DNA of 64,000 nucleotides from Anaerohalosphaeraceae bacterium (lineage in GTDB: Bacteria; Planctomycetota; Phycisphaerae; Sedimentisphaerales; Anaerohalosphaeraceae). The stretch is taken from assembly GCA_050309605.1 (NCBI GenBank), contig JBNRMN010000033.1, positions 192,001-256,000 on the forward strand, written 5' to 3'. The notes under the pieces are model-generated. The model did no database searches and was not told the origin of the DNA. It saw nothing but the letters and a program-made list of their open reading frames with translations. Both the position numbers and the translations under genes were made by a program. This document shows positions 1-64,000 of this stretch, piece by piece (positions within the stretch are counted from its first letter, which is position 1; each line of letters starts with the position of its first letter).

Positions 1-114
1 TGCCGGATCATTTTGAAACCGCAAGAATGCCGCCTCGATTTCTTCGATTGCCGGTATAAGCACTTCGGGGACATAAAACCCGCCGTATTGTCCATATCGT
101 CCTTTTTGTTTCAT
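1..114 (-). CDS. trpB: Tryptophan synthase beta chain, N-terminal part (runs off window edge)
   Basis: Manual translation from ATG at 114: [38 protein letters not shown], a typical TrpB N-terminus; ATGA overlap with the trpF stop. Confidence 0.9.
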
Positions 115-752
115 TGTCTTGCCTTTAGACCTGTGGTGTATCGAATGCCATCGAACAGTTTTTTCATTTTTTGATGATCTTTTTTGCCGGGGGCCGATTC
201 GATTCCGCTGCATACATCAATGCCATAGACGCCGGTGCGGATTGCCTCGGCGACATTGTCCGGCGTGATTCCCCCGGCCAGAAAGAGCCGCTTGGGGATG
301 TCTTTGATCCACTGCCAGTTGAACTGCGAGCCGGTTCCGCCATAGGCGTCGGGCGAAAAGGCATCCAGCAGAACGGCGTAGGTGTAATAGGCATTGGCTG
401 TCTGAATGTCTTCTTGGTCTCGCACGCGAATCGCCTTGAGGGTGCGGACATTGGCGAATCGGACTTGATCGCAAAATTCCGGCGTCTCGTCGCCGTGCAG
501 TTGAATCCAGTTCAGATAGCCGGTTTCCGCGAGGGCCTTGATTTCCTCGATGGGCGCGTTGACGAACAGTCCGACGCTGTCCACAAAGGTCGGCAGCTTG
601 TTGATGATGGAAAAGGCTTCTTCCGGCCGAATGTAACGCGGACTTTCGGGATAAAAATTAAATCCGAGCATATCCGCCCCCATCTCGAAGGCCGCCCGGG
701 CGTCGTCAAGATTCGTGATGCCGCAAATTTTGACTTTGATGTTGATAATCAT
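111..752 (-). CDS. trpF: Phosphoribosylanthranilate isomerase
   Basis: [28 protein letters not shown] and DVCSGIE motifs; trp operon context. Confidence 0.96.
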
Positions 753-759
753 CGTTCAG

Positions 760-1776
760 CTATCCGTTGCTTAATTCAATCAGCTTATCCAGGCACGCCA
801 GCGCATTGCCGGAGGCGATGGCGTGATCGGCCTTCTCGATGCCTTCGACAAAATCGCCGGCCAGCCCGGCGATCATTATAGCGGCCGCGGCGTTCAAAAG
901 CACGATATCTTTTTTCGGGCCGCTTTCTTTGCCGGCCAGAATCGCCCGGATAATTTGTCCGTTGACCATTGCCTCGCCGCCGGCCAAGTCGTTAAAATCC
1001 GCCAGCCGAAACCCGTTCTCGGTCGGGTCGAGCGTTTCTTCGCTGATGTGTCCGTCTTTCAGGTACAGGATGCGCGTCGGCCCCATGGTGCTCAGTTCAT
1101 CCAGCCCGTTGCTGTGGACGACCATTGCCCGTTTCAGTCCCAGCACCCGCAGCGTCTCAATGATGCGCGGCATCAGGGATTCGTCGGAGACGCCCATCAC
1201 CTGCGCCGGGACATCGGCCGGGTTGGCCAGCGGGCCAAGGATGTTAAAGGCCGTGCGAAAATCCAGACTCTGCCGAACGGGCTGGACGTGCTTCATCGCC
1301 GGATGAAACTTGGGCGCGAACATAAAGCCGATGTGTGCCTGTTCGATGCACTCGGCTACCCGCTGCGGCCCCGGTGCGACATTGACGCCCATCGCTGTCA
1401 GGACATCCGCCGAGCCGCAGACGCTGGTTATGCCTTTGTTGCCGTGTTTGGCCACATACGCTCCCGCTCCGGCGGCCACGAACGCGGCGGCGGTGGAGAT
1501 GTTGAACGTTTTCATGACCGCTCCGCCCGTGCCGCAGGTGTCAATCAGCGGCGCAACATCCACGTTGACCGGCACAGCGTGTTTACGCAGTGAGGTTGCC
1601 AGCCCCGCCAGTTCAGAGACCGCCGCCTTCTTGACGCGCATTGCCGCCAGAAACGCCGCGATCTGCACCTCTGAGACCTCGCCGTCAAAAATAATGTCCA
1701 GCAGATGCTCGGCCTGTTCAAACGTCAGGTCGCGGCCTTCCAAAATCAATTCAAGATACTCTGTAATCTTCGCCAT
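760..1776 (-). CDS. trpD: Anthranilate phosphoribosyltransferase
   Basis: DTCGTGG, FNISTAAA, AKHGN and RTAFNILGPLANP motifs. Confidence 0.97.
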   Translation of the reverse strand: MAKITEYLELILEGRDLTFEQAEHLLDIIFDGEVSEVQIAAFLAAMRVKKAAVSELAGLATSLRKHAVPVNVDVAPLIDTCGTGGAVMKTFNISTAAAFVAAGAGAYVAKHGNKGITSVCGSADVLTAMGVNVAPGPQRVAECIEQAHIGFMFAPKFHPAMKHVQPVRQSLDFRTAFNILGPLANPADVPAQVMGVSDESLMPRIIETLRVLGLKRAMVVHSNGLDELSTMGPTRILYLKDGHISEETLDPTENGFRLADFNDLAGGEAMVNGQIIRAILAGKESGPKKDIVLLNAAAAIMIAGLAGDFVEGIEKADHAIASGNALACLDKLIELSNG

Positions 1777-1806
1777 ACCGGCCTCCCGTCATTGTTTGAA
1801 GTGAAC

Positions 1807-2397
1807 TTACCGTTGTGCTATTTTCAAAATATTTTCAATAATCCGTCCGCCCGCCGGAGTCAGGATGCTTTCCGGGTGAAACTGCACGCCGTGGATCGGC
1901 AGTGCGGTGTGCACCACACCCATCACGATGGATTCGAACGATGCGTTTTGCCGCAGACATGCCGGCAGACGTGCGGCGCACAGGCTGTGATAGCGTCCGG
2001 TTTGCAGGGGATTTTCCAGTCCCTCAAACACCCCCGTCCCGTCGTGTGTGATGCGCGAGGGCTTGCCGTGGACGACGTGCGGGGCGTGGCCGATGTGCCC
2101 GCCGAAATACTGTACGATTGCCTGATGCCCCAGACACACGCCGAACAGGCACAGCTTGTCGTGGAAATAATCAATTGCTTCCAGCGTTACGCCCGCCGTC
2201 GAAGGCGTACCCGGTCCGGGCGAAAGCACCAGCAGGTTCGGCTCAAACGCCTCGGCCGCGCGAACCAGTTCGCTCAGCGGCGTATCGGAACGATAGACCT
2301 TGGTGGGGCAGTTGCGTTTGGCAAATTCATCGACCAGGTTATACGTAAACGAATCAAAATTGTCGATAAAAAGCACCTTGGTGTGATGTTCGCTCAT
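1807..2397 (-). CDS. trpG: Anthranilate synthase component II (glutamine amidotransferase)
   Basis: IDNFDSFTYNL, SPGPG, GVCLGHQ, RYHSL and QFHPES motifs. Confidence 0.97.
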   Translation of the reverse strand: MSEHHTKVLFIDNFDSFTYNLVDEFAKRNCPTKVYRSDTPLSELVRAAEAFEPNLLVLSPGPGTPSTAGVTLEAIDYFHDKLCLFGVCLGHQAIVQYFGGHIGHAPHVVHGKPSRITHDGTGVFEGLENPLQTGRYHSLCAARLPACLRQNASFESIVMGVVHTALPIHGVQFHPESILTPAGGRIIENILKIAQR

Positions 2398-4043
2398 TGG
2401 GAACCTCCGTTTGCTTTGTGCAGGGCCGCTGCGGCGCGGACGGCCTTAAGGCAGGATTGGGCCTTGTGTTCGGTCTCTTGAAATTCCGTCGTCGGCACGC
2501 TGTCGTGCACGATGCCCGCTCCGGCGCGAATGTAGGCGGTCTGATCGCGGATTTGCAGGCTGCGGATGGTGATGCAGCTGTCGAATTGACCGTCAACGGT
2601 CAGGTACATCACCGCGCCGCCGTAGTAGCCGCGTTTGTTTTTTTCCAGTTGACGGATGATCTTCATCGCCTCGATTTTCGGTGCGCCGGTCAGCGTGCCC
2701 ATATTCATCGTCGCCAGATACGCACTGAGCGCATCGGTATCGCTGCGGAGCTTGCCCTTGACGTTGCTGACCAGATGCATCACCGATTCATACCGCTCGG
2801 TAATCAGCATTTCGTTGACGACGCGGCTGCCCGGCTGGGCGACGCGGGCAATGTCGTTGCGGGCCAGATCCACCAGCATCATATGTTCGGCCAGTTCCTT
2901 GCGATCCAGTTTTAATTCGGCTTCATTGCGAATATCGGTGTCGGGGTCGATTTTGCCGTTGATCCGTCCGCGGGGTTTGGTGCCGGCGATGGGGCGAATC
3001 TCCACGGCCCGGCCGTTGGTGCCGCTGACCCGCAGATTCAGCTCCGGACTGGCGCCCATCAGCACGGTCGAAGGGGTATTGATGTAGAACATGTACGGCG
3101 ACGGATTGAGTTTGCGAAGCTGCCGATACACATCCAGCGGCTCGGCCGGGCACGGCTCGGTGATCGTTCGGCTCAGCACCACTTGAAAGATATCGCCGTC
3201 CAGAATGTGCCGCTTGGCCTGCTGCACCATCGCCTCATAGTCGGCCTGTGTCGTGTCGGTATCGGACAAGGCCGATACCTCCGTCGCCGGTCGCGGCGCC
3301 GGACGCTCGGCGGCGGCCCGCTCAACATAGCTGTCAAAACACTCATTGGCCTGACGGCAGATCTCGTCACGGTCGCCGTTGGTGATTATCGCATTGACGA
3401 TGACATAGCCTCTGCCCTTGCGATGATCCATCAGAAAGATGTTGTCGGCAAAATACAGTTCATAGTCCGGATTATCGAGAATGTCGTGATCATTGGCCGG
3501 CAGTTTTTCGAATTGGTCGATAAAGTCATAGCTCAGCGCCCCGACCAGTCCGCATGTCACGCGAAACGGCTTGCTGGCCAGTTCAAACGCAAAGCCGACC
3601 GCCCGCAGCACGTCCATTTGGTTGGTGCTTTTGAGCCGCGACTGTTCGTCCATGATCCTGTCGTTGGGCCGCAGTTGACCGGTAATGCACTCCGGGGCAA
3701 ATTCGACGGTTTGGCAGAACGCAAATCGCTGCCGGTGCTCGGCCAAATACGTTAGCATCCGCCGCCCCGTCGGGGTCAGGGCATCAATGCGGAATCGATC
3801 GCCGCGGCCGGTCAGATACAGGGCCGGATCGGCCGTGCCGAAGGTCAGCTCCCCGGCGTCGCCTTCAGTCAGGTAGTCCCGCGATTCGAGCAGACAGCAG
3901 TGCCGTTTGCGGCCGTAGTCGCTCAGACGGGCAAAAAACTCCACCGGACAGGTAATATCGATTTCCCGCACCATCGGGATAATCTGGCCCGGCCTGGCCC
4001 GATGAATCCGTTTTTCGTACTCTCTCATATCAGGTGTCCTCAT
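2394..4043 (-). CDS. trpE: Anthranilate synthase component I
   Basis: LLES and NPSPYM feedback motifs; PIAGTKPRG, EHMMLVDLARND, GTLTGAPK. Start moved to ATG 4043 because the longer ORF runs into the attenuator terminator. Confidence 0.95.
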   Translation of the reverse strand: MRTPDMREYEKRIHRARPGQIIPMVREIDITCPVEFFARLSDYGRKRHCCLLESRDYLTEGDAGELTFGTADPALYLTGRGDRFRIDALTPTGRRMLTYLAEHRQRFAFCQTVEFAPECITGQLRPNDRIMDEQSRLKSTNQMDVLRAVGFAFELASKPFRVTCGLVGALSYDFIDQFEKLPANDHDILDNPDYELYFADNIFLMDHRKGRGYVIVNAIITNGDRDEICRQANECFDSYVERAAAERPAPRPATEVSALSDTDTTQADYEAMVQQAKRHILDGDIFQVVLSRTITEPCPAEPLDVYRQLRKLNPSPYMFYINTPSTVLMGASPELNLRVSGTNGRAVEIRPIAGTKPRGRINGKIDPDTDIRNEAELKLDRKELAEHMMLVDLARNDIARVAQPGSRVVNEMLITERYESVMHLVSNVKGKLRSDTDALSAYLATMNMGTLTGAPKIEAMKIIRQLEKNKRGYYGGAVMYLTVDGQFDSCITIRSLQIRDQTAYIRAGAGIVHDSVPTTEFQETEHKAQSCLKAVRAAAALHKANGGSQ

Positions 4044-4083
4044 TGTTTTTTTTATCTTGTCGGATAGCGGTTTTAATTGGCAT

Positions 4084-4122
4084 AAAAAAAGCAACCTGCC
4101 GACAGTGCCGCAGGTTGCTTTT
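4084..4122 (-). terminator. trp attenuator terminator hairpin
   Basis: Minus strand AAAAGCAACCTGC-GGCACTGTCG-GCAGGTTGCTTTT followed by a U tract, about 40 nt upstream of trpE. Confidence 0.9.
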
Positions 4123-4158
4123 CAAATCGTTCCTCACGTTTTAGACAAAACGGGTTGG

Positions 4159-4224
4159 CTACCTGTCGGCCTTATCCGCAGGCTGCCGCCACCACACCCG
4201 AATGTCTTTGCTGTTTCTATTCAT
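4159..4224 (-). CDS. trpL: trp operon leader peptide MNRNSKDIRVWWRQPADKADR (21 aa)
   Basis: Manual translation; tandem TGG TGG codons; lies between the promoter and the terminator hairpin. Confidence 0.85.
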   Translation of the reverse strand: MNRNSKDIRVWWRQPADKADR

Positions 4225-4231
4225 AGAAACA

Positions 4232-4260
4232 ATTGTACCGTTTCGTTCCCGCTCTGTCAA
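4232..4260 (-). promoter_or_regulatory. sigma70-type promoter of the trp operon
   Basis: TTGACA-N17-TACAAT on the minus strand; -10 box ends 7 nt before the leader ATG. Confidence 0.85.
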
Positions 4261-4458
4261 TCCGAAAAAATCGGAAATTTTGAAAAAAGTCAACAGATCG
4301 CCCTTCATTCCGATAAAAACAGGCATTCAGCCAGGCAGGGGGGATGGCAGAACCGCAGACTTTGCCCCGCAATGAACCCGTCGCCCCGGTCGAAGGAGAA
4401 TATGATTTCATTATTGAAGGTTAAAAAGCAGCCAATGCATGTTCTGGCGGGTACAGGT

Positions 4459-4953
4459 TTACGTTTCGGACTGTTCAAGACGTTTTTGGTAGCTTAGGGG
4501 GACGACCAAAACGGCACACTCGGCTTTGCGGACGATTTTTTCGGTGACATTGCCGAACAGGGCCTTTTGCAAAGCGCTGCGGCCCTGCCGTCCGATGACA
4601 ATCAGATCGGTTCGTTTGTGGTGGGCAAAGTCGAGGATTTCCTGCCAGTCTTTGCCGATGCGGTACTCGATGCGCACGTTGACCCCGTCCGGCACGTGCG
4701 ATACATAGGCCTGACGCATGCGCTCGTCCAGGTCGCGCTTGGCCTTGTTATCGACATCTTCCACTTCATAGACATACGTCTTCCAGAACTGGGCCTCGGT
4801 TTCGGGGATGACGTGCAGGATATACAACTCGCTGCCCGGACGACGGCGGGCGGCGTCCAGGGCAAACTGAAACGCAAAATCGGCATTCTCCGACAAATCC
4901 GTACAAAACAAAATGCGTTGAAACGTCGTTTTCAATGTGTTGTTGTCGCCCAT
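4459..4953 (-). CDS. Universal stress protein (TeaD-like, TRAP-associated)
   Basis: ILFCTDLSE N-terminus; DLIVIGRQG...FGNVTEKIVRKAECAVLVV USP signature; directly downstream of TRAP genes. Confidence 0.9.
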   Translation of the reverse strand: MGDNNTLKTTFQRILFCTDLSENADFAFQFALDAARRRPGSELYILHVIPETEAQFWKTYVYEVEDVDNKAKRDLDERMRQAYVSHVPDGVNVRIEYRIGKDWQEILDFAHHKRTDLIVIGRQGRSALQKALFGNVTEKIVRKAECAVLVVPLSYQKRLEQSET

Positions 4954-4983
4954 ATCTGCCTCAGATATAATTAGAATCAATTA

Positions 4984-5040
4984 GCCCTGAAAGGGCGAAT
5001 CCTCAATTTTGCTCTTTAATCTTTGATTTTTGTTTTCAAA
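4984..5040. repeat. REP-like GCCCTGAAAGGGC hairpin plus degenerate T-rich heptamers
   Basis: Same hairpin as at 9876-9888, followed by ttttgct/ctttaat/ctttgat/ttttgtt units. Confidence 0.5.
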
Positions 5041-5085
5041 CGGGCCATCGGTTAGGTTGAGTTAACATCCCTTCGGGGTAAGATC

Positions 5086-6387
5086 TTATCCGACCCAATT
5101 CGGTAAAAAGGTGCAGATGGACGGAAAGATCATCAGCAGCACTGCGGCGACGACCAGAGCCAGCAGAAACGGCATCGACCCGCGAAAGATTGCCTGCAGC
5201 GATACGTCGCGTTCGATACCGCTGACGACATAGACATTCACTCCCACCGGCGGGGTAATCACGCCCATCTGAGTGACCACGACGATAATGACGCCGAACC
5301 AGATGGGGTCATAGCCCAGCTCCTGGACGACCGGATAAAAAATCGGCGTCGTCAGCAGCACCAGCGCCAAGGCGTCGATAAAACTGCCCGCGGCCAGATA
5401 AAACAGAATAATCATTCCCATCACCATCCAACTCGGCAGCGGCAGATCCGTCAGCCACGTGGCCAGTTCAAACGGAATCCGCGTAATGGCCAGAAACCGC
5501 CCGAAAATGACCGCCCCGGTCACAATAATCATCACCATACACGAGGTGCGGATGGTTTCCATCAGCGACCGATTGAGCATCTTCGGAGTCAGTTTGCCGC
5601 GCAGCGCCGCAATGATCAGACTGCCGGCTGCGCCGATGGCGGCCGCTTCGGTCGGCGAAAAAAAGCCCTTGAACATACCGATCATCACCGCCGCGAACAG
5701 TGCCAGCGTCTCAATCAGTCCCGACAGCGATTTGATACGCACCGCCCAGCTTGACGGCGGCCCGGCCGGCCCCAGTCGAGGGTTGAGAACGCACTGGATG
5801 ACAATCGTCAGCGCAAACAGCACCGCGATCATCAGGCCCGGCAAAATGCCGGCGATAAACAGCTTGCCGATGGATTGCTCGGTCAGCAGCGAATAGACGA
5901 TAAACACCACACTGGGCGGGATGAGCATTCCCAGTCCGCCGCCGGCCGCGACGGCGCCGCAACTGAGTTCGGGGCTGTATTTGTAGCGTTTCATCTCCGG
6001 CAGCGCGACCGAGGCCATCGTTGCCGCGGTGGCCGGGCCGGAGCCGCAAATCGCCCCGAACGCCGTGCACGCGCCGACGGTGGAAATCGCCAGTCCGCCG
6101 GGCAGATGGCCGAGCCAGCGGTAGGCCGCGTCAAAGAGCCGACGGCTGATGCCGGCGTGAAATGCCACCTGTCCCATCAAGACAAACAGCGGAATCACCG
6201 TCAGATTATACTGCATAAACGTCTCATACAGTTCTACGGTGATCATACTGGCTGCGGCGTGCATATCGACGATAATCGCAAATCCGAGAAAGCCCACTAC
6301 CGCCATCGTAAACGCCACAGGCAGACTGGCCGCCAGCAGCACAAACAATATCACACAGCACAGGATACCGACTTGCAAGGGCGTCAT
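5086..6387 (-). CDS. dctM: TRAP transporter large permease (DctM-like)
   Basis: IPLFVLMG, GGLAISTV, LGMLIPPS, ITPPVGVNVYV; polytopic. Start at ATG 6387 overlapping the dctQ stop. Confidence 0.93.
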   Translation of the reverse strand: MTPLQVGILCCVILFVLLAASLPVAFTMAVVGFLGFAIIVDMHAAASMITVELYETFMQYNLTVIPLFVLMGQVAFHAGISRRLFDAAYRWLGHLPGGLAISTVGACTAFGAICGSGPATAATMASVALPEMKRYKYSPELSCGAVAAGGGLGMLIPPSVVFIVYSLLTEQSIGKLFIAGILPGLMIAVLFALTIVIQCVLNPRLGPAGPPSSWAVRIKSLSGLIETLALFAAVMIGMFKGFFSPTEAAAIGAAGSLIIAALRGKLTPKMLNRSLMETIRTSCMVMIIVTGAVIFGRFLAITRIPFELATWLTDLPLPSWMVMGMIILFYLAAGSFIDALALVLLTTPIFYPVVQELGYDPIWFGVIIVVVTQMGVITPPVGVNVYVVSGIERDVSLQAIFRGSMPFLLALVVAAVLLMIFPSICTFLPNWVG

Positions 6388-6923
6388 GGCTTGATCATCT
6401 CCCGTCGCGGATAAAGAAGATGGACCAGCACCACCAGGACCACCACAAAGCAGCAAAACCCGATGACAAGCGGCACCCAAAAAAGCGGAATTTGCAGGGT
6501 CTGGGAGACCCGCTGAGGCGGGCGAGACAACTCCAGCCCGTAAAGGATGCTGCGCCAGCCCAGAAATCCGAACAGCGCCATCGACAGCAGCCGCATCAGG
6601 CTGTCCACCACAAGCCGGCTGGTGCGGTTAAGTTTGTGAAAAAAATACTCAATGGCCACGTGCCCTTTGACTGCGGTGGTATAGGGCAGGGCCGCGGCCA
6701 GCGTCAGTGCTCCGCAAATGCGCACGATGTCATACGCTCCGACAAACGGCCGATTGATCCACGGCAGACGCAGCACCACATCGGCGCACACCGTACCGAT
6801 CATCACCAGCACGCTTGCACCGGAAAGATAGAGCAGGCCGAACACAACGCCCCTGAGTATGCGGATGCAGCCGTGTTCGATTTTGCGTCCCGCCGACAGT
6901 CTGTCCGGATGTTCCTGAGGCAT
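6384..6923 (-). CDS. dctQ: TRAP transporter small permease (DctQ-like)
   Basis: Four hydrophobic segments, GHVAIE motif; lies between dctP and dctM. Confidence 0.88.
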   Translation of the reverse strand: MPQEHPDRLSAGRKIEHGCIRILRGVVFGLLYLSGASVLVMIGTVCADVVLRLPWINRPFVGAYDIVRICGALTLAAALPYTTAVKGHVAIEYFFHKLNRTSRLVVDSLMRLLSMALFGFLGWRSILYGLELSRPPQRVSQTLQIPLFWVPLVIGFCCFVVVLVVLVHLLYPRREMIKP

Positions 6924-6935
6924 TCTTGTTGCAGG

Positions 6936-7985
6936 TTAACGGGCCGCCGTGTGCGATTCTTCAATGAGCGTCAGCAGCCGCTGGAGAAAGGCTCTGCCGG
7001 GCAGTCCCTTGCTCTGGGCCTGGGCGGCATAATCTTCAAGAATCGGCTGCACCGCGTCTTTCCATTGCTGCTGCTGTTCAGGCGACAGATCAATGATCTC
7101 TCGCCCCAGTTCTTCAATATAGGCCAAAGCCTCCTGGTCGGCCTGATCCCAGGCCCGACCATGCTTTTCGACCCATTCATCGCTGACCTCAAGGACGGTT
7201 TGCTGTTGGTCCTCAGAGAGCTTGTCCCAACTGGTTTTGTTCATCACCACAAACATGGCCGTGGTGTAGCCAATAATCGACGTGTCCGTAATGGAATTGA
7301 TCACTTCGCCCTGATTCCAGCCTTTGAGCGTTTCGACCGGGCAGAAGGTGGCATCGACCACGCCTTTTTGAAGGGCCTCGTAGGTATCCGGCTGGTTCAT
7401 AGCCACCGTTGTTGCGCCGAGGTGCTGGGCGATCTTGGATGACAGTCCGGTGGCGCGAACCTTCAGTCCGGCCATCTCGTCCAGTGTGCGGACGGGTTTT
7501 TTGGAGGCCAGAATGCCCGGCCCGTGTGCGTGAATATACAGCAGCTTGACGTCGTTTAACTCGGCCGGCTCAAATTCTCGTGCGATAGCGGTGGCCGCCT
7601 GCGTCGCGACCATCCCGTTCGGATAGCCCAGCGGCAGATCAATCCCTTCCAGCAGCGGAAACCGCCCGCGCGTATAGGCAAAACAGCTCATTCCAATATC
7701 GGAAACGCCGTTCACCACGCCGTCATAGCACTGATCGGCTGAGGTCAGCGTCCCGGCCGGGTAGAGCGTAATCTGCACGGTGTCATCGGTGCGCCGGCGG
7801 ATTTCTTCGGCCCATTGCTCGGCCATTTGACACTGGATATGGGTGGAAGGAAAGAAGATGCTGTATCTCAGCTTTACGACGGGGGGGCCTCCGTCCGGGG
7901 TATCGGCCTTTTTACCGCAGCCGACAAGTCCAATCACAACCGCCAGACACACCGTCCACGCTACACATGGGGACATTCGTTTCAT
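6936..7985 (-). CDS. dctP: TRAP transporter substrate-binding lipoprotein (DctP-like)
   Basis: Lipobox [26 protein letters not shown] motifs; AGGAGG RBS. Confidence 0.92.
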
Positions 7986-8063
7986 GGTATTACCTCCTAA
8001 AATCGGATACCCGTATCGGATTCAGAACGAAAGCTATCCCGTTCTCACGATTTGCAGGTCCTT

Positions 8064-8092
8064 ATAGTAAACCCCGCACTCCGCTGATGCAA
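8064..8092 (-). promoter_or_regulatory. sigma70-type promoter for the TRAP operon
   Basis: TTGCAT-N17-TACTAT on the minus strand, followed by two hairpins in the 5' UTR. Confidence 0.55.
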
Positions 8093-8239
8093 GAAATAAT
8101 TCACGTCCGCAGTACAAGGGCGGGTTCATCCTTGACTTTTTCAGAGAAATGGCTGAAAGTAAAGGGCAGGTTCAGGTCGCCATACAAGTGATGTGGAGAA
8201 TACACTATGCGGGTACAGCCCCGAACGAGCGAGATCACA

Positions 8240-8668
8240 ATGAATGCAGAGGCCAGGTTTCCGACGCGAACGACGGTGCAGGCGTACACCATCCAGATCG
8301 TGCCGCGGTATGCCGAGACCGATCAGGCCGGCGTGGTGCACCATACGGTCTATCCGGTGTGGTTCGAGATGGGCCGCACGGAACTGCTGCGGGCCAACGG
8401 CCTGGCCTACAGCGATCTGGAAAAGGCGGGCATCTATTTTGTCGTGGCCGAGCTGGCCGTCAAATATCGCCGACCGGCCCTGTACGATGAGACGCTCGAT
8501 CTGATCACCGTCTGCACCCGCATCACGTCCGCCCGTGTGGAGCACACCTATACCCTCAAACGCCCCGCAACCGGCCTGATTTTGTGCGAAGGCACGTCGA
8601 TCCTGGCTTGTGTCGATGCCCAGGGCAAACCCCGCCGCATGCCCGACTTTATGTATCCGGCTGAATAA
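8240..8668 (+). CDS. Acyl-CoA thioesterase, YbgC/FadM hotdog family
   Basis: RYAETDQAGVVHHTVYPVWFEMGR motif; start uncertain (8207 or 8240). Confidence 0.9.
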   Translation: MNAEARFPTRTTVQAYTIQIVPRYAETDQAGVVHHTVYPVWFEMGRTELLRANGLAYSDLEKAGIYFVVAELAVKYRRPALYDETLDLITVCTRITSARVEHTYTLKRPATGLILCEGTSILACVDAQGKPRRMPDFMYPAE

Positions 8669-8866
8669 GACCGGAAGCGGCCTTGCACCGATTTTTCGCG
8701 GCGGACTGATCCTGAAAAAAGCGATTGCAGACGACCTCTGCCGAAAAAAAACTCAGCCACACTAAGAAAATATCCGCCAAAAGACCGATAAAAAACCTCT
8801 TTGTAAATCTTTTGTCAAGATTTTGAAAAAAAGTTAAATGACTCCCCTGTTATTCTTAATAACTCC

Positions 8867-8895
8867 TTGATATTTTCTTTGTAATCGTGTATATT
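8867..8895 (+). promoter_or_regulatory. sigma70-type promoter driving the small-ORF unit
   Basis: TTGATA-N17-TATATT in an AT-rich context. Confidence 0.7.
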
Positions 8896-8955
8896 AACCC
8901 TTGTAGCAATGAGGTTGAAAACTGAATAACAACAAGCAATCGTCTGGGGGTACAG

Positions 8956-9084
8956 ATGACCACGTTAAAAAACATAACCGAAATTCAATTGGCCGTGGAA
9001 GGCGGGCGGGGTCCGCCGGAAATACAACTGACCGATCGTCTCACGTCAATCAAGACCCAGAACCTGAATGCCCGAACCCACTGA
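8956..9084 (+). CDS. Small ORF A (42 aa) with RGPP motif: MTTLKNITEIQLAVEGGRGPPEIQLTDRLTSIKTQNLNARTH
   Basis: Manual translation; GGGGG 5 nt before the ATG; first ORF after the promoter. Confidence 0.5.
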   Translation: MTTLKNITEIQLAVEGGRGPPEIQLTDRLTSIKTQNLNARTH

Positions 9085-9100
9085 TAAAAGGAAAGTCAAA

Positions 9101-9184
9101 ATGCCAGAGACACGTGTTTATTGTCGGATTCGTCAGATGCCACCGGCAGCAGCGGTCAAAAACAAGGCCCCGCCGATAGAATAA
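9101..9184 (+). CDS. Small ORF B (27 aa) with KAPP motif: MPETRVYCRIRQMPPAAAVKNKAPPIE
   Basis: Manual translation; AAAGGA SD-like sequence upstream. Confidence 0.5.
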   Translation: MPETRVYCRIRQMPPAAAVKNKAPPIE

Positions 9185-9278
9185 ACGAAATGTTTTTGAG
9201 AAATTTTCGGCACGTCAGGCCGCTGTATTTTAAGTTTTATACGGTAAGCAATCGAAGTGATGATTTAAGGAATTCGTT

Positions 9279-9380
9279 ATGCCGCCGATTTTCGAAAACG
9301 ACCGAGTTATTACATTTTATCGGCCGTGCTGGGCTGCTCACGAACGCGGACCGCCGGGGGACACAAGAATGAAGCATTGA
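9279..9380 (+). CDS. Small ORF C (33 aa) with RGPP motif: MPPIFENDRVITFYRPCWAAHERGPPGDTRMKH
   Basis: Manual translation; TAAGGA SD-like sequence upstream. Confidence 0.5.
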   Translation: MPPIFENDRVITFYRPCWAAHERGPPGDTRMKH

Positions 9381-9490
9381 ATGAACCGCACTTATACGAT
9401 TATAATAACGCTCTTTGAATGACATCACATAGCCTGCACCGGATTTGGCCTTTTTTGCCTTCTCCTCCTCCGCTTCTGTCAGGTGCAGAC

Positions 9491-9539
9491 AGCACACAGC
9501 CGGCTCGGGTGCCTCCTTCCCGGGCCGGCGTGCTTTTTT
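9491..9539 (+). terminator. Intrinsic terminator with a CCUCCUU loop
   Basis: GCCGGCTCGGG-TGCCTCCTT-CCCGGGCCGGC stem-loop, extended by AGCAC/GTGCT, then TTTTTT. Confidence 0.8.
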
Positions 9540-9680
9540 ATAGTGTGCTCCGCGTCAATTCCGACATTATAACGGCTCTGCGGCAAGGGCGGCTTCAACG
9601 GTTGCGATGACTGCGAGTCCAAAGGCGTGAAGCGACAATAATAATCTTGAAATTTGGCCTGAAATTTTATCCCACCCTGA

Positions 9681-9823
9681 ACAACAGCGCGGCGGCGCAA
9701 GCCGCCCGATAGGGGATGCGGATAGATGGGGCGTTTTGTAAGTCGCGGCATTATCCGGCCGCTTGCGCGGCTCGGCTATTGTACGTGGTGTTATCCGGCT
9801 CACTTGCGCGGCTCGGCTATTGT
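9681..9823. repeat. REP-like family A: three ~32-bp copies (one inverted, two direct)
   Basis: ttatccggccgcttgcgcggctcggctattgt (9751-9782), a near-identical copy (9791-9823), and an inverted diverged copy (9681-9712) with a GCAA-loop hairpin. Confidence 0.8.
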
Positions 9824-9856
9824 GGGAGGGGGTATAAAACAAGAACAATTCGACTT

Positions 9857-10051
9857 GGCCTGAAGGGCCGAAAATGCCCTGAAAGGGCAATGATACCTTA
9901 GCCCAGCCCAGCGGGCTGGGTTGTGGGGTCACCGGTCGCCGGTCGCCCTGTAAGGGCAGGATAGTATATTGCTCTTTCAGAGCCAGGGGGTTCGTGGCCG
10001 ATATAACCCCAGGGCGTTGCCCTGGGCTGGGATATGCCGCCCCTTCGGGGC
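9857..10051. repeat. REP/BIME-like family B composite (GCCCTGAAAGGGC and CCCAGGGCGTTGCCCTGGG palindromes)
   Basis: Hairpins at 9857-9869, 9875-9889, 9902-9920, 9945-9957, 9971-9983, 10008-10026 and 10039-10051, arranged as two inverted halves. Confidence 0.8.
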
Positions 10052-10130
10052 GAAATGTGGAGCCGGCTATCGCCGGGGTGAAATGATACCATTCCGTTGC
10101 TGCGCGACCCCCCGCCTTGAAAAAAGAGGG

Positions 10131-10165
10131 AAAAAAAGGGCCTGACGCACGCTGCGCCAGACCCG
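10131..10165 (-). terminator. groEL intrinsic terminator
   Basis: Minus strand GGGTCTGGCGCA-GCG-TGCGTCAGGCCC followed by T7. Confidence 0.8.
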
Positions 10166-10196
10166 TAGGATACTGGGTTGACTGACAGGGGGCGGG

Positions 10197-11855
10197 TTAG
10201 TACATGCCTCCCATGCCGCCCATACCACCCATACCGCCCATACCGCCGCCGGGCGGCATGGCAGGGGCTTCTTTCTTTTCGGGGATTTCGCTGACGACCG
10301 CCTCGGTGGTCAGCAGCAGCGAGGCGATTGAAGCGCCATTCTGAAGCGCCGTGCGTTCGACCTTGGTCGGCACGATCACGCCGAACTTGACCATATCGCC
10401 GTATTCCTTGCGAAGGGCGTCGTAGCCGAAATTCTTCTCTTTGGACTCCAGAACCTTCTGGGCGACGATGGAGCCGTCCAGCCCGGCGTTGACCGCAATC
10501 TGTTTGATTGGAGCGACAATGGCACGACGCACAATATCGACGCCGACTTTTTCGTCGCCTTCGCACTTGATCTTGTCCAGCGCCGGCAGACACTTGAGCA
10601 TTGATACGCCGCCGCCCGGCAGAATCCCCTCTTCAACCGCGGCTCGACAGGCATGCAGGGCATCCTCGACGCGGGCCTTCTTTTCCTTCATCTCGGCCTC
10701 GGTGGCCGCACCGACTTTGATGACCGCCACGCCGCCGGCCAGTTTAGCCAGACGTTCCTGGAGCTTTTCAATGTCATATTCACTGGTCGAGGCGTCGATT
10801 TCCTTTTTGATCTGCTCGATTCGTCCCTTGATGTCGGCGGTCGAGCCGGCGCCTTCGACGATTGTGGTGGTGTCTTTGTCGATGGTGATGCGCTTGGCCT
10901 GGCCGAGCTGACTGAGCTGGACGTTTTCAAGCTGAATGCCCAAATCCTCGAAGATCGCCTGCCCGCCGGTCAGGATGGCGATATCCTGGAGCATCGCCTT
11001 GCGGCGGTCGCCAAAGCCCGGCGCCTTGACCGCACAGACCTGCAGCACGCCGCGCAGCTTGTTGACGACCAGCGTCGCCAGCGCTTCGCCTTCAATGTCT
11101 TCGGCAATAATCAGCAGCGGGCGTCCTTGTTTGGCCACCTGTTCCAGCACCGGCACCAGCGACTTGACGGCGCTGATTTTCTTTTCATGAATCAGCACAT
11201 ACGGCTTTTCCAGAACGACCGTCCGGTCTTCAGGCTGATTGATAAAGTGCGGGCTGAGGTATCCTTTGTCAAACTGCATCCCTTCGAGCAGATCCACGAC
11301 AGTCTCGAGCGACTGGCCTTCTTCGACGGTCATCACGCCGTCCTTGCCGACCTTGTCCATCGCCTCGGCCAGGGTCTTGCCGATCTCGGCATCCTGATTG
11401 GCCGAGCAGGTGGCCACCTGCTGAATCTGCTTGCTTGAATCGACCGGTATGCTCATCTTGGCCAGCTCATCGACCAGCGTCTCGACGGCCTTGTCGATCC
11501 CGCGTTTGACCTGCATCGGGTTGGCCCCGGCGGTGATGTTCTTGAGTCCCTCTTCGAAGATGGCCTCGGCCAGGATCGTGGCCGTAGTCGTCCCGTCGCC
11601 GGCGACGTTGCTGGTTTTGGAGGCCACTTCCTTGACCATCTGGGCGCCCATATTCTCATACGCGTCGGTCAATTCGATTTCTTTGGCCACCGTGACGCCG
11701 TCTTTGGTCACGGTCGGCGAGCCGAACGATTTTTCCAGAACGACATTCCGCCCGCAGGGGCCAAGCGTGATTTTGACCGCGCGGGCCAGTTTCCGCACGC
11801 CCTCGCGAATGGCGGTGCGGGCTTCAACATCGTATGCTATCTTTTTTGCTGCCAT
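10197..11855 (-). CDS. groEL: Chaperonin GroEL
   Basis: [20 protein letters not shown]-terminal GGM repeats; start at ATG 11855 (MAAKK). Confidence 0.99.
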
Positions 11856-11911
11856 ATTGTGCAATCTCCTGTTTTCTCAGTTATCAAATCCACATCGAAC
11901 CCGTCAGGCGA

Positions 11912-12199
11912 CTATTCAATAATCGCCATAATGTCCGATTCATCCATAATCAGGTATTCTTTGCCGTCGATCTTGACTTCCGTACCGGCATAGCTGGTAA
12001 ACAACACCTGCTGGTCTTTTTTGACCGAAACGGGGGCGCGCTGGCCGTCGTCAAGCATTCGACCATCACCGACCGCGATCACCTTGCCGCGCTGCGGTTT
12101 TTCTTTGGCGGTGTCGGGCAGCACGATGCCGCCGGCGGTCTTGCTCTCGGCCTCAACACGCTGAACGATCACTTTGTCAGCTAAGGGGCGAATCTTCAT
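11912..12199 (-). CDS. groES: Co-chaperonin GroES
   Basis: [10 protein letters not shown]...[18 protein letters not shown]. Confidence 0.99.
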
Positions 12200-12289
12200 A
12201 CGTTCTGTTCTCCTTTCGACACAATTAAGGATTCTTTTATCGTTATTCCATGAGTCCGAACCACTCGGTACAGATAAAAGGCCTACATT

Positions 12290-12305
12290 TGCAAATCGTA
12301 TGCCA
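12290..12305 (-). promoter_or_regulatory. sigma54 (RpoN) -24/-12 promoter for groES-groEL
   Basis: TGGCAT-ACGAT-TTGCA matches TGGCAY-N5-TTGCW, in the correct orientation, about 90 nt upstream of groES. Confidence 0.75.
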
Positions 12306-12625
12306 GCCCCTCGAACAATGTTGTGAAAATATTCATAAGCAATGATTCAAAAAAGACTTGTATTTATTCTTTCCGATGTGAGCAGGGTGGAACCGACCGC
12401 CAATCCCGCTCCCCGGCGGTCTCGTGAGCCTGCCACCATGGCAGGCGCGTTGTCCTGTTTTGCAGGCCGCCGGACCCTTTGTATTTGGATGGCAGTACTC
12501 CATCGCTACGTATGCTGAGAATCTGCATTAGTGTCGCGCCATCAAAGATCATAATGCAAAACCACACATCAAAATTCAAAAAGAGCGATTTGCAGTGGAC
12601 AGTGGAGTCTTTTTAAAAAAAAGGG

Positions 12626-12653
12626 TTGATTTGTCGGTCTGATTGTGTAAAAT
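12626..12653 (+). promoter_or_regulatory. sigma70-type promoter for rpmE
   Basis: TTGATT-N16-TAAAAT. Confidence 0.55.
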
Positions 12654-12691
12654 GCTGATTTTCGTTTGCAACGCTATTTCGGAGTGCCTTT

Positions 12692-12916
12692 ATGAAAAAA
12701 GAGATTCATCCAAAATATGACGTGGTCAAGGTTCGCTGCGGGTGCGGCAACACGTTTGAGACGCGCAGCACGGTCAAAGAAATCCACGCGGAAATCTGCT
12801 CGATGTGCCACCCGTTCTTTACGGGCAAGCAGAAGTTTGTCGATACGGCAGGTCGCATTGAACGCTTCCAGAAGAAGTTCAGCGAGGGCTACAGCTTTCA
12901 GAAAAAGAAAAAGTAG
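12692..12916 (+). CDS. rpmE: 50S ribosomal protein L31 (Zn-binding C+ type)
   Basis: MKKEIHPKY...CGCG...[24 protein letters not shown]. Confidence 0.98.
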
Positions 12917-13029
12917 CTGACATTTCGAGTTTACAACGTGCGCTGTTTGTCTTGGCCTAACGGGGTTAAAGGTTGGCAGCGTATTTTTTTTGTCTGACCC
13001 ATTCTGATGATGGGTAATCGGAAGACGCT

Positions 13030-14121
13030 ATGGCCGCAGAAGTTCTAAAAGGCTTGTTGGAAAAGCTGGAGACGTTGGATGCAAAATGCCTGGATATTAC
13101 CCGGCAATTGGAAGACCCCGCCGTCTTCTCGGATCCGGCGAAGCTGGTTCCGTTGAACCGTGAACTGAGCAAGCTGATGCCGGTCGTCGGCAAATTCCGC
13201 GAGTACAAAAAATGCCAGGCTCAGCTTGACCAGACGCATCAGATGATTCAGGAATCGGCGTCCGATCCGGAGATGAAGGCCCTGGCCGAGCAGGAGGCCG
13301 AGAGCCTTGAGTTCAGGGCCGAAGCGCTCATTGAGCAGATCAAAGACACCCTCGTGATGGCCGATGACGCGGCGATTGATTCGATCATCCTGGAGATTCG
13401 CCCCGGCACCGGCGGCGATGAGGCGGCCCTGTTTGCCCGCGATTTGTCTATGATGTACACCCGCTATGCCGAAAAGCAGGGCTGGAAGGTGGAGGTGATG
13501 GAGTTTTCCGGTACTGAGATGGGCGGCGTGCGCGAGGTGATGATGAACATCAAAGGCCCCGGCGTCTGGGCGCATCTGGGCTATGAAGGCGGCGGCCATC
13601 GTGTTCAGCGGGTTCCCGAAACCGAGTCGCAGGGGCGGGTGCATACCTCCGCGGCCACGGTGGCGGTCCTGCCGGAGGCCGAGGAGGTCGATGTCGAAAT
13701 CAACCCCGATGACGTGCTTGAGCATGTCAGTTGTGCCGGCGGTCCGGGCGGTCAGAACGTCAACAAGGTCGCCAGCGCCATCAAGCTCGAACACGTTCCG
13801 ACCGGCATTACCGTCAGTATGCGGGACGAAAAAAGCCAGCACAAAAATCGCTCCAAGGCGTGGCGCATTCTTCGTGCTCGCCTGTATGACTATTATAAAC
13901 AAAAGGCCGACGCCGAACGGTCCTCGGCCCGCAAGACGATGATCGGCTCCGGCGACCGTTCGCAGCGCATCCGCACGTACAACTTTCCGCAAAATCGCCT
14001 GACCGACCATCGCATCAACCTGTCGCTGTACAGCCTGGACCGCATCATAATGGGCGAAATGGACGAATTGATCGAAGCCCTTCAGGTGCACGACAAGCAG
14101 CAGCGTTTGGCCACCCTTTGA
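13030..14121 (+). CDS. prfA: Peptide chain release factor 1
   Basis: HRVQRVPETE (PxT), GGQ, IRTYNFPQNRLTDHRI. Confidence 0.98.
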   Translation: MAAEVLKGLLEKLETLDAKCLDITRQLEDPAVFSDPAKLVPLNRELSKLMPVVGKFREYKKCQAQLDQTHQMIQESASDPEMKALAEQEAESLEFRAEALIEQIKDTLVMADDAAIDSIILEIRPGTGGDEAALFARDLSMMYTRYAEKQGWKVEVMEFSGTEMGGVREVMMNIKGPGVWAHLGYEGGGHRVQRVPETESQGRVHTSAATVAVLPEAEEVDVEINPDDVLEHVSCAGGPGGQNVNKVASAIKLEHVPTGITVSMRDEKSQHKNRSKAWRILRARLYDYYKQKADAERSSARKTMIGSGDRSQRIRTYNFPQNRLTDHRINLSLYSLDRIIMGEMDELIEALQVHDKQQRLATL

Positions 14122-14136
14122 ATTGACGTTTGACGA

Positions 14137-15237
14137 ATGATCATTGTTGTTACAGGACTGGTGGGCGTTGACAAAAAGCCGTATCTGGCCACGGTGTGTC
14201 AGGTGGCCAAAGCGGTCGGTCTCGATATTCTGCTGTGCCATGTCGGGCAGATGATGTACGCCGAGGCGCCGGACATTGCACCGGGACGGATTCTGGACAT
14301 TTCGCTTCAGCGGCTGCACTCGCTTCGCCGCAGCGTCTTCAAGGACATCATCGCCAAAGCCCGACAGCACGCGCATGTTATCGTCAACACCCACGCGACG
14401 TTTCGCTGGCGGCACGGGCTGTTTCCGGCGTTTGATTTTTTTCAGATGCGTCAGCTTAACCCGGACTTGTTTGTCTGTCTGGTCGATGGCGTTGAGCCGC
14501 TGCATTTGCGGTTGACCCGTGAACATCACATTCACCACACGCTCAAGGACCTCATCGTCTGGCGCGAGGAAGAGACGCTGGCCACACAAATGATGCAGCA
14601 GGGCACACGCGAGACGGCGCCGTTTTATGTGCTGGCCCGCGGCGTCGAACAGGACACCGCCCGCACGTTTTATCAACTGGCCTTTGAGCCGACGCGAAAG
14701 AAAGCCTACCTGAGTTTTCCGATGACCCATGTCGCGGGTATGCCGGAGGTGATCGCGGCGATTGAACGCTTTCGCCGTGCGGCCAAAACGATACTGACCT
14801 GTTTTGACCCGGGCGATCTGGAGGAGGCCTATCTGCCGTTTTACGGCGAACAGGCCCGACAGCAGGGACGAACGACCGTCCCGGTGCAGGTGCTGGGACA
14901 GACCCTTGAGCTGGATGTCGGGGAAGTGCGTCAGATTGAACGCGACATCAACAGCCAGATCTACGCCCGCGATTTTGCCCTGATCGATCAGTCGGATATG
15001 ATTATCAGTTTTATTCCCGAACTGTCTGACGGACGGCCGGCGCTTTCCAGCGGCGTTGAACGGGAACTTCAGCATGCCCACGAAGCGGCCAAACAGGTGT
15101 ATGTGATCTGGCTGCCCAAAAAAGAACCGTCGGTCTTTGTGACCCAGACCGCCAATAAAATTTTCCGCTGCCCGGACGAGGCGATGCGGTATTTCAGCCA
15201 CACCTACGCCTATAAAAGCGAGTTGCTGTTCGAGTAG
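14137..15237 (+). CDS. Putative fusion of an archaeal-type NMP-kinase-like P-loop domain and a nucleoside deoxyribosyltransferase-like domain
   Basis: N-terminal IIVVTGLVGVDKK and VIVNTHA; C-terminal AYLSFPMT...RDFALIDQSDMII...SSGVERELQHA. Confidence 0.6.
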   Translation: MIIVVTGLVGVDKKPYLATVCQVAKAVGLDILLCHVGQMMYAEAPDIAPGRILDISLQRLHSLRRSVFKDIIAKARQHAHVIVNTHATFRWRHGLFPAFDFFQMRQLNPDLFVCLVDGVEPLHLRLTREHHIHHTLKDLIVWREEETLATQMMQQGTRETAPFYVLARGVEQDTARTFYQLAFEPTRKKAYLSFPMTHVAGMPEVIAAIERFRRAAKTILTCFDPGDLEEAYLPFYGEQARQQGRTTVPVQVLGQTLELDVGEVRQIERDINSQIYARDFALIDQSDMIISFIPELSDGRPALSSGVERELQHAHEAAKQVYVIWLPKKEPSVFVTQTANKIFRCPDEAMRYFSHTYAYKSELLFE

Positions 15238-15241
15238 TCAA

Positions 15242-16330
15242 ATGACCGCATTTCAGCCTCCAAACGGCCTTTCGAAAACCCTGCTTGCTGAAACGCAGCA
15301 GTTACGGGCCGCCTGGCAGCGACACGACGCGGCGTTTCTTGACACCTACTTAATCCGGGATGTAGAAGATCCGCGCATTAACATGCAAAGCATTCTGACG
15401 CGGCATTTTCTCATCCGTGAACTGTTTCAGGATCGCTATGCCGACATCATGGAGCACGAATTATACTTTGCGTTGACGGTCAACTGGCTTTTGGCGCTGC
15501 TCAAGTCGAGCCGCCCTCGAAACGAGATTCACTTGCATACCGGAGCTGTTCTGGACGGGCTGCTGGCCGGGGACGAGGATGAAAACGCGACGGCTGTTCC
15601 GCCGTTTATTGCCGAGGCCTTCGGAAAACTGGCGTTTCCGAACTACATCAGCGAACTGTTGATGTGGGTTCCGCGAGAGCACGATACCGAGTCGATGCCC
15701 GAGTATCTGCTAAACATCTTTCAGCGCATCTGGGCCGAAACGCTGGCGCTCGAACAGGCCCGGCCGATTCGCGTGATCGAGCCGGCGTGCGGCTCGGCCA
15801 ATGATTACCGGTTTCTGGTCAGCTACGGCTTGGGCGCGTTTCTTGATTATACGGGTCTGGATATATGCGAAAAAAATATCTCCAATGCCCTGAGGCGTTT
15901 TCCCGACATCGATTTTCAAACGGCCTCGGTCTTTGACATACCCGCCGACGACAAGGGCTATGACTATTGTTTCGCGCATGATCTGTTTGAGCATTTGTCT
16001 CCGGAAGGGATTGGCCGGGCGGTTTCTGAAATTTACCGCGTCACAAAAAGTCGCATCTTTCTTCACTTCTTCAATATGGACGACATCGACGAAGATGTCA
16101 TTTCCCGAAAAAACGGGTACCACTGGAATCGGCTCAGTAGCCGCAGGATGAAACATCGATTTTTCTTGCAGCCGACCCGCATCAATGAGTGGCATCTGAC
16201 GACGTGGCTGGACCGCCGGTTTGTCTGGTCCGGTTATCATAATCCATACGCCCGCAGTTGGCGGATTGACGTTGGAGCCGTCGCGTCCGCCGACCGTCCT
16301 TTGATTCCTTTCGGATGCGGCCCCTTCTGA
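15242..16330 (+). CDS. Class I SAM-dependent methyltransferase with an unknown N-terminal domain
   Basis: VIEPACGSAND motif I, YTGLD, YDYCFAHDLFEHL; no NPPY motif, so not PrmC. Confidence 0.75.
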   Translation: MTAFQPPNGLSKTLLAETQQLRAAWQRHDAAFLDTYLIRDVEDPRINMQSILTRHFLIRELFQDRYADIMEHELYFALTVNWLLALLKSSRPRNEIHLHTGAVLDGLLAGDEDENATAVPPFIAEAFGKLAFPNYISELLMWVPREHDTESMPEYLLNIFQRIWAETLALEQARPIRVIEPACGSANDYRFLVSYGLGAFLDYTGLDICEKNISNALRRFPDIDFQTASVFDIPADDKGYDYCFAHDLFEHLSPEGIGRAVSEIYRVTKSRIFLHFFNMDDIDEDVISRKNGYHWNRLSSRRMKHRFFLQPTRINEWHLTTWLDRRFVWSGYHNPYARSWRIDVGAVASADRPLIPFGCGPF

Positions 16331-16365
16331 CCTCTGACCTCTGACTTCTGATGCCTGATGTCTGA
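16324..16365. repeat. Tandem heptamer repeat (CYTCTGA-like, six units)
   Basis: cttctga cctctga cctctga cttctga tgcctga tgtctga between convergent genes. Confidence 0.8.
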
Positions 16366-16376
16366 CTTGCTTGCCC

Positions 16377-17789
16377 TCACAGCAACGGTGCGGCCAGACG
16401 AACAACGCCCTCAGCCAGGCTGCGCGCTAAGCCGGCCCGTCCGATGCCGCACTGGCAATGCGCCGCAAGTTGTTCAAGCCACCGTGCGGTTTGGAGGATT
16501 TCGTCGCGGCTGTAAACGAACATTGCAGACTCGTAATTGAAATAAAGACTTCGTATATCCATATTAGCCGAGCCGAGCACCGCCGTCTTGTCGTCCATCA
16601 GCAGCACCTTGGCGTGCATCATTCCCGCCGTGTAAAACAAAATCAATCCGCCGGCATCCTGTATCTGCCGCAGCCAATTGCCGCGTACGATATCCGGCAG
16701 CAGGTGGTTGGATCGCTGCGGCAAAAGAATGCGTACATCCACGCCGCGACGAGCCGCCAGCATCAGTGCCTGACAGAGCGGCTCATCGGGAACAAAATAC
16801 GGCGTAGCTACCCAAAATCGCTCCTGGGCCGCATAAATCATCGACAAAATCGCATCATACAGCGCATCGCCTTCCATATCCGGTCCGGACGGGACAAACT
16901 GCACCACGGCCTGTCCCATGGCTTCAGTATGGCGGGTTTCTTCCGGCGGCAGCGACGGCGTTTCGCCGCTGGCAAACTCCCAATCCCGACAGAACACCTC
17001 CTCCCAGTGCCGTACGGTCGGGCCTTGCAGTACAAACGCCAAATCCTGCCACTGTCCTGACATCTGGGCCGGGCCGATGTATTCGGCGCCGATGTTGGCG
17101 CCGCCGCCGATCACGGTCTTATAATCGGCAATGTAGATTTTGCGGTGGTTGCGCAGGTTGCTGCGTCCGCGGAAGGGGCGGTGCAGCACAGGCAAAAACC
17201 AGGCGACTTTACCGCCGGCGTCGGTAATTTTCCGCAGGTGCCGCGGGCGCGTGTGCAGCGACCCGACGCCGTCCATCAGTACTCGAACCGAGACGCCGGC
17301 GGCGGCCTTTTCGGCCAGCTTGTCGATAATCAACTGTCCGGACGGGTCGGGGCGGAAGATAAACGTCGAGATGTGGATGCTCTGCCTGGCCCCGTCGATG
17401 AGCTGCTCCAGGGCGGCAAAACGCTGCTCGGCGGTCGTGCACAACGTCAGCCGATGGCCGTCCTGAGCGCCGGGAATGCCATAGGACCGCACTATCCGGT
17501 CGGTAATGCAGGCCTGTTCGGGGGCAATGGCCATTGTGGTATCCAAACCCAGTCGCCGTTTTTCCTCCGCCCAGCGCCGCAGCTTGCGCCCGCCGAACAG
17601 CAGATACAGCGGCACCCCCAGATACGGGACCAGCACAATCATCAACAACCACGCGATCGTCCCCGAAGGGGAGTGCTTTTGCAGCAGGATGTGGGCGATT
17701 AGCACCACGCCCAGCAAAAACGAGCCGATCATAAACAAATACGTCAAAATCGACGTGATAACCAGACTATCCATATCCTGCGACGGCAT
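16377..17789 (-). CDS. cls: Cardiolipin synthase (phospholipase D family)
   Basis: Two N-terminal TM helices; HxKxxxxD motifs NHRKIYIAD and MHAKVLLMD; GSANMD. Confidence 0.93.
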   Translation of the reverse strand: MPSQDMDSLVITSILTYLFMIGSFLLGVVLIAHILLQKHSPSGTIAWLLMIVLVPYLGVPLYLLFGGRKLRRWAEEKRRLGLDTTMAIAPEQACITDRIVRSYGIPGAQDGHRLTLCTTAEQRFAALEQLIDGARQSIHISTFIFRPDPSGQLIIDKLAEKAAAGVSVRVLMDGVGSLHTRPRHLRKITDAGGKVAWFLPVLHRPFRGRSNLRNHRKIYIADYKTVIGGGANIGAEYIGPAQMSGQWQDLAFVLQGPTVRHWEEVFCRDWEFASGETPSLPPEETRHTEAMGQAVVQFVPSGPDMEGDALYDAILSMIYAAQERFWVATPYFVPDEPLCQALMLAARRGVDVRILLPQRSNHLLPDIVRGNWLRQIQDAGGLILFYTAGMMHAKVLLMDDKTAVLGSANMDIRSLYFNYESAMFVYSRDEILQTARWLEQLAAHCQCGIGRAGLARSLAEGVVRLAAPLL

Positions 17790-18264
17790 ACTCGAAGCCC
17801 CTGTCTTGCAACCGGATTACAATCTGTGCGGCTGCTGTTGTCTCGGCGGCGGAATATCTCTTCTCGGTCAAGTTATCCTTATGCAACACAATGCGGATTC
17901 CACTAATACAGTTGCCCCCTGCAAAATCAAGCAAATTTCGACCCAAAAAGCAAAATCGCCGATCTAAACCCCTCACGAAAACTATTATAAAAGCTCGGAG
18001 CTGACTATTTCTCCGCACAAACGGCCTGAAAATTAACTTGACTTTTGGCCGGGTTAATGAGTATGGTGGATTGAGAGAAAAGAAACGGCGGCGGAGAATG
18101 ACTGACAAATGCCGACAATGCGACGGAGCGTTGAGAGGTATTGGCATACTGCTGGAATTCCCTATCTTCTTTTGTACTTTTGGTAATTTCACTTCTTTCC
18201 CATTGCGCGTGCTTATCGTAAGCAGCGCCACTTCTTTTTCACTCCTTTTTTGGAGGGTCAACCC

Positions 18265-19857
18265 ATGAGAAAACCTGTAATTCGTTTGTGGCTGCTCGTA
18301 CTCTGTTTGAGCCTTGTCAGCCGCTCGGCCCTGGCGGTGTATATGAAGATGGATCCGCCGCCGGATGCGGACAAGGCGTTCTTGTCCGGCAACAACTCCT
18401 GCTGGCTGGCGACCGCGGCCAATATGCTGGCCGGGGCCGGCTACGGCAACGGCAAAACGGTGCAGGAACGGGCCGATGACATCTACGGCGATCTGACGGC
18501 CAATTTCGGCACCGCCAACGGCGGCTGGACGGATACGGCCCTGACGTGGTGGCTGGCATCGGCGCACAACACCTGGCCGGGCAACCCTTACACCGTGGTT
18601 ACCGTCTATGGCAACAAAACCCGCACGCCGTGGGCCAACAGCAACGGGGCGCGATTCATCGGCAATGAACTGCGGCGCTGTCAGATGCTCGGATTGAGCA
18701 TCAGTTGGCCGCGAACGACCGCCGGCGGCAGTGCCGGCGGCGGCCATGCCATCGCTTGCTGGGGCGACAGCGGCGGCGAAGCCCTTCTGACCGGTGCCCC
18801 GACACAGGTCATTGTTACCGATTCGGACCGCGAAACCGGCGGCGATGTCCAGACCTATACCTATGACGGCTACACCAATCCCAACCCCGGCGGCTTCAAT
18901 GAAGGCAACGGCTGGTACATCAACTACAGCGGCAACCATCCGTTCATCAAGCACATCATTACGCTGTGCCCCACCGACGATCCCGGCGACCATGCCCTGA
19001 CACAAAAGGTGACCGGCAGCTACCGCATCCATCAGAATGTACGTTTCATGAACGCCATCGATTTGCATTACAAAGTCGGGACGGATGTGGATATCCTCAG
19101 CTATCGAACGCGGCTGGATTGGAACACCGCCAATCCGCCGAAGATAGAAGAAAACGCCTCCCCTCCGCGTGAGCTGACGGTGGATTGGGATTTGCGCGAT
19201 AACCCCGTGCCTTACTGCACCTGGGTGACCATCACCACCGAGTTCGTGGTGCCGTACTGGAATGCGATTTACTATCGAGATGTCCATTTTACGTATCCCG
19301 AACCGGGATTTGTCATTCGTTTTCCTGAATTTTACTGGCGGATTATCACGCCTGAAATTCAGGAAGCGCCTTCCCGGATCCCCAATGTGTCCGGCGGCTA
19401 CGTCATCGGGAGTTTTGATCTGATCGCCAGAGATGAAAAACAGTCTCCATCGGCAATCGTGGCGGCCGAATATCGGTTTATGCACGAATACGACTTTATG
19501 CAGGATCCCGAACTGCATTACTTTGAGCTGAACAGCAAGGAAGAAGAGCCGTTTATGATCGGCAATCTGCGGTTTGGACACAGCTACGGCAAGCTTGATC
19601 CGGAGGAATTATGGCAGTTCAACGACTGGATGACGCGGATTCCGGAACAATTTCCGATTCAGCAGCTTCCGCCTGTCGAACTGGACTGGAAAGAGCGGCT
19701 TCCTTATCCGGAAGGCGAAATCTATCAGGGCCAGTTCAAGCCGCTTGAGTGCAGCGTCTATTTCCCCGAAGACATCAATCAAGATTGCTGTGTCGATATC
19801 CAGGACTTTTCCCTGCTGGCGCGCCGCTGGCTGCAATGCACAACGCTTGATCGTTAA
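18265..19857 (+). CDS. Secreted putative cysteine protease (IdeS/Mac-like papain-clan motifs) with C-terminal dockerin-like domain
   Basis: Signal peptide; SCWLATAANML, GHAIACWG, IVTDSD; C-terminal EDINQDCCVDIQDFSLLARRWL; GGAGG RBS. Confidence 0.7.
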   Translation: MRKPVIRLWLLVLCLSLVSRSALAVYMKMDPPPDADKAFLSGNNSCWLATAANMLAGAGYGNGKTVQERADDIYGDLTANFGTANGGWTDTALTWWLASAHNTWPGNPYTVVTVYGNKTRTPWANSNGARFIGNELRRCQMLGLSISWPRTTAGGSAGGGHAIACWGDSGGEALLTGAPTQVIVTDSDRETGGDVQTYTYDGYTNPNPGGFNEGNGWYINYSGNHPFIKHIITLCPTDDPGDHALTQKVTGSYRIHQNVRFMNAIDLHYKVGTDVDILSYRTRLDWNTANPPKIEENASPPRELTVDWDLRDNPVPYCTWVTITTEFVVPYWNAIYYRDVHFTYPEPGFVIRFPEFYWRIITPEIQEAPSRIPNVSGGYVIGSFDLIARDEKQSPSAIVAAEYRFMHEYDFMQDPELHYFELNSKEEEPFMIGNLRFGHSYGKLDPEELWQFNDWMTRIPEQFPIQQLPPVELDWKERLPYPEGEIYQGQFKPLECSVYFPEDINQDCCVDIQDFSLLARRWLQCTTLDR

Positions 19858-19889
19858 TCCGTCTTGCTGAACGGGATAAAAACGGCAAC

Positions 19890-19924
19890 AAAAAAGGGTG
19901 CGGCGGAAAAACCGTCGCACCCTG
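19890..19924 (-). terminator. ppdK intrinsic terminator (possibly bidirectional)
   Basis: AGGGTGCGGCGG-AAAAA-CCGTCGCACCCT hairpin preceded by an A tract on the + strand. Confidence 0.8.
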
Positions 19925-19953
19925 TCGGTCTTGGAGTCTAATTGTGCAAAGGG

Positions 19954-22764
19954 TTATTTCTTCTTTTTGCCCTTTGTGGCGGTGGTTTTCACCCGGCCGT
20001 GTTTGACGGCGGCCTGAGCGGCGGCCAGTCGCGCAATCGGCACGCGGAACGGAGAACAGCTCACATAATCCATCCCGGCCAGGAAGCAGAACTCCACACT
20101 GGCCGGATCGCCGCCGTGTTCGCCGCAGATGCCGATTTCGAGTTTCGGCTGGGTTGCCCGACCGCGCTCGATGCCAATGCGAATCAGCTCGCCGACGCCC
20201 TGCTCATCGATACTCTGGAACGGATCGCCCGGCAGAATATCCTTTTCAATATAAGCCGGCAGAAAACCGCCCGCATCATCGCGGCTGAAACCAAACGTCA
20301 TCTGCGTCAGGTCGTTCGTGCCGAAGCTGAAGAACTGAGCCGTCTGAGCGAACTGATCGGCCAACAGCGTCGCACGCGGTATCTCGATCATCGTACCGGT
20401 CATCGTTTTAATCCGACGCAGGTTATACTTGGAGCGCACTTCCTTATAGACGCGATCGACAATGGCCTGCTGATCGGTAAGCTCTTTGACATCGCAGGTC
20501 ACCGGAATCATGATCTCCGGATACGGCTTTTTGCCGGCCTTGGTCAATTCGGCGGCGGCCTCATAAATCGCACGCACCTGCATCTCGGTAATCTCCGGAT
20601 AGGTGACGCCCAGACGTACGCCGCGATGGCCCATCATCGGGTTGACCTCATCCAGGTTCTCAAATCGCTTGACCAGCTCGGCCATGTTGATATTCAGCGC
20701 CTTGGCCAGCTCTTTCTGCTTGCCTTCGTCATGCGGCACGAACTCATGCAGCGGCGGATCGAGCAGACGGATGACCACCGGCATCCCGTCCATTTCTTCG
20801 AGCGTGCCCTTGATGGCCTTCTTGACATACGGCTCCAGCTTATCGAGGGCCTCACGGCGTTCCTTGGTGCTCTTGGACAGGATCATTTTCCGCAGATAGA
20901 ACAGCGGCTCATCACTGCCTTCGCCATAGAACATATGCTCGGTACGGAACAGGCCGATGCCTTCAGCGCCAAAGGATTTGGCCTTGGCGGCGTCTTCAGG
21001 GGTATCGGCGTTGGTGCGAATGCCCATTGTGCGGCATTTGTCACAAATCTTCAGAAAGTCCATCAGCACTTTGTTTTCTTCGCCGGGATCCATCATCGGA
21101 AGCTGCCCGACATAGACATTGCCCTTTGTGCCGTTGAGCGTAATCCAGTCGCCCTCTTTCAGGACGGTGCCGTCAACTTGAATCTGCTTTTTGCTGTGCT
21201 CGATGTTCAACTCGCCGCAGCCGACGACGCAGCACTTGCCCCAGCCGCGAGCCACCAGCGCCGCGTGGCTGGTCATTCCGCCGCGTGCGGTCAAAATCGC
21301 CTCGGCGGCGCGCATGCCTTCAACGTCTTCGGGGTTGGTCTCTTCACGGACGAGAATGACTTTTTTGCCCTCGCTGACCCACCTGACCGCATCGGCGGCG
21401 GTAAAGACGATCTGCCCGGTAGCGCCGCCGGGGCCGGCCGGAAGACCGGACGCAAGCACGGGATGTTCTTTTTCGACCGTCGGATCAATGATCGGGTGCA
21501 GCAGCTCATCCAGTTGAGCCGGCGTGACACGGGTCACGGCGATGGCCGGGTTAATCAGCCGTTCCTTGACCATATCCACCGCCATTCGAATCGCCGCCGG
21601 GCCATTTCGTTTGCCCACACGGCACTGAAGCATCCACAGCCGACCCTTCTCAATGGTAAACTCGATGTCCTGCATATCGCGGTAGTGCTTTTCGAGTTTG
21701 TTCTTGATGGTTACAAGCTGCTTGTACAGTTTGGGCATACCTTTTTCGAGGGTGACCAGGTGTTTGTTGTATTCGGATTGCGAATCTTTATTAATCGGCG
21801 CCGGTGTCCGTGTTCCGGCCACGACGTCTTCACCCTGCGCGTTGACCAGATATTCGCCGTAAAATTTGTTTTCGCCGTTGCCGGGATTTCGTGAAAAGGC
21901 CACCCCGGTCGCGCAGTCGTCGCCCATATTGCCGAACACCATTACCTGCACGTTCACCGCGGTGCCCCACTCGTCCGGAATGCCTTCGATGCGGCGATAG
22001 CTGACGGCGCGCTTGCCGTTCCACGACGCAAACACGGCATGGACGCCGCCCCATAACTGTTCCATCGGATCGTCGGGGAAGGGCTTGCCAATAACGCTTT
22101 TGACCTTGGCCTTGAATTGTTCACACAGGTCTTTGAGGTCGTCGGCGGTCAACTCCACATCGTTGACATAGCCTTTTCGCTTTTTGACCTCATCCATCAG
22201 TTTTTCGAGCTGGCGGCGAATGCCCTGATCCTCTTTCGGCTCGATGCCCGCGGCTTTTTCCATCACGACATCCGAGTACATCATAATCAGACGACGGTAG
22301 GCGTCATACACGAACCGCTCACTGCCTGACTGGGCGATCATACCGGGGATGGTTTTGCTGGTCAGCCCGATATTCAGGACGGTTTCCATCATGCCCGGCA
22401 TCGACGAACGGGCTCCGGAACGGACGCTCATCAGCAGGGGGTTTTTGACGTCGCCGAACTTTTTGCCCATGATCCGCTCGGTTTTGGCCAGTGCTTTTTC
22501 GACTTCCTGCTTCAGGCCCATGGGATATTTGCGCTTGTTGGCGTAGTAATAGGTGCACACTTCCGTCGTGATCGTAAAACCCGGAGGAACCGGTACGCCA
22601 AGCGAAGCCATCTCGGCCAGGTTGGCGCCTTTGCCGCCCAACAACTCTTTCATCCCGGCGTTGCCGTCGGCCTTGCCGCCGCCGAAGAAATAGACCATCT
22701 TGCTGGGTTTCTTTGCGACCGTTTTCTTTTTTGTTGTTTTCGCCTTAGCCTTCGCCTTAGCCAT
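19954..22764 (-). CDS. ppdK: Pyruvate, phosphate dikinase
   Basis: LLGGKGANLAEM, SVRSGA, GGMTSHAALVARG (phospho-His), GTNDLTQ, ICGEHGGDP; start at 22764 (ATG) or 22770 (TTG). Confidence 0.98.
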   Translation of the reverse strand: MAKAKAKAKTTKKKTVAKKPSKMVYFFGGGKADGNAGMKELLGGKGANLAEMASLGVPVPPGFTITTEVCTYYYANKRKYPMGLKQEVEKALAKTERIMGKKFGDVKNPLLMSVRSGARSSMPGMMETVLNIGLTSKTIPGMIAQSGSERFVYDAYRRLIMMYSDVVMEKAAGIEPKEDQGIRRQLEKLMDEVKKRKGYVNDVELTADDLKDLCEQFKAKVKSVIGKPFPDDPMEQLWGGVHAVFASWNGKRAVSYRRIEGIPDEWGTAVNVQVMVFGNMGDDCATGVAFSRNPGNGENKFYGEYLVNAQGEDVVAGTRTPAPINKDSQSEYNKHLVTLEKGMPKLYKQLVTIKNKLEKHYRDMQDIEFTIEKGRLWMLQCRVGKRNGPAAIRMAVDMVKERLINPAIAVTRVTPAQLDELLHPIIDPTVEKEHPVLASGLPAGPGGATGQIVFTAADAVRWVSEGKKVILVREETNPEDVEGMRAAEAILTARGGMTSHAALVARGWGKCCVVGCGELNIEHSKKQIQVDGTVLKEGDWITLNGTKGNVYVGQLPMMDPGEENKVLMDFLKICDKCRTMGIRTNADTPEDAAKAKSFGAEGIGLFRTEHMFYGEGSDEPLFYLRKMILSKSTKERREALDKLEPYVKKAIKGTLEEMDGMPVVIRLLDPPLHEFVPHDEGKQKELAKALNINMAELVKRFENLDEVNPMMGHRGVRLGVTYPEITEMQVRAIYEAAAELTKAGKKPYPEIMIPVTCDVKELTDQQAIVDRVYKEVRSKYNLRRIKTMTGTMIEIPRATLLADQFAQTAQFFSFGTNDLTQMTFGFSRDDAGGFLPAYIEKDILPGDPFQSIDEQGVGELIRIGIERGRATQPKLEIGICGEHGGDPASVEFCFLAGMDYVSCSPFRVPIARLAAAQAAVKHGRVKTTATKGKKKK

Positions 22765-22887
22765 CTTCAACGTCTCCTAAGTTTAGACTTCATTTATCCT
22801 TATATCGTTTTTACAACCGTTTCGCCTGGCCCCACACAGGCCTTGACGTGTGTCCTGATGTATTCTCGCAGTGGTTAAAGGAAATCG

Positions 22888-22916
22888 AATATAGTGTGCA
22901 AATGCGGCGATGTCAA
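22888..22916 (-). promoter_or_regulatory. sigma70-type promoter for ppdK
   Basis: TTGACA-N17-TATATT. Confidence 0.8.
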
Positions 22917-23130
22917 CAACGAAAAGCGGATTGATGTTGAAATTTCCGGCGATATTGATGTTTTATTTGAAAATTGATAAATTTACTTACAAGGTGAAGT
23001 ATGACTGGTTTTGTGTGTGCAGCGGGACGGTATCGTTCGTTGACGGCACAAAGGCGCACCCGCGCAGGCGTATAGTGTTTTTGGCTCGATGCCAGCGCCT
23101 GTCCGGCGCCTTCGGCAGCTTGCCGGCGGG

Positions 23131-24165
23131 CTACTTGTGGGAGGTCTCCTGTGCGGCTGAGCTGCGGTGCAGACTGCACGTCAGAACATTTTGACAGCGG
23201 CCTTTTTCGAACGCGGCGAGGTTGTCCAGCGTCGTTTCGGCGATGGCGGACACGGCGTTATGGGTAAAGAACGCCTGGTGGCCGGTGACGATGACGTTGG
23301 GGAACATCAGCAGCCGGGCAAACACATCGTCCTGAATGATCTGATCGGACAAATCGTCGAAGAACAAGTCGCCTTCTTCCTCATACACGTCCAGGCCAAG
23401 GTAGCCGATGCGCTGGCTCTTGAGGCCGTTGATGACCGCCTGCGTATCAATCAGCGCCCCGCGGCTGGTGTTGATCAGCATCACGCAGTCCTGCATCTTG
23501 TCAATCGCCTCGGCGTCGATGAGGTGGTGTGTCTGCGGCATAAGCGGACAGTGCAGCGTGATGATAAAGCAGCGGCGGTAGATCTCATCAAGGCTGACGT
23601 ACGTAACGCCCAGTTTCTCGCAGTCGGGGTTGGGCTGGATGTCATAGGCGTACAGCTCACAGCCGAACCCGTGCAGGATTCGGGCGACGATCTGACCGAT
23701 TTTGCCGGTGCCGACGATGCCGACGGGTGTGCCGTGCAGGTCAAAGCCCATCAAGCCGTCGAGTGAGAAATTGCCTTCACGCACCCGCTGATGCGCCCGG
23801 TGGATGCGGCGATTCAGCGCCAAAATCAGGCCCACGGTGTGCTCGGCGACCGCGTACGGCGAATAGGCAGGCACACGCACCACCGACAGGCCCAGCCGCT
23901 CGGCGGCTTCCAGATCGACGTTGTTAAAGCCCGCGCAGCGCAAGGCCACCAGACGCACGCCGAGTTCTTTGAGTCGTGTCAAAATCGGCGCATCGGCGGC
24001 GTCATTGACGAAGATGCACACCGCATCAAATCCCTTGGCCAGGTCAACGGTCTCGTCCGAGAGCCGCGGCTTGAAAAACGTCAACCTGTGGCCGAATCGC
24101 TCATTGGCCCGATGAAAAAACTCTTCCACATAGGGTTTCGTGTTGAATACTGCCATTTGAAGCAT
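23131..24165 (-). CDS. ldhA: D-lactate dehydrogenase / D-2-hydroxyacid dehydrogenase
   Basis: [49 protein letters not shown]. Confidence 0.93.
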
Positions 24166-24427
24166 GGGTGTTGACCTTTCTTATTCCTGATTATTTACTC
24201 TGGAATCGGGCAATTTGTTCGCCATAATAAGAATTCTAACTCATTATTGAAAATAAAGTTAAGAAATATTTTTACAAATTGCAATTATTTTATTTGGCGT
24301 TGAATCCGCGATGTGGTATGGTTACCTTGTGTGAAGTGTCTTCTTTCATCTCTCAAGAATATGCTTCCTTTAACCCAATCAGCGAGAGATACAGTTTAAG
24401 GGTCTGTTTCAGACCAAGGAGTACGCA

Positions 24428-24631
24428 GTGAGTACAGGTACAGTCAAGTGGTTTAATGCAAGCAAGGGTTTTGGGTTCATTTGCCCGGACGACGGCGGTC
24501 CCGATCTGTTCGTGCATCATTCTGAAATCAAAACCGGCGGTTACGCCACGCTCGATGAGAACCAGAAGGTGAACTTCGAGGTCGGCCAAGGCAAAAAAGG
24601 CCCGTGTGCCAACAATGTAACCCCGGCTTAG
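24428..24631 (+). CDS. Cold shock protein (CspA family)
   Basis: [26 protein letters not shown] start after AAGGAG. Confidence 0.97.
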
Positions 24632-24655
24632 TCCGAACGTTCAGGTTGCATGTGA

Positions 24656-24686
24656 GAGGCCCCGCTTCACGGCGGGGCTTTTTTTA
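24656..24686 (+). terminator. csp intrinsic terminator
   Basis: GGCCCCGC-TTCACG-GCGGGGCT followed by a T tract. Confidence 0.85.
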
Positions 24687-24728
24687 TGAATTAATTGCGT
24701 TTTTTGGGGAAAATTCCCGATTTTTTTG

Positions 24729-24757
24729 TTTACAAACCTCTTTTCCTCAAGTATAAA
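24729..24757 (+). promoter_or_regulatory. sigma70-type promoter for rpmA
   Basis: TTTACA-N17-TATAAA. Confidence 0.6.
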
Positions 24758-24821
24758 TAACGTTCTTTGTGGAATGCGAGTCGAAACGAGTCTTCACTCT
24801 GTTTGAACAAGGATTTGAACG

Positions 24822-25058
24822 ATGGCACATAAAAAAGGACAAGGTTCATCAAGAAATGGGCGCGACAGCAACCCGAAATATCGGGGAGTCAAGCTTTTCG
24901 GCGGGCAGTCTGCCCAAGTCGGATCGATCATTGTGCGTCAACGCGGCACGCAGTTCAAGCCCGGCTTTAACGTCGGAATGGGGCGGGATTATACCCTTTA
25001 TGCAACTGCTGTGGGAAAGGTGCGGTTCACCGGTCGTCGCGTTGATATTGTCGCCTAA
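24822..25058 (+). CDS. rpmA: 50S ribosomal protein L27
   Basis: [16 protein letters not shown]...IIVRQRGT. Confidence 0.98.
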
Positions 25059-25085
25059 GAAGACAATTTGTCTTTACAACACGGT

Positions 25086-25117
25086 AAAGCTCCAAAGTCG
25101 TTTTGGGGCTTTTTTTA
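25086..25117 (+). terminator. rpmA intrinsic terminator
   Basis: AAAGCTCCAAA-GTCGT-TTTGGGGCTTT followed by a T tract. Confidence 0.75.
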
Positions 25118-25331
25118 TTTTTTTGAAGTAAATCGAGAGATTTTGTGAAACAGACACCTCCAAAAGCGTGTCTTACTTATAGGATGTGTTTTTGTGTGTG
25201 GTTTTTTGAAAATTATCATATTTTTTCATTTTTTTTGCCGGAAATCACGGCTCAAGAGGCATATATAAGTAGAGAGAAGAAAAAAGAGTTTGTCAGAGCG
25301 AGCAGAAACCGAAGAAACCGAGGAAAGCGAA

Positions 25332-25550
25332 ATGATTAAATTCAAGTGTACAAAGTGCGCCCATGAATACAAGGTCGCAGAAGAATACGGGGGCCGAAAG
25401 GTCCGTTGCAAGACTTGCAGCACGGTCAATGTGGTTCCGAAGCCCGATACAAGCGGGTGCGGTGACAGTTTGGCCCGATACAACAGCTTGCTCCAGGAAT
25501 TGCTTGAGTATGAAAAGCACGCTCCGACATACGAAGTCGAGAGCAAATAG
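25332..25550 (+). CDS. Small Zn-ribbon protein (CxxC...CxxC)
   Basis: MIKFKCTKC...GRKVRCKTC; GAGGA RBS before ATG 25332. Confidence 0.7.
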   Translation: MIKFKCTKCAHEYKVAEEYGGRKVRCKTCSTVNVVPKPDTSGCGDSLARYNSLLQELLEYEKHAPTYEVESK

Positions 25551-25653
25551 TCGCTTTATTCAGCCATTTGAGAGGGTCGGGCACGCCGACGGTGTTTTTA
25601 CAGCCGCAAGGGTTTTATTATAAGACCTTGCGGCTTTTTTGAGTACTCAAACG

Positions 25654-26388
25654 ATGCGCCTCTTTCGATTTTTTTGTGACCATCCCGCCGGAGACAGCGT
25701 TTTGCTGGATCCGATCCAATCGCGCCATCTCAATAAAGTTTTGCGTCTGAAAGTCGGCGACAAGGTGCAGATTTTTGATGGTAAAGGACTGCTTGCCGAT
25801 GCGCAGATTGAGACGATCACACGCGAGGGGGTTTGTGTGCATCTGCTCAAAAAGACACATATTCCCCCCGCCGCGTCAGGGCGCATCATTCTGGCGGTCA
25901 GCATGGCCCGCGGCGATCGGTTTGAGTGGATGGTGGAAAAATGCACCGAGCTGGGTGCCGACCACATCGCCGCGGTTCAGTTTCAGCGGACTGTTAAAAT
26001 GGGTAATGCGGCGTCGATTGATCGCTGTCATAAAATCGCCCTTGCAGCGGCCAAGCAATGCGGTCGGGTCTATTTGCCGATCTTGAGCGGGCCGGAATCA
26101 TTTGGAGAGGCGGTATGTCGTTTGCGTCAGCAATACGCCGAGGCGGAGTTGCTGTATGGGGATCCGGAGGGGCAATGGCTTGAGATGACCAGTGATTCGA
26201 CGGGTCGGGCGGATCGAATTGTGTGCATTGGGCCGGAAGGCGGTTTTTCCGATGAGGAACTCAGGCTTTTGGAAGATCACCAGGCCAGTCCGGTACGGGT
26301 TAATCGTCATATACTCCGTATTGAGACCGCGGCGGTCGCGTTTACAGCGGTACTGCGGCAGCATTCCAGCCTGCCGGAATCGACCTAA
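25654..26388 (+). CDS. rsmE: 16S rRNA m3U1498 methyltransferase
   Basis: HLNKVLR, EKCTELG, AAKQCGR, IGPEGGF, ILRIETAA. Confidence 0.95.
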   Translation: MRLFRFFCDHPAGDSVLLDPIQSRHLNKVLRLKVGDKVQIFDGKGLLADAQIETITREGVCVHLLKKTHIPPAASGRIILAVSMARGDRFEWMVEKCTELGADHIAAVQFQRTVKMGNAASIDRCHKIALAAAKQCGRVYLPILSGPESFGEAVCRLRQQYAEAELLYGDPEGQWLEMTSDSTGRADRIVCIGPEGGFSDEELRLLEDHQASPVRVNRHILRIETAAVAFTAVLRQHSSLPEST

Positions 26389-26523
26389 ACGGCCACCAGG
26401 GCGGCAGGGAAGGGTCCTACCTCACGTTTTTTCCTTTTGTGTAAACTCTTCACACCCAACCAGCATTTTCAACGTATAAAAGAGATGGAAAACGGATGTG
26501 GTCGCTGGGCGGGGAAACGAAGA

Positions 26524-27291
26524 ATGAAAAAATGTGACAGTCAAAATGCGGCTCAGGAACTGGCCGGTTTGCTGATGAAACTCAGCGAGGGTAGAAACGA
26601 CTCGCATATCCGTCGGCAAGCCAATCGGCTGATTACCCAAATCAGCCCCGATGATGTAGCGCGTGCGGAAAAACATCTGCTTGCCAGCGGGCTGTCGGCC
26701 AAAAAAGTCCAGCAGCTTTCCGCGGCCTTTGTGCTGATGGGCGTGCTGGACAGCGATGAGAACGATCTTCGACGTCGTTTGCCGGACGGACATATCCTGC
26801 GCAGAGTGATGGCCGAGCATGAAATCATTCGCTGTTTTCTTGCCGAGCTGGAAGAATTGAACGAGTACATTCAGCAGACGGAAAAGACAGGATCGGCCAG
26901 TTCGGAGATGATGCGTCTGGCGCACGTGGCCGAGCATTTGAATGCGATGGAAGAGCATGTGGACCGGGAAAACGATGTGCTGTTTCCGGTGCTCAAAGAG
27001 CTGGGGTGGGGGAGCTTGTTTATGCAGATACAAAACGATCATACGTATCTGAAAACAGCAGTCAGCGATTTGATCAAGTTGACGATTGCCTCTGAGCGTA
27101 TGGCGCCGGAGGTCTTCAAGGTGCGTCTGTCCAATACGGTTCGCTATCTGTGCCCGATGATGCGGGAGCATTTGTTTCACGAGGATCGGGTGCTGTTTCC
27201 GCTGGCGGTGGCGATGGTGGATGATCCGGCCGTCTGGCAGCGGCTCAAAACCGTCTGCTGCGAGATCGGCTACTGCGGCGTCCACCTGTAA
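26524..27291 (+). CDS. DUF438-like plus hemerythrin-like domain protein
   Basis: GHILRRVMAEH, EHVDRENDVLFP, QNDH, EHLFHEDRVLFP (HxxxE repeats). Confidence 0.8.
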   Translation: MKKCDSQNAAQELAGLLMKLSEGRNDSHIRRQANRLITQISPDDVARAEKHLLASGLSAKKVQQLSAAFVLMGVLDSDENDLRRRLPDGHILRRVMAEHEIIRCFLAELEELNEYIQQTEKTGSASSEMMRLAHVAEHLNAMEEHVDRENDVLFPVLKELGWGSLFMQIQNDHTYLKTAVSDLIKLTIASERMAPEVFKVRLSNTVRYLCPMMREHLFHEDRVLFPLAVAMVDDPAVWQRLKTVCCEIGYCGVHL

Positions 27292-27428
27292 TGCCTTTGC
27301 CGGCAACCGCTTGGCAGACCGGGAACATTGCCTCAAGCGGTTGTTTAAGGGTGATCGGGTCATAACCGCCCGTTCAACGGTTTGTCATAGGCGGGGCGGT
27401 TTGTTCGGTTTGACAGCGGGCGTCGGAT

Positions 27429-28943
27429 TTACAGGTACACCTTGTCCATCAGTCGGGGGAAGGCGATGCATTGGCGAATATGGCGCTGTCCAGTGAGCCA
27501 GGCAACGGTGCGTTCGACGCCCAGGCCGAATCCGCCGTGCGGTACGGAGCCGTATTTGCGCAAATCCAGATACCAGGCGTAGTCGTCGGGGCTATAGCCT
27601 TCTTCGTTGATGCGGGCCAGCAGGCAGTCGTAGTCGTCTTCACGCATTGAGCCGCCGATGATTTCGCCGAAGCCCTGCGGCGCGAGCAGATCGAAATTCT
27701 CCACGACCTTCGGATTGCTTCGGTCGGTTTTCATATAAAAGGCCTTGGCCTGACGCGGGTAGTGCGTGACAAAGACCGGCTTGTCGTGCATCAGTGAGAT
27801 GATGGTTTCGTCCGAGCCGCCCAGGTCTTTGCCCCACTGGAACCCGGCGGCCAGCTCGGCGTGTTTGGGGTTGTTTTCGATTTTGGTCTCCAGCTCGGCG
27901 ATCTCGCTGCGGAGTTCGGGGATGCGCCGGGCATTTTTTTCCTGCTGCCATTTCTTCAGGCCGCCTTTCTTATCCGCTGCCTCGATCTGGGCCAGTTCGG
28001 CTTCCAGTGCGGCCTTTTGTCTCTTAAACCCTTCGAGCTGTTCGGCCAGAAACCGCTGCGTTTGCTCGCTGGTCAGGATCTCGGCCGCTTCGGTATAGGT
28101 CAGCCGCACAAACGGCGGGGTGATTTTTTCCAGGCCGGCAATGTCCGCTCCCAATTCTTCCAGTTCCGTACGATTGTCCTTCAGTACGCGGGCAAGGAGG
28201 CTTGAGATGCAGTTTTCAGCCAATTCAAGCAGTTCCGGCAGATCGATAAAGGCCACTTCCGGTTCGACCATCCAGAACTCGGTCAGGTGGCGGCGGGTTT
28301 TGCTTTTTTCGGCGCGGAAGGTCGGGCCGAAGCAATAGACCTTGCCGAAACTCATCGCAGCGCTTTCAAGATAGAGCTGTCCGGTCTGGGTCAGATACAT
28401 CGGCTGGCCGAAGTAATCGACGGCAAAGAGAGTTTGTTCTCCTTCGCCGGCGGCGGCGGTGAAGATGGGCGTATCGATCAGCGTAAAGCCGTTGTCGTTG
28501 AAAAAACGGCGGACGGCGTCGATGATGGTGTGGCGAATCCGCATCGTACACCATGGCTTTCGGCTGCGCAGGTGCAGGTGGCGATTGCGCATCAGAAACT
28601 CCACCCCGTGTTCTTTGGGCGTGATGGGGTAATCCGTCGTCGCACAGATCGCCGTCGCGTCCGTTACCGCCAGTTCCACGCCGCCCGGCGAGCGCGGCTC
28701 GGCCCGCACCGTGCCGGTGACTGTCAGCGACGACTCCTGGCCCAGCCGTTTGACGGCCTCGAAGAGATCTTCGCTGAGGGTGGTTTTTTCAAAGACGCAT
28801 TGGCATAATCCCGTGCCATCGCGAAGAACGACAAATTGCAGCTTGCCGGCAACGCGATGATGATAGACCCATCCGGCAAGCGTTACATTGTTTCCAACAT
28901 ATTCGCGGAGTTGACCAATGGTTGTTTTTACTGCATCTGTCAT
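27429..28943 (-). CDS. asnS: Asparagine--tRNA ligase with an internal coiled-coil insertion
   Basis: LRDGTG, YLTQTGQLY, GPTFRAEKSKTRRHLTEFWMVEPE, GEIIGGS, PHGGFGLGVER; start 28943 or 28955. Confidence 0.96.
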   Translation of the reverse strand: MTDAVKTTIGQLREYVGNNVTLAGWVYHHRVAGKLQFVVLRDGTGLCQCVFEKTTLSEDLFEAVKRLGQESSLTVTGTVRAEPRSPGGVELAVTDATAICATTDYPITPKEHGVEFLMRNRHLHLRSRKPWCTMRIRHTIIDAVRRFFNDNGFTLIDTPIFTAAAGEGEQTLFAVDYFGQPMYLTQTGQLYLESAAMSFGKVYCFGPTFRAEKSKTRRHLTEFWMVEPEVAFIDLPELLELAENCISSLLARVLKDNRTELEELGADIAGLEKITPPFVRLTYTEAAEILTSEQTQRFLAEQLEGFKRQKAALEAELAQIEAADKKGGLKKWQQEKNARRIPELRSEIAELETKIENNPKHAELAAGFQWGKDLGGSDETIISLMHDKPVFVTHYPRQAKAFYMKTDRSNPKVVENFDLLAPQGFGEIIGGSMREDDYDCLLARINEEGYSPDDYAWYLDLRKYGSVPHGGFGLGVERTVAWLTGQRHIRQCIAFPRLMDKVYL

Positions 28944-28947
28944 AGAG

Positions 28948-29805
28948 TTATCCACCGCATTCTTGATTCACATGTGTTTTAATATATCGGACTACCGCGT
29001 CGTCGTCGTTGGGGCCGATGATGTGATCGGCGTGCTGTTTGACGATGGGTTCAGCGTTGGCCACGGCGACGGCGCAGCCGGCCAGTTGGAACATCTTGAT
29101 GTCGTTGATGTGATCGCCGAAGACCGTCAGTTGTTTGGATGAAAAGCCTTCCAGCTCCATCAGTGTTCGCAATGCTTTGGATTTGCACGCTTTTTGGTCG
29201 TGGATGGTCAGCCACCAGTGGTCGGTGCGGTAGGGGTTTTCAAAGAGGAAATTTTCCATTTTGCCCGGATACCGCTCGGCCATCAAACTCGCCAGTGCGG
29301 TCACCTTCTCCCGCGGCCCCATCACCGCAAACGCAATGACTTTATCTTTGAGTGCGTCGGTTAATTTTGCAATCTGTCTCAATCGCCGGTCATTTTCGAG
29401 TTTGAGAATATCATGATACCACTGCATTTCTGGGTTAATCAGTTTTTCCCAGTACAAACAGTCCTCATCTCCATTATGCGTTACCACAAACGGCAGCAGT
29501 CCCTCATTCAGGATATGCGCATAAATCGTCGCCGCAAAGGCCCCGTCCAGATGATTGATGACCAGGTGCCGCCCGGTCGCATAGTCGGTCAGATACGCCC
29601 CGTTGACCGCAATCACCGGCAGCCGCAGCGGCAAATCGCCCAGGATCGGCGTCATCTCCGCCCACGCCCGCGCACTGGCCACGGTAAACCGCACCCCTTC
29701 GGCCAGCAATTGACGCAGCGTTTTTTTGCTGTACTCCGACAGCCGCCCGGCCGTCTGCAGGAGCGTCCCGTCCATATCTGTAACAAATATTTCGCTATTA
29801 TTCAT
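28948..29805 (-). CDS. Cof-type HAD superfamily hydrolase
   Basis: DMDGTLL, VASAR, VNGA, SKALR, FGDHINDIKMF. Confidence 0.9.
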   Translation of the reverse strand: MNNSEIFVTDMDGTLLQTAGRLSEYSKKTLRQLLAEGVRFTVASARAWAEMTPILGDLPLRLPVIAVNGAYLTDYATGRHLVINHLDGAFAATIYAHILNEGLLPFVVTHNGDEDCLYWEKLINPEMQWYHDILKLENDRRLRQIAKLTDALKDKVIAFAVMGPREKVTALASLMAERYPGKMENFLFENPYRTDHWWLTIHDQKACKSKALRTLMELEGFSSKQLTVFGDHINDIKMFQLAGCAVAVANAEPIVKQHADHIIGPNDDDAVVRYIKTHVNQECGG

Positions 29806-29866
29806 TTTTTTCTTTTCTTTGCCGCAGAGGACACAAAGAACATAGAGGTCAATTGATGTAATCTGT

Positions 29867-31021
29867 TCAGTATTCAGGAAAATTTTGAATAAACCAATCC
29901 AGATTGCATGAGACAACCTTGCCGTTGTCGAGATTGTCTGTTGTACGGCTGATCAGAATCCGGCGCGAGGCCTCGATCAGGTCGGCGGCTTTGTTCAGTT
30001 TTTGTATGGCCGACAGGTCAGGGGCACTGGTCAATTTAATCTCTATCGCCCATTTTTCCCTTCCGAAATCCAGCACAAGATCGATCTCATAGCCGTCATT
30101 GGTGCGAAGAAAATAGGGCGTAAATGTGATGTCTCGCAATTTCAGCGCGTTGATCGCCTGTTCGATGACAAATCCTTCCCAGCTTGCGCCGACCCAGGGC
30201 GCCGACAGCAGGTCGTCTTCGTTCTGCACGTTCAGCAGCGAATGCAGCAGGCCGCTGTCGCGCCAGTACAGCTTGGGGCTTTTGACCAGTCGTTTTTTCA
30301 GGTTTGAAAAATACGGCTGAAGCTGACGAATCAAAAACGCCCCTTCCAGATACCCCAGATAGCTCTTGACTGTTTTATAGGAAATATCCAGGCTCTTTCC
30401 CAACTGTGAGGCGTTCAGCGTCTGGCCGTGCACCGCCGCGATCATTTTCAGCAGCCGTTGCGTCGTCTGCGGCTCGGCGGGCAGTCCCCACAGCGGCAGA
30501 TCACGGAACACAAGCAAATCCAGATAATGTTGCTGCCATCGAAGATACTGATCGGCCTCCAGAATCCCGCCGTTGGGATAGCCGCCAAAGAGCCAAAGAT
30601 GCTGCCGCTGCGGTTCGGACAGTTCCTCCCACGTAAACGGTGTCAGTTCCAGCACAGCCATCCGCCCGGCCAGCGACTCGGAGACCTGCCGCATCAACGC
30701 CGGCGAGACCGACCCGATCAGCAAAAACCGCCCGTTGCGCCGGCGATCCTTATCAATCGCTCCTCGCAGACGTTTGAACACGTCCGGCCATTCGTGGGTC
30801 TCATCCAGAATGACCAACTCGGTCTGTGCCATCAGGCTATCCCACCGCAAATCAAGGTTTACCCTGTCCGGGTCCTGTTCTAAATCAAAATAAATCCCAC
30901 CCAGTAATTGTGCAAAAGTTGTTTTTCCACACTGGCGAGGGCCAAGAAGGGTAACAGCCGGAAATGTCTTAAGCCTTTTAAGTACAACGTTTTGTATTTT
31001 TCTATCCAGCATTTCTTGCAT
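29867..31021 (-). CDS. AAA+ ATP-binding protein (AAA_14 plus DUF4143-like, nuclease-like C-terminus)
   Basis: GPRQCGKTT Walker A, ILDET Walker B, GGYP, KSPKLYWRDSG, EIDLV...AIEIK. Confidence 0.88.
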   Translation of the reverse strand: MQEMLDRKIQNVVLKRLKTFPAVTLLGPRQCGKTTFAQLLGGIYFDLEQDPDRVNLDLRWDSLMAQTELVILDETHEWPDVFKRLRGAIDKDRRRNGRFLLIGSVSPALMRQVSESLAGRMAVLELTPFTWEELSEPQRQHLWLFGGYPNGGILEADQYLRWQQHYLDLLVFRDLPLWGLPAEPQTTQRLLKMIAAVHGQTLNASQLGKSLDISYKTVKSYLGYLEGAFLIRQLQPYFSNLKKRLVKSPKLYWRDSGLLHSLLNVQNEDDLLSAPWVGASWEGFVIEQAINALKLRDITFTPYFLRTNDGYEIDLVLDFGREKWAIEIKLTSAPDLSAIQKLNKAADLIEASRRILISRTTDNLDNGKVVSCNLDWFIQNFPEY

Positions 31022-31107
31022 TTTAGAAATCAATTTCTATTTTGCAAGACTTTTTTCCAGGCTGTGATAAAGCAACGGCTTATTTCTGTGTTGTCTGTGG
31101 TTTTGGA

Positions 31108-31788
31108 CTATTCCTGCGGCAGGCGGGACAGGTCCACGTCCGAGCCGGCGACCATTAAGATGTCATCGGCATAGACGGGTGTTTCGGGCATCGGGACGTT
31201 GATGACGCGATCTTCGTCTTCTTTGACGTTGTCTTCGCTGCGTTTGATGGCCACGAGATTGACGTTATATTTTTGCCGAAGCTGCAAGTCCATCACGGTT
31301 TTGTTATGGAAAGAGGCCGGCGCCTTGACGCGGGCCAGGCTGTAGCCGGGGGCAAAGTCGATTTTTTCCTCGATGTGCGGCGCGATCAGCCGATAGGCCC
31401 AGCGCTGGGCGGTTTCGATTTCGGGATAAATGACCTCGGTCGCGCCGACGGCGCTGAAGACCTGTCCGGCGGTCAGATTGGCTGCGCGCGCGTAAATCTG
31501 CGGAACGCCCATCTGTTTGAGGTTGACCACCGTCAAAATCGCTGACTCAAAGGCGCGGCCGCGTTCGCCCATCCCGACGATGGCCACATCGGCCTTATCG
31601 ACGCCCTGTGCGCGCATGGCTTCTTCATCGGTGCTGTCCAGACGTACGGCATGGCTGACCTGATCACGGATGTCCTCGACGATATCTCGGTCTTTGTCAA
31701 TCGCAATCACGTCCGCTCCGCTCATTGCCAGGGCAATCGCCAGTTTCTTGCCGAATCGGCCCAAGCCGATGACCACAAATCGCTTCAT
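31108..31788 (-). CDS. trkA: Trk/Ktr potassium uptake NAD-binding subunit
   Basis: VIGLGRFG Rossmann motif, TEVIYPE, RCK_C domain. Confidence 0.92.
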   Translation of the reverse strand: MKRFVVIGLGRFGKKLAIALAMSGADVIAIDKDRDIVEDIRDQVSHAVRLDSTDEEAMRAQGVDKADVAIVGMGERGRAFESAILTVVNLKQMGVPQIYARAANLTAGQVFSAVGATEVIYPEIETAQRWAYRLIAPHIEEKIDFAPGYSLARVKAPASFHNKTVMDLQLRQKYNVNLVAIKRSEDNVKEDEDRVINVPMPETPVYADDILMVAGSDVDLSRLPQE

Positions 31789-31899
31789 AAGCCTATCCAG
31801 TTCAAAAAAATATCAATATGCCAATCTCGCAACCACGCACGCCTCCGCCGAAGGCGGATTTGCCATTTTGATTTTTAATGTTTCAACTTTGATTGATTG

Positions 31900-33684
31900 T
31901 TATCCTACCATCAGCGGCTCGGATGGATAATCATATCCGGCCGGTTTGACGTTGAACATCAGCGCCGCCAGCAAGGTCAGCGGGCCGAGACGTCCGATGA
32001 GCATGGTCATAATGATAATCCACTTTCCGGCGGTTGTCAAAGTCGGCGTCACGCCGGTGGAAAGTCCGACCGTGCCCATGGCTGAGGTGGCCTCAAAGGC
32101 CAAATCCACCAGCGTCCAGTCACTGTGTCGTTCAGTCAGGCACAATCCGAGCACAGCGGTCAGCAGGATTATCATAAAGAGCACCGCCACGGCAATTGCG
32201 CGGCCGACGACCACCAGCCGCACCGACCGTTTGAACAATTCCACTTCCCGCCGTTTTCGCAGGGTGGCATATACGGCCATGATAATCAGTGCAAAGGTCA
32301 CGGTTTTGATGCCGCCGGCCGGTGAGCCGGGCGAACCGCCGATGAACATCAGCAGCATCAGCGTCAGTTTGGAGGGTTCCGAGAGATATTCAATCGGAAC
32401 GGTGTTGAACCCGGCGGTACGGGCGGTAATCGACTGAAACAGCGCCGTCAGAAATCGTCCATCCGCCTGAGGGCGGGGCGAATAATGTTCCAACAGCATC
32501 AGCAGGGCCGTGCCGCCGATAATCAATGCGGCGGTGGCGGTCAAGACAATTTTGCTTTGCAGTCCGAGCCGCTTGGAAATGCCCAACTGAAAAAATTCTT
32601 CCGGGCAACTGTGTCGGCGGACCAGCCGCCGAATGCGATCCACACAAACGCTTGTGATGTTATACAAGACGCCGAAGCCCAATCCGCCGATGACAATCAG
32701 CGGGCAAAACACCAGATAGACTCCCCAACTTCCGTGGAAATCCATCAGGCTGCGTTGATTCAGGCTGAATCCGGCGTTGCAGAAGGCGCTGACGGCGTGA
32801 AAGATGCTGAAGAACCACTGTTGGTCCGTGGTGGCGACCGTGCCGGGGACTTGAGACCACATCGGATACATCAGCACCGCCCCAACGGCTTCAATCAGCA
32901 GGGTGCCGCCGAAGATAAAGGCGATCATCGCACCGATGCGATTGAGCGTGGCGGCGCTGAGCAAGTCCTGCATGGCCACAGCTTCTTTGATGCTGAGTGC
33001 CTGGCCGAGCAACAGGGCCAGTACGCCGCCGAAGATGACAATGCCCAGTCCGCCCAACTGAATCAGGACCAGGATGACGATTTGTCCCATCCGGGTAAAA
33101 TCGCCGCCGGTATCCCGTACGATCAGTCCGGTGACGCAGGTGGCACTGGTGGCGGTAAAAACGGCGTCGGTCAAGCTCAGCGGTTCGTCGCGGTCGGCCT
33201 GGGCTTTGGGCAGCATCAACAGTCCCGCCCCGGCCAAAATCAGAATCACAAAAATACTGATCAGGGTACGGGTGGGATTCAGCCCTGACGCGGCCAGAAC
33301 CACCATGCTCAGACAGACTTTGCTGATGACCTGCAGGACCAGATACGCACTGACGGCGACCAGGATGGCCTCGTTACGATGGGCGATGGCAAACCAGCGT
33401 CCCGCCCCGACGGCCACCACGAACAGGGTCAACAGCAGCGGCGCCTCAAACCAGTTGCTGCGAAGAAACTGCCGTTTGTCCTCTACATTAAAAAAACGTA
33501 CCGCCTTTTCCCAGAGGAAAACAAAGAGCACCCCCATCTGGATGGTGTGCAGCAGCGTCTCCGAGAGAACGGGACGGTCAAATCCGTAGAGCATCACAAA
33601 GGTCAAACCGACCGTCAAGACCGCCGCGATGGTGACGGCAATGACGATAGACTCCAGCGTCGAATTTTTGTAGTGCAGCTTCAT
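31900..33684 (-). CDS. trkH: Trk/Ktr potassium uptake membrane subunit with extra N-terminal TM region
   Basis: SATCVTGL, SAFCNAGF, TARTAGF, SAMGTVGLS pore loops. Confidence 0.92.
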   Translation of the reverse strand: MKLHYKNSTLESIVIAVTIAAVLTVGLTFVMLYGFDRPVLSETLLHTIQMGVLFVFLWEKAVRFFNVEDKRQFLRSNWFEAPLLLTLFVVAVGAGRWFAIAHRNEAILVAVSAYLVLQVISKVCLSMVVLAASGLNPTRTLISIFVILILAGAGLLMLPKAQADRDEPLSLTDAVFTATSATCVTGLIVRDTGGDFTRMGQIVILVLIQLGGLGIVIFGGVLALLLGQALSIKEAVAMQDLLSAATLNRIGAMIAFIFGGTLLIEAVGAVLMYPMWSQVPGTVATTDQQWFFSIFHAVSAFCNAGFSLNQRSLMDFHGSWGVYLVFCPLIVIGGLGFGVLYNITSVCVDRIRRLVRRHSCPEEFFQLGISKRLGLQSKIVLTATAALIIGGTALLMLLEHYSPRPQADGRFLTALFQSITARTAGFNTVPIEYLSEPSKLTLMLLMFIGGSPGSPAGGIKTVTFALIIMAVYATLRKRREVELFKRSVRLVVVGRAIAVAVLFMIILLTAVLGLCLTERHSDWTLVDLAFEATSAMGTVGLSTGVTPTLTTAGKWIIIMTMLIGRLGPLTLLAALMFNVKPAGYDYPSEPLMVG

Positions 33685-33744
33685 ATAAAAAACGTGGCTA
33701 TGTTTTACCGCCTTGTCCGTTTGAATTCCAGCTCTTTTTTTATG

Positions 33745-34116
33745 TTATCCGAGGTTGCGACGCAGTGAATTTACGCGACCGAACCGCAGCCAGGTCGGCG
33801 ATTCATACGCCGTCCCACTTGTTATGAAGTGGTTGCGATCAGAAGTATATTGTGGATAAGTTGTGAATAAACTGAGGGTTGTCCACACGAAACGAAATGA
33901 AACGTCCGTTCCGGAAGAAACAAGACAGTTTCGAAATGCAAAAAACGCTTTCTTAAAGGCCAATAACCGACCTGTCTTGTTGTTACTCCTTTACCTGTAA
34001 TAAGTTATGGATATGTCGCAAAAAAGAGGTCAACCTATATCTACTGAGCGGGACTATTTAGGGATTATTTAAGTCTTATATTTTATTCATATGACATTGG
34101 GCTGGAATGTGGATTG
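33745..34116. other. Intergenic DnaA-box cluster with AT-rich segment (candidate oriC or DnaA titration locus)
   Basis: TGTGGATAA (33851, perfect), TGTGAATAA (33862), TTGTCCACA (33879), weaker boxes at 33745, 34006, 34083 and 34108; 450-bp gene-free region. Confidence 0.6.
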
Positions 34117-34138
34117 GTGGTTGAAAACCCCTGATACT

Positions 34139-35188
34139 CTACGAACGGAGTAGGATAGTCTTGAGTTGACGGCATTGTTTTTCTGGATTATCTAATATCG
34201 CCGAGGCCACAGCCACGGCTCGAATCCCCGTTTCCAGTACAGTGGGCAGGTTTTGAGCATTGATGCCGCCGATGGCCACGGGTCGGATAGAGGTGGATGC
34301 CAATTGCTGGACGGCCTGTCGGATGTAGTCCAGTCCTGCCGGCGCAAGGCCGGGTTTGGTCGGGCTGGCAAAGGCCGGGCCAACGCCCACGTAATCATAG
34401 CCTGCGGCGACGGCTTCGTTCAGTTCCTTGATCGCGTGGGTGCTGCCGCCGATGAGCATCGGCCTTTTCAGCAGCGTTCGGGCGGATTTTGGCAACATAT
34501 CGTCCTGTCCGAGATGGACACCGTCGGCCTGCGCCAAGGCCGCAATGTCGGGGCGATCGTTGATGATCCCCAGTGCTCCGTCGGTTCTGCATACCTCCAT
34601 AAACATCTCGGCCAGCGACAAAAAACGGCGGTCGGACAGGTCTTTTGCGCGAAGCTGGAGGGTGTCGGCGCCGCCGGCAATGCAGCGTCGGGCCAGTTGC
34701 CGTGCTGCGGTGTCAGTCGTTTTCGGATCGACGTTAATCAGCACATATAAGCTAATACGTTCGAGTTTATCCAGTTTATATACGGCCTCAAAGACCTTTT
34801 TTTCGAGGTCATACACCCCAAACCGAAGCCGCTCACAGACCGCCGCAACCTCGGCATCCAGCGTCCGGGTCATCTCGGCCAGGACGCGCAGGGCCTCGGT
34901 GGCGCGTTTGGCTGCGGCGGTAAAGCAATCGGCCAGGCTCGTCCGCGAAAGCTGTCCTTCGACGCTCAGTTCGCGTCCCACATCGCCGGCTACATCCCGC
35001 GCGGTCAGCAGGTTCTCCGCATCCAGCCGGGCAATGGCTCCGCACAATTGATGCCGCATTTGTTTGGCCCTGGCGCTGAGGGTTTTATCATCCAGCAGAA
35101 AACGGCAGTACTCCTCCATTCCCCGCAGCGCTTCCCGCGCCCGGTTAAAGTTGGCGTCAATAATTCGATAAAGACTTGTATCGCTCAT
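34139..35188 (-). CDS. thiE: Thiamine-phosphate synthase with N-terminal helical extension
   Basis: RIIDANFNRAREALR N-domain; QLRAK, INDRPD, DGVHLGQDD, GPAFASPTK, VAIGGI. Confidence 0.93.
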   Translation of the reverse strand: MSDTSLYRIIDANFNRAREALRGMEEYCRFLLDDKTLSARAKQMRHQLCGAIARLDAENLLTARDVAGDVGRELSVEGQLSRTSLADCFTAAAKRATEALRVLAEMTRTLDAEVAAVCERLRFGVYDLEKKVFEAVYKLDKLERISLYVLINVDPKTTDTAARQLARRCIAGGADTLQLRAKDLSDRRFLSLAEMFMEVCRTDGALGIINDRPDIAALAQADGVHLGQDDMLPKSARTLLKRPMLIGGSTHAIKELNEAVAAGYDYVGVGPAFASPTKPGLAPAGLDYIRQAVQQLASTSIRPVAIGGINAQNLPTVLETGIRAVAVASAILDNPEKQCRQLKTILLRS

Positions 35189-35309
35189 GGCATTCGCCTG
35201 AATAAACCGACATCAATTCACTGGACGCAACGCATTATACCCGCGCGGCGTGACATTGCCAAGCGCCGTAATGCCGTCAGAGCGGAGGTGAGAATGCGGC
35301 GTTACCGGT

Positions 35310-36509
35310 TTACTCCAGTGCGAGGATAAAGGGGTTTTCGAGGATTTCGACGACGCGGCGTAAAAAGCGGACGCCGTCGGCGCCGTCGATGATGCGATGG
35401 TCATAAGACAGCGATAATGGTACAATCAGCCGCGGCTGAAGTGTCTGGTCGATATAGACCGGTCGGCGGGTTGCGCGGGCAATGCCGAGGATCGCCGCCT
35501 GGGGCCAATAGATGATCGGTGCAAAGGCGCCGCCGCCCAGACCGCCGAGATTGCTGACGGTGAAATTACCGCCGACCATCTCTTCGGGTGCGACCTTGTG
35601 CTGTTTGGTGCGTTCGGCCAGCGAGGTCAATTCGACCGCGATCTGCAGAAGGCTTTTTTTGTCCACGTCGCGCAGCACCGGCACCAGCAGTCCGCGGTCG
35701 GTATCCACCGCAACGGACAAGTGGCAGTATTGCTTGTAAATGATTTCATTGGTCTGCGGATCGAACGAGGCGTTGAATTGCGCAAAGTCTTTCAAGGCCA
35801 GTGCTACGGCCTTGAGGGCAAGGGCGGTCAGCGTCAGTTTGCCGCCGGCGTCTTTGACCCGCTGGGCGCCGGCCTTGCGTAATTCTTCGAGCGTCGTGAT
35901 GTCGGCGTGGTCATATTGGGTCACCTGCGGGACCGTCGCCCAGGTATAACTGAGTGTGGCGGCGATTTTTTTCCGCGTTGTGGTAACGGCCTTGCGTTCA
36001 ATCGGCCCCCAGACGGAAAAATCGGGCAACGATTTGTCGGCCGGCGCCGCGGCGGGCGGCGGTGACAGCTCACGTTGCGAAGGTCGGTCGTCGGGCACTG
36101 CGCCTGCCGCTTTCGCCCCGTCAGGTTCCGAGGCTTCGGATTCCTGACGCACAGAGGCCGCCGCAGGCGCAGCTCCGACTTCCTTTGGCATAACAGCCGA
36201 ATTCTCCCCTTCGGACTGAGTTGTATCGGGCTGCCGGGGTCCGGGCCGGCCCGTGGGTGTTGTTTCTTCAATTTCCGTTTCCACCTTCATCAGAAGTTGG
36301 CCGACGTTGACGGTTTGTCCCGGTTCGATATGGAGTTCAATCACTTTGCCTTTGACAGGGGACGGCACGTCAAATGTTGCCTTTTCCGTTTCAAGCTGAA
36401 CCAGCGGTTCTTCCACATCAATGACATCGCCGACCTTGACGAAGATTTCGATTACGTCGCCGGATTCAACCGTTTCCGATATTTCAGGGAGCGTGATTTC
36501 TTTGATCAT
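35310..36509 (-). CDS. aceF: Dihydrolipoyl acyltransferase (PDH E2): single lipoyl domain, no recognisable PSBD
   Basis: LETEKATFDVPSP lipoyl site; FTVSNLGG; LSYDHRIIDGADG catalytic motif. Confidence 0.9.
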   Translation of the reverse strand: MIKEITLPEISETVESGDVIEIFVKVGDVIDVEEPLVQLETEKATFDVPSPVKGKVIELHIEPGQTVNVGQLLMKVETEIEETTPTGRPGPRQPDTTQSEGENSAVMPKEVGAAPAAASVRQESEASEPDGAKAAGAVPDDRPSQRELSPPPAAAPADKSLPDFSVWGPIERKAVTTTRKKIAATLSYTWATVPQVTQYDHADITTLEELRKAGAQRVKDAGGKLTLTALALKAVALALKDFAQFNASFDPQTNEIIYKQYCHLSVAVDTDRGLLVPVLRDVDKKSLLQIAVELTSLAERTKQHKVAPEEMVGGNFTVSNLGGLGGGAFAPIIYWPQAAILGIARATRRPVYIDQTLQPRLIVPLSLSYDHRIIDGADGVRFLRRVVEILENPFILALE

Positions 36510-36539
36510 TTGACATACCTCTTCTGTTTGTTTTTCCGC

Positions 36540-39062
36540 TTACACGGAAAGGGGGTTGGGTTTTTCGGGATCGATTTTCAGTTCCTGTATCGCGCGCTGG
36601 ACCAGGTCCAGTTGGATTTTACCTTCCTGGCTCAGTCCGACCAGGGCCGCCAGTGCAATGTATCGTGCGTCCACTTCGAAATAATCGCGCAGTTCGGCGC
36701 GTCCGTCGCTTCGACCGAACCCGTCGGCGCCCAGCGGCATCAGTCGTCCCGGCAGCCAGCGGGCAATCGAACAGGGCAGCGTCTTGAGGTAATCGGTGGC
36801 CGCGACAAACACGCCCTGCGTGTTCTCGAAGCAGCGTTCAATATAGCAGCGTCGCGTTTCGGACGGATGCAGCATATTCCATCGGGCTGCGGCTGCGGCG
36901 TCTTCATATAAGGCTTTGTAGCTGGTAACGCTCCAGACCTCCGCAGCCACTTCATAGCGCGACTCAAGCAGCTCTTTGGCCTTGACGGCCTCGTTGAGGA
37001 TGGCGCCGCTTCCGAGCAGGATCGCTTTGGGTGCATTGTTGTTCAGGCCGGCGGACTGATACCGATACATTCCCTTAAGAATTCCCTCTTCAACGCCGTC
37101 GGGCATCGGCGGCATCCGATAAAACTCATTGAGCATCGACACATAGTAAAACACGTTTTCCTGTTTCACATACATCCGGTGCAGACCGTCGCGTATAATG
37201 ACCGCCAGTTCATAGGCAAAGGCCGGATCGTAGGCTTTCAGGTTCGGGACGGCATAATAAAAATGATGGCTGTGGCCGTCCTGATGCTGCAAGCCCTCGC
37301 CGGCCAGGGTGGTTCGCCCGGAGATGCCGCCGATCAGAAAGCCGCGCGCCATGACATCGGCCGCGGCCCAGATCAAATCCATCATCCGATGCGCTCCAAA
37401 CAGTGAATAGAAGAAGTAAAACGGGATGATGTTCAGGTCGTGCGACGCATAGGCCGTGCCGGCGGCGATAAAGGAGGCCATCGAGCCGGCCTCGGTAATG
37501 CCTTCTTCAAGAATCGCTCCGTCTTTCTGTTCGTTGTAAAACAGCAGGGTGTCTTTGTCCACCGGTTCGTATCGCTGGCCGGACGGGCAGTAAATGCCGG
37601 CCTGTCGAAACAGCGCTTCCATGCCGAAGGTACGTGCCTCGTCGGGAACAATCGGAACGATGAGCTTGCCGATCTGCTTGTCGTTGAGCAGCTTGGCCAG
37701 CAGGCGAACGACGACCATGGTACTGGCTACTTCGCGGTCGCCGCTGCCTTTAAGAAACTCGTCGAACAACTCATCCGGCGGCATCTGCAGCGGTTTGACG
37801 ATGACCGTGCGGCGCGGCACGTATCCGCCGAGCTGTTTGCGTTGTTCCTGAAGATAGCGGATTTCCTTTGTGTCCGGGTTGGGTCGATAGAACGGCGCTT
37901 CCTGTACCTCCCCGTCCGGGATGGGGATGCCGAAGCGGCTTCGAAATTCGACCAGTTCTTCTTCGTTGAGTTTTTTCTGTTGATGGGTGATGTTGCGTCC
38001 CTCGGCCGCTTCGCCCAGTCCATAGCCTTTGATGGTCTGGGCGAGGATGACGGTCGGTTGTCCGGTATGCTCGATCGCCGCTTTGTAGGCGGCATAGACC
38101 TTCAGCGGATCATGGCCGCCCCGACTGAGCCGACGAAGTTGTTCATCGGACAGGTTGCTGACCATTTCCAGCAGTTTGGGGTCCGTGCCGAAAAAGTCTT
38201 TTCGGATAAAGTCACCGTCGGAGACGGCGTATTTCTGAAATTGTCCGTCGGGGACTTGCTCGGCTCGTTTGGCCAGTCGTCCTTCGGTGTCTTTGGCAAA
38301 CAGGGCGTCCCAGTCCGATCCCCATATCACTTTGATGACATTCCAGCCTGCGCCGTGAAAAATCGATTCCAGTTCCTGTATAATTTTTCCGTTTCCGCGT
38401 ACCGGTCCGTCCAGCCGCTGCAGGTTGCAGTTGACGACGAAAATCAGATTGTCCAGTTTTTCGCGTCCGGCGATGGACAGCGCGCCGAGACTTTCCGGTT
38501 CGTCCATCTCGCCGTCGCCCAGAAACGCCCAGACCTTGCGATCGCTCGGTGCGGCCAATTGCCGGTTTTCCAGATAGCGGTTGAACCGGGCCTGATAGAT
38601 TGCCATCAGAGGCGACAGCCCCATCGACACGGTGGGATACTGCCAGAACTCCGGCATAAGCCGCGGGTGCGGATAGGACGGCAGCCCGCCTTCGGACGCC
38701 AGCTCCGAGCGAAAGTTTTCCATATCAAATCCGCTGAGACGGCTTTCCAAAAACGCGCGGGCGTAAATTCCCGGAGCGGCGTGTCCCTGAAAATAGAGGA
38801 TATCGCCTTTTTGCTCGGGCGTGTCGGCTCGGAAGAAATGGTTAAACCCCACCTCCATCAAGGTCGCTGCGGATGCGTATGTCGAGATATGTCCGCCCAG
38901 TCCCGGTTTGTGGCGATTGGCGCGGATGACCATCGCCATCGCGTTCCAGCGGACAAGGCTTTTGATCCGCCGTTCGATTTCGCGCCGTCCCGGATAGGGC
39001 GGCTGCCGGTCGGCGGGTATCGTATTTACATAGGGTGTTGTTCCGTTCATCTGCGTTCTCAT
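36540..39062 (-). CDS. aceE: Pyruvate dehydrogenase E1, homodimeric AceE type, N-terminally shortened
   Basis: YVNTIP, RWNAMAMV, GGHISTY, GDGEMDEPES...NCN ThDP motif, EEGITEAGS, GEGLQHQDG. Confidence 0.95.
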   Translation of the reverse strand: MRTQMNGTTPYVNTIPADRQPPYPGRREIERRIKSLVRWNAMAMVIRANRHKPGLGGHISTYASAATLMEVGFNHFFRADTPEQKGDILYFQGHAAPGIYARAFLESRLSGFDMENFRSELASEGGLPSYPHPRLMPEFWQYPTVSMGLSPLMAIYQARFNRYLENRQLAAPSDRKVWAFLGDGEMDEPESLGALSIAGREKLDNLIFVVNCNLQRLDGPVRGNGKIIQELESIFHGAGWNVIKVIWGSDWDALFAKDTEGRLAKRAEQVPDGQFQKYAVSDGDFIRKDFFGTDPKLLEMVSNLSDEQLRRLSRGGHDPLKVYAAYKAAIEHTGQPTVILAQTIKGYGLGEAAEGRNITHQQKKLNEEELVEFRSRFGIPIPDGEVQEAPFYRPNPDTKEIRYLQEQRKQLGGYVPRRTVIVKPLQMPPDELFDEFLKGSGDREVASTMVVVRLLAKLLNDKQIGKLIVPIVPDEARTFGMEALFRQAGIYCPSGQRYEPVDKDTLLFYNEQKDGAILEEGITEAGSMASFIAAGTAYASHDLNIIPFYFFYSLFGAHRMMDLIWAAADVMARGFLIGGISGRTTLAGEGLQHQDGHSHHFYYAVPNLKAYDPAFAYELAVIIRDGLHRMYVKQENVFYYVSMLNEFYRMPPMPDGVEEGILKGMYRYQSAGLNNNAPKAILLGSGAILNEAVKAKELLESRYEVAAEVWSVTSYKALYEDAAAAARWNMLHPSETRRCYIERCFENTQGVFVAATDYLKTLPCSIARWLPGRLMPLGADGFGRSDGRAELRDYFEVDARYIALAALVGLSQEGKIQLDLVQRAIQELKIDPEKPNPLSV

Positions 39063-39073
39063 CAGTCGTTAGC

Positions 39074-39295
39074 TCAGGTTTTGCGTGAAGCGCAATAATA
39101 CATTCCCGACAGGCCGCACTGTTCCCACAGCGGGCACTCCGGACAATTGCAGCCGCGTTTTTCGATGGGCTGTTTGGCGGGGCCGCGGGCACAATACAGC
39201 CCTTCTTTGGAGCCTTTGGGGTAGCTCGGACAGGTCGAGCAGTTGCCCTGCATACAGACGGCAAAATGTTCACGGGTATCTTCAACTTTGGCCAT
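39074..39295 (-). CDS. Small Cys-rich protein (DUF2769-like)
   Basis: CSTCPSY...LYCARG...CNCPECP...YYC pattern. Confidence 0.75.
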   Translation of the reverse strand: MAKVEDTREHFAVCMQGNCSTCPSYPKGSKEGLYCARGPAKQPIEKRGCNCPECPLWEQCGLSGMYYCASRKT

Positions 39296-39349
39296 AACAG
39301 CTTATTTCCCGAGCGGTCCTTTTCGGCCGCAACAAGTCAATTCATTGAT

Positions 39350-40165
39350 TTATTTTTTCAATACACATATCGCTTCGGGCTGATTGAGGCAAAGAGCGAT
39401 GCTTTCCGATACCATAAATTCATAGGTATTGCCGGTCGGTCCAATGAAGCTTGTCACCAGATCCCGTCCGAGGACAATGCTTGTGCATTGCCCGCAACTG
39501 CAAAGCAGCACGCCTCCGGATGAGATACCCGGCGCCTTGACGATGCTGTCGGTTATCATTTGCCCGATGTGTTCCAGTTCGGTTTGATTGCCCTGAGGAT
39601 ACCGCCGAAACAGGAAATTATACAGATCGGGCGACAGGGCGAGGGTATACGGTCCGGGAAAGCCCGCCTTGTCCATCGCGGTTATTGCGCGGATCATATC
39701 CTCGGCTGCGGTTCCGACGTTGTCCCAGGAACTGAGTTTGATCGAATGACCGCCGGAGGCGGTAGTCAGGCCTTCCAGTCCGAGCGATTTGGCGCCGTTG
39801 AATAGCAGGGCATCTTCCTGTCGGGCGCAATCAATTGCCGCGGCGGCGGCTCGCCCCAAATCAATGGGCATACCACATTCTTCAAATGCGGCTACGTCGC
39901 GAATGGGCAGAGAAAACTTACTGTAAATCATCACCAGCGGCATCACGCATGGGGCGGTCATCTTGGCGCTGCCGACGGTTTTTTCGTCGAGGGGTTTGTC
40001 TTGGGAAGGATAATCCCGCATGCCCAGTCCAAACGGCCCCTGTGTCGGCAACATCCGCCGCGCGGTCATTTGACTCTTGGCCGCTGCGACGACGGTTTCG
40101 TCAATCTTTGCCCATAATTTTTCGCCGAAGGGCGCATCATTGCGATGTAAAAATCGTTCTGTCAT
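39350..40165 (-). CDS. Family 1 encapsulin shell protein (Linocin M18-like)
   Basis: FLHRNDAPFGEKLWAKID...ARRMLPTQGPFGLG, EDALLFNG, GPYTLALSP; 271 aa; cargo gene directly upstream. Confidence 0.92.
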   Translation of the reverse strand: MTERFLHRNDAPFGEKLWAKIDETVVAAAKSQMTARRMLPTQGPFGLGMRDYPSQDKPLDEKTVGSAKMTAPCVMPLVMIYSKFSLPIRDVAAFEECGMPIDLGRAAAAAIDCARQEDALLFNGAKSLGLEGLTTASGGHSIKLSSWDNVGTAAEDMIRAITAMDKAGFPGPYTLALSPDLYNFLFRRYPQGNQTELEHIGQMITDSIVKAPGISSGGVLLCSCGQCTSIVLGRDLVTSFIGPTGNTYEFMVSESIALCLNQPEAICVLKK

Positions 40166-40216
40166 AGATGCTCTCCATCATCTTTCATTTATCCTTTTGT
40201 TGATGCTGTTGCCGAG

Positions 40217-40585
40217 TTACGGCTTCAAGCTGCCCGGCGTTGCGATGGACGGTTTCGGCGGCGGTTCATTTGCATCGGAAGGCGAATCGATCTCGGCGGC
40301 CATCTCATCGACTTCCTCGGCGCCTTTGTCCAGATAATGCGCTTCATCCTTCAGCAATATCGCCAGCAAACGCTGGAATTCGCCGACATGAACACGTTCT
40401 TCATTGGCAATATCGAGAAGCACTTTTTTGGCCAACTCATTGTCGGTGGCCTCGGCGTGTGCTTCGTAAAGGGAGACCGCCTCTTCTTCGGCGGCCAGGT
40501 CGAGCCGCAGGGCACGAGCCAGTTCCGCATCGCTCATCTTGCGTCCCGGTACGACTCCGCTGAATGGATTGGTGAATTCCGGCAT
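40217..40585 (-). CDS. Encapsulin cargo: ferritin-like protein with C-terminal targeting peptide
   Basis: AEEEAVSLYE and DIANEERVHVGEF di-iron motifs; Pro-rich linker ending ATPGSLKP. Confidence 0.88.
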   Translation of the reverse strand: MPEFTNPFSGVVPGRKMSDAELARALRLDLAAEEEAVSLYEAHAEATDNELAKKVLLDIANEERVHVGEFQRLLAILLKDEAHYLDKGAEEVDEMAAEIDSPSDANEPPPKPSIATPGSLKP

Positions 40586-40611
40586 TTCAACATGTCTCCG
40601 TCAAGCTCGAT

Positions 40612-41013
40612 TTAATCGGTTACCTCGATATCCACTTCATATTCCCAGCATCCGTGCAGATTGCATCGTTCAAAGGCGCGCAGCTTGCCGTGTCCGTGAT
40701 CCAGCGCCACACAGACCTTCATTGCCGGGCACGTAGTTTTGGCCGTGAAATCCATTCGCGCCAGATACGTCTCACCCGCATACAGCTCGATAAACTGAAT
40801 GAAGTGTCCCGGCTCATTCGGGTGTTTGAGCAGTTTGCCCACTTCGACGGTCACCTCAAAACATTCGCCTTTTTTGACGCGCTTGGGAGCGGTGATTACC
40901 GGCAGATGCTTTTTTTCAAGATCACCGGCCTGCTCCGGATCGGGCACGATATTGACCCCGCAGAAAATGTCTTCCGCGCATTCCTCATTGACCTGTTTGG
41001 CTTTCGTAAACAT
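40612..41013 (-). CDS. Superoxide reductase (1Fe neelaredoxin / class II SORL)
   Basis: EKKH, HPNEPGHFI, CNLHG iron ligands; no desulforedoxin domain. Confidence 0.9.
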   Translation of the reverse strand: MFTKAKQVNEECAEDIFCGVNIVPDPEQAGDLEKKHLPVITAPKRVKKGECFEVTVEVGKLLKHPNEPGHFIQFIELYAGETYLARMDFTAKTTCPAMKVCVALDHGHGKLRAFERCNLHGCWEYEVDIEVTD

Positions 41014-41108
41014 GTGTCATTCCTTTCCAATTTATTGTGATTCCTTAACGATAAACCGTGCCGCCGCTTCTGCGGTAACTTCTTATACTCAAGCCGTTTG
41101 GATTCCGA

Positions 41109-41125
41109 AATAGGGAAATTCCTTA
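41109..41125. promoter_or_regulatory. Imperfect palindromic operator AATAGGGAAATTCCTTA, copy 1
   Basis: Identical 17-mer at 41970; lies 21 nt upstream of a TATAAG -10-like hexamer on the minus strand. Confidence 0.75.
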
Positions 41126-41209
41126 TTTTGTCCTTCACGATCCCTTAAACACAACGACTGTGTGTCGCCCGTCCTGTGATTGTGCGGTCGCAGGACGTTG
41201 GCCGACACG

Positions 41210-41674
41210 TTAGATTTCTTCCACATCGCTGTGGGGCGCAACGGAAAAATCGATCACGGTTTGGATATGAATGCACAACCGCCGCTCCAGTTGCGGCAGG
41301 GGGATTTGCCCTTCGGTTTGCGGCGCATAGCCGTTCAGGACGCCGACATTTTTGTAATCCGTCAGCGTTCCGACCAACTGGTATCCAACGTCCGTTTCTT
41401 TTTCCCACACGACCACTGAAATGCGCCTGTTTTGACGTAAATTTTTGACGGTACCGGGGCAGAACCACTCTGAGATGCTGATGTTCTCCGGTCCGATTTT
41501 TTCCATTTCGCCGGCGGCGGCCAGATGCGGCAAGCCATCGACGTCGGCCGTTGCAATAAAAACATGCCCGACCTTTTTGGCAAGGGCGACGGCTTTCTCG
41601 AGCACGTCGTTTTTTGTGTCGGCTCGTTTGGCCGGGGGGTCGTGGCAGGGATGGGTCGCGGCGGATGTGTTCAT
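41210..41674 (-). CDS. Pyridoxamine 5'-phosphate oxidase-like FMN-binding split-barrel protein
   Basis: FIATADVDGLPH, TVKNLRQNRRISV, GYQLVG. Confidence 0.8.
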   Translation of the reverse strand: MNTSAATHPCHDPPAKRADTKNDVLEKAVALAKKVGHVFIATADVDGLPHLAAAGEMEKIGPENISISEWFCPGTVKNLRQNRRISVVVWEKETDVGYQLVGTLTDYKNVGVLNGYAPQTEGQIPLPQLERRLCIHIQTVIDFSVAPHSDVEEI

Positions 41675-41856
41675 AATGCCTCCGGTTTACACAGGTTTTG
41701 GGCGTTGGCGGCCACACGGCCGCAGTTTTGACAGACAAATTTTCCGTCCCGTACCAGCGATTTGTAATCGTCCGGATAGGAAACCGGATAGCCCAGGTTG
41801 TTCAGATAGCATAGATGTTTGTCGTGGCCCGGATGGGGCATCTTGGGTTTATCCAT
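41671..41856 (-). CDS. Small His/Cys metal-binding protein (61 aa)
   Basis: HDKHLC...CQNCGR...NLCKP; GGGGAG RBS; start/stop overlap with the next gene. Confidence 0.75.
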   Translation of the reverse strand: MDKPKMPHPGHDKHLCYLNNLGYPVSYPDDYKSLVRDGKFVCQNCGRVAANAQNLCKPEAL

Positions 41857-41969
41857 CGTTCTGTCTCCCTGTCTGGATTAACATATCTCTTGAGCCGCTA
41901 CGTCTGATATTGAATCCGGTTCATTCAACGGGATAAAATGCAGATTAGCCGCTCGGTGGTGTAAAAGTG

Positions 41970-41986
41970 AATAGGGAAATTCCTTA
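41970..41986. promoter_or_regulatory. Imperfect palindromic operator AATAGGGAAATTCCTTA, copy 2
   Basis: Identical to 41109-41125; 22 nt upstream of a TAATCT -10-like hexamer on the minus strand. Confidence 0.75.
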
Positions 41987-42140
41987 AAAACTTAGCCCGA
42001 ATTGCTGAATCGATTGAGGCCAGGATCATGAAGCGGTTGTTTTGACGGCTTGAGAGCGGATTTTCTGATAAAAAAACGAGACTCCCCCCCGGTTGGCCCG
42101 TTGTTGTGCGCGTGAAATCGTTTCGTTTGATCAGCGGGGA

Positions 42141-42551
42141 TTAAAACCCGTAAACTTGGCGCAGTTGGTCTTCTGTCGGTCGATTCGGATAGCGTTCCCC
42201 GCGCGGGCCGATGTACGCCGGTCCGTCTTTGACCAGACGCACGGGGATCTGCGATCCGTTGGTGTTGGTAATCCAGACGGTTTCGGTGCCGGCCTCGGAA
42301 CGAATGGCGTTTATCTCTTGTCTCTGACGGGCTTTGTCCTGTTCGTTGCCGATCATATACCCTGCGCCGGCCCCGACGCCGGCCCCGATGAGCGTCGATT
42401 GAGTGTCCCGTCCGATCAATTGACCGGCCCCTGCGCCGATGGCGGAACCCAACAGTGCTTTGTTTTGTGCGTCGGTTTCACATCCCGCGATTCCAATCAG
42501 TCCAAAACCGACCGCAAAAACCAACATTCCAGTGCACATCTTACGCTTCAT
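42141..42551 (-). CDS. Glycine-zipper lipoprotein
   Basis: Lipobox IAGC; GSAIGAGAGQLIG...IGAGVGAGAGYMIG. Confidence 0.85.
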   Translation of the reverse strand: MKRKMCTGMLVFAVGFGLIGIAGCETDAQNKALLGSAIGAGAGQLIGRDTQSTLIGAGVGAGAGYMIGNEQDKARQRQEINAIRSEAGTETVWITNTNGSQIPVRLVKDGPAYIGPRGERYPNRPTEDQLRQVYGF

Positions 42552-42711
42552 TTCACTTTCCTTTCACTGTAAAGCGGTATGAATAACACTCGTTCTTATC
42601 GTTTCATTCTACTGCCAAAGGCGGTTCGGGGTTCGTCCCTTGTAAAATACGTTTCATGGGCTATAATCATTTCATTGAATGACAAAATGACCTTAAAAAC
42701 GGAGTTTTTGT

Positions 42712-43509
42712 ATGAAATCAAGGCTTGTGATCAACGGCGCCGCCGGGCGGATGGGCAAGCGTATTCTGGCTTTGGCGTGTGAGGAGACCGACTTGTCCAT
42801 AGTTGGGGCTGTAGAATACCCGAAACACCCAGATATAGGTAAAGACGCCGGCGTTTTGGCGGGTTTGGAATCGCTGGATCTGCCGGTTAGCAGTACCCTG
42901 CCCGATGAAGCGGATGTGTTGATTGATTTTTCCCTGCCGGATGCGGCCGACGGCGTTATGGATCATTGTCGCAATCAGGGTATTGCCCTGGTGATGGGCA
43001 CGACGGGACTGACGCCCGAACAGCGGCAGCGGCTGGCCAGGGCCGCTGAAAAGATTGCTGTTGTGCAGGCGACCAATATGAGCCTGGGGATGAATCTGCT
43101 GTTTGCACTGGTCGGCAAGGTGGCTCGGTCGCTGGGCGAAGGTTATGATATTGAGATCGTCGAGGCGCACCATCGCTTCAAAAAAGACGCCCCCAGCGGC
43201 TCGGCGCTGTCGCTGGCCGAGGCGATTTGCGAGGAAACCGGTCGGACGTGTCCGGATGTTTTGACCCACGGACGCCGCGGCAAAGAGGCCCTTCGTCAAC
43301 AAGGCGAAATCGGGATGCACGCCATTCGGGCCGGCGATATTATCGGACAGCATTCGGTTCTTTACAGTACGCTGGGCGAATCGATTACCCTGAGCCATAC
43401 CGCTCACTCCCGCGATACGTTCGCACGCGGGGCGCTGCGGGCGGCCTTGTGGGTACTTGACCAAAAGCCCGGCCTGTACTCAATGAAGGACGTGCTGGGG
43501 CTGGCCTGA
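42712..43509 (+). CDS. dapB: 4-hydroxy-tetrahydrodipicolinate reductase
   Basis: GAAGRMG, GTTG, EAHHRFKKDAPSGSA, FARGAL. Confidence 0.97.
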   Translation: MKSRLVINGAAGRMGKRILALACEETDLSIVGAVEYPKHPDIGKDAGVLAGLESLDLPVSSTLPDEADVLIDFSLPDAADGVMDHCRNQGIALVMGTTGLTPEQRQRLARAAEKIAVVQATNMSLGMNLLFALVGKVARSLGEGYDIEIVEAHHRFKKDAPSGSALSLAEAICEETGRTCPDVLTHGRRGKEALRQQGEIGMHAIRAGDIIGQHSVLYSTLGESITLSHTAHSRDTFARGALRAALWVLDQKPGLYSMKDVLGLA

Positions 43510-43528
43510 GTGCCAAAAGACGAACAGG

Positions 43529-43566
43529 CAAATCGGAAACTAACGGTTCGCTAATCGTGCCCTAAC
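43529..43566 (+). promoter_or_regulatory. Pho-box-like direct repeats with 11-bp period
   Basis: CAAAT (43529), CTAAC (43540), CTAAT (43551), CTAAC (43562) directly upstream of the response regulator. Confidence 0.65.
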
Positions 43567-43617
43567 ACACAGAGGGGATACTGCCGAGCGGTAACTGTTG
43601 TTTGATGCGGAGCGGCT

Positions 43618-44307
43618 ATGGCCCAGGAAAAAATTTTGATCGTCGAAGATGAAGACGACGTGGTTGAATTGGTGCGGTACAACCTCGAAAAGGGCGGGTA
43701 TTTGACCGATGTCGCCATGACCGGACGCGAGGCGCTGGCCAAAGTCAAGTCGGGTGTACCGGATCTGGTGCTGCTGGATTTGATGCTGCCTGAGATCGAC
43801 GGGCTTGAGGTCTGCAAGTTGATTAAAAACGATGCCGAGACCGCGGCGATTCCTGTGGTGATGCTTACGGCCAAAGGCACCGAATCGGATATTGTCGTCG
43901 GCCTGGAAATGGGCGCCGACGATTATATTACCAAGCCGTTCAGCCCGCGTGTTTTGCTGGCGCGCGTCAAGGCGGTGCTGCGGCGTCAGGAACAGCCGGT
44001 CGAATCCGACAAAACCGTTCTGCGTATTCATGACATTGAAATCGATGCGGGCAAGCACCGCGTCCTGGTCCGCGGCAAGCAGGTCAAGCTGACCGGCACA
44101 GAGTTTAATCTGCTGCGATTTCTGGCGGCACGTCCGGGCTGGGTTTTTACGCGGTATCAAATTGTCGATGCCATCCACGGCAGCGATTATCCGGTTACGG
44201 ATCGGTCGATTGATGTGCAGGTCGTCGGTCTGCGCAAAAAGCTGGGCAGTGCGGGCAAATACATTGAAACCGTACGCGGCGTCGGTTACCGCTTTGAGGA
44301 AGCATGA
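43618..44307 (+). CDS. phoB: OmpR/PhoB-family response regulator (PhoB/PhoP-like)
   Basis: VEDE, LLDLMLP, MLTAK, DDYITKPF; winged helix IETVRGVGY. Confidence 0.85.
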   Translation: MAQEKILIVEDEDDVVELVRYNLEKGGYLTDVAMTGREALAKVKSGVPDLVLLDLMLPEIDGLEVCKLIKNDAETAAIPVVMLTAKGTESDIVVGLEMGADDYITKPFSPRVLLARVKAVLRRQEQPVESDKTVLRIHDIEIDAGKHRVLVRGKQVKLTGTEFNLLRFLAARPGWVFTRYQIVDAIHGSDYPVTDRSIDVQVVGLRKKLGSAGKYIETVRGVGYRFEEA

Positions 44308-46115
44308 CCATGAGACGTCGGCTGATCTGGCAGATTTATCCGTTCTTCCTGATGGTGGCGCTGGTCGGTTTGCTGGCGCTGTCGGGGAACGTCTCGATTT
44401 TGCTGAGACAGTTTTATCGTGCAGAAAAAACGGATGAGTTGGAACGTCTGGCGCGTGTGGTGATGCCGCTGTTTGAGGACGTCATCGGAACCGATCGGTA
44501 CGACACGATGCAGGCGATTTGTCGTCAGTTGGGACAGGCCACGTCGCTTCGGTTTACGCTGATTGATTCGGAAGGTAAGGTGCTGGCCGATTCGGATCAA
44601 GACCCGCGTCAGATGGACAATCATCTGATGCGTCCTGAGGTGCAGACGGCGCTGAATGAGGGGTTTGGGTCGAATATTCGCTTCAGTCGCACGGTTCGGG
44701 AGGAATTGCTGTATGTCGGCTTGCCGCTTCAGCGGGACGAGTCCACCGCGGCGGTGCTTCGAATCGCCGTGCCGCTGGTTGAGCTGCGCCGCACAACACG
44801 TTTGATTTTTGGGGATGTGGTACAGTACAGTCTGATGATCGCCGTGCTGCTGGCGCTGCTGAGTTTGGCGCTGTCGTGGAAGATCAGCCGTCCGCTTGAG
44901 TTGCTTCGCCGCGGCGCGCAGCGATTTGCCCAGGGCGACCTGAAGCATCGCCTGCCGGTTCCTTCCTCGCGTGAAATCGGGGCGCTGGCCGAGGCGATGA
45001 ATCAGATGGCCGCTCAACTTGACGAACGGATTCGCACGGTGATTACGCAGCGCAATGAACAGCAGGCCGTGCTTGCCAGTATGACCGAGGGCGTTCTGGC
45101 CATCGATATGCAGGGTCGCGTGATGAGCGTCAACAAGGTGGCTGCGCAGATGCTCCAGAATCCGTCTCAGACAGGTTCCGGGCGCAGTATCGAGGAGGTG
45201 GTGCGCAATACCGAGCTTCAACATTTTATCCGCCGGGCGCTGGACAGCGCCGCATCGGTCGAAGCTCGGCTGGTTTTGCACGACAGTCCGGATGCCGAAC
45301 GGCATCTTCAGGTCAGCGGTGCGCCGCTGCGGGATGAGGCAGGCCAAAAAATCGGCGTTTTGATTGTGCTCAATGACATTACGCAGATCCATCGTCTGGA
45401 ACAGTTGCGCCGTGATTTTGTCGCCAATGTTTCGCATGAACTGAAAACGCCGGTTACGTCCATCAAGGGATTTATTGAGACGCTGCTGGATGGAGCGATG
45501 GATAACCCCGACGACCGGCGGCGGTTCCTGGAGATTATTGCGCGGCAGGCGCATCGGCTCGATTCGATTATTGATGATCTGCTGACGCTGTCGCGGCTGG
45601 AGCAGCAAAGCAAAAGAGAACGGGCCGAGCTTGCTGCGGCAAAGATTCGCCCGATCCTGACTGCGGCGGCGGATTTGTGTCAGGTGTTTGCCGCGGAAAA
45701 GAACATCCCTATCGAAATCGACTGTCCCGACGATCTGGAAGGTTGCGTCACTGCCTCCTTATGTGAACAGGCGGTGGTGAATCTGGTGGACAACGCGATC
45801 AAATACAGCGACCCCGGCCGGCCGGTGCGTCTTGAGGCCGAACGTGTCGGAGAGGAACTGTTGATCCGTGTTCGCGATCACGGCTGCGGCATCGCCGCCG
45901 AGCATCTGCCGCGGCTGTTTGAGCGGTTCTATCGGGTGGACAAGGCCCGCAGCCGCAAACTGGGCGGAACCGGTCTGGGGCTGGCCATTGTCAAGCACAT
46001 CGCGCAGTTCCACAACGGACGCATCACCGTTGAAAGCCAACTGAATCAGGGCAGCGTTTTTACCCTGCATCTGCCGCAATGTGCCCATCAGGGCGGCGGC
46101 AGTGAAAGCCCATAG
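44304..46115 (+). CDS. phoR: Sensor histidine kinase (PhoR-like; HAMP, PAS, HisKA, HATPase)
   Basis: RDFVANVSHELKTP, NLVDNAIKY, FERFYRVDKARSRKLGGTGLGL. Confidence 0.88.
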   Translation: MTMRRRLIWQIYPFFLMVALVGLLALSGNVSILLRQFYRAEKTDELERLARVVMPLFEDVIGTDRYDTMQAICRQLGQATSLRFTLIDSEGKVLADSDQDPRQMDNHLMRPEVQTALNEGFGSNIRFSRTVREELLYVGLPLQRDESTAAVLRIAVPLVELRRTTRLIFGDVVQYSLMIAVLLALLSLALSWKISRPLELLRRGAQRFAQGDLKHRLPVPSSREIGALAEAMNQMAAQLDERIRTVITQRNEQQAVLASMTEGVLAIDMQGRVMSVNKVAAQMLQNPSQTGSGRSIEEVVRNTELQHFIRRALDSAASVEARLVLHDSPDAERHLQVSGAPLRDEAGQKIGVLIVLNDITQIHRLEQLRRDFVANVSHELKTPVTSIKGFIETLLDGAMDNPDDRRRFLEIIARQAHRLDSIIDDLLTLSRLEQQSKRERAELAAAKIRPILTAAADLCQVFAAEKNIPIEIDCPDDLEGCVTASLCEQAVVNLVDNAIKYSDPGRPVRLEAERVGEELLIRVRDHGCGIAAEHLPRLFERFYRVDKARSRKLGGTGLGLAIVKHIAQFHNGRITVESQLNQGSVFTLHLPQCAHQGGGSESP

Positions 46116-46138
46116 CGGCTGTTAGCCGTCGGTTGATT

Positions 46139-49100
46139 TTACATTCCCCATTCTTCGGCCATTACGGCAAAATCCCGCACATCCACAAAACAATCACCTT
46201 CGGCTATATCGGCTTGCAGCGGACAATCAGCCGGATCGCCGCCGGTAAGCCATTGCTCGGCCAGAATCATAAAATCCAGCAGTGTGATGCGGCAATCGCC
46301 CGTCAAGTCCGCCCGCAAGGTACAGGGGATGATGACCTCGGCGCTGCCGGTCGCGGTGATCAGGACGCCGTCCCACGCGGCGCTGTAGGGGTACCTGCCG
46401 CCGGTCAATTCGGTTTGGACGGGATACTCGGCAAGGCCGTTATCATCGGTTTGGGCGGTGTCGTGTTCCGGCGTGCCGTCGCCGTCGCTGTCGAAGGTAA
46501 AGACCACCGTCTGAGCGGCAATGGGGTGGCCTGAGCCGTTTTTCAGGACGGCCCGCAGTGTCCCTTCGCTCAAACCGTTGTTGATCAGCAGCTCTGCGTC
46601 GTCAACGGTCAGCGTCGCGCCGTCAATGACATCGCCGATGCCGTTGTGATTGCTGTCGGCCTGGTCGGGATTATAGACGGTCGGGGCGTTGTCGAATGCC
46701 ATCGCGAGGGCGTAATCGCCCATCGTCATCGGTTGGCCGTTGGCCTTGACAAAGTCCAGCAGGGTCATCCACATCTGCCAGCGCTGCGGATCGACCATAT
46801 TGTTTTCGCGGTTAATCCCGCCGGGCGCGGTCGGGCACGGCTCAAGCCGCTCCAGATCGTTGCAATAACGTGTGCTCCATTCCACTTCTTCGATCAGCCA
46901 TACGTTTAATTGGCCGTAACGGGTAATTGAGTTCAGATACTGCTGATAGGTCGAGTTGCCCTGTCCTTTCATTTCCGGATCGACTTGCAGATGGGCGCTG
47001 GCGTGAAACATACCGAACGGGTCAAATTGCTCCTGATGGGACCCTTCCGGGGTAAACAGCGAACTGTTTTCTTCCCAGACACTGGCGCTGAAGGCTACAA
47101 ATCCCAGCCGCGATGTTGCATCCCGGCTTACGGTGTCCGACGTATTAAACGGCGGCGCGTAGCTGATCAGCGGATTGGCGGCGTTGGTCCAGTCGATCCG
47201 CGGTGAGGTATCCGGGTCGGCCCCGGAATCCAGAAGCCACCCGTCATCATAATCGCCCAGCAGCGTCCGCTGTCCGATGCGCAGATATTGAAACATTTCC
47301 TCCAGGGTAAAGCCGCACGTCTCACAGGAATAGAAATTCCGGTCGGGCATATCCGCCCAGTCGCCCAGCGGCGTATTGTTGTTGTGGTAGGTGCCGTGCT
47401 GGCCGATTTCAAGATTGGGATTGTCGAGTCGCGCGTTGATCCAGCGAATCGGGTCGGGATCGCCGAAGGCATTCCACAGTTTTTTGGGGATGACGACCAG
47501 GGTAATCGGTACCTCTTTTCCGCCGGGCAGATCGGCGGGGACTTCATAGCCGGGGGTGGCCGGTTCGTCGCCGATACCGTTATAGCTGAAGTTTTTGTTC
47601 TGTTCCCACTCGTCGGGAGTGAGTATCGCGGCATCGGTCATCGTCTGTGTAAACTCATTCTGAAAGGCGCGTCCCAGTGCATCGATGCGGAGAATAAAAT
47701 GGGTGTCGCTGTGTGACCAAACAGCCTTGGCCTGCTGCGCTTTTTGATACAGCTCCGGATCAATCGGTCCGTCATAAATGCCGTCGCCGTCGGTATCTAT
47801 ATTATACAGCGGGTCGGACACATCGCCTCGGCCGTCGCCGTCGCTGTCGGTTTGGTCGGGGTTATAGACAAAGGGGCTGTTGTCCAGTTCATCGGGAATG
47901 CCGTCGTTGTCATCGTCCGGATCCGCCGGATCGCCGATGCCGTCCTGATCATTGTCAAGCTGATCAAGATAATTGACGCCGCCGTCATCATTCATATCCA
48001 GCCGGGGCGCGTTCGGATGCAGCGGGGCGTTGTCATAGCGGTCGATGATGCCGTCGCCGTCGGTGTCCCGGCGATCGCACAGCAGCCCCGTCAGCGTTCC
48101 TTCATAGTTGCCAAAGACAACATCCAGGAAATCATCATCCAGCGGGTTGAGCTGTCCTGCCGCCAGCCCGCGTGCATCGGTTCCGGCTGCGCCGATGAGT
48201 CCGGCGTAGGTAAACCGCGGTCGCTGCGCACCATCGTTTCCGGTGTTGAGCCACAGGCCGACCCGTCCGTCCCAGACGCCGTCGCTGCTGCCGGTGACGA
48301 AATCGACCAAACCATCGCCGTTAAAGTCGCCGCAGGCAATGGCCAGTTCGCTGGTAAAGGTTTCCTGCGCTCGAACCAGTGCATAGGGTCGTGTTCCGAT
48401 GGTTTCATATCGAATCGGCGAAAAGCCGCCGCTGCCGTTGTTGCGATAGATATACACATAACTGGCGCGGTCGGTAACCAGCAGGTCGAGATGTCCGTCG
48501 CCGTCCATGTCGCCCAGCGCCAATCCGTAGGCGTGCAGATATGAGGCCGGCGGATAGTAAGGCGGGCTTTCAGGGTCGAGCATGTTTTCGGCTGAGACGA
48601 GGGTTTGCGTCGTCCAGATTGGTTGACCGTTGGAGTCGTTTCCGCCGTTGCGGAACAGGATAATATCGGCTCTATTGTTGGCCGAGGCCAGGATGTCTCC
48701 GGCGATGATATCGACACGGCCGCTGCCGTCCACATCGCCGGCGGTGATTGCCATTACGTCCGTGCCGACGCTGCCGACAACCAGCCCGACCTGCGGAAAG
48801 CCGCTTGATTGGAAAGTGCCGTCGCCGTTGCCCGGATAGAGGTGAATCTGTCCGTCGGCAATAGACGGCGCGTAATCGGCCGTCATCGTGAGTGCCAGGT
48901 CGAGGTTGCCGTCGCCGTTGAAATCACCGACCGCCAGCCCGTAAGCGTTGTGATACGCCTGGTTGATGACCACGCCTGCATAGACAAACGTCCCGTCGCC
49001 GACGCCCAGCAGCAGATGCACATCGCCCCAGGTATCGCCGCTGACGATGTCCGGTACGCCGTCGTTGTTGAAGTCGCCTGTGCCGAGGCCCCAGGCGCGC

Positions 49101-49255
49101 GTGCGTCCGTCGGGCAATTGGGTCAGTGTGACGGCGTCAAATCCCGGCTGGAGGACTTGTGCCGAGACAACTGAGCAGTGGCTCAGCATCAGCAGCACAA
49201 ACAAGGTTATGATGGTTGTCGTGTACGCACGGGTTGTCTGTCTGTACGGGTTCAT
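46139..49255 (-). CDS. Large secreted mosaic protein: FG-GAP repeats, TSP3 repeats, deacetylase-like domain, Ig-like domain, dockerin-like pair
   Basis: GDFNxDG repeats; DTDGDGI and DDDNDGIPD repeats; LRID...QHGTYH...[20 protein letters not shown] at the C-terminus. Start placed at 49255 after GAAAGGA. Confidence 0.82.
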
Positions 49256-49350
49256 CAAGCCCATCCTTTCTGCGCGAAAAACCACTGTCGGATGCATGCT
49301 GTGTTCAGCGTGTTCCGATGTCAAAACTGTAACGCCGTCACTTGTAGGTG

Positions 49351-50064
49351 TTAACGGCCGCGCCGTCGGGGCAGCACTGTCGCTGCCATACCGAGCAACA
49401 CCAGCGTTGCCGGTTCCGGCACGGCGACAAATTCCCACATCACGCCTGATGAGCGCATCGACACATAGGTGTCGTTCTGTGCCGCCTGGGTAACGGTGTA
49501 GGTCGTGCCGGTTGTAAGCAACACCTCTTTAGCGATACGCAGCCAGGCGTTGTTGGCGCCGAGAAAGACGGTTCCGGGCGGAGGATTCTCCACACCGGCC
49601 TCGGCCAGCGCCACCGTGCCGCCGGTATTCATATCGATATCGGTCAGCACGGTTTGTCCACCCTCATGGGTAATCGTCAAATCGCACAGCGAACTGACAT
49701 TCGTGGAGGCCGGCCAGGTGATATACACGTTGTAATAGCCGGTCTGTCCGCCTGGCAGATTGGTCGAATAGACGCCGTTGCCGAAATACCGATTGTCCAG
49801 CGGGACGGTCCAGTTGTCCGCATCCACTCCCGGCGTGTAGGAATAGACATAGACATCGGGGAAGGGGTCTTGGTTACCCCAGGCGTGGGTCGCGGCGGTT
49901 AAGCCCGGTGCGCTGCCGGGCGGTGCGCTGAACCGCGGCGTTCCGCTGCTGCTGAAGTGGTCGCCGGCCAGGCCCGACGGTTCGACGATAAACGCCGCTT
50001 GTAACGGCAAAATCAAGGCCGCTGCTACGGCAAGGCACAGAAAATACGTTGTTCGATGTTTCAT
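49351..50064 (-). CDS. PEP-CTERM secreted protein
   Basis: Signal peptide [11 protein letters not shown]...; C-terminal [31 protein letters not shown]. Confidence 0.9.
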
Positions 50065-50303
50065 ACGAGAACCCTCCAATAAGTTAAAGAAATGAGATAG
50101 AAAATATCCGCACTGGCATGATATGTTGCTATGCAAGAACTGTATGGCTTCATTTCATCACCTCCGCTCCCGCCTTAGATTATTAATTCTATTATAGACG
50201 ATTGAATTTGAAAAATCAATAGGTTGCCGTCGGGTTTGCCGCAAATCGTTTGGGAACAGACCCAACTACCTAAAAAAAACAAAGATCAATCAGATTTAAG
50301 TGG

Positions 50304-50741
50304 TTACTCCGACTTTTTGAGTTTTTTATCCAGCGGCGACAGTCCCCACAAAATCAGCAGGGTCAACACGGTGGTCACAACGGCCGTGTGGTAGCGGCCC
50401 AGGCCACAGGCGATGCCCACACCGGTGACCAGCCAAATCGTTGCGGCGGTGGTCAGCCCGTGGACGTTGCCCTGGGTATGCATCAGGGCGCCGGCACCGA
50501 GGAAACCGACGCCGGTGATGATGCCCTGAATGACGCGCGCTTCTGCGTTGGCGTTGCCGTCGGTAAGACTGGTGCACAGCAGGGTAAAGACCGTCGCGGC
50601 CATACAGATCATCATATTGGTGCGCAGGCCGGCGGGTTTGCGGTGCATCTGTCGTTCCAATCCGATCAACCCACCCAAGGCCATCGCCGTCGCCAGCGGG
50701 GCGATTTCCAATTCCGTCAGTTTGGCAAACAGGTCGTTCAT
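50304..50741 (-). CDS. MgtC/SapB family membrane protein
   Basis: GLIGLERQ...PAGLRT, GIITGVGFLGAG, GLTTAATIW. Confidence 0.92.
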   Translation of the reverse strand: MNDLFAKLTELEIAPLATAMALGGLIGLERQMHRKPAGLRTNMMICMAATVFTLLCTSLTDGNANAEARVIQGIITGVGFLGAGALMHTQGNVHGLTTAATIWLVTGVGIACGLGRYHTAVVTTVLTLLILWGLSPLDKKLKKSE

Positions 50742-50767
50742 TGACTGTGTCCCTCGTGATAAATTAA

Positions 50768-51541
50768 TTAGTGCAGGCCAAAAAACGAGCGGCTTGTTGC
50801 GGTTGTGATTTCGGCGAATTGCTCCAGCGGCATGCCGTGCAGCTCGGCCAGACAGCGGGCGGTATGAATCAGCAGGGCCGGTTCGTTGGGCTGAATCCGC
50901 CGCACCGGTTCCGGGGAGATATAAGGGCAATCGGTCTCAAGCATGATCCGCTCCGGCGGGATCATTTTGGCTGCTTCGCGCAGGGCGTCGGAGCGTTTGA
51001 AGGTGACCGTGCCGGTAAACGAGACAAAATAGCCGCGGTCCAGCACCTGCCGGGTCTGTTCGGCATGGCCGCCGTAACAGTGAATCACCACGCTGGATAA
51101 TGTGTTGCCGTATTCACCCAGAATCGCCATCGTCTCCTCAAAGGCGTCGCGGGTGTGGATGATGACCGGCTTTTGCATCTCGGCGGCGATGTCCAGATGC
51201 GTGCGAAAGAGTCGTTTCTGGTTGTCCGGCACGGCGTTGTCGTAGTGATAATCCAGACCGGTTTCGCCGACGGCGACGACGCGCTCGTGTTGCAGCGCCT
51301 GTTTCAACTCGTCAATGTCTGTCTCGGTGATGTCGTTGGCGTAGTGCGGGTGATACCCCAGCGCCGCCCACAAGAACGGATACCGCGACAACAGTTTTAG
51401 TACACGCCGGATGTGCGTGCGGTCGGTGCCGATGGTGATCCATTCCACGACGCCGGCCACCCGACTGCGGGACAAGACGTCATCGACCTGATTCTGCAAT
51501 TCATCAAACGTTAAATGTGCGTGTGTATCGATCAGTTCCAT
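50768..51541 (-). CDS. tatD: TatD family hydrolase
   Basis: IDTHAHL, GYHPH, GETGLDY, IHTRDA, IHCY, LETDCPY. Confidence 0.95.
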   Translation of the reverse strand: MELIDTHAHLTFDELQNQVDDVLSRSRVAGVVEWITIGTDRTHIRRVLKLLSRYPFLWAALGYHPHYANDITETDIDELKQALQHERVVAVGETGLDYHYDNAVPDNQKRLFRTHLDIAAEMQKPVIIHTRDAFEETMAILGEYGNTLSSVVIHCYGGHAEQTRQVLDRGYFVSFTGTVTFKRSDALREAAKMIPPERIMLETDCPYISPEPVRRIQPNEPALLIHTARCLAELHGMPLEQFAEITTATSRSFFGLH

Positions 51542-51626
51542 AGACGTATGTTATAAAGATTTGCGGACAAAATGCAACGGTTTTCCCCCGGTTTCCCCCC
51601 GGATTTTCATTGTCAGGTTTTTGTTC

Positions 51627-51655
51627 TTGACTTTTAGTGTCAACTTCAGTAGAAT
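51627..51655 (+). promoter_or_regulatory. sigma70-type promoter
   Basis: TTGACT-N17-TAGAAT. Confidence 0.7.
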
Positions 51656-51778
51656 CGTTGCTGTCTGGTTAAAGGAGTATAATAACCAGCCGAGCACACC
51701 CACGGAGGGAGATGTCAATTTTACCCTTTAAATGTTAAACAGAGGTTCCGTTTAGCGGGAGAAGAAAGGTGATGGGTG

Positions 51779-52645
51779 ATGAAAAGGTATAGGACGATTC
51801 TGGCATTGGGATGGGTGGTACTGACAATGGGCGGCGTGGCACAAGCGGCGATCCTGGGCATTGACTTCGATGGGGCTGGATATGTAGCCGGCCAGCATCC
51901 GCCCTTGCCCTGGAGAGACAATAGTCCCAACCTCACTGTTGGAGCCGGCGTAGGGTATCTGGGTACGCAGGGACTGGTACTGAGCAATAATCCGGCCAAT
52001 GCGGCGGTCTATGATTTGCCAACCCCGCTGAGTTCCGACATGGGGGCTTTGACCATTGAGATATTCGTCAATCCCCAAGGTTATTCTTGGAATTATGGGG
52101 GGGTGGCCGGCATCACACTTATGGGCAATGATCCATACGCACATGGTGGCGTGACTTTTGACTATTCTGCCGGCAAATCCCGGATAATCTGCTATCACAG
52201 GATAGGGTACGACACGATGGTGCAGACCAATATGGGTTCATTTACAAACTTTCAGTGGTATCAGGTCACCATCGATATCGACGAGGACTGGGAAAACATA
52301 ACATTCAATGTCGGCCCGGTTGGCGAGACAATGCTCTCGGCGACGAAGCCGTACAACGGCCGTACAATCAATCGTTTTCATCTCCGTAAGAATGACGAAT
52401 CATCACGGACGGCGATTTACGATAATCTCAGTGTTATCGCCATCCCCGCCTGCCCGTCGGCCGATTTGACCGGCGACTGCTTTGTGGATATGGCGGATTT
52501 TGCGGTGATCGCTCAATGGTGGCTTGACAACTGCGACGTTTCCAACGACTTTTGCGACGGTGCAGATTTTCAGGCATCCGGCCAGGTCACCGTTGATGAA
52601 TTGCTAACGGTAGCACTTCAGTGGTTGGAGGGTGAGCGAATTTAA
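51779..52645 (+). CDS. Secreted beta-rich protein with C-terminal dockerin-like domain
   Basis: Signal peptide ending AQA; ADLTGDCFVDMADFAVIAQWWL and a second degenerate repeat. Confidence 0.82.
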   Translation: MKRYRTILALGWVVLTMGGVAQAAILGIDFDGAGYVAGQHPPLPWRDNSPNLTVGAGVGYLGTQGLVLSNNPANAAVYDLPTPLSSDMGALTIEIFVNPQGYSWNYGGVAGITLMGNDPYAHGGVTFDYSAGKSRIICYHRIGYDTMVQTNMGSFTNFQWYQVTIDIDEDWENITFNVGPVGETMLSATKPYNGRTINRFHLRKNDESSRTAIYDNLSVIAIPACPSADLTGDCFVDMADFAVIAQWWLDNCDVSNDFCDGADFQASGQVTVDELLTVALQWLEGERI

Positions 52646-52734
52646 GAGATGGATGTTATATGAGATTATACCATCGACTGAGGGAAACCGGACAACCGGG
52701 GACAGTTACCTATTTGAGTGACAAGCGGGCACAT

Positions 52735-53676
52735 TTAACGGTGCCTGTCCCCGGTTTTGGTCCCATTTTCGGTTGTATCGGTGCTCTGTTTTTTCATTGT
52801 CATCAGGCGGCGTCTGAGCAGATGCAGCCAGAGCCATCGTGTCAGACCGCTAAGGGCAAAGCCGCCGAAAGAAATCACCAGCGCCAGTTGCAGTCCGCAC
52901 AAAAAAATCATCCCGACGATCACACCCGTCCAGGCCAGATAGGTAATGGGCTTTCGTCCGCGCAGGTATTGATTGACCACGTGGGGATACCGAATGCGGC
53001 TGACCATCAGGACGCCGGCGCCGATGGTCACAAACGGCAGGATGTAGAGAATCGTCCATCGCAGCATGGTAAACAGCGGTGTCTCGGAGGCCGCATCGTA
53101 AAGGATGTGCTGAAAAAACACCACCAGACTGGCCAGGACGCCGGCTGCGGCGGGGCTGGGCAGTCCGGTAAAGCTCAGGTGGGCGGTTTCGTCCTCGGTG
53201 TTTTCGACGTTGAATCGCGCCAGTCGAATCGCGCAGCAGCACAAAAACGTAACGCAGCCAAGCCAGATGAACCGCTCGAAGAAATCGCCGAAGAACGGCT
53301 CGGCCGAGCCGACCAGTTGGCCGTGATAATGCAGCATCAGATTGAGCACCAGAAACGCCGGTGCTGCGCCGAAGCTGAGCATATCGCACAGGCTGTCAAG
53401 CTGGCCGCCGAAGCTGGAGGTCGAGTGGCTCATTCGCGCGACGCGCCCGTCGAGCATATCGGCGATCATGGCAATGAAGATTGCGTATCCGGCCAGTGCG
53501 AAAGACGCCGGCCCCTTGGCGGCCAGTCCGATGGCGGCAAACCCTGCGATGCCGTTGACCAGGGTGATCAATGACGGCAGGATGGCGATGGTTTTGAGTC
53601 GTCCCTTTCGCATCTGCCGCATAAACCGGCGATGCGGGATGACTTTGCTGTCATCTGTTTTCGGATGTATGTTCAT
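52735..53676 (-). CDS. pssA: CDP-diacylglycerol--serine O-phosphatidyltransferase
   Basis: DMLDGRVAR...FGGQLDSLCD, RLARFN, FTGLPSP. Confidence 0.92.
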   Translation of the reverse strand: MNIHPKTDDSKVIPHRRFMRQMRKGRLKTIAILPSLITLVNGIAGFAAIGLAAKGPASFALAGYAIFIAMIADMLDGRVARMSHSTSSFGGQLDSLCDMLSFGAAPAFLVLNLMLHYHGQLVGSAEPFFGDFFERFIWLGCVTFLCCCAIRLARFNVENTEDETAHLSFTGLPSPAAAGVLASLVVFFQHILYDAASETPLFTMLRWTILYILPFVTIGAGVLMVSRIRYPHVVNQYLRGRKPITYLAWTGVIVGMIFLCGLQLALVISFGGFALSGLTRWLWLHLLRRRLMTMKKQSTDTTENGTKTGDRHR

Positions 53677-54379
53677 AGCGTCCCAACACGGTTAAACCGG
53701 CTTTGACCTTGTCGCCCTTTTGAACCCGACATTGCAGCGACGGTCGGGCCGGGGCATACAGTTCCGTGCACGAGCCGAACTTGATCATTCCAAAATGCCG
53801 GCCGGCCTCGTATCTCTCGTCGGTTTTGGCCCGACAGACGATCCGCCGGGCGATGGCGCCGGAAATCTGGCGCACCAGCAGGCGATCGTTCGGCTCGTCC
53901 AGACGGAACATTTCGATCTCGTTGGCCTCATTGACCTTGCTGCATTCGGGGTTTCTGGCGTCGAGAAATCGCCCCGGCTTATAATGAATTTTCCCGATAC
54001 GAACCCGACACGGCGTTCGGTTGATGTGGACATTGAAGATACTCAAAAAGATTTCAATTCGCAATACCGGCCCGTCAAAGCCGTCGCATTGGTCCAGTGT
54101 CTCTACGGCGGTGATGGTTCCGTCAGCCGGCGAAAGCAGGGCCGCCGGGTCGTCCGGAATCGGCCGCAGCGGGTCGCGAAAAAACGCCAGCATCCAGACC
54201 AACACAATAAACAGCAGCAGCTCCGGCAGCCACAGGGTGATATGGCCCAGCACAGCGCACTGGCAGTGCGGCTTGATGACCAGCCGGAAAAGAACGGCGT
54301 ACAACACCATCGCGGCCAGGATGACCGCCGGATAGAGCGCCGCCTGCGGCAGGCCGTATTTGGTTATCGGGATTCGCAT
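53651..54379 (-). CDS. psd: Phosphatidylserine decarboxylase proenzyme
   Basis: FFRDP, SPADG, IFLSIFNVH, IARRI, KFGS cleavage site; start at ATG 54379. Confidence 0.93.
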   Translation of the reverse strand: MRIPITKYGLPQAALYPAVILAAMVLYAVLFRLVIKPHCQCAVLGHITLWLPELLLFIVLVWMLAFFRDPLRPIPDDPAALLSPADGTITAVETLDQCDGFDGPVLRIEIFLSIFNVHINRTPCRVRIGKIHYKPGRFLDARNPECSKVNEANEIEMFRLDEPNDRLLVRQISGAIARRIVCRAKTDERYEAGRHFGMIKFGSCTELYAPARPSLQCRVQKGDKVKAGLTVLGRYEHTSENR

Positions 54380-54583
54380 GGCGGTAGCATACGGCAAGAG
54401 CGGGGAAAAATCAAGCCTTGATAATCTTAAAACAGACAAAACAAGCCCATTGTGTAAAGTTTGTTTTGATTGGGCGGATTTCTCAGCGGTGTACCTGGAT
54501 CGATGTTTTCCCTTTTCAACTCGGCGCATCAGGCGTTATGATAGCCTGCTTTTATGTGACTGATATACATTCGGGATGATGCA

Positions 54584-55555
54584 ATGAAGATTGGAGATTT
54601 GGAACTGACGATGCCGTTCGTGCAGGCGGCTTTGGCCGGCTATACGGATTATCCGATGCGCAAGCTCGCTCGGCGGTTCGGTTGTCCGCTGACATTGACG
54701 GGAGTGATGCTGGATCGCATCGCGCTGCATCCGAAGGCGATTCGTCAGGCGAAGTTTCACCCGCACGACGATGAGCATCCGGTCGCGGCGCAGATTCTCG
54801 GCGACGACCCGCAGACCCTGGCGGCGTCGGCGTCGGTGTTTGAGCGGCTCGGTTATGATATGATTGATCTGAATTTTGCCTGTCCGGTTTTGAAGGTGCT
54901 TCGACGTCGGCGCGGGGGTTTTCTGATGCAAAAACCGGCGTTGGTTCGACAGGCCATTCGGCAGACGCGCGACGCGGTGTCCTGTCCGGTGATGATGAAG
55001 ATTCGCATCGGATTTGATCACAGTGAAGCGTCCGAGGACGATTTTTGGGCGATCTGTGCCGCGGCCGCTGAGGAAGGCGTCGATATGCTGGCCGTTCACG
55101 GTCGGACCGTCGATCAAAAATATCGCGGCAAGGCCGACTGGACACGGATCGCCGAGATTAAGCGACGGTTTCCGAATCTGACGGTTTTTGGCAGCGGGGA
55201 CATCTTCAGCGCCGATACCGCCTTTGAGCGATTGACCGAGACCGGTATTGACGGCGTCCTCATTGCCCGCGGGGCCATCGGCAATCCGTGGATCTTCAGC
55301 GAGCTGCTGGCCCGCCGGCAAGGCCGGCCCGCACCGGCCGAGCCGACTTTGGCTGAGCAGCAGCGCGTGATGCTGGAGCATTTTGAATTGATCCGCCAAT
55401 CGCGGCCGGGCGCAAGGGCGGTGTCGTTCTTTCGAAAGTTTGTCCCCGGCTATGCCAAGCGCCATCCCGAACGCAAGACGGTGATGCTGGCCCTTCTGGC
55501 CGCCCGCAGTCCGGAAGCGCTTTTTGCCGCCATACAAACGCATTACGGAGAATGA
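54584..55555 (+). CDS. tRNA-dihydrouridine synthase (DusB-like)
   Basis: ALAGYTD, DLNFACP, KIRIG, VHGRT, GSGDI, ARGAIGNPW. Confidence 0.93.
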   Translation: MKIGDLELTMPFVQAALAGYTDYPMRKLARRFGCPLTLTGVMLDRIALHPKAIRQAKFHPHDDEHPVAAQILGDDPQTLAASASVFERLGYDMIDLNFACPVLKVLRRRRGGFLMQKPALVRQAIRQTRDAVSCPVMMKIRIGFDHSEASEDDFWAICAAAAEEGVDMLAVHGRTVDQKYRGKADWTRIAEIKRRFPNLTVFGSGDIFSADTAFERLTETGIDGVLIARGAIGNPWIFSELLARRQGRPAPAEPTLAEQQRVMLEHFELIRQSRPGARAVSFFRKFVPGYAKRHPERKTVMLALLAARSPEALFAAIQTHYGE

Positions 55556-55661
55556 ACCCTTGCCTTTTCGATTCACTCTTCTTATTGCCGTTGGTAAATC
55601 AAGATCTTCAAAAAAAAATATTGTTGTACCTTTGGGCGATTTTTCATAAGATCACGGGGTC

Positions 55662-56453
55662 ATGCGTACCGATCTGAAACATATGCTGGCTCGGCATCTG
55701 GAGCTGGATTCGTTCTTTGCCGGTGATTTTTCGATTCGCGGCAAACGGTCGGATCTGATCGCTTCGACGATGCCGCTCTCAGCGGACAGCGAGACAATGA
55801 ACGATACCGCCAAACAGCAGGACAGGATATTCAGCAATGGCGCGGATGCACAGCCGCGGGCACACGTTGAGACGCTTGAGGACATCGCCGCGGCGGTGCG
55901 GCAGTGCCGTTTGTGCGGCCTTGCCGAGAACCGCACCCATGCCGTGCCGGGCCAGGGCCATCCGAAGGCCCGGCTGGTGTTTGTCGGCGAGGGGCCGGGT
56001 GAGGACGAGGATGCCCAGGGCCTGGCCTTTGTCGGCAGGGCAGGCAAGAAACTGACCGAGATCATCGGGGCGATGGGGCTTACGCGGGAGGATGTGTTTA
56101 TCTGCAATGTGGTCAAATGCCGTCCTCCGGGCAATCGCGACCCCCGACCGGATGAGATTATTCAATGTATGCCCTATCTGAAACGTCAGCTTGAGCTGAT
56201 TGGGCCTCAGGTGATTGTGGCGCTGGGGGCTCACGCGGCGCGGACGCTGCTGCAAACCGATGAGGCGATCGGCAAGCTGCGGGGCCGATTTTTTGAGTAC
56301 CGTTTTTCGCAAGACGTGCCGCCGGCGAAACTTATGCCGACTTATCATCCGTCTTACCTGTTGCGCAATTACACGCTTGAGACGCGACGGCGGGTGTGGG
56401 AGGATATGCAGAAAGTCATGCAGGAATTGGGGTTGAAGTCGGCACAGCCCTGA
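55662..56453 (+). CDS. Uracil-DNA glycosylase, family 4 (Fe-S)
   Basis: CRLC, VGEGPG, FVGRAG, NVVKCRPPGNR, TYHPSYLLR; start uncertain. Confidence 0.93.
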   Translation: MRTDLKHMLARHLELDSFFAGDFSIRGKRSDLIASTMPLSADSETMNDTAKQQDRIFSNGADAQPRAHVETLEDIAAAVRQCRLCGLAENRTHAVPGQGHPKARLVFVGEGPGEDEDAQGLAFVGRAGKKLTEIIGAMGLTREDVFICNVVKCRPPGNRDPRPDEIIQCMPYLKRQLELIGPQVIVALGAHAARTLLQTDEAIGKLRGRFFEYRFSQDVPPAKLMPTYHPSYLLRNYTLETRRRVWEDMQKVMQELGLKSAQP

Positions 56454-56688
56454 CGGTTGACGGTACTTTCGGGAACAAAACCTGATTTCGGTGTTTTTAA
56501 GTCCGATAATTTTACATAAAACGCCTTTGTTTTTCATTTTTTTATTGACTTTTCCAAAAAAACTGTTCAAATGCAACTGTGTGGAAAAGTCTGTCGCAGT
56601 CACATGTGGTCTGTGTGAATGCGTGCCTTATAACGGCTCACGGAGAGCCGTGAGGAGAGAAAACAATGGATTTTAGAGGAGAAACACG

Positions 56689-57291
56689 ATGAAAAACGTA
56701 ATGGGTCTTTTGGTCCTGTCGTTGGTCGCCGCGACCGCAAGCGCCGCCGTTCATCCCGGTTACACGTTTCAGTGCTGGCAGTTTGACACCGAACTTATCG
56801 AGCCGGATTTTCAAACAAAGTGGAATCCGTTCGGGGATCCGGTCGCCGACATTGTGGATGTATCCGGTCAGGGCGTTGCGTGGAATTCGGGCGGTTATTG
56901 GGAAGGGCAGGGTTTCCAGGTCGTCATCGGCATTCCCAATCGTCCGGAAGCGGGTCCCTACAAAGAGGTCAAGATTGTGATGGTTTTTCAGGGCGAACTG
57001 GGGGACACGAGCATTGTGGATCCTTCCGGTGCGCCGTTTAGTCTGGTCAGTCGCGACATTGAAGAGCAGGATTCGTCGGGTTGGTACGTTTTGCGCGACA
57101 CGTGGCGTATTGAGCCGAATCCTCTGTCAGAGACGATTACGATCACGTTATTGGGCGATACGTTCCAAAACGCGGCGATTGACCGCATTTGCATTGATAC
57201 GCTTTGTATTCCCGAACCGGCGACGCTGGCAATTTTGGGACTGGGTGCGGTGGTGTTGATTCGCACGCGCAAAAGCGTCTTGCATCCGTAA
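56689..57291 (+). CDS. PEP-CTERM secreted protein
   Basis: Signal peptide; IPEPATLAILGLGAVVLIRTRK; GAGGAG RBS. Confidence 0.92.
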   Translation: MKNVMGLLVLSLVAATASAAVHPGYTFQCWQFDTELIEPDFQTKWNPFGDPVADIVDVSGQGVAWNSGGYWEGQGFQVVIGIPNRPEAGPYKEVKIVMVFQGELGDTSIVDPSGAPFSLVSRDIEEQDSSGWYVLRDTWRIEPNPLSETITITLLGDTFQNAAIDRICIDTLCIPEPATLAILGLGAVVLIRTRKSVLHP

Positions 57292-57370
57292 TCTATTTGG
57301 TACAACGTCGTAGTGATCCGGCGCGTCCGATGGCTGGATGCCGTATGAGCGTGTGTAGAGGTTAATTACT

Positions 57371-57430
57371 ACAACCTGCGCAGCGATGGACATCAGGGGT
57401 TGATGGCTTTCGATGTGCAGGTTGTTTTTT
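57371..57430 (+). terminator. Long hairpin terminator
   Basis: ACAACCTGCGCA...TGTGCAGGTTGT arms with an inner CATCA/TGATG stem, then a T tract. Confidence 0.65.
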
Positions 57431-57588
57431 GCGCATGGGCAGGAGGCTTTCTCTATTTGACCTCAGAAGCCGGACGCATTGCCGTTGGTCGTTCGTTAAA
57501 ACGCAAGGAAATCGCTTGACAGATTGAATGGGTTTCTTATAAATCGCGTTGACTTATTTTGTATGCAAACTGTCAAGATAAAGGACAG

Positions 57589-59415
57589 ATGATGGCCGAA
57601 TATCAAACAACAGAATTCCGTTTCTCAGGCGCCAAGATGTTGTTGATGCCGTTATTGATAGTTTTGATGTTTGTCGAGGCGTCTCTTGTCGCCGATACGG
57701 TTTATCTGTTTACGTCGTTTCGCGGCGACGGCGACGGATTGCATCTGTCCGTCAGTGAGGACGGATATGAATGGACGGCGCTTGAGGGGATTTTTCTTGA
57801 GCCTCAGGTCGGCAGTCGTCTGATGCGTGATCCGCATATTCTGGTCGGTCCCGACGGTTTGTTTCATATGGTCTGGACGACCGGCTGGCGCGACAAGGGG
57901 ATTGGCTATGCCCATTCGCGCGATTTGGTCAACTGGTCGCAGCAGCGTTATCTGCCGCTGATGGAAGAGGTTCCCGGTACGCGCAACTGCTGGGCGCCCG
58001 AATTGTTTTACGACCAAAAGCGCGGCGAGTATATGATCCTCTGGTCATCCGATGTCGAAGGGCGTTTTGCGGAAACGGTCTCCGAGCATCGAATGAACAA
58101 TCGACCGTATTATGTCACGACGACGGATTTTGAGACTTTCAGCGAGCCGAAAGTTCTGTTTGACCCGGGCTTTGACAACATTGATGCGACGCTCATTGAG
58201 CACAACGGGCGGTTTCTTCTGACGATCAAGGAAGGCGATATGCAGCAGCGCGGGATTTGGGGACCGATTTATCAGGCCACGGCCGACGATCCGCGCGGGC
58301 CGTATGAGCTGCTCGAAGAGCCGGTGCTGACGGCGCGCGCTGAAGGGCCGACCGTCGCCCGTATCGACGATGCGTATGTGATGTATATCGATTACTACGG
58401 CAGCGGTCGTTACGGCGCGCTGAAGACACGGGATTTTAAGACCTGGACGGACACCAGCGATCAGGTTCGGACGGTTCGCGGCCAGCGGCACGGCACGGTG
58501 CTGGCGATTCCGCGTCGTACTGCCTTGAGTTTGAAGGAGCGGGAGCTTCAATTGCCTCCGCCGCCGGTGCTGCCGGGGTATCACGCTGATCCGCATATCG
58601 CGGTCTTCGGCGACCGATATTATATTTATCCGACGACCGACGGCACTGAGGGCTGGGCCTCGACGTCGTTTAGCTGTATGTCCTCGACCGATTTGGTGCA
58701 CTGGCAAAATCACGGCGTGATTCTGCGTTTGGGCGTCGATGTGAAATGGGCCAATCGCAACGCCTGGGCGCCGGCGATTGCAACCAAAAACGGCAAATAC
58801 TATTTCTATACCTCTGCGGCTCAAAACATCGGTGTGGCGGTTTCCGATACGCCGCACGGCCCGTTTGTCGATCCGCTGGGCGAGCCGCTGGTGCCGAAGG
58901 GCCGATGGTCCGGCCAGGCGATTGACCCGATGGTCTTTATTGACGATGACGGTTCGGCCTACCTGTATTGGGGCCAGGGCAATTGCTGGGTGGTGAAGCT
59001 GAACGACGATATGATTTCGTTCGATCCTGAAGGTGTGCGGAGAATTACGCCGCCGGGTTATAATGAAGGGGCGTTTGTGATTAAGCGAAACGGCATTTAT
59101 TATCTGATGTGGTCCGAGTTTGACACGCGCGACCCGCGCTACAGTGTTGCTTACGGAATGTCCGATTCCCCGATGGGGCCGTTCAGGAAGGCCGCCGAGA
59201 ACCCTATTCTCAAGGCCAAAGGGATGGTCCAAGGCGCCGGGCATCATTCCGTGGTTCAGGTTCCGGGGGAGGATACATGGTTTATCGCGTACCATCGGTT
59301 TGCCATTCCGGACGGTTCCGGCTACAAGCGCGAAACGTGTATTTCGCCGATGCGGTTCAATCCGGACGGCACGATTCAGCCGGTGGATGTATTTGAGGCG
59401 GCCTCGCTGAAATGA
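57589..59415 (+). CDS. Secreted tandem GH43 glycoside hydrolase (two beta-propellers)
   Basis: Domain 1: MRDP, WAPE, IDAT, AEGP. Domain 2: HADP, WAPA, IDPM, NEGA, GAGHHS. Start uncertain (57589-57637). Confidence 0.9.
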   Translation: MMAEYQTTEFRFSGAKMLLMPLLIVLMFVEASLVADTVYLFTSFRGDGDGLHLSVSEDGYEWTALEGIFLEPQVGSRLMRDPHILVGPDGLFHMVWTTGWRDKGIGYAHSRDLVNWSQQRYLPLMEEVPGTRNCWAPELFYDQKRGEYMILWSSDVEGRFAETVSEHRMNNRPYYVTTTDFETFSEPKVLFDPGFDNIDATLIEHNGRFLLTIKEGDMQQRGIWGPIYQATADDPRGPYELLEEPVLTARAEGPTVARIDDAYVMYIDYYGSGRYGALKTRDFKTWTDTSDQVRTVRGQRHGTVLAIPRRTALSLKERELQLPPPPVLPGYHADPHIAVFGDRYYIYPTTDGTEGWASTSFSCMSSTDLVHWQNHGVILRLGVDVKWANRNAWAPAIATKNGKYYFYTSAAQNIGVAVSDTPHGPFVDPLGEPLVPKGRWSGQAIDPMVFIDDDGSAYLYWGQGNCWVVKLNDDMISFDPEGVRRITPPGYNEGAFVIKRNGIYYLMWSEFDTRDPRYSVAYGMSDSPMGPFRKAAENPILKAKGMVQGAGHHSVVQVPGEDTWFIAYHRFAIPDGSGYKRETCISPMRFNPDGTIQPVDVFEAASLK

Positions 59416-59434
59416 CGGCGCTGTCCCTGTCTGA

Positions 59435-60418
59435 TCAGGCTAATTGACGGTCAAGCTGGGAGGGACTGACCGCCGCTGTTTCTACCGCCTCTGCCTCCAG
59501 CGGCGTCGGTCGGCAGGGTGTATGGTGAACGCGCGCAACGAAATCGTCGATCTCATTGAGTGTTTCAAAACCGACAATGACCGAATCGACGCACCCCAGA
59601 TTCAGCACATAGTCGAGCGTGTGATTGCGCCGCTGGTCGCTGTCGCGAAATCGCCCTTCACCGATGAGTTTCATCCCAATGATGCCTTTGCCGTTGGCGT
59701 GTGCTTTTTGGATAACAGGGACGACCTTGTCCGGGGTATCATCCATCGATTGGCCGTAGGGATTGATACGGGTGTGGATGCAATCGACCCAGGGGTGTTC
59801 AGCCGCGGCTTCCAGTGCCGCCAGTGAATGGCAGGACACACCGTGCGTGCGAATGAGTCCTTTTTTCTTGAGGTTCTCCAGAATGGCCATCTGATCCTGC
59901 ATTCGCTCGGTCCAGTCCGGTGCGGTCATACAGTGAATCTGCAGGATGTCGATATGGTCGGTTTTCAGTTCGTTGAGAAAGCGTTGTACAACGACATCGG
60001 CGTCGGGGCGTTCCGGCTCCGGCAGGCCGCGGGGCATATACCAGATTTTGGAGACCAGACAATACTCATCGCGCGGCACATCCCGCAGGGCGTTTGCCAG
60101 AAAGGTATGCGAGCCGTACAAATCGGCGCTGTCGATGAGTCGGATTCCGCGGTCCAGACTGCCGCGGATCAGGGCGGTAAAGTGCTCCTGACCGGCGCGG
60201 GTCTGGTTGGACTGACGATTAAAGCCCCGAAAGCCGGTACCGATGCCCACACGTGAGGTTTTCAGTCCAGTCCGGCCCAGCGGGACAATCTGATCGGGTT
60301 CAAAATGAGTCGGTTGTGTTGGCGACGTATTGGATGAAGGGTCTGAATGGCAACCGAGCAACGCGGTGCCAAGTCCCGCGACGGATCCTTTGATAAATTG
60401 ACGACGTCCAATGGTCAT
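59435..60418 (-). CDS. Aldo/keto reductase with a Tat-type, possibly lipoprotein, signal
   Basis: MTIGRRQFIKG...LLGC; IDSADLYG, VSKIW, DILQIH, GVSCH. Confidence 0.85.
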   Translation of the reverse strand: MTIGRRQFIKGSVAGLGTALLGCHSDPSSNTSPTQPTHFEPDQIVPLGRTGLKTSRVGIGTGFRGFNRQSNQTRAGQEHFTALIRGSLDRGIRLIDSADLYGSHTFLANALRDVPRDEYCLVSKIWYMPRGLPEPERPDADVVVQRFLNELKTDHIDILQIHCMTAPDWTERMQDQMAILENLKKKGLIRTHGVSCHSLAALEAAAEHPWVDCIHTRINPYGQSMDDTPDKVVPVIQKAHANGKGIIGMKLIGEGRFRDSDQRRNHTLDYVLNLGCVDSVIVGFETLNEIDDFVARVHHTPCRPTPLEAEAVETAAVSPSQLDRQLA

Positions 60419-60636
60419 AATATAATCTCCGCATTTTGTGTGTTCGCTGGTCATCAGTATAACGACTTGTTTTTTACGATACAACTGTCAATCCGTTCAT
60501 CTTTCTTGTTTCCTGCCGGCGGTGTTTTCAGAGGATTCTTGACGCCGACGGGGCTTGGGAGTACCATTCTTTCTGTTGAGACCAAGGGTTTATCGATGTT
60601 GCAAAACGACATTTTGAGTGTGGAAAGGACCGTTCA

Positions 60637-61494
60637 ATGACAGCGTCTTTTACGATGATATTGATGCTTGTGGGGATTCAGGCCTTCGGTCAAACCGAGG
60701 CAAAGAAGGCCCTCGTGCCGCCTGTGGCGCCGGGTGAGGGCAATGTGTGGGAACTGACCTTCGTGGATGAATTTGAAGGGACGGTCATCGATCCGAATCT
60801 GTGGACGGTTCGGCACCATAACCGCAGGCCGCGAAAGAACAATTTCTGGCATCGGGAGTGTGCTGTTTTGGATGGGAATGGGCTGCTTCGTGTTATTACC
60901 CGCACGAGTACGGAACGCCAGGGCTGGCATGACACCGCCTGTATCGAGACGCAGGGCACATTTACGCAGCGGTTCGGCTATTTTGAGATTCGTGCTGAGA
61001 TGCAGAGCCAGCCGGGATTCTGGTCGGCGTTCTGGGCGATGCCCGCGCCGCCGGGGGACATCAGCTCGACACGGTTCGGAGCAATGGACGGAGCGGAACT
61101 GGATATTTTCGAAAAAAACACGCTGGATGATGACGTTCAGCACGCCCTGCACTGGGACGGCTACGGCCAGGATCACAAAAGCGCCGGTCATCGTGCGAAA
61201 GTGCCCGGCGTGATGGAGGGGTTTCATACCTTCGGTTTGTTATGGACGCCGGATGAGTATGTGTTTTATGTGGACGGCAAAGAGACGTGGCGCACCCGCG
61301 CCGGCGGGGTGGCTCAGGTGCCGGTGTATTTGAAAATCTCCTCGGAGATCGGTGATTGGGGCGGCGATATTACCCAGGCCGAACTGCCGGATGAATTTCG
61401 TGTGGACTATGTTCGGGTCTGGCAGCTTTATACCGAGGACGGACAGGTTGCCTGGACGCCCAAACCTTTTGTCGAACCGGAGTCGGCGGATTGA
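60637..61494 (+). CDS. Secreted GH16 glycoside hydrolase
   Basis: FVDEFEG, FGYFEIR, WSAFW, ELDIFE catalytic motif, VDYVRVW. Confidence 0.92.
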   Translation: MTASFTMILMLVGIQAFGQTEAKKALVPPVAPGEGNVWELTFVDEFEGTVIDPNLWTVRHHNRRPRKNNFWHRECAVLDGNGLLRVITRTSTERQGWHDTACIETQGTFTQRFGYFEIRAEMQSQPGFWSAFWAMPAPPGDISSTRFGAMDGAELDIFEKNTLDDDVQHALHWDGYGQDHKSAGHRAKVPGVMEGFHTFGLLWTPDEYVFYVDGKETWRTRAGGVAQVPVYLKISSEIGDWGGDITQAELPDEFRVDYVRVWQLYTEDGQVAWTPKPFVEPESAD

Positions 61495-61530
61495 TCCGTT
61501 GGAGTTGAGAAACACAGCGCGTCTTGGGTT

Positions 61531-62412
61531 TTATTCGGTGCACATCAGCCATTCGGCCGCGAAAAGCGCCAGATCGTGCAAATCCACGACGCAGTCGCCG
61601 GACAGATCCGCTTTGAGCGGGCAGTGTCCATACAATTCGAGGTTGTCCCAATAGATGTCATCCGTCGAGGTCTCGTTGGCCCAATGGTAGGCCCTGATGG
61701 TGGCCTGGATCTGCTCGATTTGCTGTCCGCGTTTCCATTCCTGCGCGTCCCAATCAAATGATCGCGGCAGGGCGTACTCGCTGAGTGTTTGCGTTTCCTC
61801 ATTGACGGTCAGAGAAACGTAACGGTCGGCCCGCTGATCAATGACCAGTTTGATATGATGCCACGTTTCCCAGTCCAGTGTCTGGCCGACGGTCAGAGGA
61901 ATCGGGACATTGTTGTCCAGCCCGTTAAAACAGGCCAGGCCGACATCGATGTTTCGGATGTTTTTGGCAGTTCCGTTGCCGCTGGACAGACCAAAGCCCA
62001 CAATGACGAAACCCGGATGCGGGCCGCCGGAGATTTCCAGTGCGGCCTGATACTCGTTTATCGCCTCCGGATCACTCGTCGCGGCGTAAAAATCGGCTTC
62101 GAGGGTAACCACTGGAGATCGGGACAAATCCGGCGGTTCGATTGGCCGCAGAACGTTGGTTTGTGCTCCTTCGGTATCGTCGGCGTCAATGAACAGTCGC
62201 AATGCCTGTCCAGCCACGACGATGTCTTGCTGAATTTGGTCGAAGTCGGGTCGCGTTCCGTAATACCATCCGTCCTGCGCCTCGTCGCCGGGGTGGTGGT
62301 GCGTTGGCCCCGGTGCCAGATCATCGAAGTCGGTCGCAAAAAACGTGATTCGATCCGCATTGAGCGAGTAACAACACAGGGTCAATCCCATCGCAATAGC
62401 ATAGCGTTTCAT
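61531..62412 (-). CDS. Secreted protein with C-terminal dockerin-like domain
   Basis: Signal MKRYAIAMGLTL...; ADLSGDCVVDLHDLALFAAEWL; GGAGG RBS. Confidence 0.82.
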   Translation of the reverse strand: MKRYAIAMGLTLCCYSLNADRITFFATDFDDLAPGPTHHHPGDEAQDGWYYGTRPDFDQIQQDIVVAGQALRLFIDADDTEGAQTNVLRPIEPPDLSRSPVVTLEADFYAATSDPEAINEYQAALEISGGPHPGFVIVGFGLSSGNGTAKNIRNIDVGLACFNGLDNNVPIPLTVGQTLDWETWHHIKLVIDQRADRYVSLTVNEETQTLSEYALPRSFDWDAQEWKRGQQIEQIQATIRAYHWANETSTDDIYWDNLELYGHCPLKADLSGDCVVDLHDLALFAAEWLMCTE

Positions 62413-62577
62413 TCCATCACCTCCACATACACAATTTACATTTTGTCTTACTTGAACGTCTGTCAAATACGTGTTCTACCGCGTTGTCGGTCCATCTTGC
62501 CGAATACTTCGACGGATATGTCAATGAATGCAAATATGTGTTGATAAAGTGCCTATTTTCTCCTTTTTGTACGTTCC

Positions 62578-62606
62578 ACTATACCCATAACGCGCCAAAT
62601 TGTCAA
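62578..62606 (-). promoter_or_regulatory. sigma70-type promoter
   Basis: TTGACA-N17-TATAGT. Confidence 0.75.
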
Positions 62607-62669
62607 GTTTTTTTGTTTTTTCCCGTTTTTTTCTTAAAACCGGTTGGTGATGCGGGGGTATTTATTTAT

Positions 62670-62698
62670 TTGACGTGGTTTCGGGGCGGGGGTATGAT
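62670..62698 (+). promoter_or_regulatory. sigma70-type promoter for the vor-like operon
   Basis: TTGACG-N17-TATGAT. Confidence 0.75.
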
Positions 62699-62732
62699 GT
62701 TTTTTGAAATGTATCAGAGAAAGGGGCCGGTT

Positions 62733-62966
62733 ATGGCTGATAATAAAGCAGTTATTGAATTTGACAGTGACCGCTGCAAGGGTTGCGGTTTGTGTGTGAT
62801 TTTTTGTCCGCATCAGAATATTCGTATGTCGGATATCCTGAATGAGCAGGGCCATCCCTATGCGGAGTTGGTTGATGCGGATCGGTGTACGGGCTGCGGA
62901 TTATGCTATCGGATGTGTCCGGATACGGCCATCGCGATCCATCGCAGTAAAACGGCGAAACGATGA
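62733..62966 (+). CDS. 2x[4Fe-4S] ferredoxin, delta subunit of a 2-oxoacid:ferredoxin oxidoreductase
   Basis: CKGCGLCVIFCP and CTGCGLCYRMCP. Confidence 0.93.
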   Translation: MADNKAVIEFDSDRCKGCGLCVIFCPHQNIRMSDILNEQGHPYAELVDADRCTGCGLCYRMCPDTAIAIHRSKTAKR

Positions 62967-64000
62967 TGGGACAGAAAGTTCTTTTGAAAGGCAATGAGGC
63001 GATGGCCGCCGCGGCCGTAGAGGCGGGCTGTCGGTTTTTCGCGGGGTATCCGATCACGCCTCAAAATGAGGTGCCCGAATACTTTTCGTGGCGTTTGCCG
63101 CAGGCCGGCGGGGTCTTCGTGCAGGCCGAGAGCGAGGTGGCCGCGATCAATATGATCTTCGGCTCAGCCGCGGCCGGGGCGCGGAGCATGACCAGCTCAT
63201 CGTCGCCGGGGATCAGTCTCAAGCAAGAGGGTATCAGCTATATCGCTGCGGCTGAGCTTCCGTGTGTCATCGCCAACGTGCAGCGCGGCGGGCCGGGACT
63301 GGGCAATATCCGCGCTTCGCAGGGGGATTATTTTCAGGCGGTCAAAGGCGGCGGGCACGGTGATTATCGGCTGATCGTGCTGGCGCCGGCGTATGTGCAG
63401 GAATTGTACGATCTGACGATGCTTGCGTTTGACTGGGCGGATCTGTATCGCAATCCGGTGATGATTCTGGGCGATGGCATCCTGGGTCAGATTGCCGAGC
63501 CGCTGGAGTTAAGACCCTATCGGCCGATTGCCGAGCTTCCCGCCAAAGACTTTGCTCTGACCGGGTGTGCGGGGCGCGCTTCGCGCGTGGTTAAGACGCT
63601 GATTCTGAACCCTCCTGACGGTTTGGTTACCCACAATGATCACTTGCAGGACAAATATCGACGGATTGAGCGGGAATTGTCACTCTGCGAGGAATACGAA
63701 ACCGAGGACGCTGAGATTCTGATTGCAGCCTATGGGATGAGCGGACGCATCGCCAAAGGCGCGGTGCGCCGTGCTCGGCAAAAGGGCATTCGGGCCGGGC
63801 TGATTCGACCGATTACGCTGTGGCCGTTTCCGAAGGCGGCGATGCAGCGTGCGGTTGCCGATGTGCGTCGGGTTTTGGTTGTCGAAATGAGCTGCGGACA
63901 GTTTGTCGAGGATGTACGACTGGCGACCGAATGCAGCGTACCGGTGGAGTTTTTCGGTCGGGGCGGCGGCTGGTATCCGCTGGATACGGAGATTCTTGAG
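62963..64000 (+). CDS. vorB: 2-oxoacid:ferredoxin oxidoreductase alpha subunit (VorB-like), runs off window edge
   Basis: Manual translation: KGNEAMA...AGYPITPQNE...QAESEVAAINM...SSSSPGISLKQE...QRGGPGLG...GGGHGDY. Confidence 0.88.
   Translation, partial: MMGQKVLLKGNEAMAAAAVEAGCRFFAGYPITPQNEVPEYFSWRLPQAGGVFVQAESEVAAINMIFGSAAAGARSMTSSSSPGISLKQEGISYIAAAELPCVIANVQRGGPGLGNIRASQGDYFQAVKGGGHGDYRLIVLAPAYVQELYDLTMLAFDWADLYRNPVMILGDGILGQIAEPLELRPYRPIAELPAKDFALTGCAGRASRVVKTLILNPPDGLVTHNDHLQDKYRRIERELSLCEEYETEDAEILIAAYGMSGRIAKGAVRRARQKGIRAGLIRPITLWPFPKAAMQRAVADVRRVLVVEMSCGQFVEDVRLATECSVPVEFFGRGGGWYPLDTEILE

Follow-up and report, generated by a model that had tools for sequence, protein, structure and literature searches.

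A tandem array of very short RGPP-type reading frames without a conserved target gene in the Anaerohalosphaeraceae: candidate arrest peptides that may act on their own RNA

What is the role of a unit in which a promoter and a terminator bracket three mini-ORFs with motifs of the ribosome-arrest type, and in which no gene follows that they could regulate? The question is raised by positions 8855-9539 (+ strand) of a 64,000-nucleotide stretch of DNA (the window), a promoter-to-terminator unit between a gene for a YbgC/FadM thioesterase and a convergent groEL, with repeats lying between the terminator and groEL. The initial annotation interpreted this unit as a series of stalling ORFs that lacks a target gene. 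That is still the leading reading, because the motif frames are conserved, no conserved target accompanies them, and RGPP is the most robust arrest core on record in the available part of Fujiwara et al. (EMBO J 2025, PMC12992588); stalling itself is what we infer from these features.

Results

The predicted promoter (8855-8895, + strand) consists of an upstream motif CTTAATA, a -35 element TTGATA (8867-8872) and a -10 element TATATT (8890-8895). The core TTGATA-N17-TATATT at 8867-8895, which had already been noted, matches 10 of 12 consensus positions. Taken alone the match is weak, as a scan of 3 kb returned 3 promoter-like sites versus 1.7 +/- 1.2 in shuffled sequences. Across six genomes of the genus, 49% of the columns in the promoter block are invariant versus 10% directly upstream, and the combination CTTAATA...TTGAxA...-10 has only two occurrences genome-wide, one at the array in the window and one at a second array described below.

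Three Shine-Dalgarno (SD)-led mini-ORFs follow on the + strand at the coordinates originally assigned, each with Pro-Pro encoded as CCG CCG. ORF A (8956-9084, 42 codons; with its SD, GGGGG at 8946-8950, the feature spans 8946-9084) encodes a peptide that reaches its arrest motif as ...LAVEGGRGPP, the RGPP codons being at 9007-9018. ORF B (9101-9184, 27 codons; 9087-9184 with its SD AAAGGAAAG) encodes ...QMPPAAAVKNKAPP and has an MPP at 9137-9145 and a KAPP at 9164-9175. This layout of QMPP, eight residues and KAPP is part of a PP-x8-PP spacing kept in 19 of 30 loci. ORF C (9279-9380, 33 codons, SD AAGGA) has, like B, an MPP as had been claimed, in this case N-terminal, and an RGPP at 9345-9356.

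The strong terminator expected within 9491-9539 was confirmed as a stem at 9492-9533 (-28.1 kcal/mol) followed by T6; it was missed by a simple terminator scan and found by folding. Two further ORFs proposed at 9381-9422 and 9419-9610 do exist as open frames, but they begin within a variable spacer (9357-9455, + strand) that is the least conserved segment of the unit (9% invariant columns), and the frame that crosses the terminator (9419-9610) is not the same among relatives. The spacer also contains a promoter-like TTGAAT-18-TATAAT at 9377-9406, 3' of ORF C.

Known families do not account for the unit. The ORFs of 8867-9539 have no Pfam match, the region has no tRNA or tmRNA, and a scan of 8000-11000 against Rfam 15 by E-value gave no family at gathering score inside 8867-9539; sub-threshold matches fell on the terminator only (ctRNA_pGA1, 24.1 bits versus a cutoff of 45). 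A large structured RNA was rejected, the fold of 8903-9540 having z = +1.19 with 17 of 20 shuffles folding at least equally well. No RNA data set was listed as containing the stretch; one sequencing run, provisionally classed as RNA although probably of DNA, yielded two low-depth contigs over 8780-9252 only and weighs neither way on expression.

The initial annotation proposed, as its check, conservation of the motif frame with synonymous changes, and this is found in all three ORFs. The synonymous share of codon differences is 0.51, 0.21 and 0.45 before the Pro-Pro of A, B and C, and 0.07, 0.05 and 0.07 after it. An excess of differences at third codon positions is restricted to the stretch before Pro-Pro; for ORF A, differences at the three codon positions number 695/580/1586 before Pro-Pro and 1577/1467/1547 after it. 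Conservation breaks off exactly at Pro-Pro in three peptides of unrelated sequence, and again in the second array, while the stop codon follows at a distance of 0-256 codons. The conserved portion of ORF A is its first 21 codons, with RGPP at the end, and that of ORF C its first 26 codons, MPP...FYRPCWAAHERGPP, in which R, P and P are invariant across 29 sequences. The length from ATG to Pro-Pro is 21 codons in 19 of 23 loci for A, 24-26 codons in 18 of 19 for B and 25-26 codons in 28 of 29 for C, with an SD-like sequence ahead of the start in 23/23, 18/19 and 27/29 loci, respectively. These patterns suggest that selection on the peptide ends at Pro-Pro, and that a nascent chain of 21-26 residues is probably the only selected product of each ORF. 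With 21, 25 and 26 residues ahead of the arrest point, the chains are shorter than the exit tunnel, and the translations of A, B and C show no hydrophobic stretch that could serve as a signal or transmembrane segment. Metal sensing by the Cys and His residues of ORF C was considered and rejected, as the Cys is nearly invariant while the His position is variable (H, Y, C, Q, K, D, R, N).

The codon for the A-site proline is CCG in 23/23 modules of A, 19/19 of B and 30/30 of C (in ORF C the full CCG CCG in 30/30); the Gly and Arg codons of the motif, unlike it, vary freely. CCG CCG in the window alone is not significant, because CCGCCG makes up 46% of the Pro-Pro dicodons of the genome. The second Pro codon is invariant family-wide, and genome codon bias explains the single-window case only.

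The motif is rare in this genome. Over the 6.8 million codons of the six frames, R[GA]PP is found 203 times, and just 10 of the 203 lie in a short frame with an SD-like sequence and an ATG; four of these 10 belong to the window array and the second array. Among 2218 long ORFs RGPP is absent, and RAPP, AGPP and AAPP occur 1, 8 and 25 times. Avoidance of the RAPP/RGPP arrest motif in proteomes is also described in the available part of PMC12992588.

ORF B is the exception among the three. Its final motif is K[ASG]PP in the genus of the window, RGPP in genus g34 and RDPP or TGPP elsewhere, so that the R-[AG]-P-P core is present in the g34 counterpart and missing, for want of the Arg, from the KAPP of the window. 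The earlier assignment of KAPP as an arrest motif is thereby weakened: it is no validated arrest core, because Arg is irreplaceable in ApcA, ApdA, ApdP and SecM (PMC12992588, available part).

ORF C, whose relatives were also sought with a degenerate DNA pattern, is a single-copy feature of 34 of 70 genomes in one family, which bears the label Anaerohalosphaeraceae (Phycisphaerae); beyond that family it turned up in 3 of 231 genomes of the order. For ORF A, the other families of the class gave 0 of 372 genomes. The array thus appears to be a lineage-specific, self-contained cassette of three mini-cistrons whose translation is predicted. No conserved downstream gene was found: neighbours vary among 30 loci and the one in the window, groEL, is convergent, which bears out the absence of a target gene noted at the outset.

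In relatives, Pro-Pro is followed by an A-rich box from about 8 nt and a U-run from 17-20 nt. A is present at +8 to +10 in 70-90% of modules, and a T-run of at least 4 starts 14-26 nt after Pro-Pro in 14/23 (A), 17/19 (B) and 7/29 (C) modules, the background being 5.9% of 3429 positions; in modules having such a run it starts at 17-23 nt. The box is non-coding, because T-runs that start at 17-20 nt occur in each of the three frames, and the box is still there when a stop codon comes early. Within the window the element is seen after ORF B (9176-9200, + strand) as an A-rich box and then T5 at 9193-9197, 17 nt past Pro-Pro (0-based); this U-run is weak, and A and C have none. Six g34 genomes have a perfect terminator behind ORF B, GGCUCAUC-loop-GAUGAGCC-U6-9, whose first base coincides with the final base of the Pro-Pro codons. 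The hairpins after Pro-Pro are mostly A/U-rich and score too weakly for terminators. The MFE fold of the window RNA shows no evident mutually exclusive antiterminator and terminator pairing, and pairings between purine box and CU tract were seen by eye only and are of low complexity.

Two other interpretations were set aside. A SecM-like relay, where a stall unmasks the next SD, appears unlikely, as the SD of ORF B is unpaired in the MFE fold and conserved pairing was not found. The reading of the box after Pro-Pro as an Hfq-type (ARN)n plus U-tail was ruled out, as Hfq (PF17209) had no match in the 99.7% complete genome while control genomes were matched.

The 3' RNA domain (9458-9539, + strand) comprises a CU-rich tract CCTTCTCCTCCTCCGCTTCT (9458-9477), a small hairpin (9476-9492), the terminator stem (9492-9533) with its loop GCCUCCUU, and U6 (9534-9539). 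The 3' 84 nt are the best-conserved segment within the genus (73% invariant columns), with an invariant end made up of CCUUCUCCUCCUCC, the hairpin and the terminator with its CCUCCUU loop. Both the CU tract and the loop are invariant in six genomes, which places an intrinsic terminator 3' of a candidate seed, and CCUCCUU is shared with the 3' end of 16S rRNA, GGATCACCTCCTTTCT. The domain resembles a free-standing small RNA elsewhere in the genome (G000:C24), with 57 of 99 aligned columns identical and a score reached by 0 of 500 shuffles. This small RNA is itself conserved and of the same design without mini-ORFs; neither it nor the second array has a gathering-score match in Rfam 15. Control of the 3' RNA, an option raised in the initial annotation, gains support from this conservation and resemblance.

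Discussion

Of the possible explanations, we favour one in which the arrest-peptide mini-cistrons exert their effect in cis, on the RNA that encodes them, and gate the anti-Shine-Dalgarno-like 3' domain, a tentative reading to which we assign a probability of about 40%. It is based on frame conservation up to Pro-Pro, the element found at fixed distance in relatives, the absence of a conserved target and a 3' domain that is itself conserved. As the peptides would not yet have emerged from the tunnel, carry no signal and precede no gene, a parked ribosome probably acts on its own RNA. RAPP/RGPP stalls hold the first Pro codon in the P site and its successor in the A site, and by analogy a ribosome would park at RGPP in this position. 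In relatives, the hairpin and U-run, or a real terminator, would then be positioned at its leading edge, and the parked ribosome may decide whether RNA polymerase stops or continues. The three ORFs would form three checkpoints in series ahead of the 3' end, which in the genus of the window is an invariant CU-rich, anti-Shine-Dalgarno-like small-RNA domain, so that its synthesis, exposure or stability would hinge on how ribosomes handle the ORFs. Action of this domain in trans is something we infer. The direction of the effect on termination is presumed as well, and is left unfixed by the geometry after Pro-Pro: a hairpin from +8 would lie just outside the parked ribosome and hence favour termination, and the terminator after ORF B of g34 would start inside it and hence favour read-through. 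A sensor of EF-P, one of the functions initially suggested, is unlikely at the RGPP sites, because RAPP-type arrest is refractory to EF-P (PMC12992588, available part).

A different view starts from the separability of the modules. ORF C occurs alone in three genomes (G049-G051), in two of which (G049, G050) A and B are on another contig. The second array, beside hypF, has only two ORFs, with the same promoter motif and again without a target gene. In relatives there are promoter-like sites upstream of ORF B and ORF C, and in the window one after C. The spacer between B and C (9222-9278, + strand; TATTTTAAGTTTTATACGGTAAGCAA..GATGATTTAAGGAA), which includes the SD of ORF C and is 36% invariant, is a possible internal promoter or 5' leader; g34 genomes with ORF C alone retain this block, and one of them has a predicted promoter, TTGGCG-18-TATAGT. 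With such sites and separate modules the units may be transcribed separately, in which case the logic of a series would be lost. Each would then be a tiny transcription unit of promoter, SD, arrest ORF and weak terminator, whose stalled complex serves as a sensor or sink of the translation state (ribosome availability, Pro-tRNA(CGG), Mg2+ or a stall-release factor) that is read out in trans, with the tandem order a relic of duplication. This corresponds to the "sensor or sponge" of the initial annotation, and the constancy of the A-site CCG beside free Gly and Arg codons would suit it. We nevertheless regard it as unlikely: nothing that could read out the signal is identifiable, very high expression would be needed for a sink, the internal promoters are consensus matches only, and the fixed-distance A-box and U-run as well as the invariant 3' domain would be left unexplained.

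A stalled ribosome in erm leaders stabilises the mRNA, and parked ribosomes might similarly stabilise this RNA or determine its processing, shielding it from nucleases so that the CU-rich small RNA accumulates solely when the ORFs are occupied. Such a role would fit three strong, SD-led predicted stall sites upstream of the best-conserved domain, AU-rich and variable spacers between the conserved blocks, and the linkage of ORF C to the CU-rich domain, which is kept in genera g1 and g34 even with A and B elsewhere. The CU-rich domain is, however, confined to two genera: g34 arrays likewise end in a CCUCC-bearing hairpin ahead of the terminator, and those of g2, g15 and g36 lack the domain and end in plain terminators. 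Moreover, the small RNA at G000:C24, which is built alike, stands free and needs no such ORFs. This alternative, too, is improbable in our view.

The cis model can be extended to a ribosome-arrest-gated small RNA, although in this complete form we consider it distinctly doubtful. Each mini-ORF would hold a ribosome at the base of an element resembling a terminator, as a kinetic test of how well translation keeps up with transcription. Together the three steps would gauge translation capacity, and a transcript would have to clear every one of them to carry or expose the 3' mimic (CCUCCUCC, CCUCCUU), which would pair with ribosome-binding sites in trans and feed back on translation initiation; the arrest peptides would thereby control an RNA regulator rather than a protein gene.

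Released functional micropeptides of about 25-40 residues, with RGPP merely a part of their sequence, are very unlikely. Purifying selection on the peptide, strong SDs and constant length would be expected of them, but not conservation that stops exactly at Pro-Pro in three peptides without sequence relation, and likewise in the second array, tails that range from 0 to 256 codons, a motif otherwise absent from the long ORFs of the genome, or the lack of any Pfam match. A purely non-coding RNA or DNA element with accidental ORFs, for which the sub-threshold Rfam matches to the terminator and the nucleotide-level conservation of the post-Pro-Pro box and 3' domain could be cited, can practically be dismissed given third-codon periodicity and synonymous substitutions before Pro-Pro in all three frames, conserved start codons and SDs, and a fold no better than shuffles.

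If the preferred cis model is correct, nascent-chain arrest also controls RNAs, via transcription, stability or seed exposure, and the arrest repertoire reaches down to ORFs of 21-26 codons that lack annotation and that surveys built on predicted proteomes, such as PMC12992588, may miss. The Planctomycetes would gain a first tractable case, comparable leader-peptide or small-RNA regulation not having been found for them in the literature searched, and structural studies could draw on the peptides of A, B and C as candidate minimal RGPP arrest sequences of natural origin. What appears to be new, judged from sequence, are conserved, very short, signal-less RGPP ORFs in tandem, with no downstream gene and, in two genera, an anti-SD-like 3' domain. 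Also new are the A-rich box and U-run after Pro-Pro in relatives, the second, two-ORF array, and a 3' end that resembles a free-standing small RNA.

Among known systems, the RAPP/RGPP arrest peptides are listed in the available part of PMC12992588 as ApdA, ApdP, ApcA, SecM-related peptides, CruR and seven Streptomyces lividans uORFs. The array shares with them small ORFs with a C-terminal R-G-P-P core (in A and C), a chain constrained upstream of the arrest point and free downstream of it, and a motif avoided in the proteome. As described there, known members are sensors, most of them 100-300 residues long and equipped with a signal or a transmembrane segment, that are located upstream of a co-directional regulated gene. 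The chains in the window, in contrast, have 21-26 residues and could not be pulled by Sec or YidC; they are three in a row, without a target gene, and ORF B has Lys for the essential Arg. The term "tandem" is absent from the available part of that paper (PMC12992588).

A second comparison is with ribosome-dependent transcription attenuators whose leaders have proline codons or tandem ORFs. The Salmonella mgtCBR leader reportedly carries two leader ORFs, mgtM and mgtP. For stall-dependent termination there is a precedent at the terminator of pyrL, a case that involves EF-P and a stall at polyproline (Elgamal et al., PMC5021804, available part). The array resembles these systems in its SD-led ORFs, in Pro-Pro as the slow step, in having more than one leader ORF in series and, as proposed here, in a ribosome position relative to hairpin and U-run that would decide transcription. 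It differs in that mgtCBR and pyrL control downstream structural genes while the unit in the window has only a terminator beyond it, in that an alternative antiterminator pairing was not found in the window, and in that RGPP arrest is reported to be EF-P-refractory.

The third comparison is with rnTrpL of Sinorhizobium meliloti, an attenuator-derived, trans-acting sRNA with the leader peptide peTrpL (PMC6614838, available part). Like rnTrpL and dual-function sRNAs, the unit would combine a leader ORF, an intrinsic terminator and possible base-pairing in trans on one short transcript. According to the same source, rnTrpL precedes trpE(G) and monitors Trp codons; the unit in the window, unlike it, has three ORFs of the arrest type, no biosynthetic gene, and, as its putative seed, an anti-SD-like CU tract.

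The unit and its surroundings

The unit at 8855–9539 lies in a 1.5 kb gap without a conventional gene (8669–10196), bounded upstream by a YbgC/FadM-family acyl-CoA thioesterase of 153 residues (8207–8668, plus strand; TIGR00051, 70.8 bits, cutoff 68.7) and downstream by the convergent groEL and groES genes (10197–12199, minus strand). The initial annotation had placed a promoter-like site, three mini-ORFs with Pro-Pro motifs and a terminator in this gap, and all of these were confirmed. The promoter-like site is TTGATA-N17-TATATT (8867–8895). It is followed by ORF A (8956–9084; Shine-Dalgarno (SD) sequence GGGGG, RGPP at 9007–9018), ORF B (9101–9184; SD AAAGGAAAG, an MPP and then KAPP at 9164–9175) and ORF C (9279–9380; SD AAGGA, an N-terminal MPP and RGPP at 9345–9356), and the unit closes with a strong terminator (stem 9492–9533, then U6; folding energy -28.1 kcal/mol). 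No Rfam family reached threshold within the unit, no tRNA or tmRNA was detected in the region, the mini-ORFs had no Pfam match, and the fold of the 638-nt RNA is not superior to those of its shuffles (z = +1.19).

Elsewhere in the gap, high-copy repeats occur at 9680–9830 and 10008–10052. Between 9674 and 9807 the depth of the contig in metagenome runs is 100–200 times that of the flanks, with variable internal joints. An Acido-Lenti-1 RNA (Rfam) matches at 10008–10052 (plus strand, 43.1 bits, cutoff 37), and a weaker copy is found at 9875–9920 (minus strand).

That the unit has no target gene downstream, as had been proposed, is borne out by the comparison of loci, as the downstream neighbour varies between them and is convergent in the window's own genome and in several relatives. 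Upstream, a thioesterase-type motif on the same strand was seen at 20 of the 30 loci and was missing from 7, the other 3 having too little upstream sequence. In two relatives (G003 and G005) the array is found at another place with its promoter intact and this, together with the varying downstream neighbour, indicates that the unit is autonomous. In a rival, less favoured reading to the action in cis proposed below, such units may be independent sensors or sinks; this would leave unexplained the non-coding element that follows the Pro-Pro pair (PP) of the mini-ORFs in relatives.

Distribution and separable modules

By DNA search, the unit is single-copy in its own genome and present in 5 of the 6 other genomes of the genus (66–93% identity), the sixth genome being 77% complete. 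A profile of ORF C matched 34 of the 70 genomes of the family labelled Anaerohalosphaeraceae, each exactly once, and 3 of 231 genomes from the rest of the order (by family: f6, 2/2; f3, 1/3; f7, 0/167; f5, 0/26; f2, 0/25; f8, 0/7; f4, 0/1). With a degenerate DNA pattern of the ORF C core, scanned against one genome per GTDB species, 19 loci were obtained, of which 18 are true arrays from MAGs labelled Planctomycetota, Phycisphaerae, Sedimentisphaerales or Anaerohalosphaeraceae, and in a few cases Pirellulales, Planctomycetaceae or Planctomycetales. The 19th, labelled Elusimicrobia, is a chance match within a longer frame. The ORF A profile matched 45 of the 70 family genomes at E <= 0.05; at E <= 1e-4 in a class-wide sample, its matches were confined to this family, in the window's own genome and in 14 of the 28 further members sampled, with none in 372 genomes from 23 other families. 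Motif rules identified ORF A at 23 and ORF B at 19 of the 30 ORF C loci.

A second stand-alone array is present in the same genome (contig C63, 109150–109540; locus L097, ~1350–1740), beside a divergent hypF, with a convergent gene downstream and again without a target gene. Two ORFs, the first ending VKEAGRGPP and the second IPP-x8-RGPP, are followed there by a terminator. The promoter context, CTTAATA...TTGAAA, is the rare one of the window array; the combination CTTAATA...TTGAxA...-10 occurs in this genome at the two arrays only. Relatives of genus g18 also carry an array of the second type next to hypF. In that array (L121 of G058, L127 of G060), about 150 nt past the PP of the first ORF, a start codon directly precedes RGPP. 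These codons (GCGGGGGCC) serve as the 5' arm in a long hairpin with the closing arm GGCC(U/C)CCGC followed by a U-run, the presumed arrest codons thus being themselves part of the terminator.

In genus g2 the array behind the thioesterase still has three ORFs, the third encoding a different peptide (24–26 residues, ending GRGPP), and in other genomes (e.g. G049, G050) ORF C stands alone while A and B are on another contig. Solitary copies of ORF C and arrays of other make-up thus show that the modules, each comprising one such ORF and its surroundings, are separable; promoter-like sites are present between them. In G051, G050 and G049 (L036–L038), the place of A and B is occupied by a tRNA-like gene that runs on the other strand, ~250–400 nt upstream of ORF C, while the conserved upstream block and predicted promoter of ORF C are retained.

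The 3' domain and a free-standing small RNA

The 3' domain of the unit consists of a CU tract (9458–9477, CCTTCTCCTCCTCCGCTTCT), a small hairpin and the terminator with CCUCCUU in its loop, and is invariant in the genus. The CCUCCUU is shared with the 3' end of the 16S rRNA of the same genome, GGATCACCTCCTTTCT. Arrays of genus g34 have a small hairpin displaying (C)ACCUCCUCC ahead of the final terminator, and no such hairpin was found before the terminator in arrays of g2, g15 and g36.

Clusters of at least three CCTCC within 90 nt occur 13 times in the window's genome, and 3 of them, including the window locus, precede a strong terminator. Another of the three shares this three-part design and is a candidate for a free-standing small RNA (contig C24, 6640–6835; L128, ~340–535). 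A promoter of its own (TTGATT-N17-TAAAAT) is accompanied by a CU-rich tract (CCCUCCUCCUCCUUCU), a hairpin, and a terminator with loop UUUCCUCCUU and then U8. The candidate has no Rfam match and is conserved in 46 of the 70 family genomes, most matching over the 3' ~80–100 nt with 74–96% identity, and its terminator shows a compensatory change (CGGU..GCCG vs CGGG..CCCG). The window 3' domain and this RNA agree in 57 of 99 columns, a score reached by none of 500 shuffles; judged from sequence, this is a resemblance of design, and common descent is not proven. In another rival reading, parked ribosomes would stabilise the 3' RNA of the unit; in the case of the C24 candidate, 19 of 20 loci have no PP-containing ORF upstream, and one has a single short ORF of this kind at a distance of 323 nt.

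At the 3' ends of the arrays and of the free-standing small RNA, (A)UGCGC very commonly comes after the U-run of the terminator, one instance being UUUUUUUUAUGCGC (seen e.g. in L128 ~530–545, G053, G002, G006 and G074).

Coding conservation up to the Pro-Pro pair

In a six-genome alignment of the genus, invariant columns make up 49% of the promoter, 54% of ORF A up to PP and 6% after ORF A, 28% of ORF B up to PP, 54% of ORF C up to PP and 9% after ORF C, and 73% of the 3' domain. Pairwise differences before PP fall mainly on the third codon position (695/580/1586 for positions one to three in A, 1354/1341/2835 in C), and synonymous changes make up a share of 0.51 (A), 0.21 (B) and 0.45 (C) of the codon differences. 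Over the ten codons past PP this share is 0.05–0.07, and differences are spread evenly over the three positions. The residues R, G, P and P of ORF C are kept while the codons for Arg (CGC, CGT, CGG, CGA, AGG) and Gly (GGT, GGA, GGG, GGC) vary freely.

ATG and PP lie a nearly constant distance apart (21 codons in 19/23 A, 24–26 in 18/19 B, 25–26 in 28/29 C) and an SD-like sequence is usual (23/23 A, 18/19 B, 27/29 C), while the stop codon follows 0–256 codons past PP. If the ORFs were genes for micropeptides, a start signal and coding constraint would be found as well; taken together, constraint up to PP, near-fixed length, SD and variable stop are the signature expected, at the sequence level, for nascent-chain arrest sequences and not for ordinary small proteins. 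That the region is a non-coding element is unlikely: the check set by the initial annotation, frame versus nucleotide motif, gave a clear result, in that it is the motif frame and not just the nucleotide motif that is conserved, with an excess of third-position differences before PP only.

Across the 30 loci, Arg and Gly codons of the modules are free to vary, unlike the Pro codons: CCG is the second (A-site) Pro codon of every module (23/23 A, 19/19 B, 30/30 C), and at the first no codon other than CCG or CCA occurs. CCG accounts for 57% of Pro codons in the window's genome, where tRNA-Pro GGG, CGG and UGG are all present.

The post-arrest element and a proposed mechanism

In relatives, PP is followed at a fixed distance in all three ORF types by a purine, then an A-rich box and then a U-run. 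An A is found at +8 to +10 in 70–90% of modules, and the first T-run of at least four begins 14–26 nt past PP in 14/23 A, 17/19 B and 7/29 C modules, the start in modules having one being at 17–23 nt (background 5.9% of 3429 positions). As the T-runs starting at 17–20 nt do so in any of the three frames, and the box is still present where a stop codon comes early, the element is not coding. Six g34 genomes have a canonical terminator after ORF B, its 5' arm beginning at the final base of the second Pro codon; in the window, a U-run follows ORF B only (T5, 9193–9197).

We consider as best supported the interpretation that ORFs A and C, and ORF B in other genera, are putative arrest mini-cistrons whose target, in cis, is the RNA that carries them; stalling is predicted, as are the transcript boundaries and any action of the unit in trans. 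A ribosome with the first Pro codon in its P site covers ~9 nt beyond the A-site codon. With the A-box and hairpin beginning at ~+8 and the U-run at +17 to +20, these elements would lie at the leading edge of such a ribosome once it is parked. In the geometry of the g34 ORF B, the parked ribosome would cover the terminator's 5' arm, favouring read-through; alternatively, the hairpin would be left free and the ribosome uncoupled from RNA polymerase, favouring termination. The effect could be either, depending on the module. In the window's genus, it would be the CU-rich, anti-SD-like domain that is gated at the end, and through it the unit might act in trans.

Relation to known arrest motifs

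RGPP has been described as the motif that arrests most robustly in several peptide contexts, with an irreplaceable Arg and no release by EF-P, and proteomes exclude both RAPP and RGPP (Fujiwara et al., EMBO J 2025, PMC12992588). In 2218 long ORFs of the window's genome (1.03 million residues), RGPP is found 0 times and RAPP once, vs 8 AGPP and 25 AAPP. Six-frame translation (6.8 million codons) gives R[GA]PP 203 times, 10 of them in a short frame after an SD-like sequence and ATG, and 4 of these 10 come from the window array and the second array.

The view that all three mini-ORFs carry RAPP-like motifs holds for A and C, which have RGPP, but not for B, where KAPP lacks the Arg. Counterparts of ORF B have RGPP in g34 and RDPP, TGPP or LDPP elsewhere, and the PP-x8-PP spacing is retained despite the differing last motif. 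Tandem, target-less RGPP mini-ORFs were not found in any paper in the literature searched (subscription journals and supplements lay outside its scope), and the word "tandem" does not appear in PMC12992588. Termination favoured by a ribosome that is uncoupled from RNA polymerase has been shown for a polyproline stall upstream of the pyrL terminator without EF-P (PMC5021804).

Follow-up and report, generated by a model that had tools for sequence, protein, structure and literature searches.

Gene content of the locus

The window analysed here is a stretch of 64,000 nucleotides, and all coordinates refer to it. Six ORFs, all on the minus strand, encode in order a superoxide reductase (SOR), an encapsulated ferritin-like cargo protein (EncFtn), a family 1 encapsulin, a DUF2769 protein, and the pyruvate dehydrogenase (PDH) components AceE and AceF. 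From SOR to aceF, the intergenic gaps are 26, 51, 54, 11, and 30 nt. The SOR (40612..41013; PF01880, 100 bits) is a 1Fe superoxide reductase of the neelaredoxin type without a desulforedoxin domain, scoring 75.8 bits against TIGR00332 (cut-off 61.9) and 32.5 bits against TIGR00320, under the cut-off of 146.9. EncFtn is encoded at 40217..40585 (NF058679, 112.6 bits; cut-off 90). The shell protein (39350..40165; NF041155, 231.7 bits; cut-off 100) is a family 1 encapsulin; the genome has a single Linocin_M18 match, and no second encapsulin was found in it. The DUF2769 protein (39074..39295; PF10967, 52 bits) has 73 aa with eight invariant Cys. AceE (36540..39062), of 840 aa, is a homodimeric-type pyruvate dehydrogenase E1 (TIGR00759, 1287 bits; cut-off 859.9). 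AceF (E2; 35310..36509), of 399 aa, is composed of one lipoyl domain, a linker, and a 2-oxoacid_dh catalytic domain according to Pfam. The ORF coordinates and family profile scores bear out the initial annotation, which had described six co-oriented genes with gaps of 11–54 nt.

Assembled contigs of RNA libraries, which can hold DNA (one of three runs is probably DNA), span the encapsulin-DUF2769 junction in run X3 and the DUF2769-aceE junction in run X2. The aceE junction sequence recurs in independent runs. A thiamine-phosphate synthase gene, ThiD2-ThiE (34139..35188, minus strand), lies 121 nt downstream of aceF and is preceded by a promoter-like site at 35262-35234 with 11 of 12 positions matched. 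It was not found alongside aceE at any other of 46 aceE loci and probably lies outside the six-gene operon.

A 17-bp palindrome, a putative operator, occurs in two copies. The first (41110..41126; minus strand ATAAGGAATTTCCCTAT) is located 97 nt upstream of SOR, and the second (41971..41987; ATAGGGAAATTCCTTAA) about 115 nt upstream of Cys61. In the whole genome, these are the only two sites within 2 mismatches of ATAGGGAAATTCCCTAT. Cys61 (41671..41856, minus strand) encodes a conserved Cys/His protein of 61 aa and is the first gene of an upstream unit with the same operator motif. At least 250 homologous clusters of Cys61 were identified, none with a Pfam family. Its invariant residues are H8, H11, H14, C16, C42, C45, and C56, and its AF2 model (pLDDT 86) gave no fold match. 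Cys61 adjoins aceE in many relatives, although just 2 of 68 metagenome loci show this arrangement. The next gene (41210..41674, minus strand), overlapping Cys61 by 4 nt, encodes a PNPOx-like (flavin-binding split-barrel) protein of 154 aa, with a PF01243 score of 26.1 bits that is below the cut-off of 28.1. Homologues of this gene are present near the locus in one other genome (G108) and in metagenome loci.

The palindrome is also found in relatives. The same 17-mer as the second copy precedes a Cys61-aceE-aceF-E3 operon (genome G018), a perfect motif lies upstream of SOR in G121, and the motif is present upstream of DUF2769-aceE-aceF in G048. The PDH operons of G018 and G048 are encapsulin-free, and the motif also precedes EncFtn-Enc in five further genomes. 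As background, a match with ≤4 mismatches occurs in approximately 0.7% of random windows of 250 nt. The solo-aceE loci in genus g34 gave no site within 4 mismatches.

A pared-down pyruvate dehydrogenase

AceE has no N-terminal E2-binding arm (~47 aa), and its TIGR00759 match covers model positions 49-884 only. Loss of the arm is also seen in the alignment with relatives and in a survey of N-terminal arms. In AceF, no Pfam match to the E3_binding domain (PSBD) was obtained at E ≤ 0.01; in the alignment with relatives this domain is reduced to the remnant AAASVRQ, and the C-terminus is 3–6 residues shorter. The window contains no E3 gene (lpdA), as the initial annotation had stated. In the 99.7%-complete genome, Pyr_redox_dim has only three matches, on contigs C82, C71, and C63. 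Two dihydrolipoyl dehydrogenases are encoded in the genome, both outside the window, and no ortholog of the operon-type E3 was found. The E1/E2 pair had been called stripped-down, a description that is correct and understated, with E1 arm, E2 PSBD, and operon-type E3 all missing.

Within the order sample described below, full aceE-aceF-lpd operons with PSBD and N-terminal arm also occur. In several relatives, the encapsulin gene is followed by aceE, aceF, and E3 together, and the absence of E3 is therefore derived in this lineage. Other lineages are reduced further, to a lipoyl domain alone or to aceE alone; four species with intact, N-truncated solo aceE genes group in a well-supported clade. 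The aceE and aceF frames at our locus are intact, and the lipoyl-lysine and DHRxxDG motifs are retained. This aceE departs from the others at 17 of 409 otherwise invariant columns (6–20 in relatives), by unique and mostly conservative changes, and is not fast-evolving. The diverged metagenome relative L156 likewise has an E1 without the arm, an E2 without the PSBD, and no E3, with identities to the genes of the window of 81% and 69%, indicating that the pared-down state is maintained rather than decaying.

Park and colleagues reportedly found in 2004 that E. coli-type complexes without PSBD and N-terminal arm lose overall activity, so efficient formation of acetyl-CoA and NADH is not assured here. 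According to PMC6270654 and PMC10849603, the PSBD is bound by the N-terminal region of E1, which also accepts lipoyl domains in free form as substrates of the enzyme.

Conservation of the linkage in Sedimentisphaerales

The order sample comprised 401 genomes, assigned to Sedimentisphaerales by record titles. Encapsulin was found in 29 genomes and aceE in 46. Both occur in 15, compared with ~3.3 expected under independence, and in 10 of these aceE is the next gene downstream of encapsulin. A separate search found an eleventh genome with this order, and the gap shrinks to 12 nt in G028. Such adjacency greatly exceeds chance, and the linkage is not unique to this genome, a possibility that the initial annotation had raised against its own reading.

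At 28 of the 46 aceE loci, at least one stress gene (Cys61, SOR, DUF2769, EncFtn/Enc, rubrerythrin-like, Ni-SOD, ferritin, or hemerythrin) is present. About six such genes were found in the 3.4 Mb of this genome, and a random 20-kb stretch would thus hold one an estimated ~4% of the time. Among the other 18 loci, which have no stress gene in the fetched stretch, five are on short or cut contigs. The linkage spans at least five gene arrangements and three GTDB families. Of 20 DUF2769 copies in the order sample, 11 are directly upstream of aceE, and others come directly after SOR.

The SOR-aceF locus is accessory, since none of the six other species of the genus carries encapsulin and only one carries aceE. 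In the near-identical strain L154 (91–94% nucleotide identity), SOR through DUF2769 are deleted. The order there is GlyZip-Cys61-PNPOx-operator-aceE, with aceE directly behind the palindrome, and a 27-nt scar of the encapsulin gene end is retained.

Genome physiology and comparison with known systems

The genome encodes a nifJ-type pyruvate:ferredoxin oxidoreductase (PFOR; 1872 bits), LipA, and a lipoate-ligase-family protein. Neither a cytochrome bd nor a heme-copper oxidase was found in the genome. Ferredoxin-oxidoreductase genes, noted earlier as a vor-like operon at 62733, do lie near the end of the window: one encodes a Fer4 protein (62484-62966), and the other, starting at 62963, a POR_N/PFOR_II protein. 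Rubredoxin adjoins a Fer2-FAD-NAD reductase gene on another contig than the SOR cluster, and CMD-family (AhpD-like) and AhpC genes are on other contigs only, unlinked to the operon.

The encapsulin/EncFtn (Flp) systems of the Thermotoga maritima and Rhodospirillum rubrum type have the same two-gene core, in which the shell gene comes after that of a ferritin-like cargo with a C-terminal loading peptide. In our locus, however, this pair sits between SOR and DUF2769, and the operon runs on into PDH genes. AceE passes the equivalog model of the E. coli/Azotobacter-type PDH (AceE homodimer, AceF, Lpd), and AceF is alike in its lipoyl-lysine and DHRxxDG motifs, whereas the PSBD-binding arm of E1, the PSBD of E2, and the cognate E3 gene are missing here. 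In SOR-rubredoxin-rubrerythrin clusters (Desulfovibrio, Pyrococcus, Clostridium), as in relatives of our locus, a 1Fe-SOR is found with rubrerythrin-like, ferritin, hemerythrin, or peroxiredoxin genes; in contrast, rubredoxin is on another contig here, the Cys-rich DUF2769 follows SOR, and PDH is included. The Lpd-DlaT-AhpD-AhpC relay of Mycobacterium tuberculosis also places a lipoylated E2 in an antioxidant context. Its electrons pass from NADH to Lpd, whereas no Lpd or AhpD is linked here and the donor would be pyruvate; this parallel is no more than a lead.

E. coli relies on PFL in the absence of air and on PDH in its presence, and its SoxRS system controls FumC and AcnA. Such switching to oxidant-resistant isozymes likewise provides an oxygen-insensitive enzyme for an oxygen-labile step, and our genome has both PFOR and PDH. 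Unlike in this switching and in the Bacteroides thetaiotaomicron bypass described in preprint PMC13252398, the enzyme here belongs to a natural anaerobe, shares an operon with SOR and an iron-storing nanocompartment, and derives from a dismantled complex. The initial annotation knew of no described encapsulin-SOR-aceEF operon, and our literature search likewise found none; the word 'pyruvate' is absent from the main text of the encapsulin survey PMC8346489.

Proposed function and alternative explanations

Judging from gene content and conservation, we consider it fairly probable that the six genes form one oxygen/oxidative-stress operon in which an Fe-S-free PDH backs up the oxygen-labile PFOR. 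The host would be an obligately anaerobic, fermentative Sedimentisphaerales bacterium living in sediment. The operon would be transcribed from a promoter carrying the palindromic operator, and the second operator copy may control the adjacent Cys61/PNPOx-like unit. Upon oxygen exposure, going by what is known of these families, SOR would reduce superoxide, and EncFtn would oxidise Fe2+ released from damaged Fe-S enzymes and store the iron inside the encapsulin shell. AceE and AceF, which depend on thiamine diphosphate and lipoate and have no Fe-S cluster, could keep pyruvate flowing to acetyl-CoA when PFOR fails. Unbound E1 would work on the lipoyl arm of E2, and the reduced lipoyl group may be re-oxidised by the undocked housekeeping Lpd, yielding NADH, or by another thiol acceptor. 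Reducing power could reach SOR through NAD(P)H, the Fer2-FAD reductase, and rubredoxin. The proposal of the initial annotation that PDH replaces O2-labile ferredoxin oxidoreductases fits the conserved linkage of aceE with stress genes, the shared operator, the gene order in L154, and a genome that encodes PFOR and in which no terminal oxidase was found. Extra NADH would need disposal in an anaerobe without an oxidase, a point that counts against PDH as a backup.

The same proteins could instead serve a lipoyl-thiol redox relay, a reading that we regard as rather unlikely. E1 and the lipoyl arm would then be mainly a pyruvate-driven reductase working without E3 or NAD, and the dihydrolipoyl group of AceF, or of the free 82-aa lipoyl protein of relatives, would reduce a peroxidase, a rubrerythrin-like protein, DUF2769, or SOR. 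Precedents are the mycobacterial Lpd-DlaT-AhpD-AhpC system and the lipoyl-dependent Ohr/OsmC proteins. The loss of E3 gene, PSBD, and E1 arm both here and in L156 is consistent with a relay, as is the lack of an adjacent E3 at 23 of the 28 stress-linked aceE loci. In many loci, a rubrerythrin-like gene comes immediately after aceF, the lipoyl protein gene, or E3; four g23 species keep aceE and a lipoyl-only protein with a rubrerythrin-like gene next in line, and the form in G260 is comparable. Dihydrolipoamide is also named as the OsmC reductant in PMC8346489. However, the operon is linked to no gene for AhpD, Ohr, or OsmC, the CMD and AhpC genes being elsewhere, a housekeeping Lpd exists in the genome, and the lipoyl-only variant has no catalytic domain in cis to remove the acetyl group. 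Five stress-linked loci have the full E1-E2(PSBD)-E3 set, which fits ordinary NADH production. The O2-stress module proposed in the initial annotation is supported by conserved linkage and shared operator, whereas its dihydrolipoamide part is unsupported by any linked AhpD-like gene.

That the stress cassette and PDH are accessory genes gathered in a variable region without a common function appears improbable. The locus is indeed patchy, with encapsulin in no congener and the SOR-to-DUF2769 cassette deleted in L154, and EncFtn-Enc occurs with aceE in 10 of 71 loci, all titled as Planctomycetota groups (e.g., Sedimentisphaerales) and never outside the order. The short gaps (11–54 nt here, 12 nt in G028), the RNA-library contigs spanning two junctions, the persistence of the linkage over at least five arrangements and three families, and an operator common to encapsulin-free PDH operons argue against it. 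It is very improbable that the PDH operon is being lost and that the shortened E1 and E2 are what is left of it. Such decay would agree with the three missing parts of the classical complex, the further reduction in relatives down to solo aceE, an aceF fragment in G121, and split aceE genes in G320, G333, and G337, but not with the intact frames and catalytic motifs, the ordinary rate of unique substitutions, the same architecture in L156 at 19–31% protein divergence, or the intact genes of the solo-aceE clade. Physical coupling, with AceE, AceF, or DUF2769 loaded into or docked on the shell, deserves hardly any credence, even though only 12–54 nt separate the encapsulin stop codon from the next gene and DUF2769 always lies between the shell gene and aceE where both are present. 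EncFtn ends in a loading peptide (...TPGSLKP), and its relatives share PT[IV]G[DN]LK at this end; no such terminus was found on AceE, AceF, DUF2769, or SOR, and EncFtn, not PDH, is therefore the only predicted cargo. DUF2769 and aceE also co-occur without any encapsulin in G225, G374, and G048, and a small family 1 shell would scarcely have room for an E1 dimer of 186 kDa with an E2 core.

We thus favour the oxygen-stress operon with PDH as a backup for PFOR. The parts of this operon are already known, and their combination is new. According to preprint PMC13252398, Bacteroides engineered with an E. coli PDH circumvents its oxygen-labile PFL and PFOR and becomes more tolerant of oxygen. The organism described here would be an anaerobe whose superoxide and iron defences share an operon with an oxygen-proof pyruvate enzyme.

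Genomic organization of the locus

The initial annotation had described six co-oriented genes separated by 11–54 nt, and six minus-strand ORFs are indeed found there, with families identified by Pfam and NCBIfam and measured gaps of 26, 51, 54, 11, and 30 nt. The first gene (40612–41013) encodes a 1Fe superoxide reductase (SOR; TIGR00332, 75.8 bits, cut-off 61.9). This protein has the ferrous-iron domain, lacks the desulforedoxin domain, and reaches 32.5 bits against the 2Fe model TIGR00320 (cut-off 146.9). The motifs EKKHLP and CNLHG, which we take to be the SOR ligand motifs, are visible in its sequence. The following genes encode EncFtn, an encapsulated ferritin-like protein of the EncB family (40217–40585; NF058679, 112.6 bits, cut-off 90), the family 1 encapsulin shell protein, here Enc (39350–40165; NF041155, 231.7 bits, cut-off 100; PF04454, E = 9e-70), and a DUF2769 protein (39074–39295; assigned by Pfam and NCBIfam). 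They are followed by a homodimeric-type pyruvate dehydrogenase (PDH) E1, AceE (36540–39062; TIGR00759, 1287 bits, cut-off 859.9), and an E2, AceF, with one lipoyl domain and a catalytic domain (35310–36509; PF00364, 66 bits; PF00198, 262 bits).

Upstream of SOR, a 61-aa Cys/His protein (Cys61; 41671–41856, minus strand) overlaps a PNPOx-like gene (41210–41674, minus strand), which ends 196 nt before SOR. Downstream, a ThiD2-ThiE thiamine-phosphate synthase gene (34139–35188, minus strand) begins 121 nt after aceF, and this gap holds a strong promoter-like site with 11 of 12 positions matched. The proximity of ThiD2-ThiE to the thiamine-dependent E1/E2 genes was seen in this genome only (0/45 other aceE loci).

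No E3 gene occurs in the window, as first reported: the three Pyr_redox_dim matches in the 99.7%-complete, 3.4-Mb genome all lie on other contigs. The vor-like operon noted near the window end is also real, with 2-oxoacid:ferredoxin oxidoreductase genes at 62484–64000 (plus strand). These encode a ferredoxin-like delta subunit followed by a POR_N/PFOR_II alpha subunit; the operon runs past the window end and is distinct from a nifJ-type pyruvate:ferredoxin oxidoreductase (PFOR) on contig C89. The original observation is thus confirmed, and it is stronger than originally stated.

EncFtn lies directly upstream of the shell gene and ends in TPGSLKP, the corresponding terminus in relatives being PT[IV]G[DN]LK. 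Both parts of a family 1 encapsulin system, shell and loading-peptide cargo, are recognizable by sequence, and the icosahedral HK97-fold shell is a prediction here. PDH was also considered as encapsulin cargo. No terminus resembling PT[IV]G[DN]LK was seen on AceE, AceF, the lipoyl protein of relatives, E3, DUF2769, SOR, or the rubrerythrin-like protein; on this basis, encapsulation of PDH is not predicted, and this candidate was rejected.

Distribution of the encapsulin-aceE linkage

A sample of 401 Sedimentisphaerales genomes was searched for homologues of the encapsulin (E ≤ 1e-40) and of aceE (E ≤ 1e-100), and the regions flanking the remaining encapsulin loci (all 28) and aceE loci (all 45) were compared with the proteins of the window. 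A scan of a genome-contig database with the single encapsulin sequence gave no relatives; an alignment-based scan did. A close encapsulin homologue is present in 29 of the 401 genomes and aceE in 46, and 15 genomes have both. The gene-neighborhood comparison shows that the linkage is not unique to this genome, with aceE directly downstream of the encapsulin gene in 10 genomes of the sample, this one included, which span three GTDB families.

An eleventh such genome was found in a scan of species-representative genomes. In the same scan, aceE was present at 10 of 71 EncFtn-Enc loci, all 10 from Planctomycetota groups such as Sedimentisphaerales by title, and at none of those from Brocadiia, methanogens, Kiritimatiellae, Lentisphaerae, and others. 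Among six other species of the same genus, none carries the encapsulin and one carries aceE, so the locus is accessory. Genomes of genus g78 (L034, from G300, 3719–10658, and other g78 loci) carry a different 2-oxoacid dehydrogenase set about 2 kb upstream of EncFtn-Enc. [quoted passage not shown]

Association of aceE with oxidative-stress genes

Of the 46 aceE loci for which the surrounding stretch was fetched, 28 have at least one neighbor among Cys61, SOR, DUF2769, EncFtn, Enc, rubrerythrin-like, Ni-SOD, ferritin/Dps, and hemerythrin genes. No such neighbor was found at the other 18, five of which are on short or cut contigs and seven of which are plain aceE-aceF-E3 operons. The arrangements vary among relatives. 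SOR-EncFtn-Enc-DUF2769-aceE-aceF may be followed by E3 or by a rubrerythrin-like gene, and a shorter form reads EncFtn-Enc-aceE-aceF-E3. G225 has SOR-DUF2769-aceE-aceF-E3 without any encapsulin, and G374 has SOR-DUF2769-aceE-aceF followed by rubrerythrin-like and Ni-SOD genes. In G363 a ferritin gene precedes aceE-aceF and the same two genes, with SOR and hemerythrin further on. Across these arrangements, EncFtn-Enc acts as a cassette between SOR and DUF2769.

In G266 and G278 the order is EncFtn-DUF2769-aceE; the EncFtn protein is 98–99 aa long and lacks the loading peptide, and the shell gene is gone. These orphan EncFtn genes (L127, from G266, 6420–6719; L142, from G278, 8722–9015) have no adjoining shell gene, and in G278 SOR lies on the other side. 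This indicates loss of the encapsulin with retention of the ferroxidase.

DUF2769 is a stress-cluster gene. It lies directly upstream of aceE in 11 of 20 copies in the order sample, and the remaining copies are behind SOR or beside AhpC, Dps, hemerythrin, or rubrerythrin genes. Among the literature matches listed, passages mentioning DUF2769 name it only as an uncharacterised small protein, and its structure model (pLDDT 48) was unusable. Several further loci carry this gene in other contexts. In genus g45 (L234, L235, and L240), SOR-DUF2769 is followed by archease and the RNA ligase RtcB and then by a Dps-like ferritin, so that an RNA-repair pair is linked to the stress cluster. At 7865–8425 of L014 (G032), a chimeric ORF runs from an HtrA-like protease fragment into the last 44 residues of DUF2769, with a full-length aceE directly downstream; this ORF is a rearrangement scar. 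At 846–2377 of L241 (G121, contig C177), DUF2769 precedes a 148-aa piece of the aceF catalytic domain, a further remnant of a PDH module, and next comes a true rubrerythrin with a rubredoxin-like domain.

The Cys61 family comprises at least 250 unnamed clusters from Planctomycetota and Thermodesulfobacteriota, nearly always 61 aa in length, with invariant residues H8, H11, H14, C16, C42, C45, and C56. Its structure model is confident, but Foldseek against the PDB gave nothing at E ≤ 0.001, a wide VIA-align search gave nothing at Z ≥ 2, and matches in the ESM Atlas were unnamed clusters only. Although Cys61 adjoins aceE in many genomes of the order, the idea that it is a dedicated AceE partner or electron acceptor was dropped as a main idea. 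Of 68 metagenome loci that extend 500 nt or more past Cys61, only 2 have aceE as the very next gene, the downstream genes are diverse, and this genome encodes a canonical rubredoxin. In the metagenome loci L154–L233 the next gene encodes His_Phos_1 (14 of 40), BNR_4 (5), the ribonucleotide reductase large subunit (4), or GAF (3), and rarely aceE.

A putative shared operator and transcriptional organization

SOR is preceded, at a distance of 97 nt, by a 17-bp palindrome (consensus ATAGGGAAATTCCCTAT; 41110–41126), and a second copy is found about 115 nt upstream of Cys61 (41971–41987). These are the only two sites within two mismatches in the whole genome. Among relatives, a perfect copy precedes SOR in G121, and the palindrome also precedes DUF2769-aceE-aceF in G048, EncFtn-Enc in G016 and in four genomes of g78, and Cys61-aceE-aceF-E3 in G018, a genome lacking any close homologue of the encapsulin studied here. 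The G363 locus has two copies. As background, four or fewer mismatches are reached by about 0.7% of random 250-nt windows. The palindrome was not found at the solo-aceE loci of genus g34, and the rubredoxin gene, rubrerythrin-like gene, and Cys61 paralogue in this genome have no site within five mismatches nearby. This cis element, common to the member operons here and in relatives, is a putative oxidative-stress operator. Between SOR and aceF, no terminator-like signal exceeds the shuffled background and no strong sigma-70-like site was found, which is weak evidence as promoters of this phylum may differ.

The metagenome contig L154 (91–94% nucleotide identity) shows colinearity with the window that extends from the glycine-zipper gene to 41090, taking in Cys61, PNPOx, and the operator, and its sequence picks up again at the aceE start. 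The scar is an exact 27-nt match consisting of the last 14 nt of the encapsulin gene and the next 13 nt. In a close relative, SOR, EncFtn, almost the whole of Enc, and DUF2769 have therefore been deleted, which puts an N-truncated aceE directly behind the operator. At the level of sequence, this strain shows that the promoter region upstream of SOR probably serves the PDH genes, that the SOR-to-DUF2769 cassette is dispensable between near strains, and that the E1 truncation is older than the deletion.

Three RNA-library runs match the window at ≥95% identity, with small shares and as assembled contigs only, and one of these runs is probably DNA. A contig from run X2 spans 38957–39325 with zero differences and joins DUF2769 to aceE, and one from run X3 spans 39212–39421 and joins Enc to DUF2769. 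A 1386-nt X2 contig spans the Cys61-PNPOx unit and stops at 41129, just before the operator. The contigs of all runs, small as their shares are, leave 33800–34923 uncovered. These contigs fit two transcription units, with DNA carry-over possible. They are independent of the genome assembly and confirm the DUF2769/aceE junction as genuine rather than an error of assembly.

A dismantled pyruvate dehydrogenase complex

AceE passes the equivalog model TIGR00759 and falls below the cut-off of the 2-oxoglutarate exception model TIGR03186 (1143 vs. 1408). Its match covers positions 49–884 of the 885-position TIGR00759, leaving 1–48 unmatched, and the N-terminal arm that binds the PSBD of E2 (E. coli residues 1–55) is absent. 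A closed reading frame is reached 10 codons upstream of the TPY motif, and the AceE alignment shows in all ten relatives an extra arm, about 47 residues long, that bears a conserved E-W-L motif. Loss of the arm was considered as a peculiarity of this genome and rejected. Among 43 assessable loci of the 46, the arm is present at 37 and absent at six, namely in this genome and in five genomes with a solo aceE behind Cys61. The solo aceE genes form a clade with support 1.0 in the aceE tree and the aceE of this genome falls outside it, so the arm was lost independently at least twice.

AceF retains the lipoyl and acyltransferase catalytic domains, with K43 and DHRIIDG conserved in the AceF alignment. 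No PSBD was detected in it (no PF02817 match at E ≤ 0.01; the relative in G048 scores 54 bits). All six relatives that reach this region of the alignment have a PSBD, and here only a remnant, AAASVRQ, is left. The protein scores 360.7 bits against TIGR01348, below the cut-off of 552.1. An operon-type E3, the form that follows aceF in relatives, is present at 12 of 46 loci; this genome has no ortholog of it, the best match being 31% identical. The N-terminal region of E. coli E1 binds the PSBD, and lipoyl domains on their own are still E1 substrates (PMC6270654, PMC10849603). Both halves of the E1-E2 tether and the E3 docking site have thus gone together, and the E1/E2 pair, first described as stripped-down, is further reduced than could be seen at that stage.

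Decay of aceE-aceF as an explanation was rejected on two grounds. At 409 columns that are otherwise invariant, aceE shows 17 unique changes (relatives 6–20), mostly conservative, and its branch length is ordinary. The same architecture is kept in the metagenome contig L156, where Cys61 is followed by an armless aceE (838 aa), an aceF without PSBD and with the same short C-terminus (371 aa), and then an unrelated GidB gene; identity to the window's genes is 81% for its aceE and 69% for its aceF.

The AceF C-terminus, ending in LE (35310–35320 in the window; 4580–4589 in L156), is 3–6 residues short of that of PSBD-bearing relatives. The last two residues of E. coli E2 make trimer-trimer contacts (PMC10849603), and by this analogy the AceF core may stop at trimers.

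In other members of the order the reduction goes further. Four g23 species have EncFtn-Enc-aceE followed by an 82-aa lipoyl-only protein and a rubrerythrin-like gene, and in G260 the lipoyl protein is 210 aa long and has no catalytic domain. E2 catalytic domains are encoded elsewhere in the g23 genomes. The second E2 of g23 (L114–L117), an ortholog of an E2 on contig C14 of this genome, is only about 320 aa long, has hardly any stretch between its lipoyl and catalytic domains, and so also seems to lack a PSBD.

Redox background of the genome

The genome encodes a nifJ-type PFOR, lipoate synthase, and a lipoate-ligase-family protein, and neither cytochrome bd nor a heme-copper oxidase was found in it. 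Its single rubredoxin gene adjoins a Fer2-FAD-NAD reductase, G6PD, and a protein with CoA_binding and Put_DNA-bind_N domains, presumably Rex-like. Two dihydrolipoyl dehydrogenases are encoded elsewhere (TIGR01350, 497 bits; NF004939, 600 bits). A second 2-oxoacid dehydrogenase on C14 combines an E1 in which alpha and beta are fused with an E2 bearing two lipoyl domains, and contig C8 encodes a stand-alone E2 catalytic domain. From this gene content, the genome reads as that of a fermentative obligate anaerobe with an oxygen-defence kit.

The stand-alone E2 catalytic protein (C8, 31053–31751; L009, 8054–8755) is 233–243 aa long, has no lipoyl domain or PSBD, and is also present in 5/5 relatives checked; it could act in trans on free lipoyl proteins. 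The Fer2-FAD-NAD reductase forms a pair with an unnamed protein of about 155 aa. The pair lies beside rubredoxin at 5745–7331 of L153 (contig C2 of this genome) and directly upstream of SOR-DUF2769-aceE at 13289–15016 of L130 (G374), and is a candidate NAD(P)H-to-SOR electron route.

Possible functions of the operon

Gene identities, tight gene spacing, linkage to stress genes, a common cis element, a deletion strain, and loss of the tether and E3 under continued constraint were all observed at this locus and its relatives, and we read the locus as an oxygen-stress operon. From what is known of the families, SOR would take out superoxide, EncFtn and its shell would lock away iron, and the Fe-S-free E1/E2 pair would sustain pyruvate oxidation when PFOR is inactivated. 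According to a 2026 preprint (PMC13252398), E. coli PDH placed in Bacteroides sustains pyruvate oxidation, raises oxygen tolerance, and relieves a main oxygen-imposed block. The reduced lipoyl group might be reoxidised either by an undocked housekeeping dihydrolipoyl dehydrogenase (Lpd) or by a direct thiol relay to defence enzymes.

The initial annotation had proposed an O2-stress module, either with lipoyl-derived reductant for defence or with PDH in place of O2-labile ferredoxin oxidoreductases. This proposal finds partial support. The stress module itself is supported by the stress-gene linkage, the shared operator, and the deletion strain. A direct lipoyl-thiol relay from PDH to the defence enzymes would agree with the missing adjacent E3 at 23 of 28 stress-linked aceE loci, with the existence of lipoyl-only variants, and with rubrerythrin-like genes as constant neighbors, but no AhpD-, Ohr-, or OsmC-type gene is linked to the locus, and we consider such a relay unlikely. 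The locus differs here from the known Lpd-DlaT-AhpD-AhpC relay: the AhpD/peroxiredoxin linkage to be expected was not found, the two AhpD-like (CMD) and five AhpC matches of the genome lying on other contigs. A broader and likewise improbable reading is that the Sedimentisphaerales E1 is a free, pyruvate-fuelled electron source for O2 defence, the complex having been dismantled at least three times so that electrons bypass E3 and NAD. Its three states would be an armless E1 with a PSBD-less E2, E1 with a bare lipoyl protein, and E1 alone, and electrons would exit via the lipoyl arm or another small acceptor to SOR, rubrerythrin-like, or DUF2769 proteins. If true, this would give a 2-oxoacid dehydrogenase a new physiological output.

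No description of an encapsulin-SOR-aceEF operon had been known at the outset, and none was met by title or abstract. Among the matches listed, papers on encapsulin and pyruvate dehydrogenase concern nanocages, vaccines, and biotechnology by title, and those on encapsulin and superoxide reductase contain no such operon by title or abstract. In the main text of a large encapsulin survey (PMC8346489) the word "pyruvate" is absent, and a search combining Sedimentisphaerales, oxygen, and pyruvate dehydrogenase found no literature. All parts of the operon belong to known families. What is new is the conserved placement of PDH inside a SOR/encapsulin stress operon of obligate anaerobes, the shared operator, and the repeated, maintained dismantling of the PDH complex.

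Encapsulin biology gains a conserved set of non-cargo partners (SOR, DUF2769, and PDH), and shell loss that leaves an orphan EncFtn is documented. The natural series of progressively dismantled PDH complexes could reveal which contacts are dispensable and whether the lipoyl arm can feed antioxidant enzymes directly. It has long been asked why air stalls obligate anaerobes, and the present locus suggests the PDH fix to be already in use in some natural anaerobes, with a Fe-S-free pyruvate enzyme placed in one operon with superoxide removal and iron sequestration.

Follow-up and report, generated by a model that had tools for sequence, protein, structure and literature searches.

The window analysed here, a 64,000-nt stretch of DNA from an Anaerohalosphaeraceae bacterium, carries an aceE-aceF pair in which both partners of the canonical docking interface of pyruvate dehydrogenase (PDH) are missing: AceE (E1) lacks its N-terminal PSBD-binding segment, and AceF (E2) lacks the PSBD. 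Both losses recur in about ten relatives (63–97% identity). From sequence comparison we hold, with moderate confidence, that this pair may be a working but untethered pyruvate dehydrogenase in which docking is dispensable and which arose by relaxed selection. The features are collected in Table 1.

Table 1. Features of the aceEF region, with positions in the window.
Feature	Position	Strand	Basis or remark
ThiD2-ThiE thiamine-phosphate synthase	34139..35188	-	domain search; 3' of aceF, flanks the island
aceF, E2 acetyltransferase, 399 aa: one lipoyl domain, linker, catalytic domain, no PSBD	35310..36509	-	Pfam and NCBIfam
AceF catalytic (acetyltransferase) domain with DHRIIDG	35313..36029	-	PF00198, 262 bits
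AceF linker, residues 78–160: decayed PSBD remnant, disordered, evolving almost neutrally	36030..36278	-	relics, dN/dS, model
AceF lipoyl domain, residues 1–77, lipoyl lysine in ETEKATFD	36279..36509	-	PF00364
aceE, homodimeric-type pyruvate dehydrogenase E1, 840 aa	36540..39062	-	without the ~48-residue N-terminal PSBD-binding segment
SOR-Flp-encapsulin-DUF2769 cassette	39067..41089		replaced by 30 nt in L067
In-frame TAA, three codons 5' of the aceE ATG	39069..39071	-	sequence reading
DUF2769 Cys-rich protein, 73 aa	39074..39295	-	domain search; neighbour, not obligate partner
Family 1 encapsulin shell protein	39350..40165	-	PF04454; NF041155, 231.7 bits
EncB-family ferritin-like encapsulin cargo (Flp), ends ...TPGSLKP	40217..40585	-	NF058679, 112.6 bits vs. 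cut-off 90
Desulfoferrodoxin-type superoxide reductase (SOR) domain protein	40612..41013	-	Pfam and NCBIfam
PNPOx-like flavin-binding-fold protein	41210..41674	-	directly 5' of aceE in L067
'ZnR' His/Cys-rich protein, 61 aa	41671..41856	-	5' of aceE in 11 loci

The open reading frame of AceE begins MRTQMNGTTPYVNTIP. In a phmmer comparison, its residues 7–837 matched residues 55–883 of E. coli E1 (1l8a; E 2e-291), and the NCBIfam profile TIGR00759 (aceE) aligned from position 49 to 884 of 885; AceE is thus short of about 48 N-terminal residues and does not have the PSBD-binding segment (E. coli residues 1–55), as the earlier note had read from the DNA. The start cannot be moved upstream because of the in-frame TAA, and the DUF2769 gene ends 11 nt ahead of the ATG. 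With 1287 bits against an equivalog cut-off of 859.9, TIGR00759 identified AceE as a homodimeric-type E1, and the exception profile AKGDH_not_PDH (TIGR03186) was not reached (1143 vs. 1408). The catalytic motifs were said to be intact, and they are: AceE carries the ThDP/Mg motif GDG...NCN (GDGEMDEPES and NCNLQRLDGP) and, in the 1l8a alignment, residues that correspond to E. coli H407, E571, and H640, and AceF keeps the lipoyl lysine and DHRIIDG. An HMM of the missing segment, run against all six reading frames of the entire genome, found no match (best E 0.56). According to passages of PMC10849603 and PMC6270654, E1 residues 1–55/58 bind the PSBD and E3 uses the same site; a passage of PMC6270654 also describes the lipoyl domain in isolation as an E1 substrate.

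Pfam placed Biotin_lipoyl (PF00364, 66 bits) at residues 3–75 of AceF and 2-oxoacid_dh (PF00198) at residues 170–394, and the search of AceF with PF02817 (E3_binding) gave no match even at E ≤ 0.1, in line with the reported absence of the PSBD. AceF therefore has the E2p features of a lipoyl domain with a predicted lipoyl lysine and a catalytic domain with DHRxxDG but fails on the PSBD, and it stays below the equivalog cut-off of TIGR01348 (360.7 vs. 552.1 bits). Genome-wide, PF02817 matches one protein only, another E2 encoded on contig C14. The 83 linker residues include 38 Ala, Pro, or Glu and only 7 hydrophobic ones, and an AlphaFold2 model, whose input alignment included PSBD-bearing homologues, gave residues 81–158 a pLDDT below 50 (linker, 23–40) and no secondary structure. 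Relics of the PSBD are still in register there (ASVRQ and AGAVxDDR vs. PSVRQLAREL and GTGPxGRI), and hhalign matched them to the PSBD with a probability of 56% and an E value of 1e-4.

It had been allowed that the truncations might exist only in this assembly. However, contigs from other public runs span both sites and are near-identical to the window: contig X3 differs by 16 letters over 34100–38441 and by 11 over 38412–41900, and contig X7 by none over 39022–39899, with no indels reported for either. The losses also recur in relatives. Among the matches listed, PF02817 was missing in 13 of 120 AceF clusters, the 10 closest ones (63–93% identity) among them. The eight closest full-length AceE clusters (80–97% identity) measure 835–837 aa with one exception, P0122, which is long.

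The two losses go together. A PSBD-less AceF accompanies a truncated AceE in all three loci read directly (the window, L067, and L068), with in-frame stops 5' of aceE in L067 and L068 equivalent to the TAA of the window, and wherever AceF bears a PSBD (15 of 15 distinct loci), the AceE N-terminus is long. Six further short/PSBD-less pairs and 16 long/PSBD-bearing pairs were found and none that was mixed, the pairing here being indirect, by contigs of equal size. Comparison of contig sizes gave no partner for P0148, P0206, P0208, P0210, P0213, P0217, P0234, and P0237 (truncated AceE) or for P0106/P0114 and P0110 (PSBD-less AceF), which therefore do not enter these counts. In a homologue search with P0106 as query, P0106/P0114 appeared as an isolated PSBD-less pair amid PSBD-bearing relatives. 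The co-occurrence bears out the paired loss proposed in the earlier note, with the reservation that the short/PSBD-less pairs amount to about one evolutionary event because all of them lie in one clade; only two independent contrasts are available, too few for statistical power. A second AceE lineage, with no aceF within ~8 kb, is truncated in four of the five loci where both comparison ends were readable (L105, L106, L107, and L109), and the fifth (L110) has a long N-terminus without adjacent aceF in a genome only 57% complete. Two other open frames, from the search of the phylum (G587, 841 aa; G454, 877 aa), were rejected as truncated AceE, as both reach contig ends.

Pairwise dN/dS against L067 and L068 was 0.068 and 0.091 for AceE, 0.10 and 0.17 for the AceF lipoyl domain, and 0.056 and 0.12 for the AceF catalytic domain. 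The enzymatic parts of both proteins are under purifying selection, so that the view of the locus as not decaying stands for the enzymes. The linker gave 0.84 and 0.64; because it drifts almost neutrally and relics of the PSBD remain in it, the PSBD decayed in place. On the side of AceE, P0122 (85% identity) is nested in the clade and retains the N-terminus, which diverges more than any other among 103 (47 bits vs. a median of 87) by our own N-terminal HMM, trained without P0122 but with other long forms, which it therefore favours. Long AceE N-termini carry the label PF28598. A single clade of the eight short forms was marginally rejected (AU p = 0.038), and from the sequences the N-terminal loss looks repeated and secondary. 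The earlier note had read the paired loss as selection for a non-assembling complex. That part is not supported, given a PSBD eroded into a near-neutral linker and an N-terminal loss of this kind; relaxed selection on docking is a simpler reading than positive selection.

With the E1 N-terminal segment and the E2 PSBD missing, the sequences have neither canonical interface, E1–E2 or E3–E2, which does not prove that no complex assembles. The genome encodes E3 and lipoylation enzymes: the suggested search for lpdA found it away from the locus (TIGR01350, 497 bits, contig C82), and lipA (381 bits) and an LplA/LipB-type enzyme (LplA-B_cat, 149 bits) are present. The same organism also has genes for PFOR and for a second 2-oxoacid dehydrogenase complex, which is canonical and bears a PSBD. 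In the scheme we propose, E1 and the separately encoded LpdA would not dock by the canonical route, and pyruvate would be oxidised as E1 and LpdA meet the lipoyl arm in free collisions. E1 would reductively acetylate the lipoyl domain, the catalytic domain would then form acetyl-CoA, and the lipoyl group would be re-oxidised by LpdA or another thiol oxidoreductase. As for origin, docking would have become dispensable in the lineage, the PSBD would have eroded in place to a neutral linker, and the useless E1 N-terminus would have been deleted afterwards, probably more than once. Because aceEF lies among oxidative-stress genes in an accessory island and the organism has PFOR and the second complex as well, it is plausible that the pair provides an oxygen-tolerant reserve pathway of low flux for oxidising pyruvate. 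Park and colleagues reportedly found in 2004 that N-terminal deletions of E. coli E1 abolish overall complex activity and leave reductive acetylation intact, so that an untethered system may be very slow.

The neighbourhood of aceEF was compared among relatives, since loss tied to encapsulin, with PDH components encapsulated or scaffolded by the nanocompartment or by DUF2769, had been suggested by the adjacency in the window; Flp-encapsulin genes also lie beside aceEF in G125. The linkage does not follow the trait. L067 (92% DNA identity) has no cassette, the 30 nt in its place including 24 nt left as a scar from the 3' end of encapsulin, and L068 has no encapsulin upstream, yet both keep both losses, whereas Flp-encapsulin in G125 immediately precedes an AceE of full length whose partner AceF carries a PSBD. 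The shell has its own EncB-type cargo, whose C-terminal motif we take to be the targeting peptide, and AceE leaves no room for a C-terminal targeting extension because it aligns with E. coli E1 up to the C-terminus, where both end. DUF2769, present as one copy in the genome, lies 5' of aceE in two loci, in one of which (L100) AceE is full-length, and L067 has lost it while retaining the truncated pair, so that it is dispensable as a partner. We give this encapsulin or DUF2769 explanation almost no credence. Just as improbable is an artefact or decay, be it mis-assembly, a wrong start call, or incipient pseudogenes: nothing beyond the missing segments themselves speaks for it, and against it stand the matching sequence in independent runs, the in-frame stops in three of three loci, and the dN/dS of the catalytic parts (0.056–0.17) and their intact residues.

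Two other explanations deserve more weight. It is unlikely, though worth considering, that AceE in this order is becoming an E2-independent, stand-alone ThDP-dependent pyruvate decarboxylase or oxidase with another acceptor, AceF being a partly used leftover. AceE is more strongly conserved than AceF, and truncated AceE occurs without aceF within ~8 kb in G064, G115, G161, and G102, where the window AceF as query found no match or only 27–30% identity; on the other hand, these orphan AceEs could use the lipoyl domains of other E2s in those genomes. In the window clade, moreover, purifying selection constrains the lipoyl and catalytic domains of AceF no less than AceE, and AceF is kept in all three directly read loci. 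There is likewise little chance of a re-scaffolded complex in which E1 and/or E3 is held on the E2 core via contacts of a new kind or a small adaptor protein. Its precedent is eukaryotic OGDH, where MRPS36 takes the place of the PSBD in the account of a passage of PMC9974300. Small conserved proteins lie 5' of aceE (ZnR, with 75% mean column identity over its 11 loci, and DUF2769 in its two), and in the linker a few positions (VSxDR, K[KE]V.T) are seen repeatedly across the clade, where they may make up a short motif for docking. However, the linker is almost neutral and predicted disordered, the deletion in L067 argues against DUF2769 as adaptor, and ZnR is not a replacement specific to truncated AceE, since it accompanies long and short AceE alike, and 264 of the order's 401 genomes carry it, as compared with 46 of 401 for AceE.

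The gene pair, most likely an untethered PDH, is a variation on a known system, bacterial PDH, whose textbook picture includes both the PSBD and the E1 N-terminus. Like the E. coli-type complex, the pair has an E1 that passes TIGR00759, aligns over residues 55–883, and keeps the catalytic residues, an E2 with lipoyl and acetyltransferase domains, and an lpdA in the genome; it differs in lacking the E1 segment and the PSBD, in having one lipoyl domain instead of three, in its unlinked lpdA, and in an AceF below TIGR01348. In the glycine cleavage system, the lipoyl carrier H visits the loosely associated P, T, and L, of which L is the same dihydrolipoyl dehydrogenase. This is a functional analogy only, with no architectural homology, as the lipoyl domain here is covalently on the E2 core. 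In the eukaryotic OGDH component E2o, according to a passage of PMC9974300, an unstructured Ala/Pro-rich loop in place of the PSBD joins the lipoyl and catalytic domains, and MRPS36/KGD4 recruits E3. E2o has this known adaptor and E1o binds by its own N-terminus, whereas here the protein is a bacterial E2p, the E1 N-terminus is lost too, and no adaptor was identified. In the literature searched, we met no report of a bacterial E2p that lacks the PSBD and has a truncated E1p as partner; one may exist elsewhere.

The lineage is a natural experiment: the PSBD eroded where it stood, and its binding partner on E1 would have been deleted afterwards. The same truncation in a second lineage, where the E2 gene is gone from the locus, supports the idea that the E1 N-terminus exists only for PSBD binding. 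The proteins offer material to ask how much tethered substrate channelling contributes and whether PDH can run by free collision.

In the mycobacterial Lpd-DlaT-AhpD-AhpC relay, which detoxifies peroxide, an AhpD-type protein receives electrons from the PDH E2 lipoyl group. Similarly, CMD/AhpD-family, thioredoxin-like, and DJ-1 genes adjoin aceEF in G125, relatives have aceEF beside AhpD-like CMD, thioredoxin-like, DJ-1, and rubrerythrin genes, and SOR, Flp-encapsulin, the PNPOx-like protein, and ZnR are its neighbours here; AhpD/AhpC genes were not found in the island of the window, and the link is a lead only. An adaptive origin along these lines is rather improbable in our judgement: un-tethering would have made aceEF, as part of an oxidative-stress island in these anaerobic planctomycetes, a pyruvate-driven thiol reductant system that also replaces oxygen-sensitive PFOR. 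A dihydrolipoyl arm freed from docked E3 would then pass pyruvate electrons to antioxidant acceptors and not to NAD+, and the orphan truncated AceEs of sister genera would have gone further along this path.

In G013, a genome of the same genus, ThiE abuts the lipoprotein gene and the block 35310–41856 is absent. The numbers of promoter-like (8 vs. 5.3 ± 2.2 in shuffles) and terminator-like sites (11 vs. 10.6 ± 3.8) were within chance. Two RNA libraries have contigs that match aceF, the 5' end of aceE, and DUF2769 with patchy coverage, no more than a weak hint at expression.

The earlier note had proposed that AceE lacks its N-terminal segment, and alignment bore this out: AceE residues 7-837 pair with E. 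coli E1 (1l8a) from residue 55 to residue 883 (E 2e-291), and the protein covers positions 49-884 of the 885 in the NCBIfam aceE equivalog profile, with 1287 bits (cut-off, 859.9). The AceE N-terminus reads MRTQMNGTTPYVNTIP; an in-frame TAA lies upstream at 39071-39069, and the stop codon of the DUF2769 gene is located 11 nt upstream of the aceE ATG. No other part of the genome was found to encode the missing E1 segment (best E 0.56). The catalytic motifs were intact, as had been claimed: GDGEMDEPES and NCNLQRLDGP were kept in the alignment to 1l8a, and so were the residues matching H407, E571, and H640. An RNA-library contig from one public run (X17) jumps 342 bases inside aceE (window 38057-38400; depth 4, side of 31 letters) and is probably either a chimera of the assembly or a sequence from a different organism.

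AceF has its lipoyl domain at residues 3-75 and its catalytic domain at residues 170-394, and no match to the E3_binding HMM (PF02817) of the PSBD (peripheral-subunit-binding domain) was found in it at E <= 0.1, in agreement with the claim that this domain is absent. The 83-residue linker contains 38 Ala+Pro+Glu and 7 hydrophobic residues, and it was predicted to be disordered (pLDDT 23-40, without secondary structure), with PSBD-bearing homologues present in the alignment used. The sole PSBD in the genome is part of another E2. When aligned with PSBD-bearing relatives, 'ASVRQ' and 'AGAV.DDR' of the clade's linker are in register with 'PSVRQLARELGIDI' and 'GTGP.GRIS', and the hydrophobic core positions of the PSBD are substituted. 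The same 42 columns were paired in a profile-profile comparison of the linker with the PSBD, at a probability of 56% (E 1e-4). Since these relics stay in register over the same profile columns, the PSBD appears to have been eroded by substitution, without excision.

The two losses co-occur in homologues, a point that the earlier note had asked to have checked. Among the 120 best AceF homologues, PF02817 was absent in 13 and present in 107; the PSBD-less clusters were the ten closest (P0001-P0010, 63-93% identity) together with P0106, P0110, and P0114. Fewer than 30 residues precede the Y-x-N-T-I motif in 15 of the 120 best AceE homologues, beside 103 long forms and 2 fragments, and seven of the short forms are among the closest clusters (P0121, P0123-P0128; 80-97% identity, 835-837 aa). 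The Pfam scan of loci took in 28 of the 41 AceF-bearing loci, the other 13 being duplicates, fragments, or paralogues of at most 31% identity. The PSBD was present in 26 of the 28 and absent in L067 and L068, two loci of relatives, in which, as in the window, an in-frame stop lies ahead of the aceE motif (12 codons in the window, 16 in L067, 11 in L068). The other 19 loci with a visible aceE N-terminus amount to 15 distinct loci once near-identical copies are removed; all 15 are PSBD-bearing, with an aceE start codon 57-67 codons upstream of the motif and a conserved EW..SL....G..RV..LL pattern in the long N-terminus. Indirect pairing by equal 'longest contig' values, matched by eye, joined 6 further short AceEs to PSBD-less AceFs and 16 long ones to PSBD-bearing AceFs, and gave no mixed pair.

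AceE was found in 46 of the 401 sampled genomes of the order. The short state requires at least five changes on well-supported branches of a 120-protein FastTree, and constraining eight short forms to one clade was marginally rejected (AU p = 0.038, the group having been named after the tree was seen). The 888-aa AceE of cluster P0122, with 85% identity to that of the window, lies inside the short clade and retains an N-terminal extension more divergent than that of any other of the 103 long forms (47 bits vs a median of 87, by an N-terminal HMM whose training set excluded P0122 alone); it may represent an intermediate stage, and no E2 partner was found for it. A second lineage of AceEs forms one well-supported clade apart from the window's clade in the tree of locus-derived AceEs. 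Truncated AceEs with ZnR, a 61-aa His/Cys-rich protein, upstream were found at L105 (G064), L106 (G115), L107 (G161), and L109 (G102), and no aceF was found within ~8 kb of the truncated aceE in these four genomes. AceE of genome G060 is also truncated, and only 268 nt of contig follow its aceE. A search with the AceF of the window gave these genomes no match or 27-30% identity (G102 was outside that sample), and other E2 catalytic domains are present in each. At L106 and L108, genes for rubrerythrin and for PocR/AraC regulators are among the neighbours. L110, from a 57% complete genome (G199), falls in the second-lineage clade and keeps the long N-terminus. The order suggested is that the cognate PSBD goes first, whether it decays or its gene leaves the locus, and that loss of the E1 N-terminus follows, a pattern drawn from two independent contrasts and not a test.

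The genome is 99.7% complete. The search for lpdA that the earlier note had called for located LpdA on C82, beside unrelated genes; LipA, an LplA/LipB-type enzyme, and PFOR are also encoded. The single PF03099 match in the genome is BirA. The genome's second 2-oxoacid dehydrogenase, on contig C14 (G000:C14:9245-13206, L005), combines a 747-aa E1 in which alpha and beta are fused with an E2 that bears two lipoyl domains plus a PSBD, and it adjoins genes for a DeoR regulator and a 1666-aa PAS/histidine-kinase hybrid. On C8, next to an isocitrate/isopropylmalate dehydrogenase gene, a 233-aa protein (G000:C8:31053-31754, L006:9054-9755) consists of the E2 catalytic domain alone, without lipoyl domain or PSBD; similar short frames (224-276 aa) also occur in G064, G115, G161, and G060.

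Thirteen listed public runs contain at least half of the sampled words of a 5.7-kb stretch, and 2 of the 13 may be the source of this DNA. Contigs of run X3 differ from the window by 16 letters over 34100-38441 and by 11 letters over 38412-41900, and a contig of run X7 by 0 letters over 39022-39899, with no indels reported. The losses, found in these near-identical contigs and in the relatives L067 and L068, are not confined to this assembly and are not an artefact; explanation by artefact or decay is extremely improbable. By the Nei-Gojobori method, dN/dS of the window against L067 and L068 was 0.068 and 0.091 for AceE, 0.10 and 0.17 for the AceF lipoyl domain, 0.056 and 0.12 for the AceF catalytic domain, and 0.84 and 0.64 for the AceF linker. 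The enzyme parts of both proteins are maintained, and the linker can vary almost freely. The view that the paired loss reflects selection and not decay was upheld in part: the losses are paired and conserved, and the enzymes are not decaying, but positive selection had been overstated.

A link between the losses and the encapsulin, also raised earlier, was contradicted by gene content. At about 92% DNA identity, L067 runs collinear with the window except at 39067-41089 (DUF2769, encapsulin, ferritin-like cargo Flp, and superoxide reductase SOR), in place of which it has 30 nt (L067:484-513). Of these, 24 nt reproduce exactly the encapsulin gene's final 11 nt and the 13 nt that follow it, a deletion scar that points to two deletions in L067. 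The SOR-Flp-encapsulin-DUF2769 cassette was lost there, with the truncated AceE and PSBD-less AceF kept. L068 keeps both losses with ZnR directly upstream of aceE and without encapsulin. In G125, on the other hand, CMD(AhpD-like)-ZnR-Thioredox_DsbH(DUF255)-DJ-1/PfpI-Flp-encapsulin (L098:13344-18672, on G125:C108) lies directly upstream of a canonical aceEF encoding a full-length AceE and a PSBD-bearing AceF; genome G027 has a full-length aceEF pair with DUF2769 upstream. The encapsulin has an EncB-family cargo of its own, and at its C-terminus AceE extends no further than E. coli E1. Judged from these loci, the encapsulin is a bystander, and we give its involvement almost no weight.

The PSBD is established to be bound by E1 residues 1-55/58, with E3 competing for it (PMC10849603, PMC6270654), and E1 to accept the isolated lipoyl domain as substrate (PMC6270654). 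Canonical docking on AceF would be impossible for AceE and LpdA, and the reaction cycle would run by free collision with the lipoyl arm. On balance, we lean towards an untethered but functional pyruvate dehydrogenase. Deletions of the E. coli E1 N-terminus reportedly abolish overall activity, which counts against this untethered reading. That AceE is moving towards an E2-independent role seems rather unlikely, and a complex re-scaffolded via a new interface or adaptor is unlikely. Of known systems, the E. coli-type complex comes closest, and AceE conforms to its E1p save for the N-terminal segment; in architecture, the nearest precedent is eukaryotic E2o, in which an Ala/Pro loop replaces the PSBD and MRPS36 recruits E3 (PMC9974300). 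Full-text literature searches, covering mostly listings and abstract openings, found no bacterial PSBD-less E2p paired with a truncated E1p. A plausible physiological role for the untethered enzyme, which we infer from co-location with oxidative-stress genes, would be a low-flux, oxygen-tolerant back-up of PFOR.

At G013:C16 (L114), from the same genus, the flanks TrkA-TrkH-ThiE-lipoprotein-DapB are contiguous and gene order is otherwise conserved. What this genome lacks, between ThiE and the gene for the 136-aa lipoprotein, is the entire block 35310-41856 (ZnR-PNPOx-SOR-Flp-Enc-DUF2769-aceE-aceF), which makes the block an accessory island.

Genes of the locus, in transcription order, and copies of ZnR
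Feature	Position	Strand	Remark
ZnR, 61-aa His/Cys-rich protein	41671-41856	-	first
PNPOx-like protein	41210-41674	-	second
Desulfoferrodoxin-type superoxide reductase (SOR)	40612-41013	-	third
EncB-family ferritin-like cargo protein (Flp)	40217-40585	-	fourth
Family 1 encapsulin	39350-40165	-	fifth
DUF2769 protein	39074-39295	-	sixth
aceE	36540-39062	-	seventh
aceF	35310-36509	-	eighth
ThiD2-ThiE	34139-35188	-	last listed, after aceF
ZnR copies	window 41671-41856 (-); L068:666-851; L098:17856-18041; L099:13544-13729; L029:4464-4649; L105-L110

The association of aceEF with antioxidant genes is recurrent in this family. Eleven loci have ZnR upstream of aceE (mean column identity, 75%), with His8, His14, Cys16, Cys42, Cys45, and Cys56 invariant, and no Pfam or NCBIfam family was found for it. 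Its family occurs in 264 of the 401 genomes, often in multiple copies, and is therefore not AceE-specific; ZnR is often the first gene of stress or redox gene clusters. At L029, where RtcB lies between aceE and a gene for an archease, it is read as two adjacent ORFs of 157 and 302 aa (L029:5719-7151; Pfam positions 2-102 and 128-426); a frameshift, recoding of a codon, or a genuine split could explain this.
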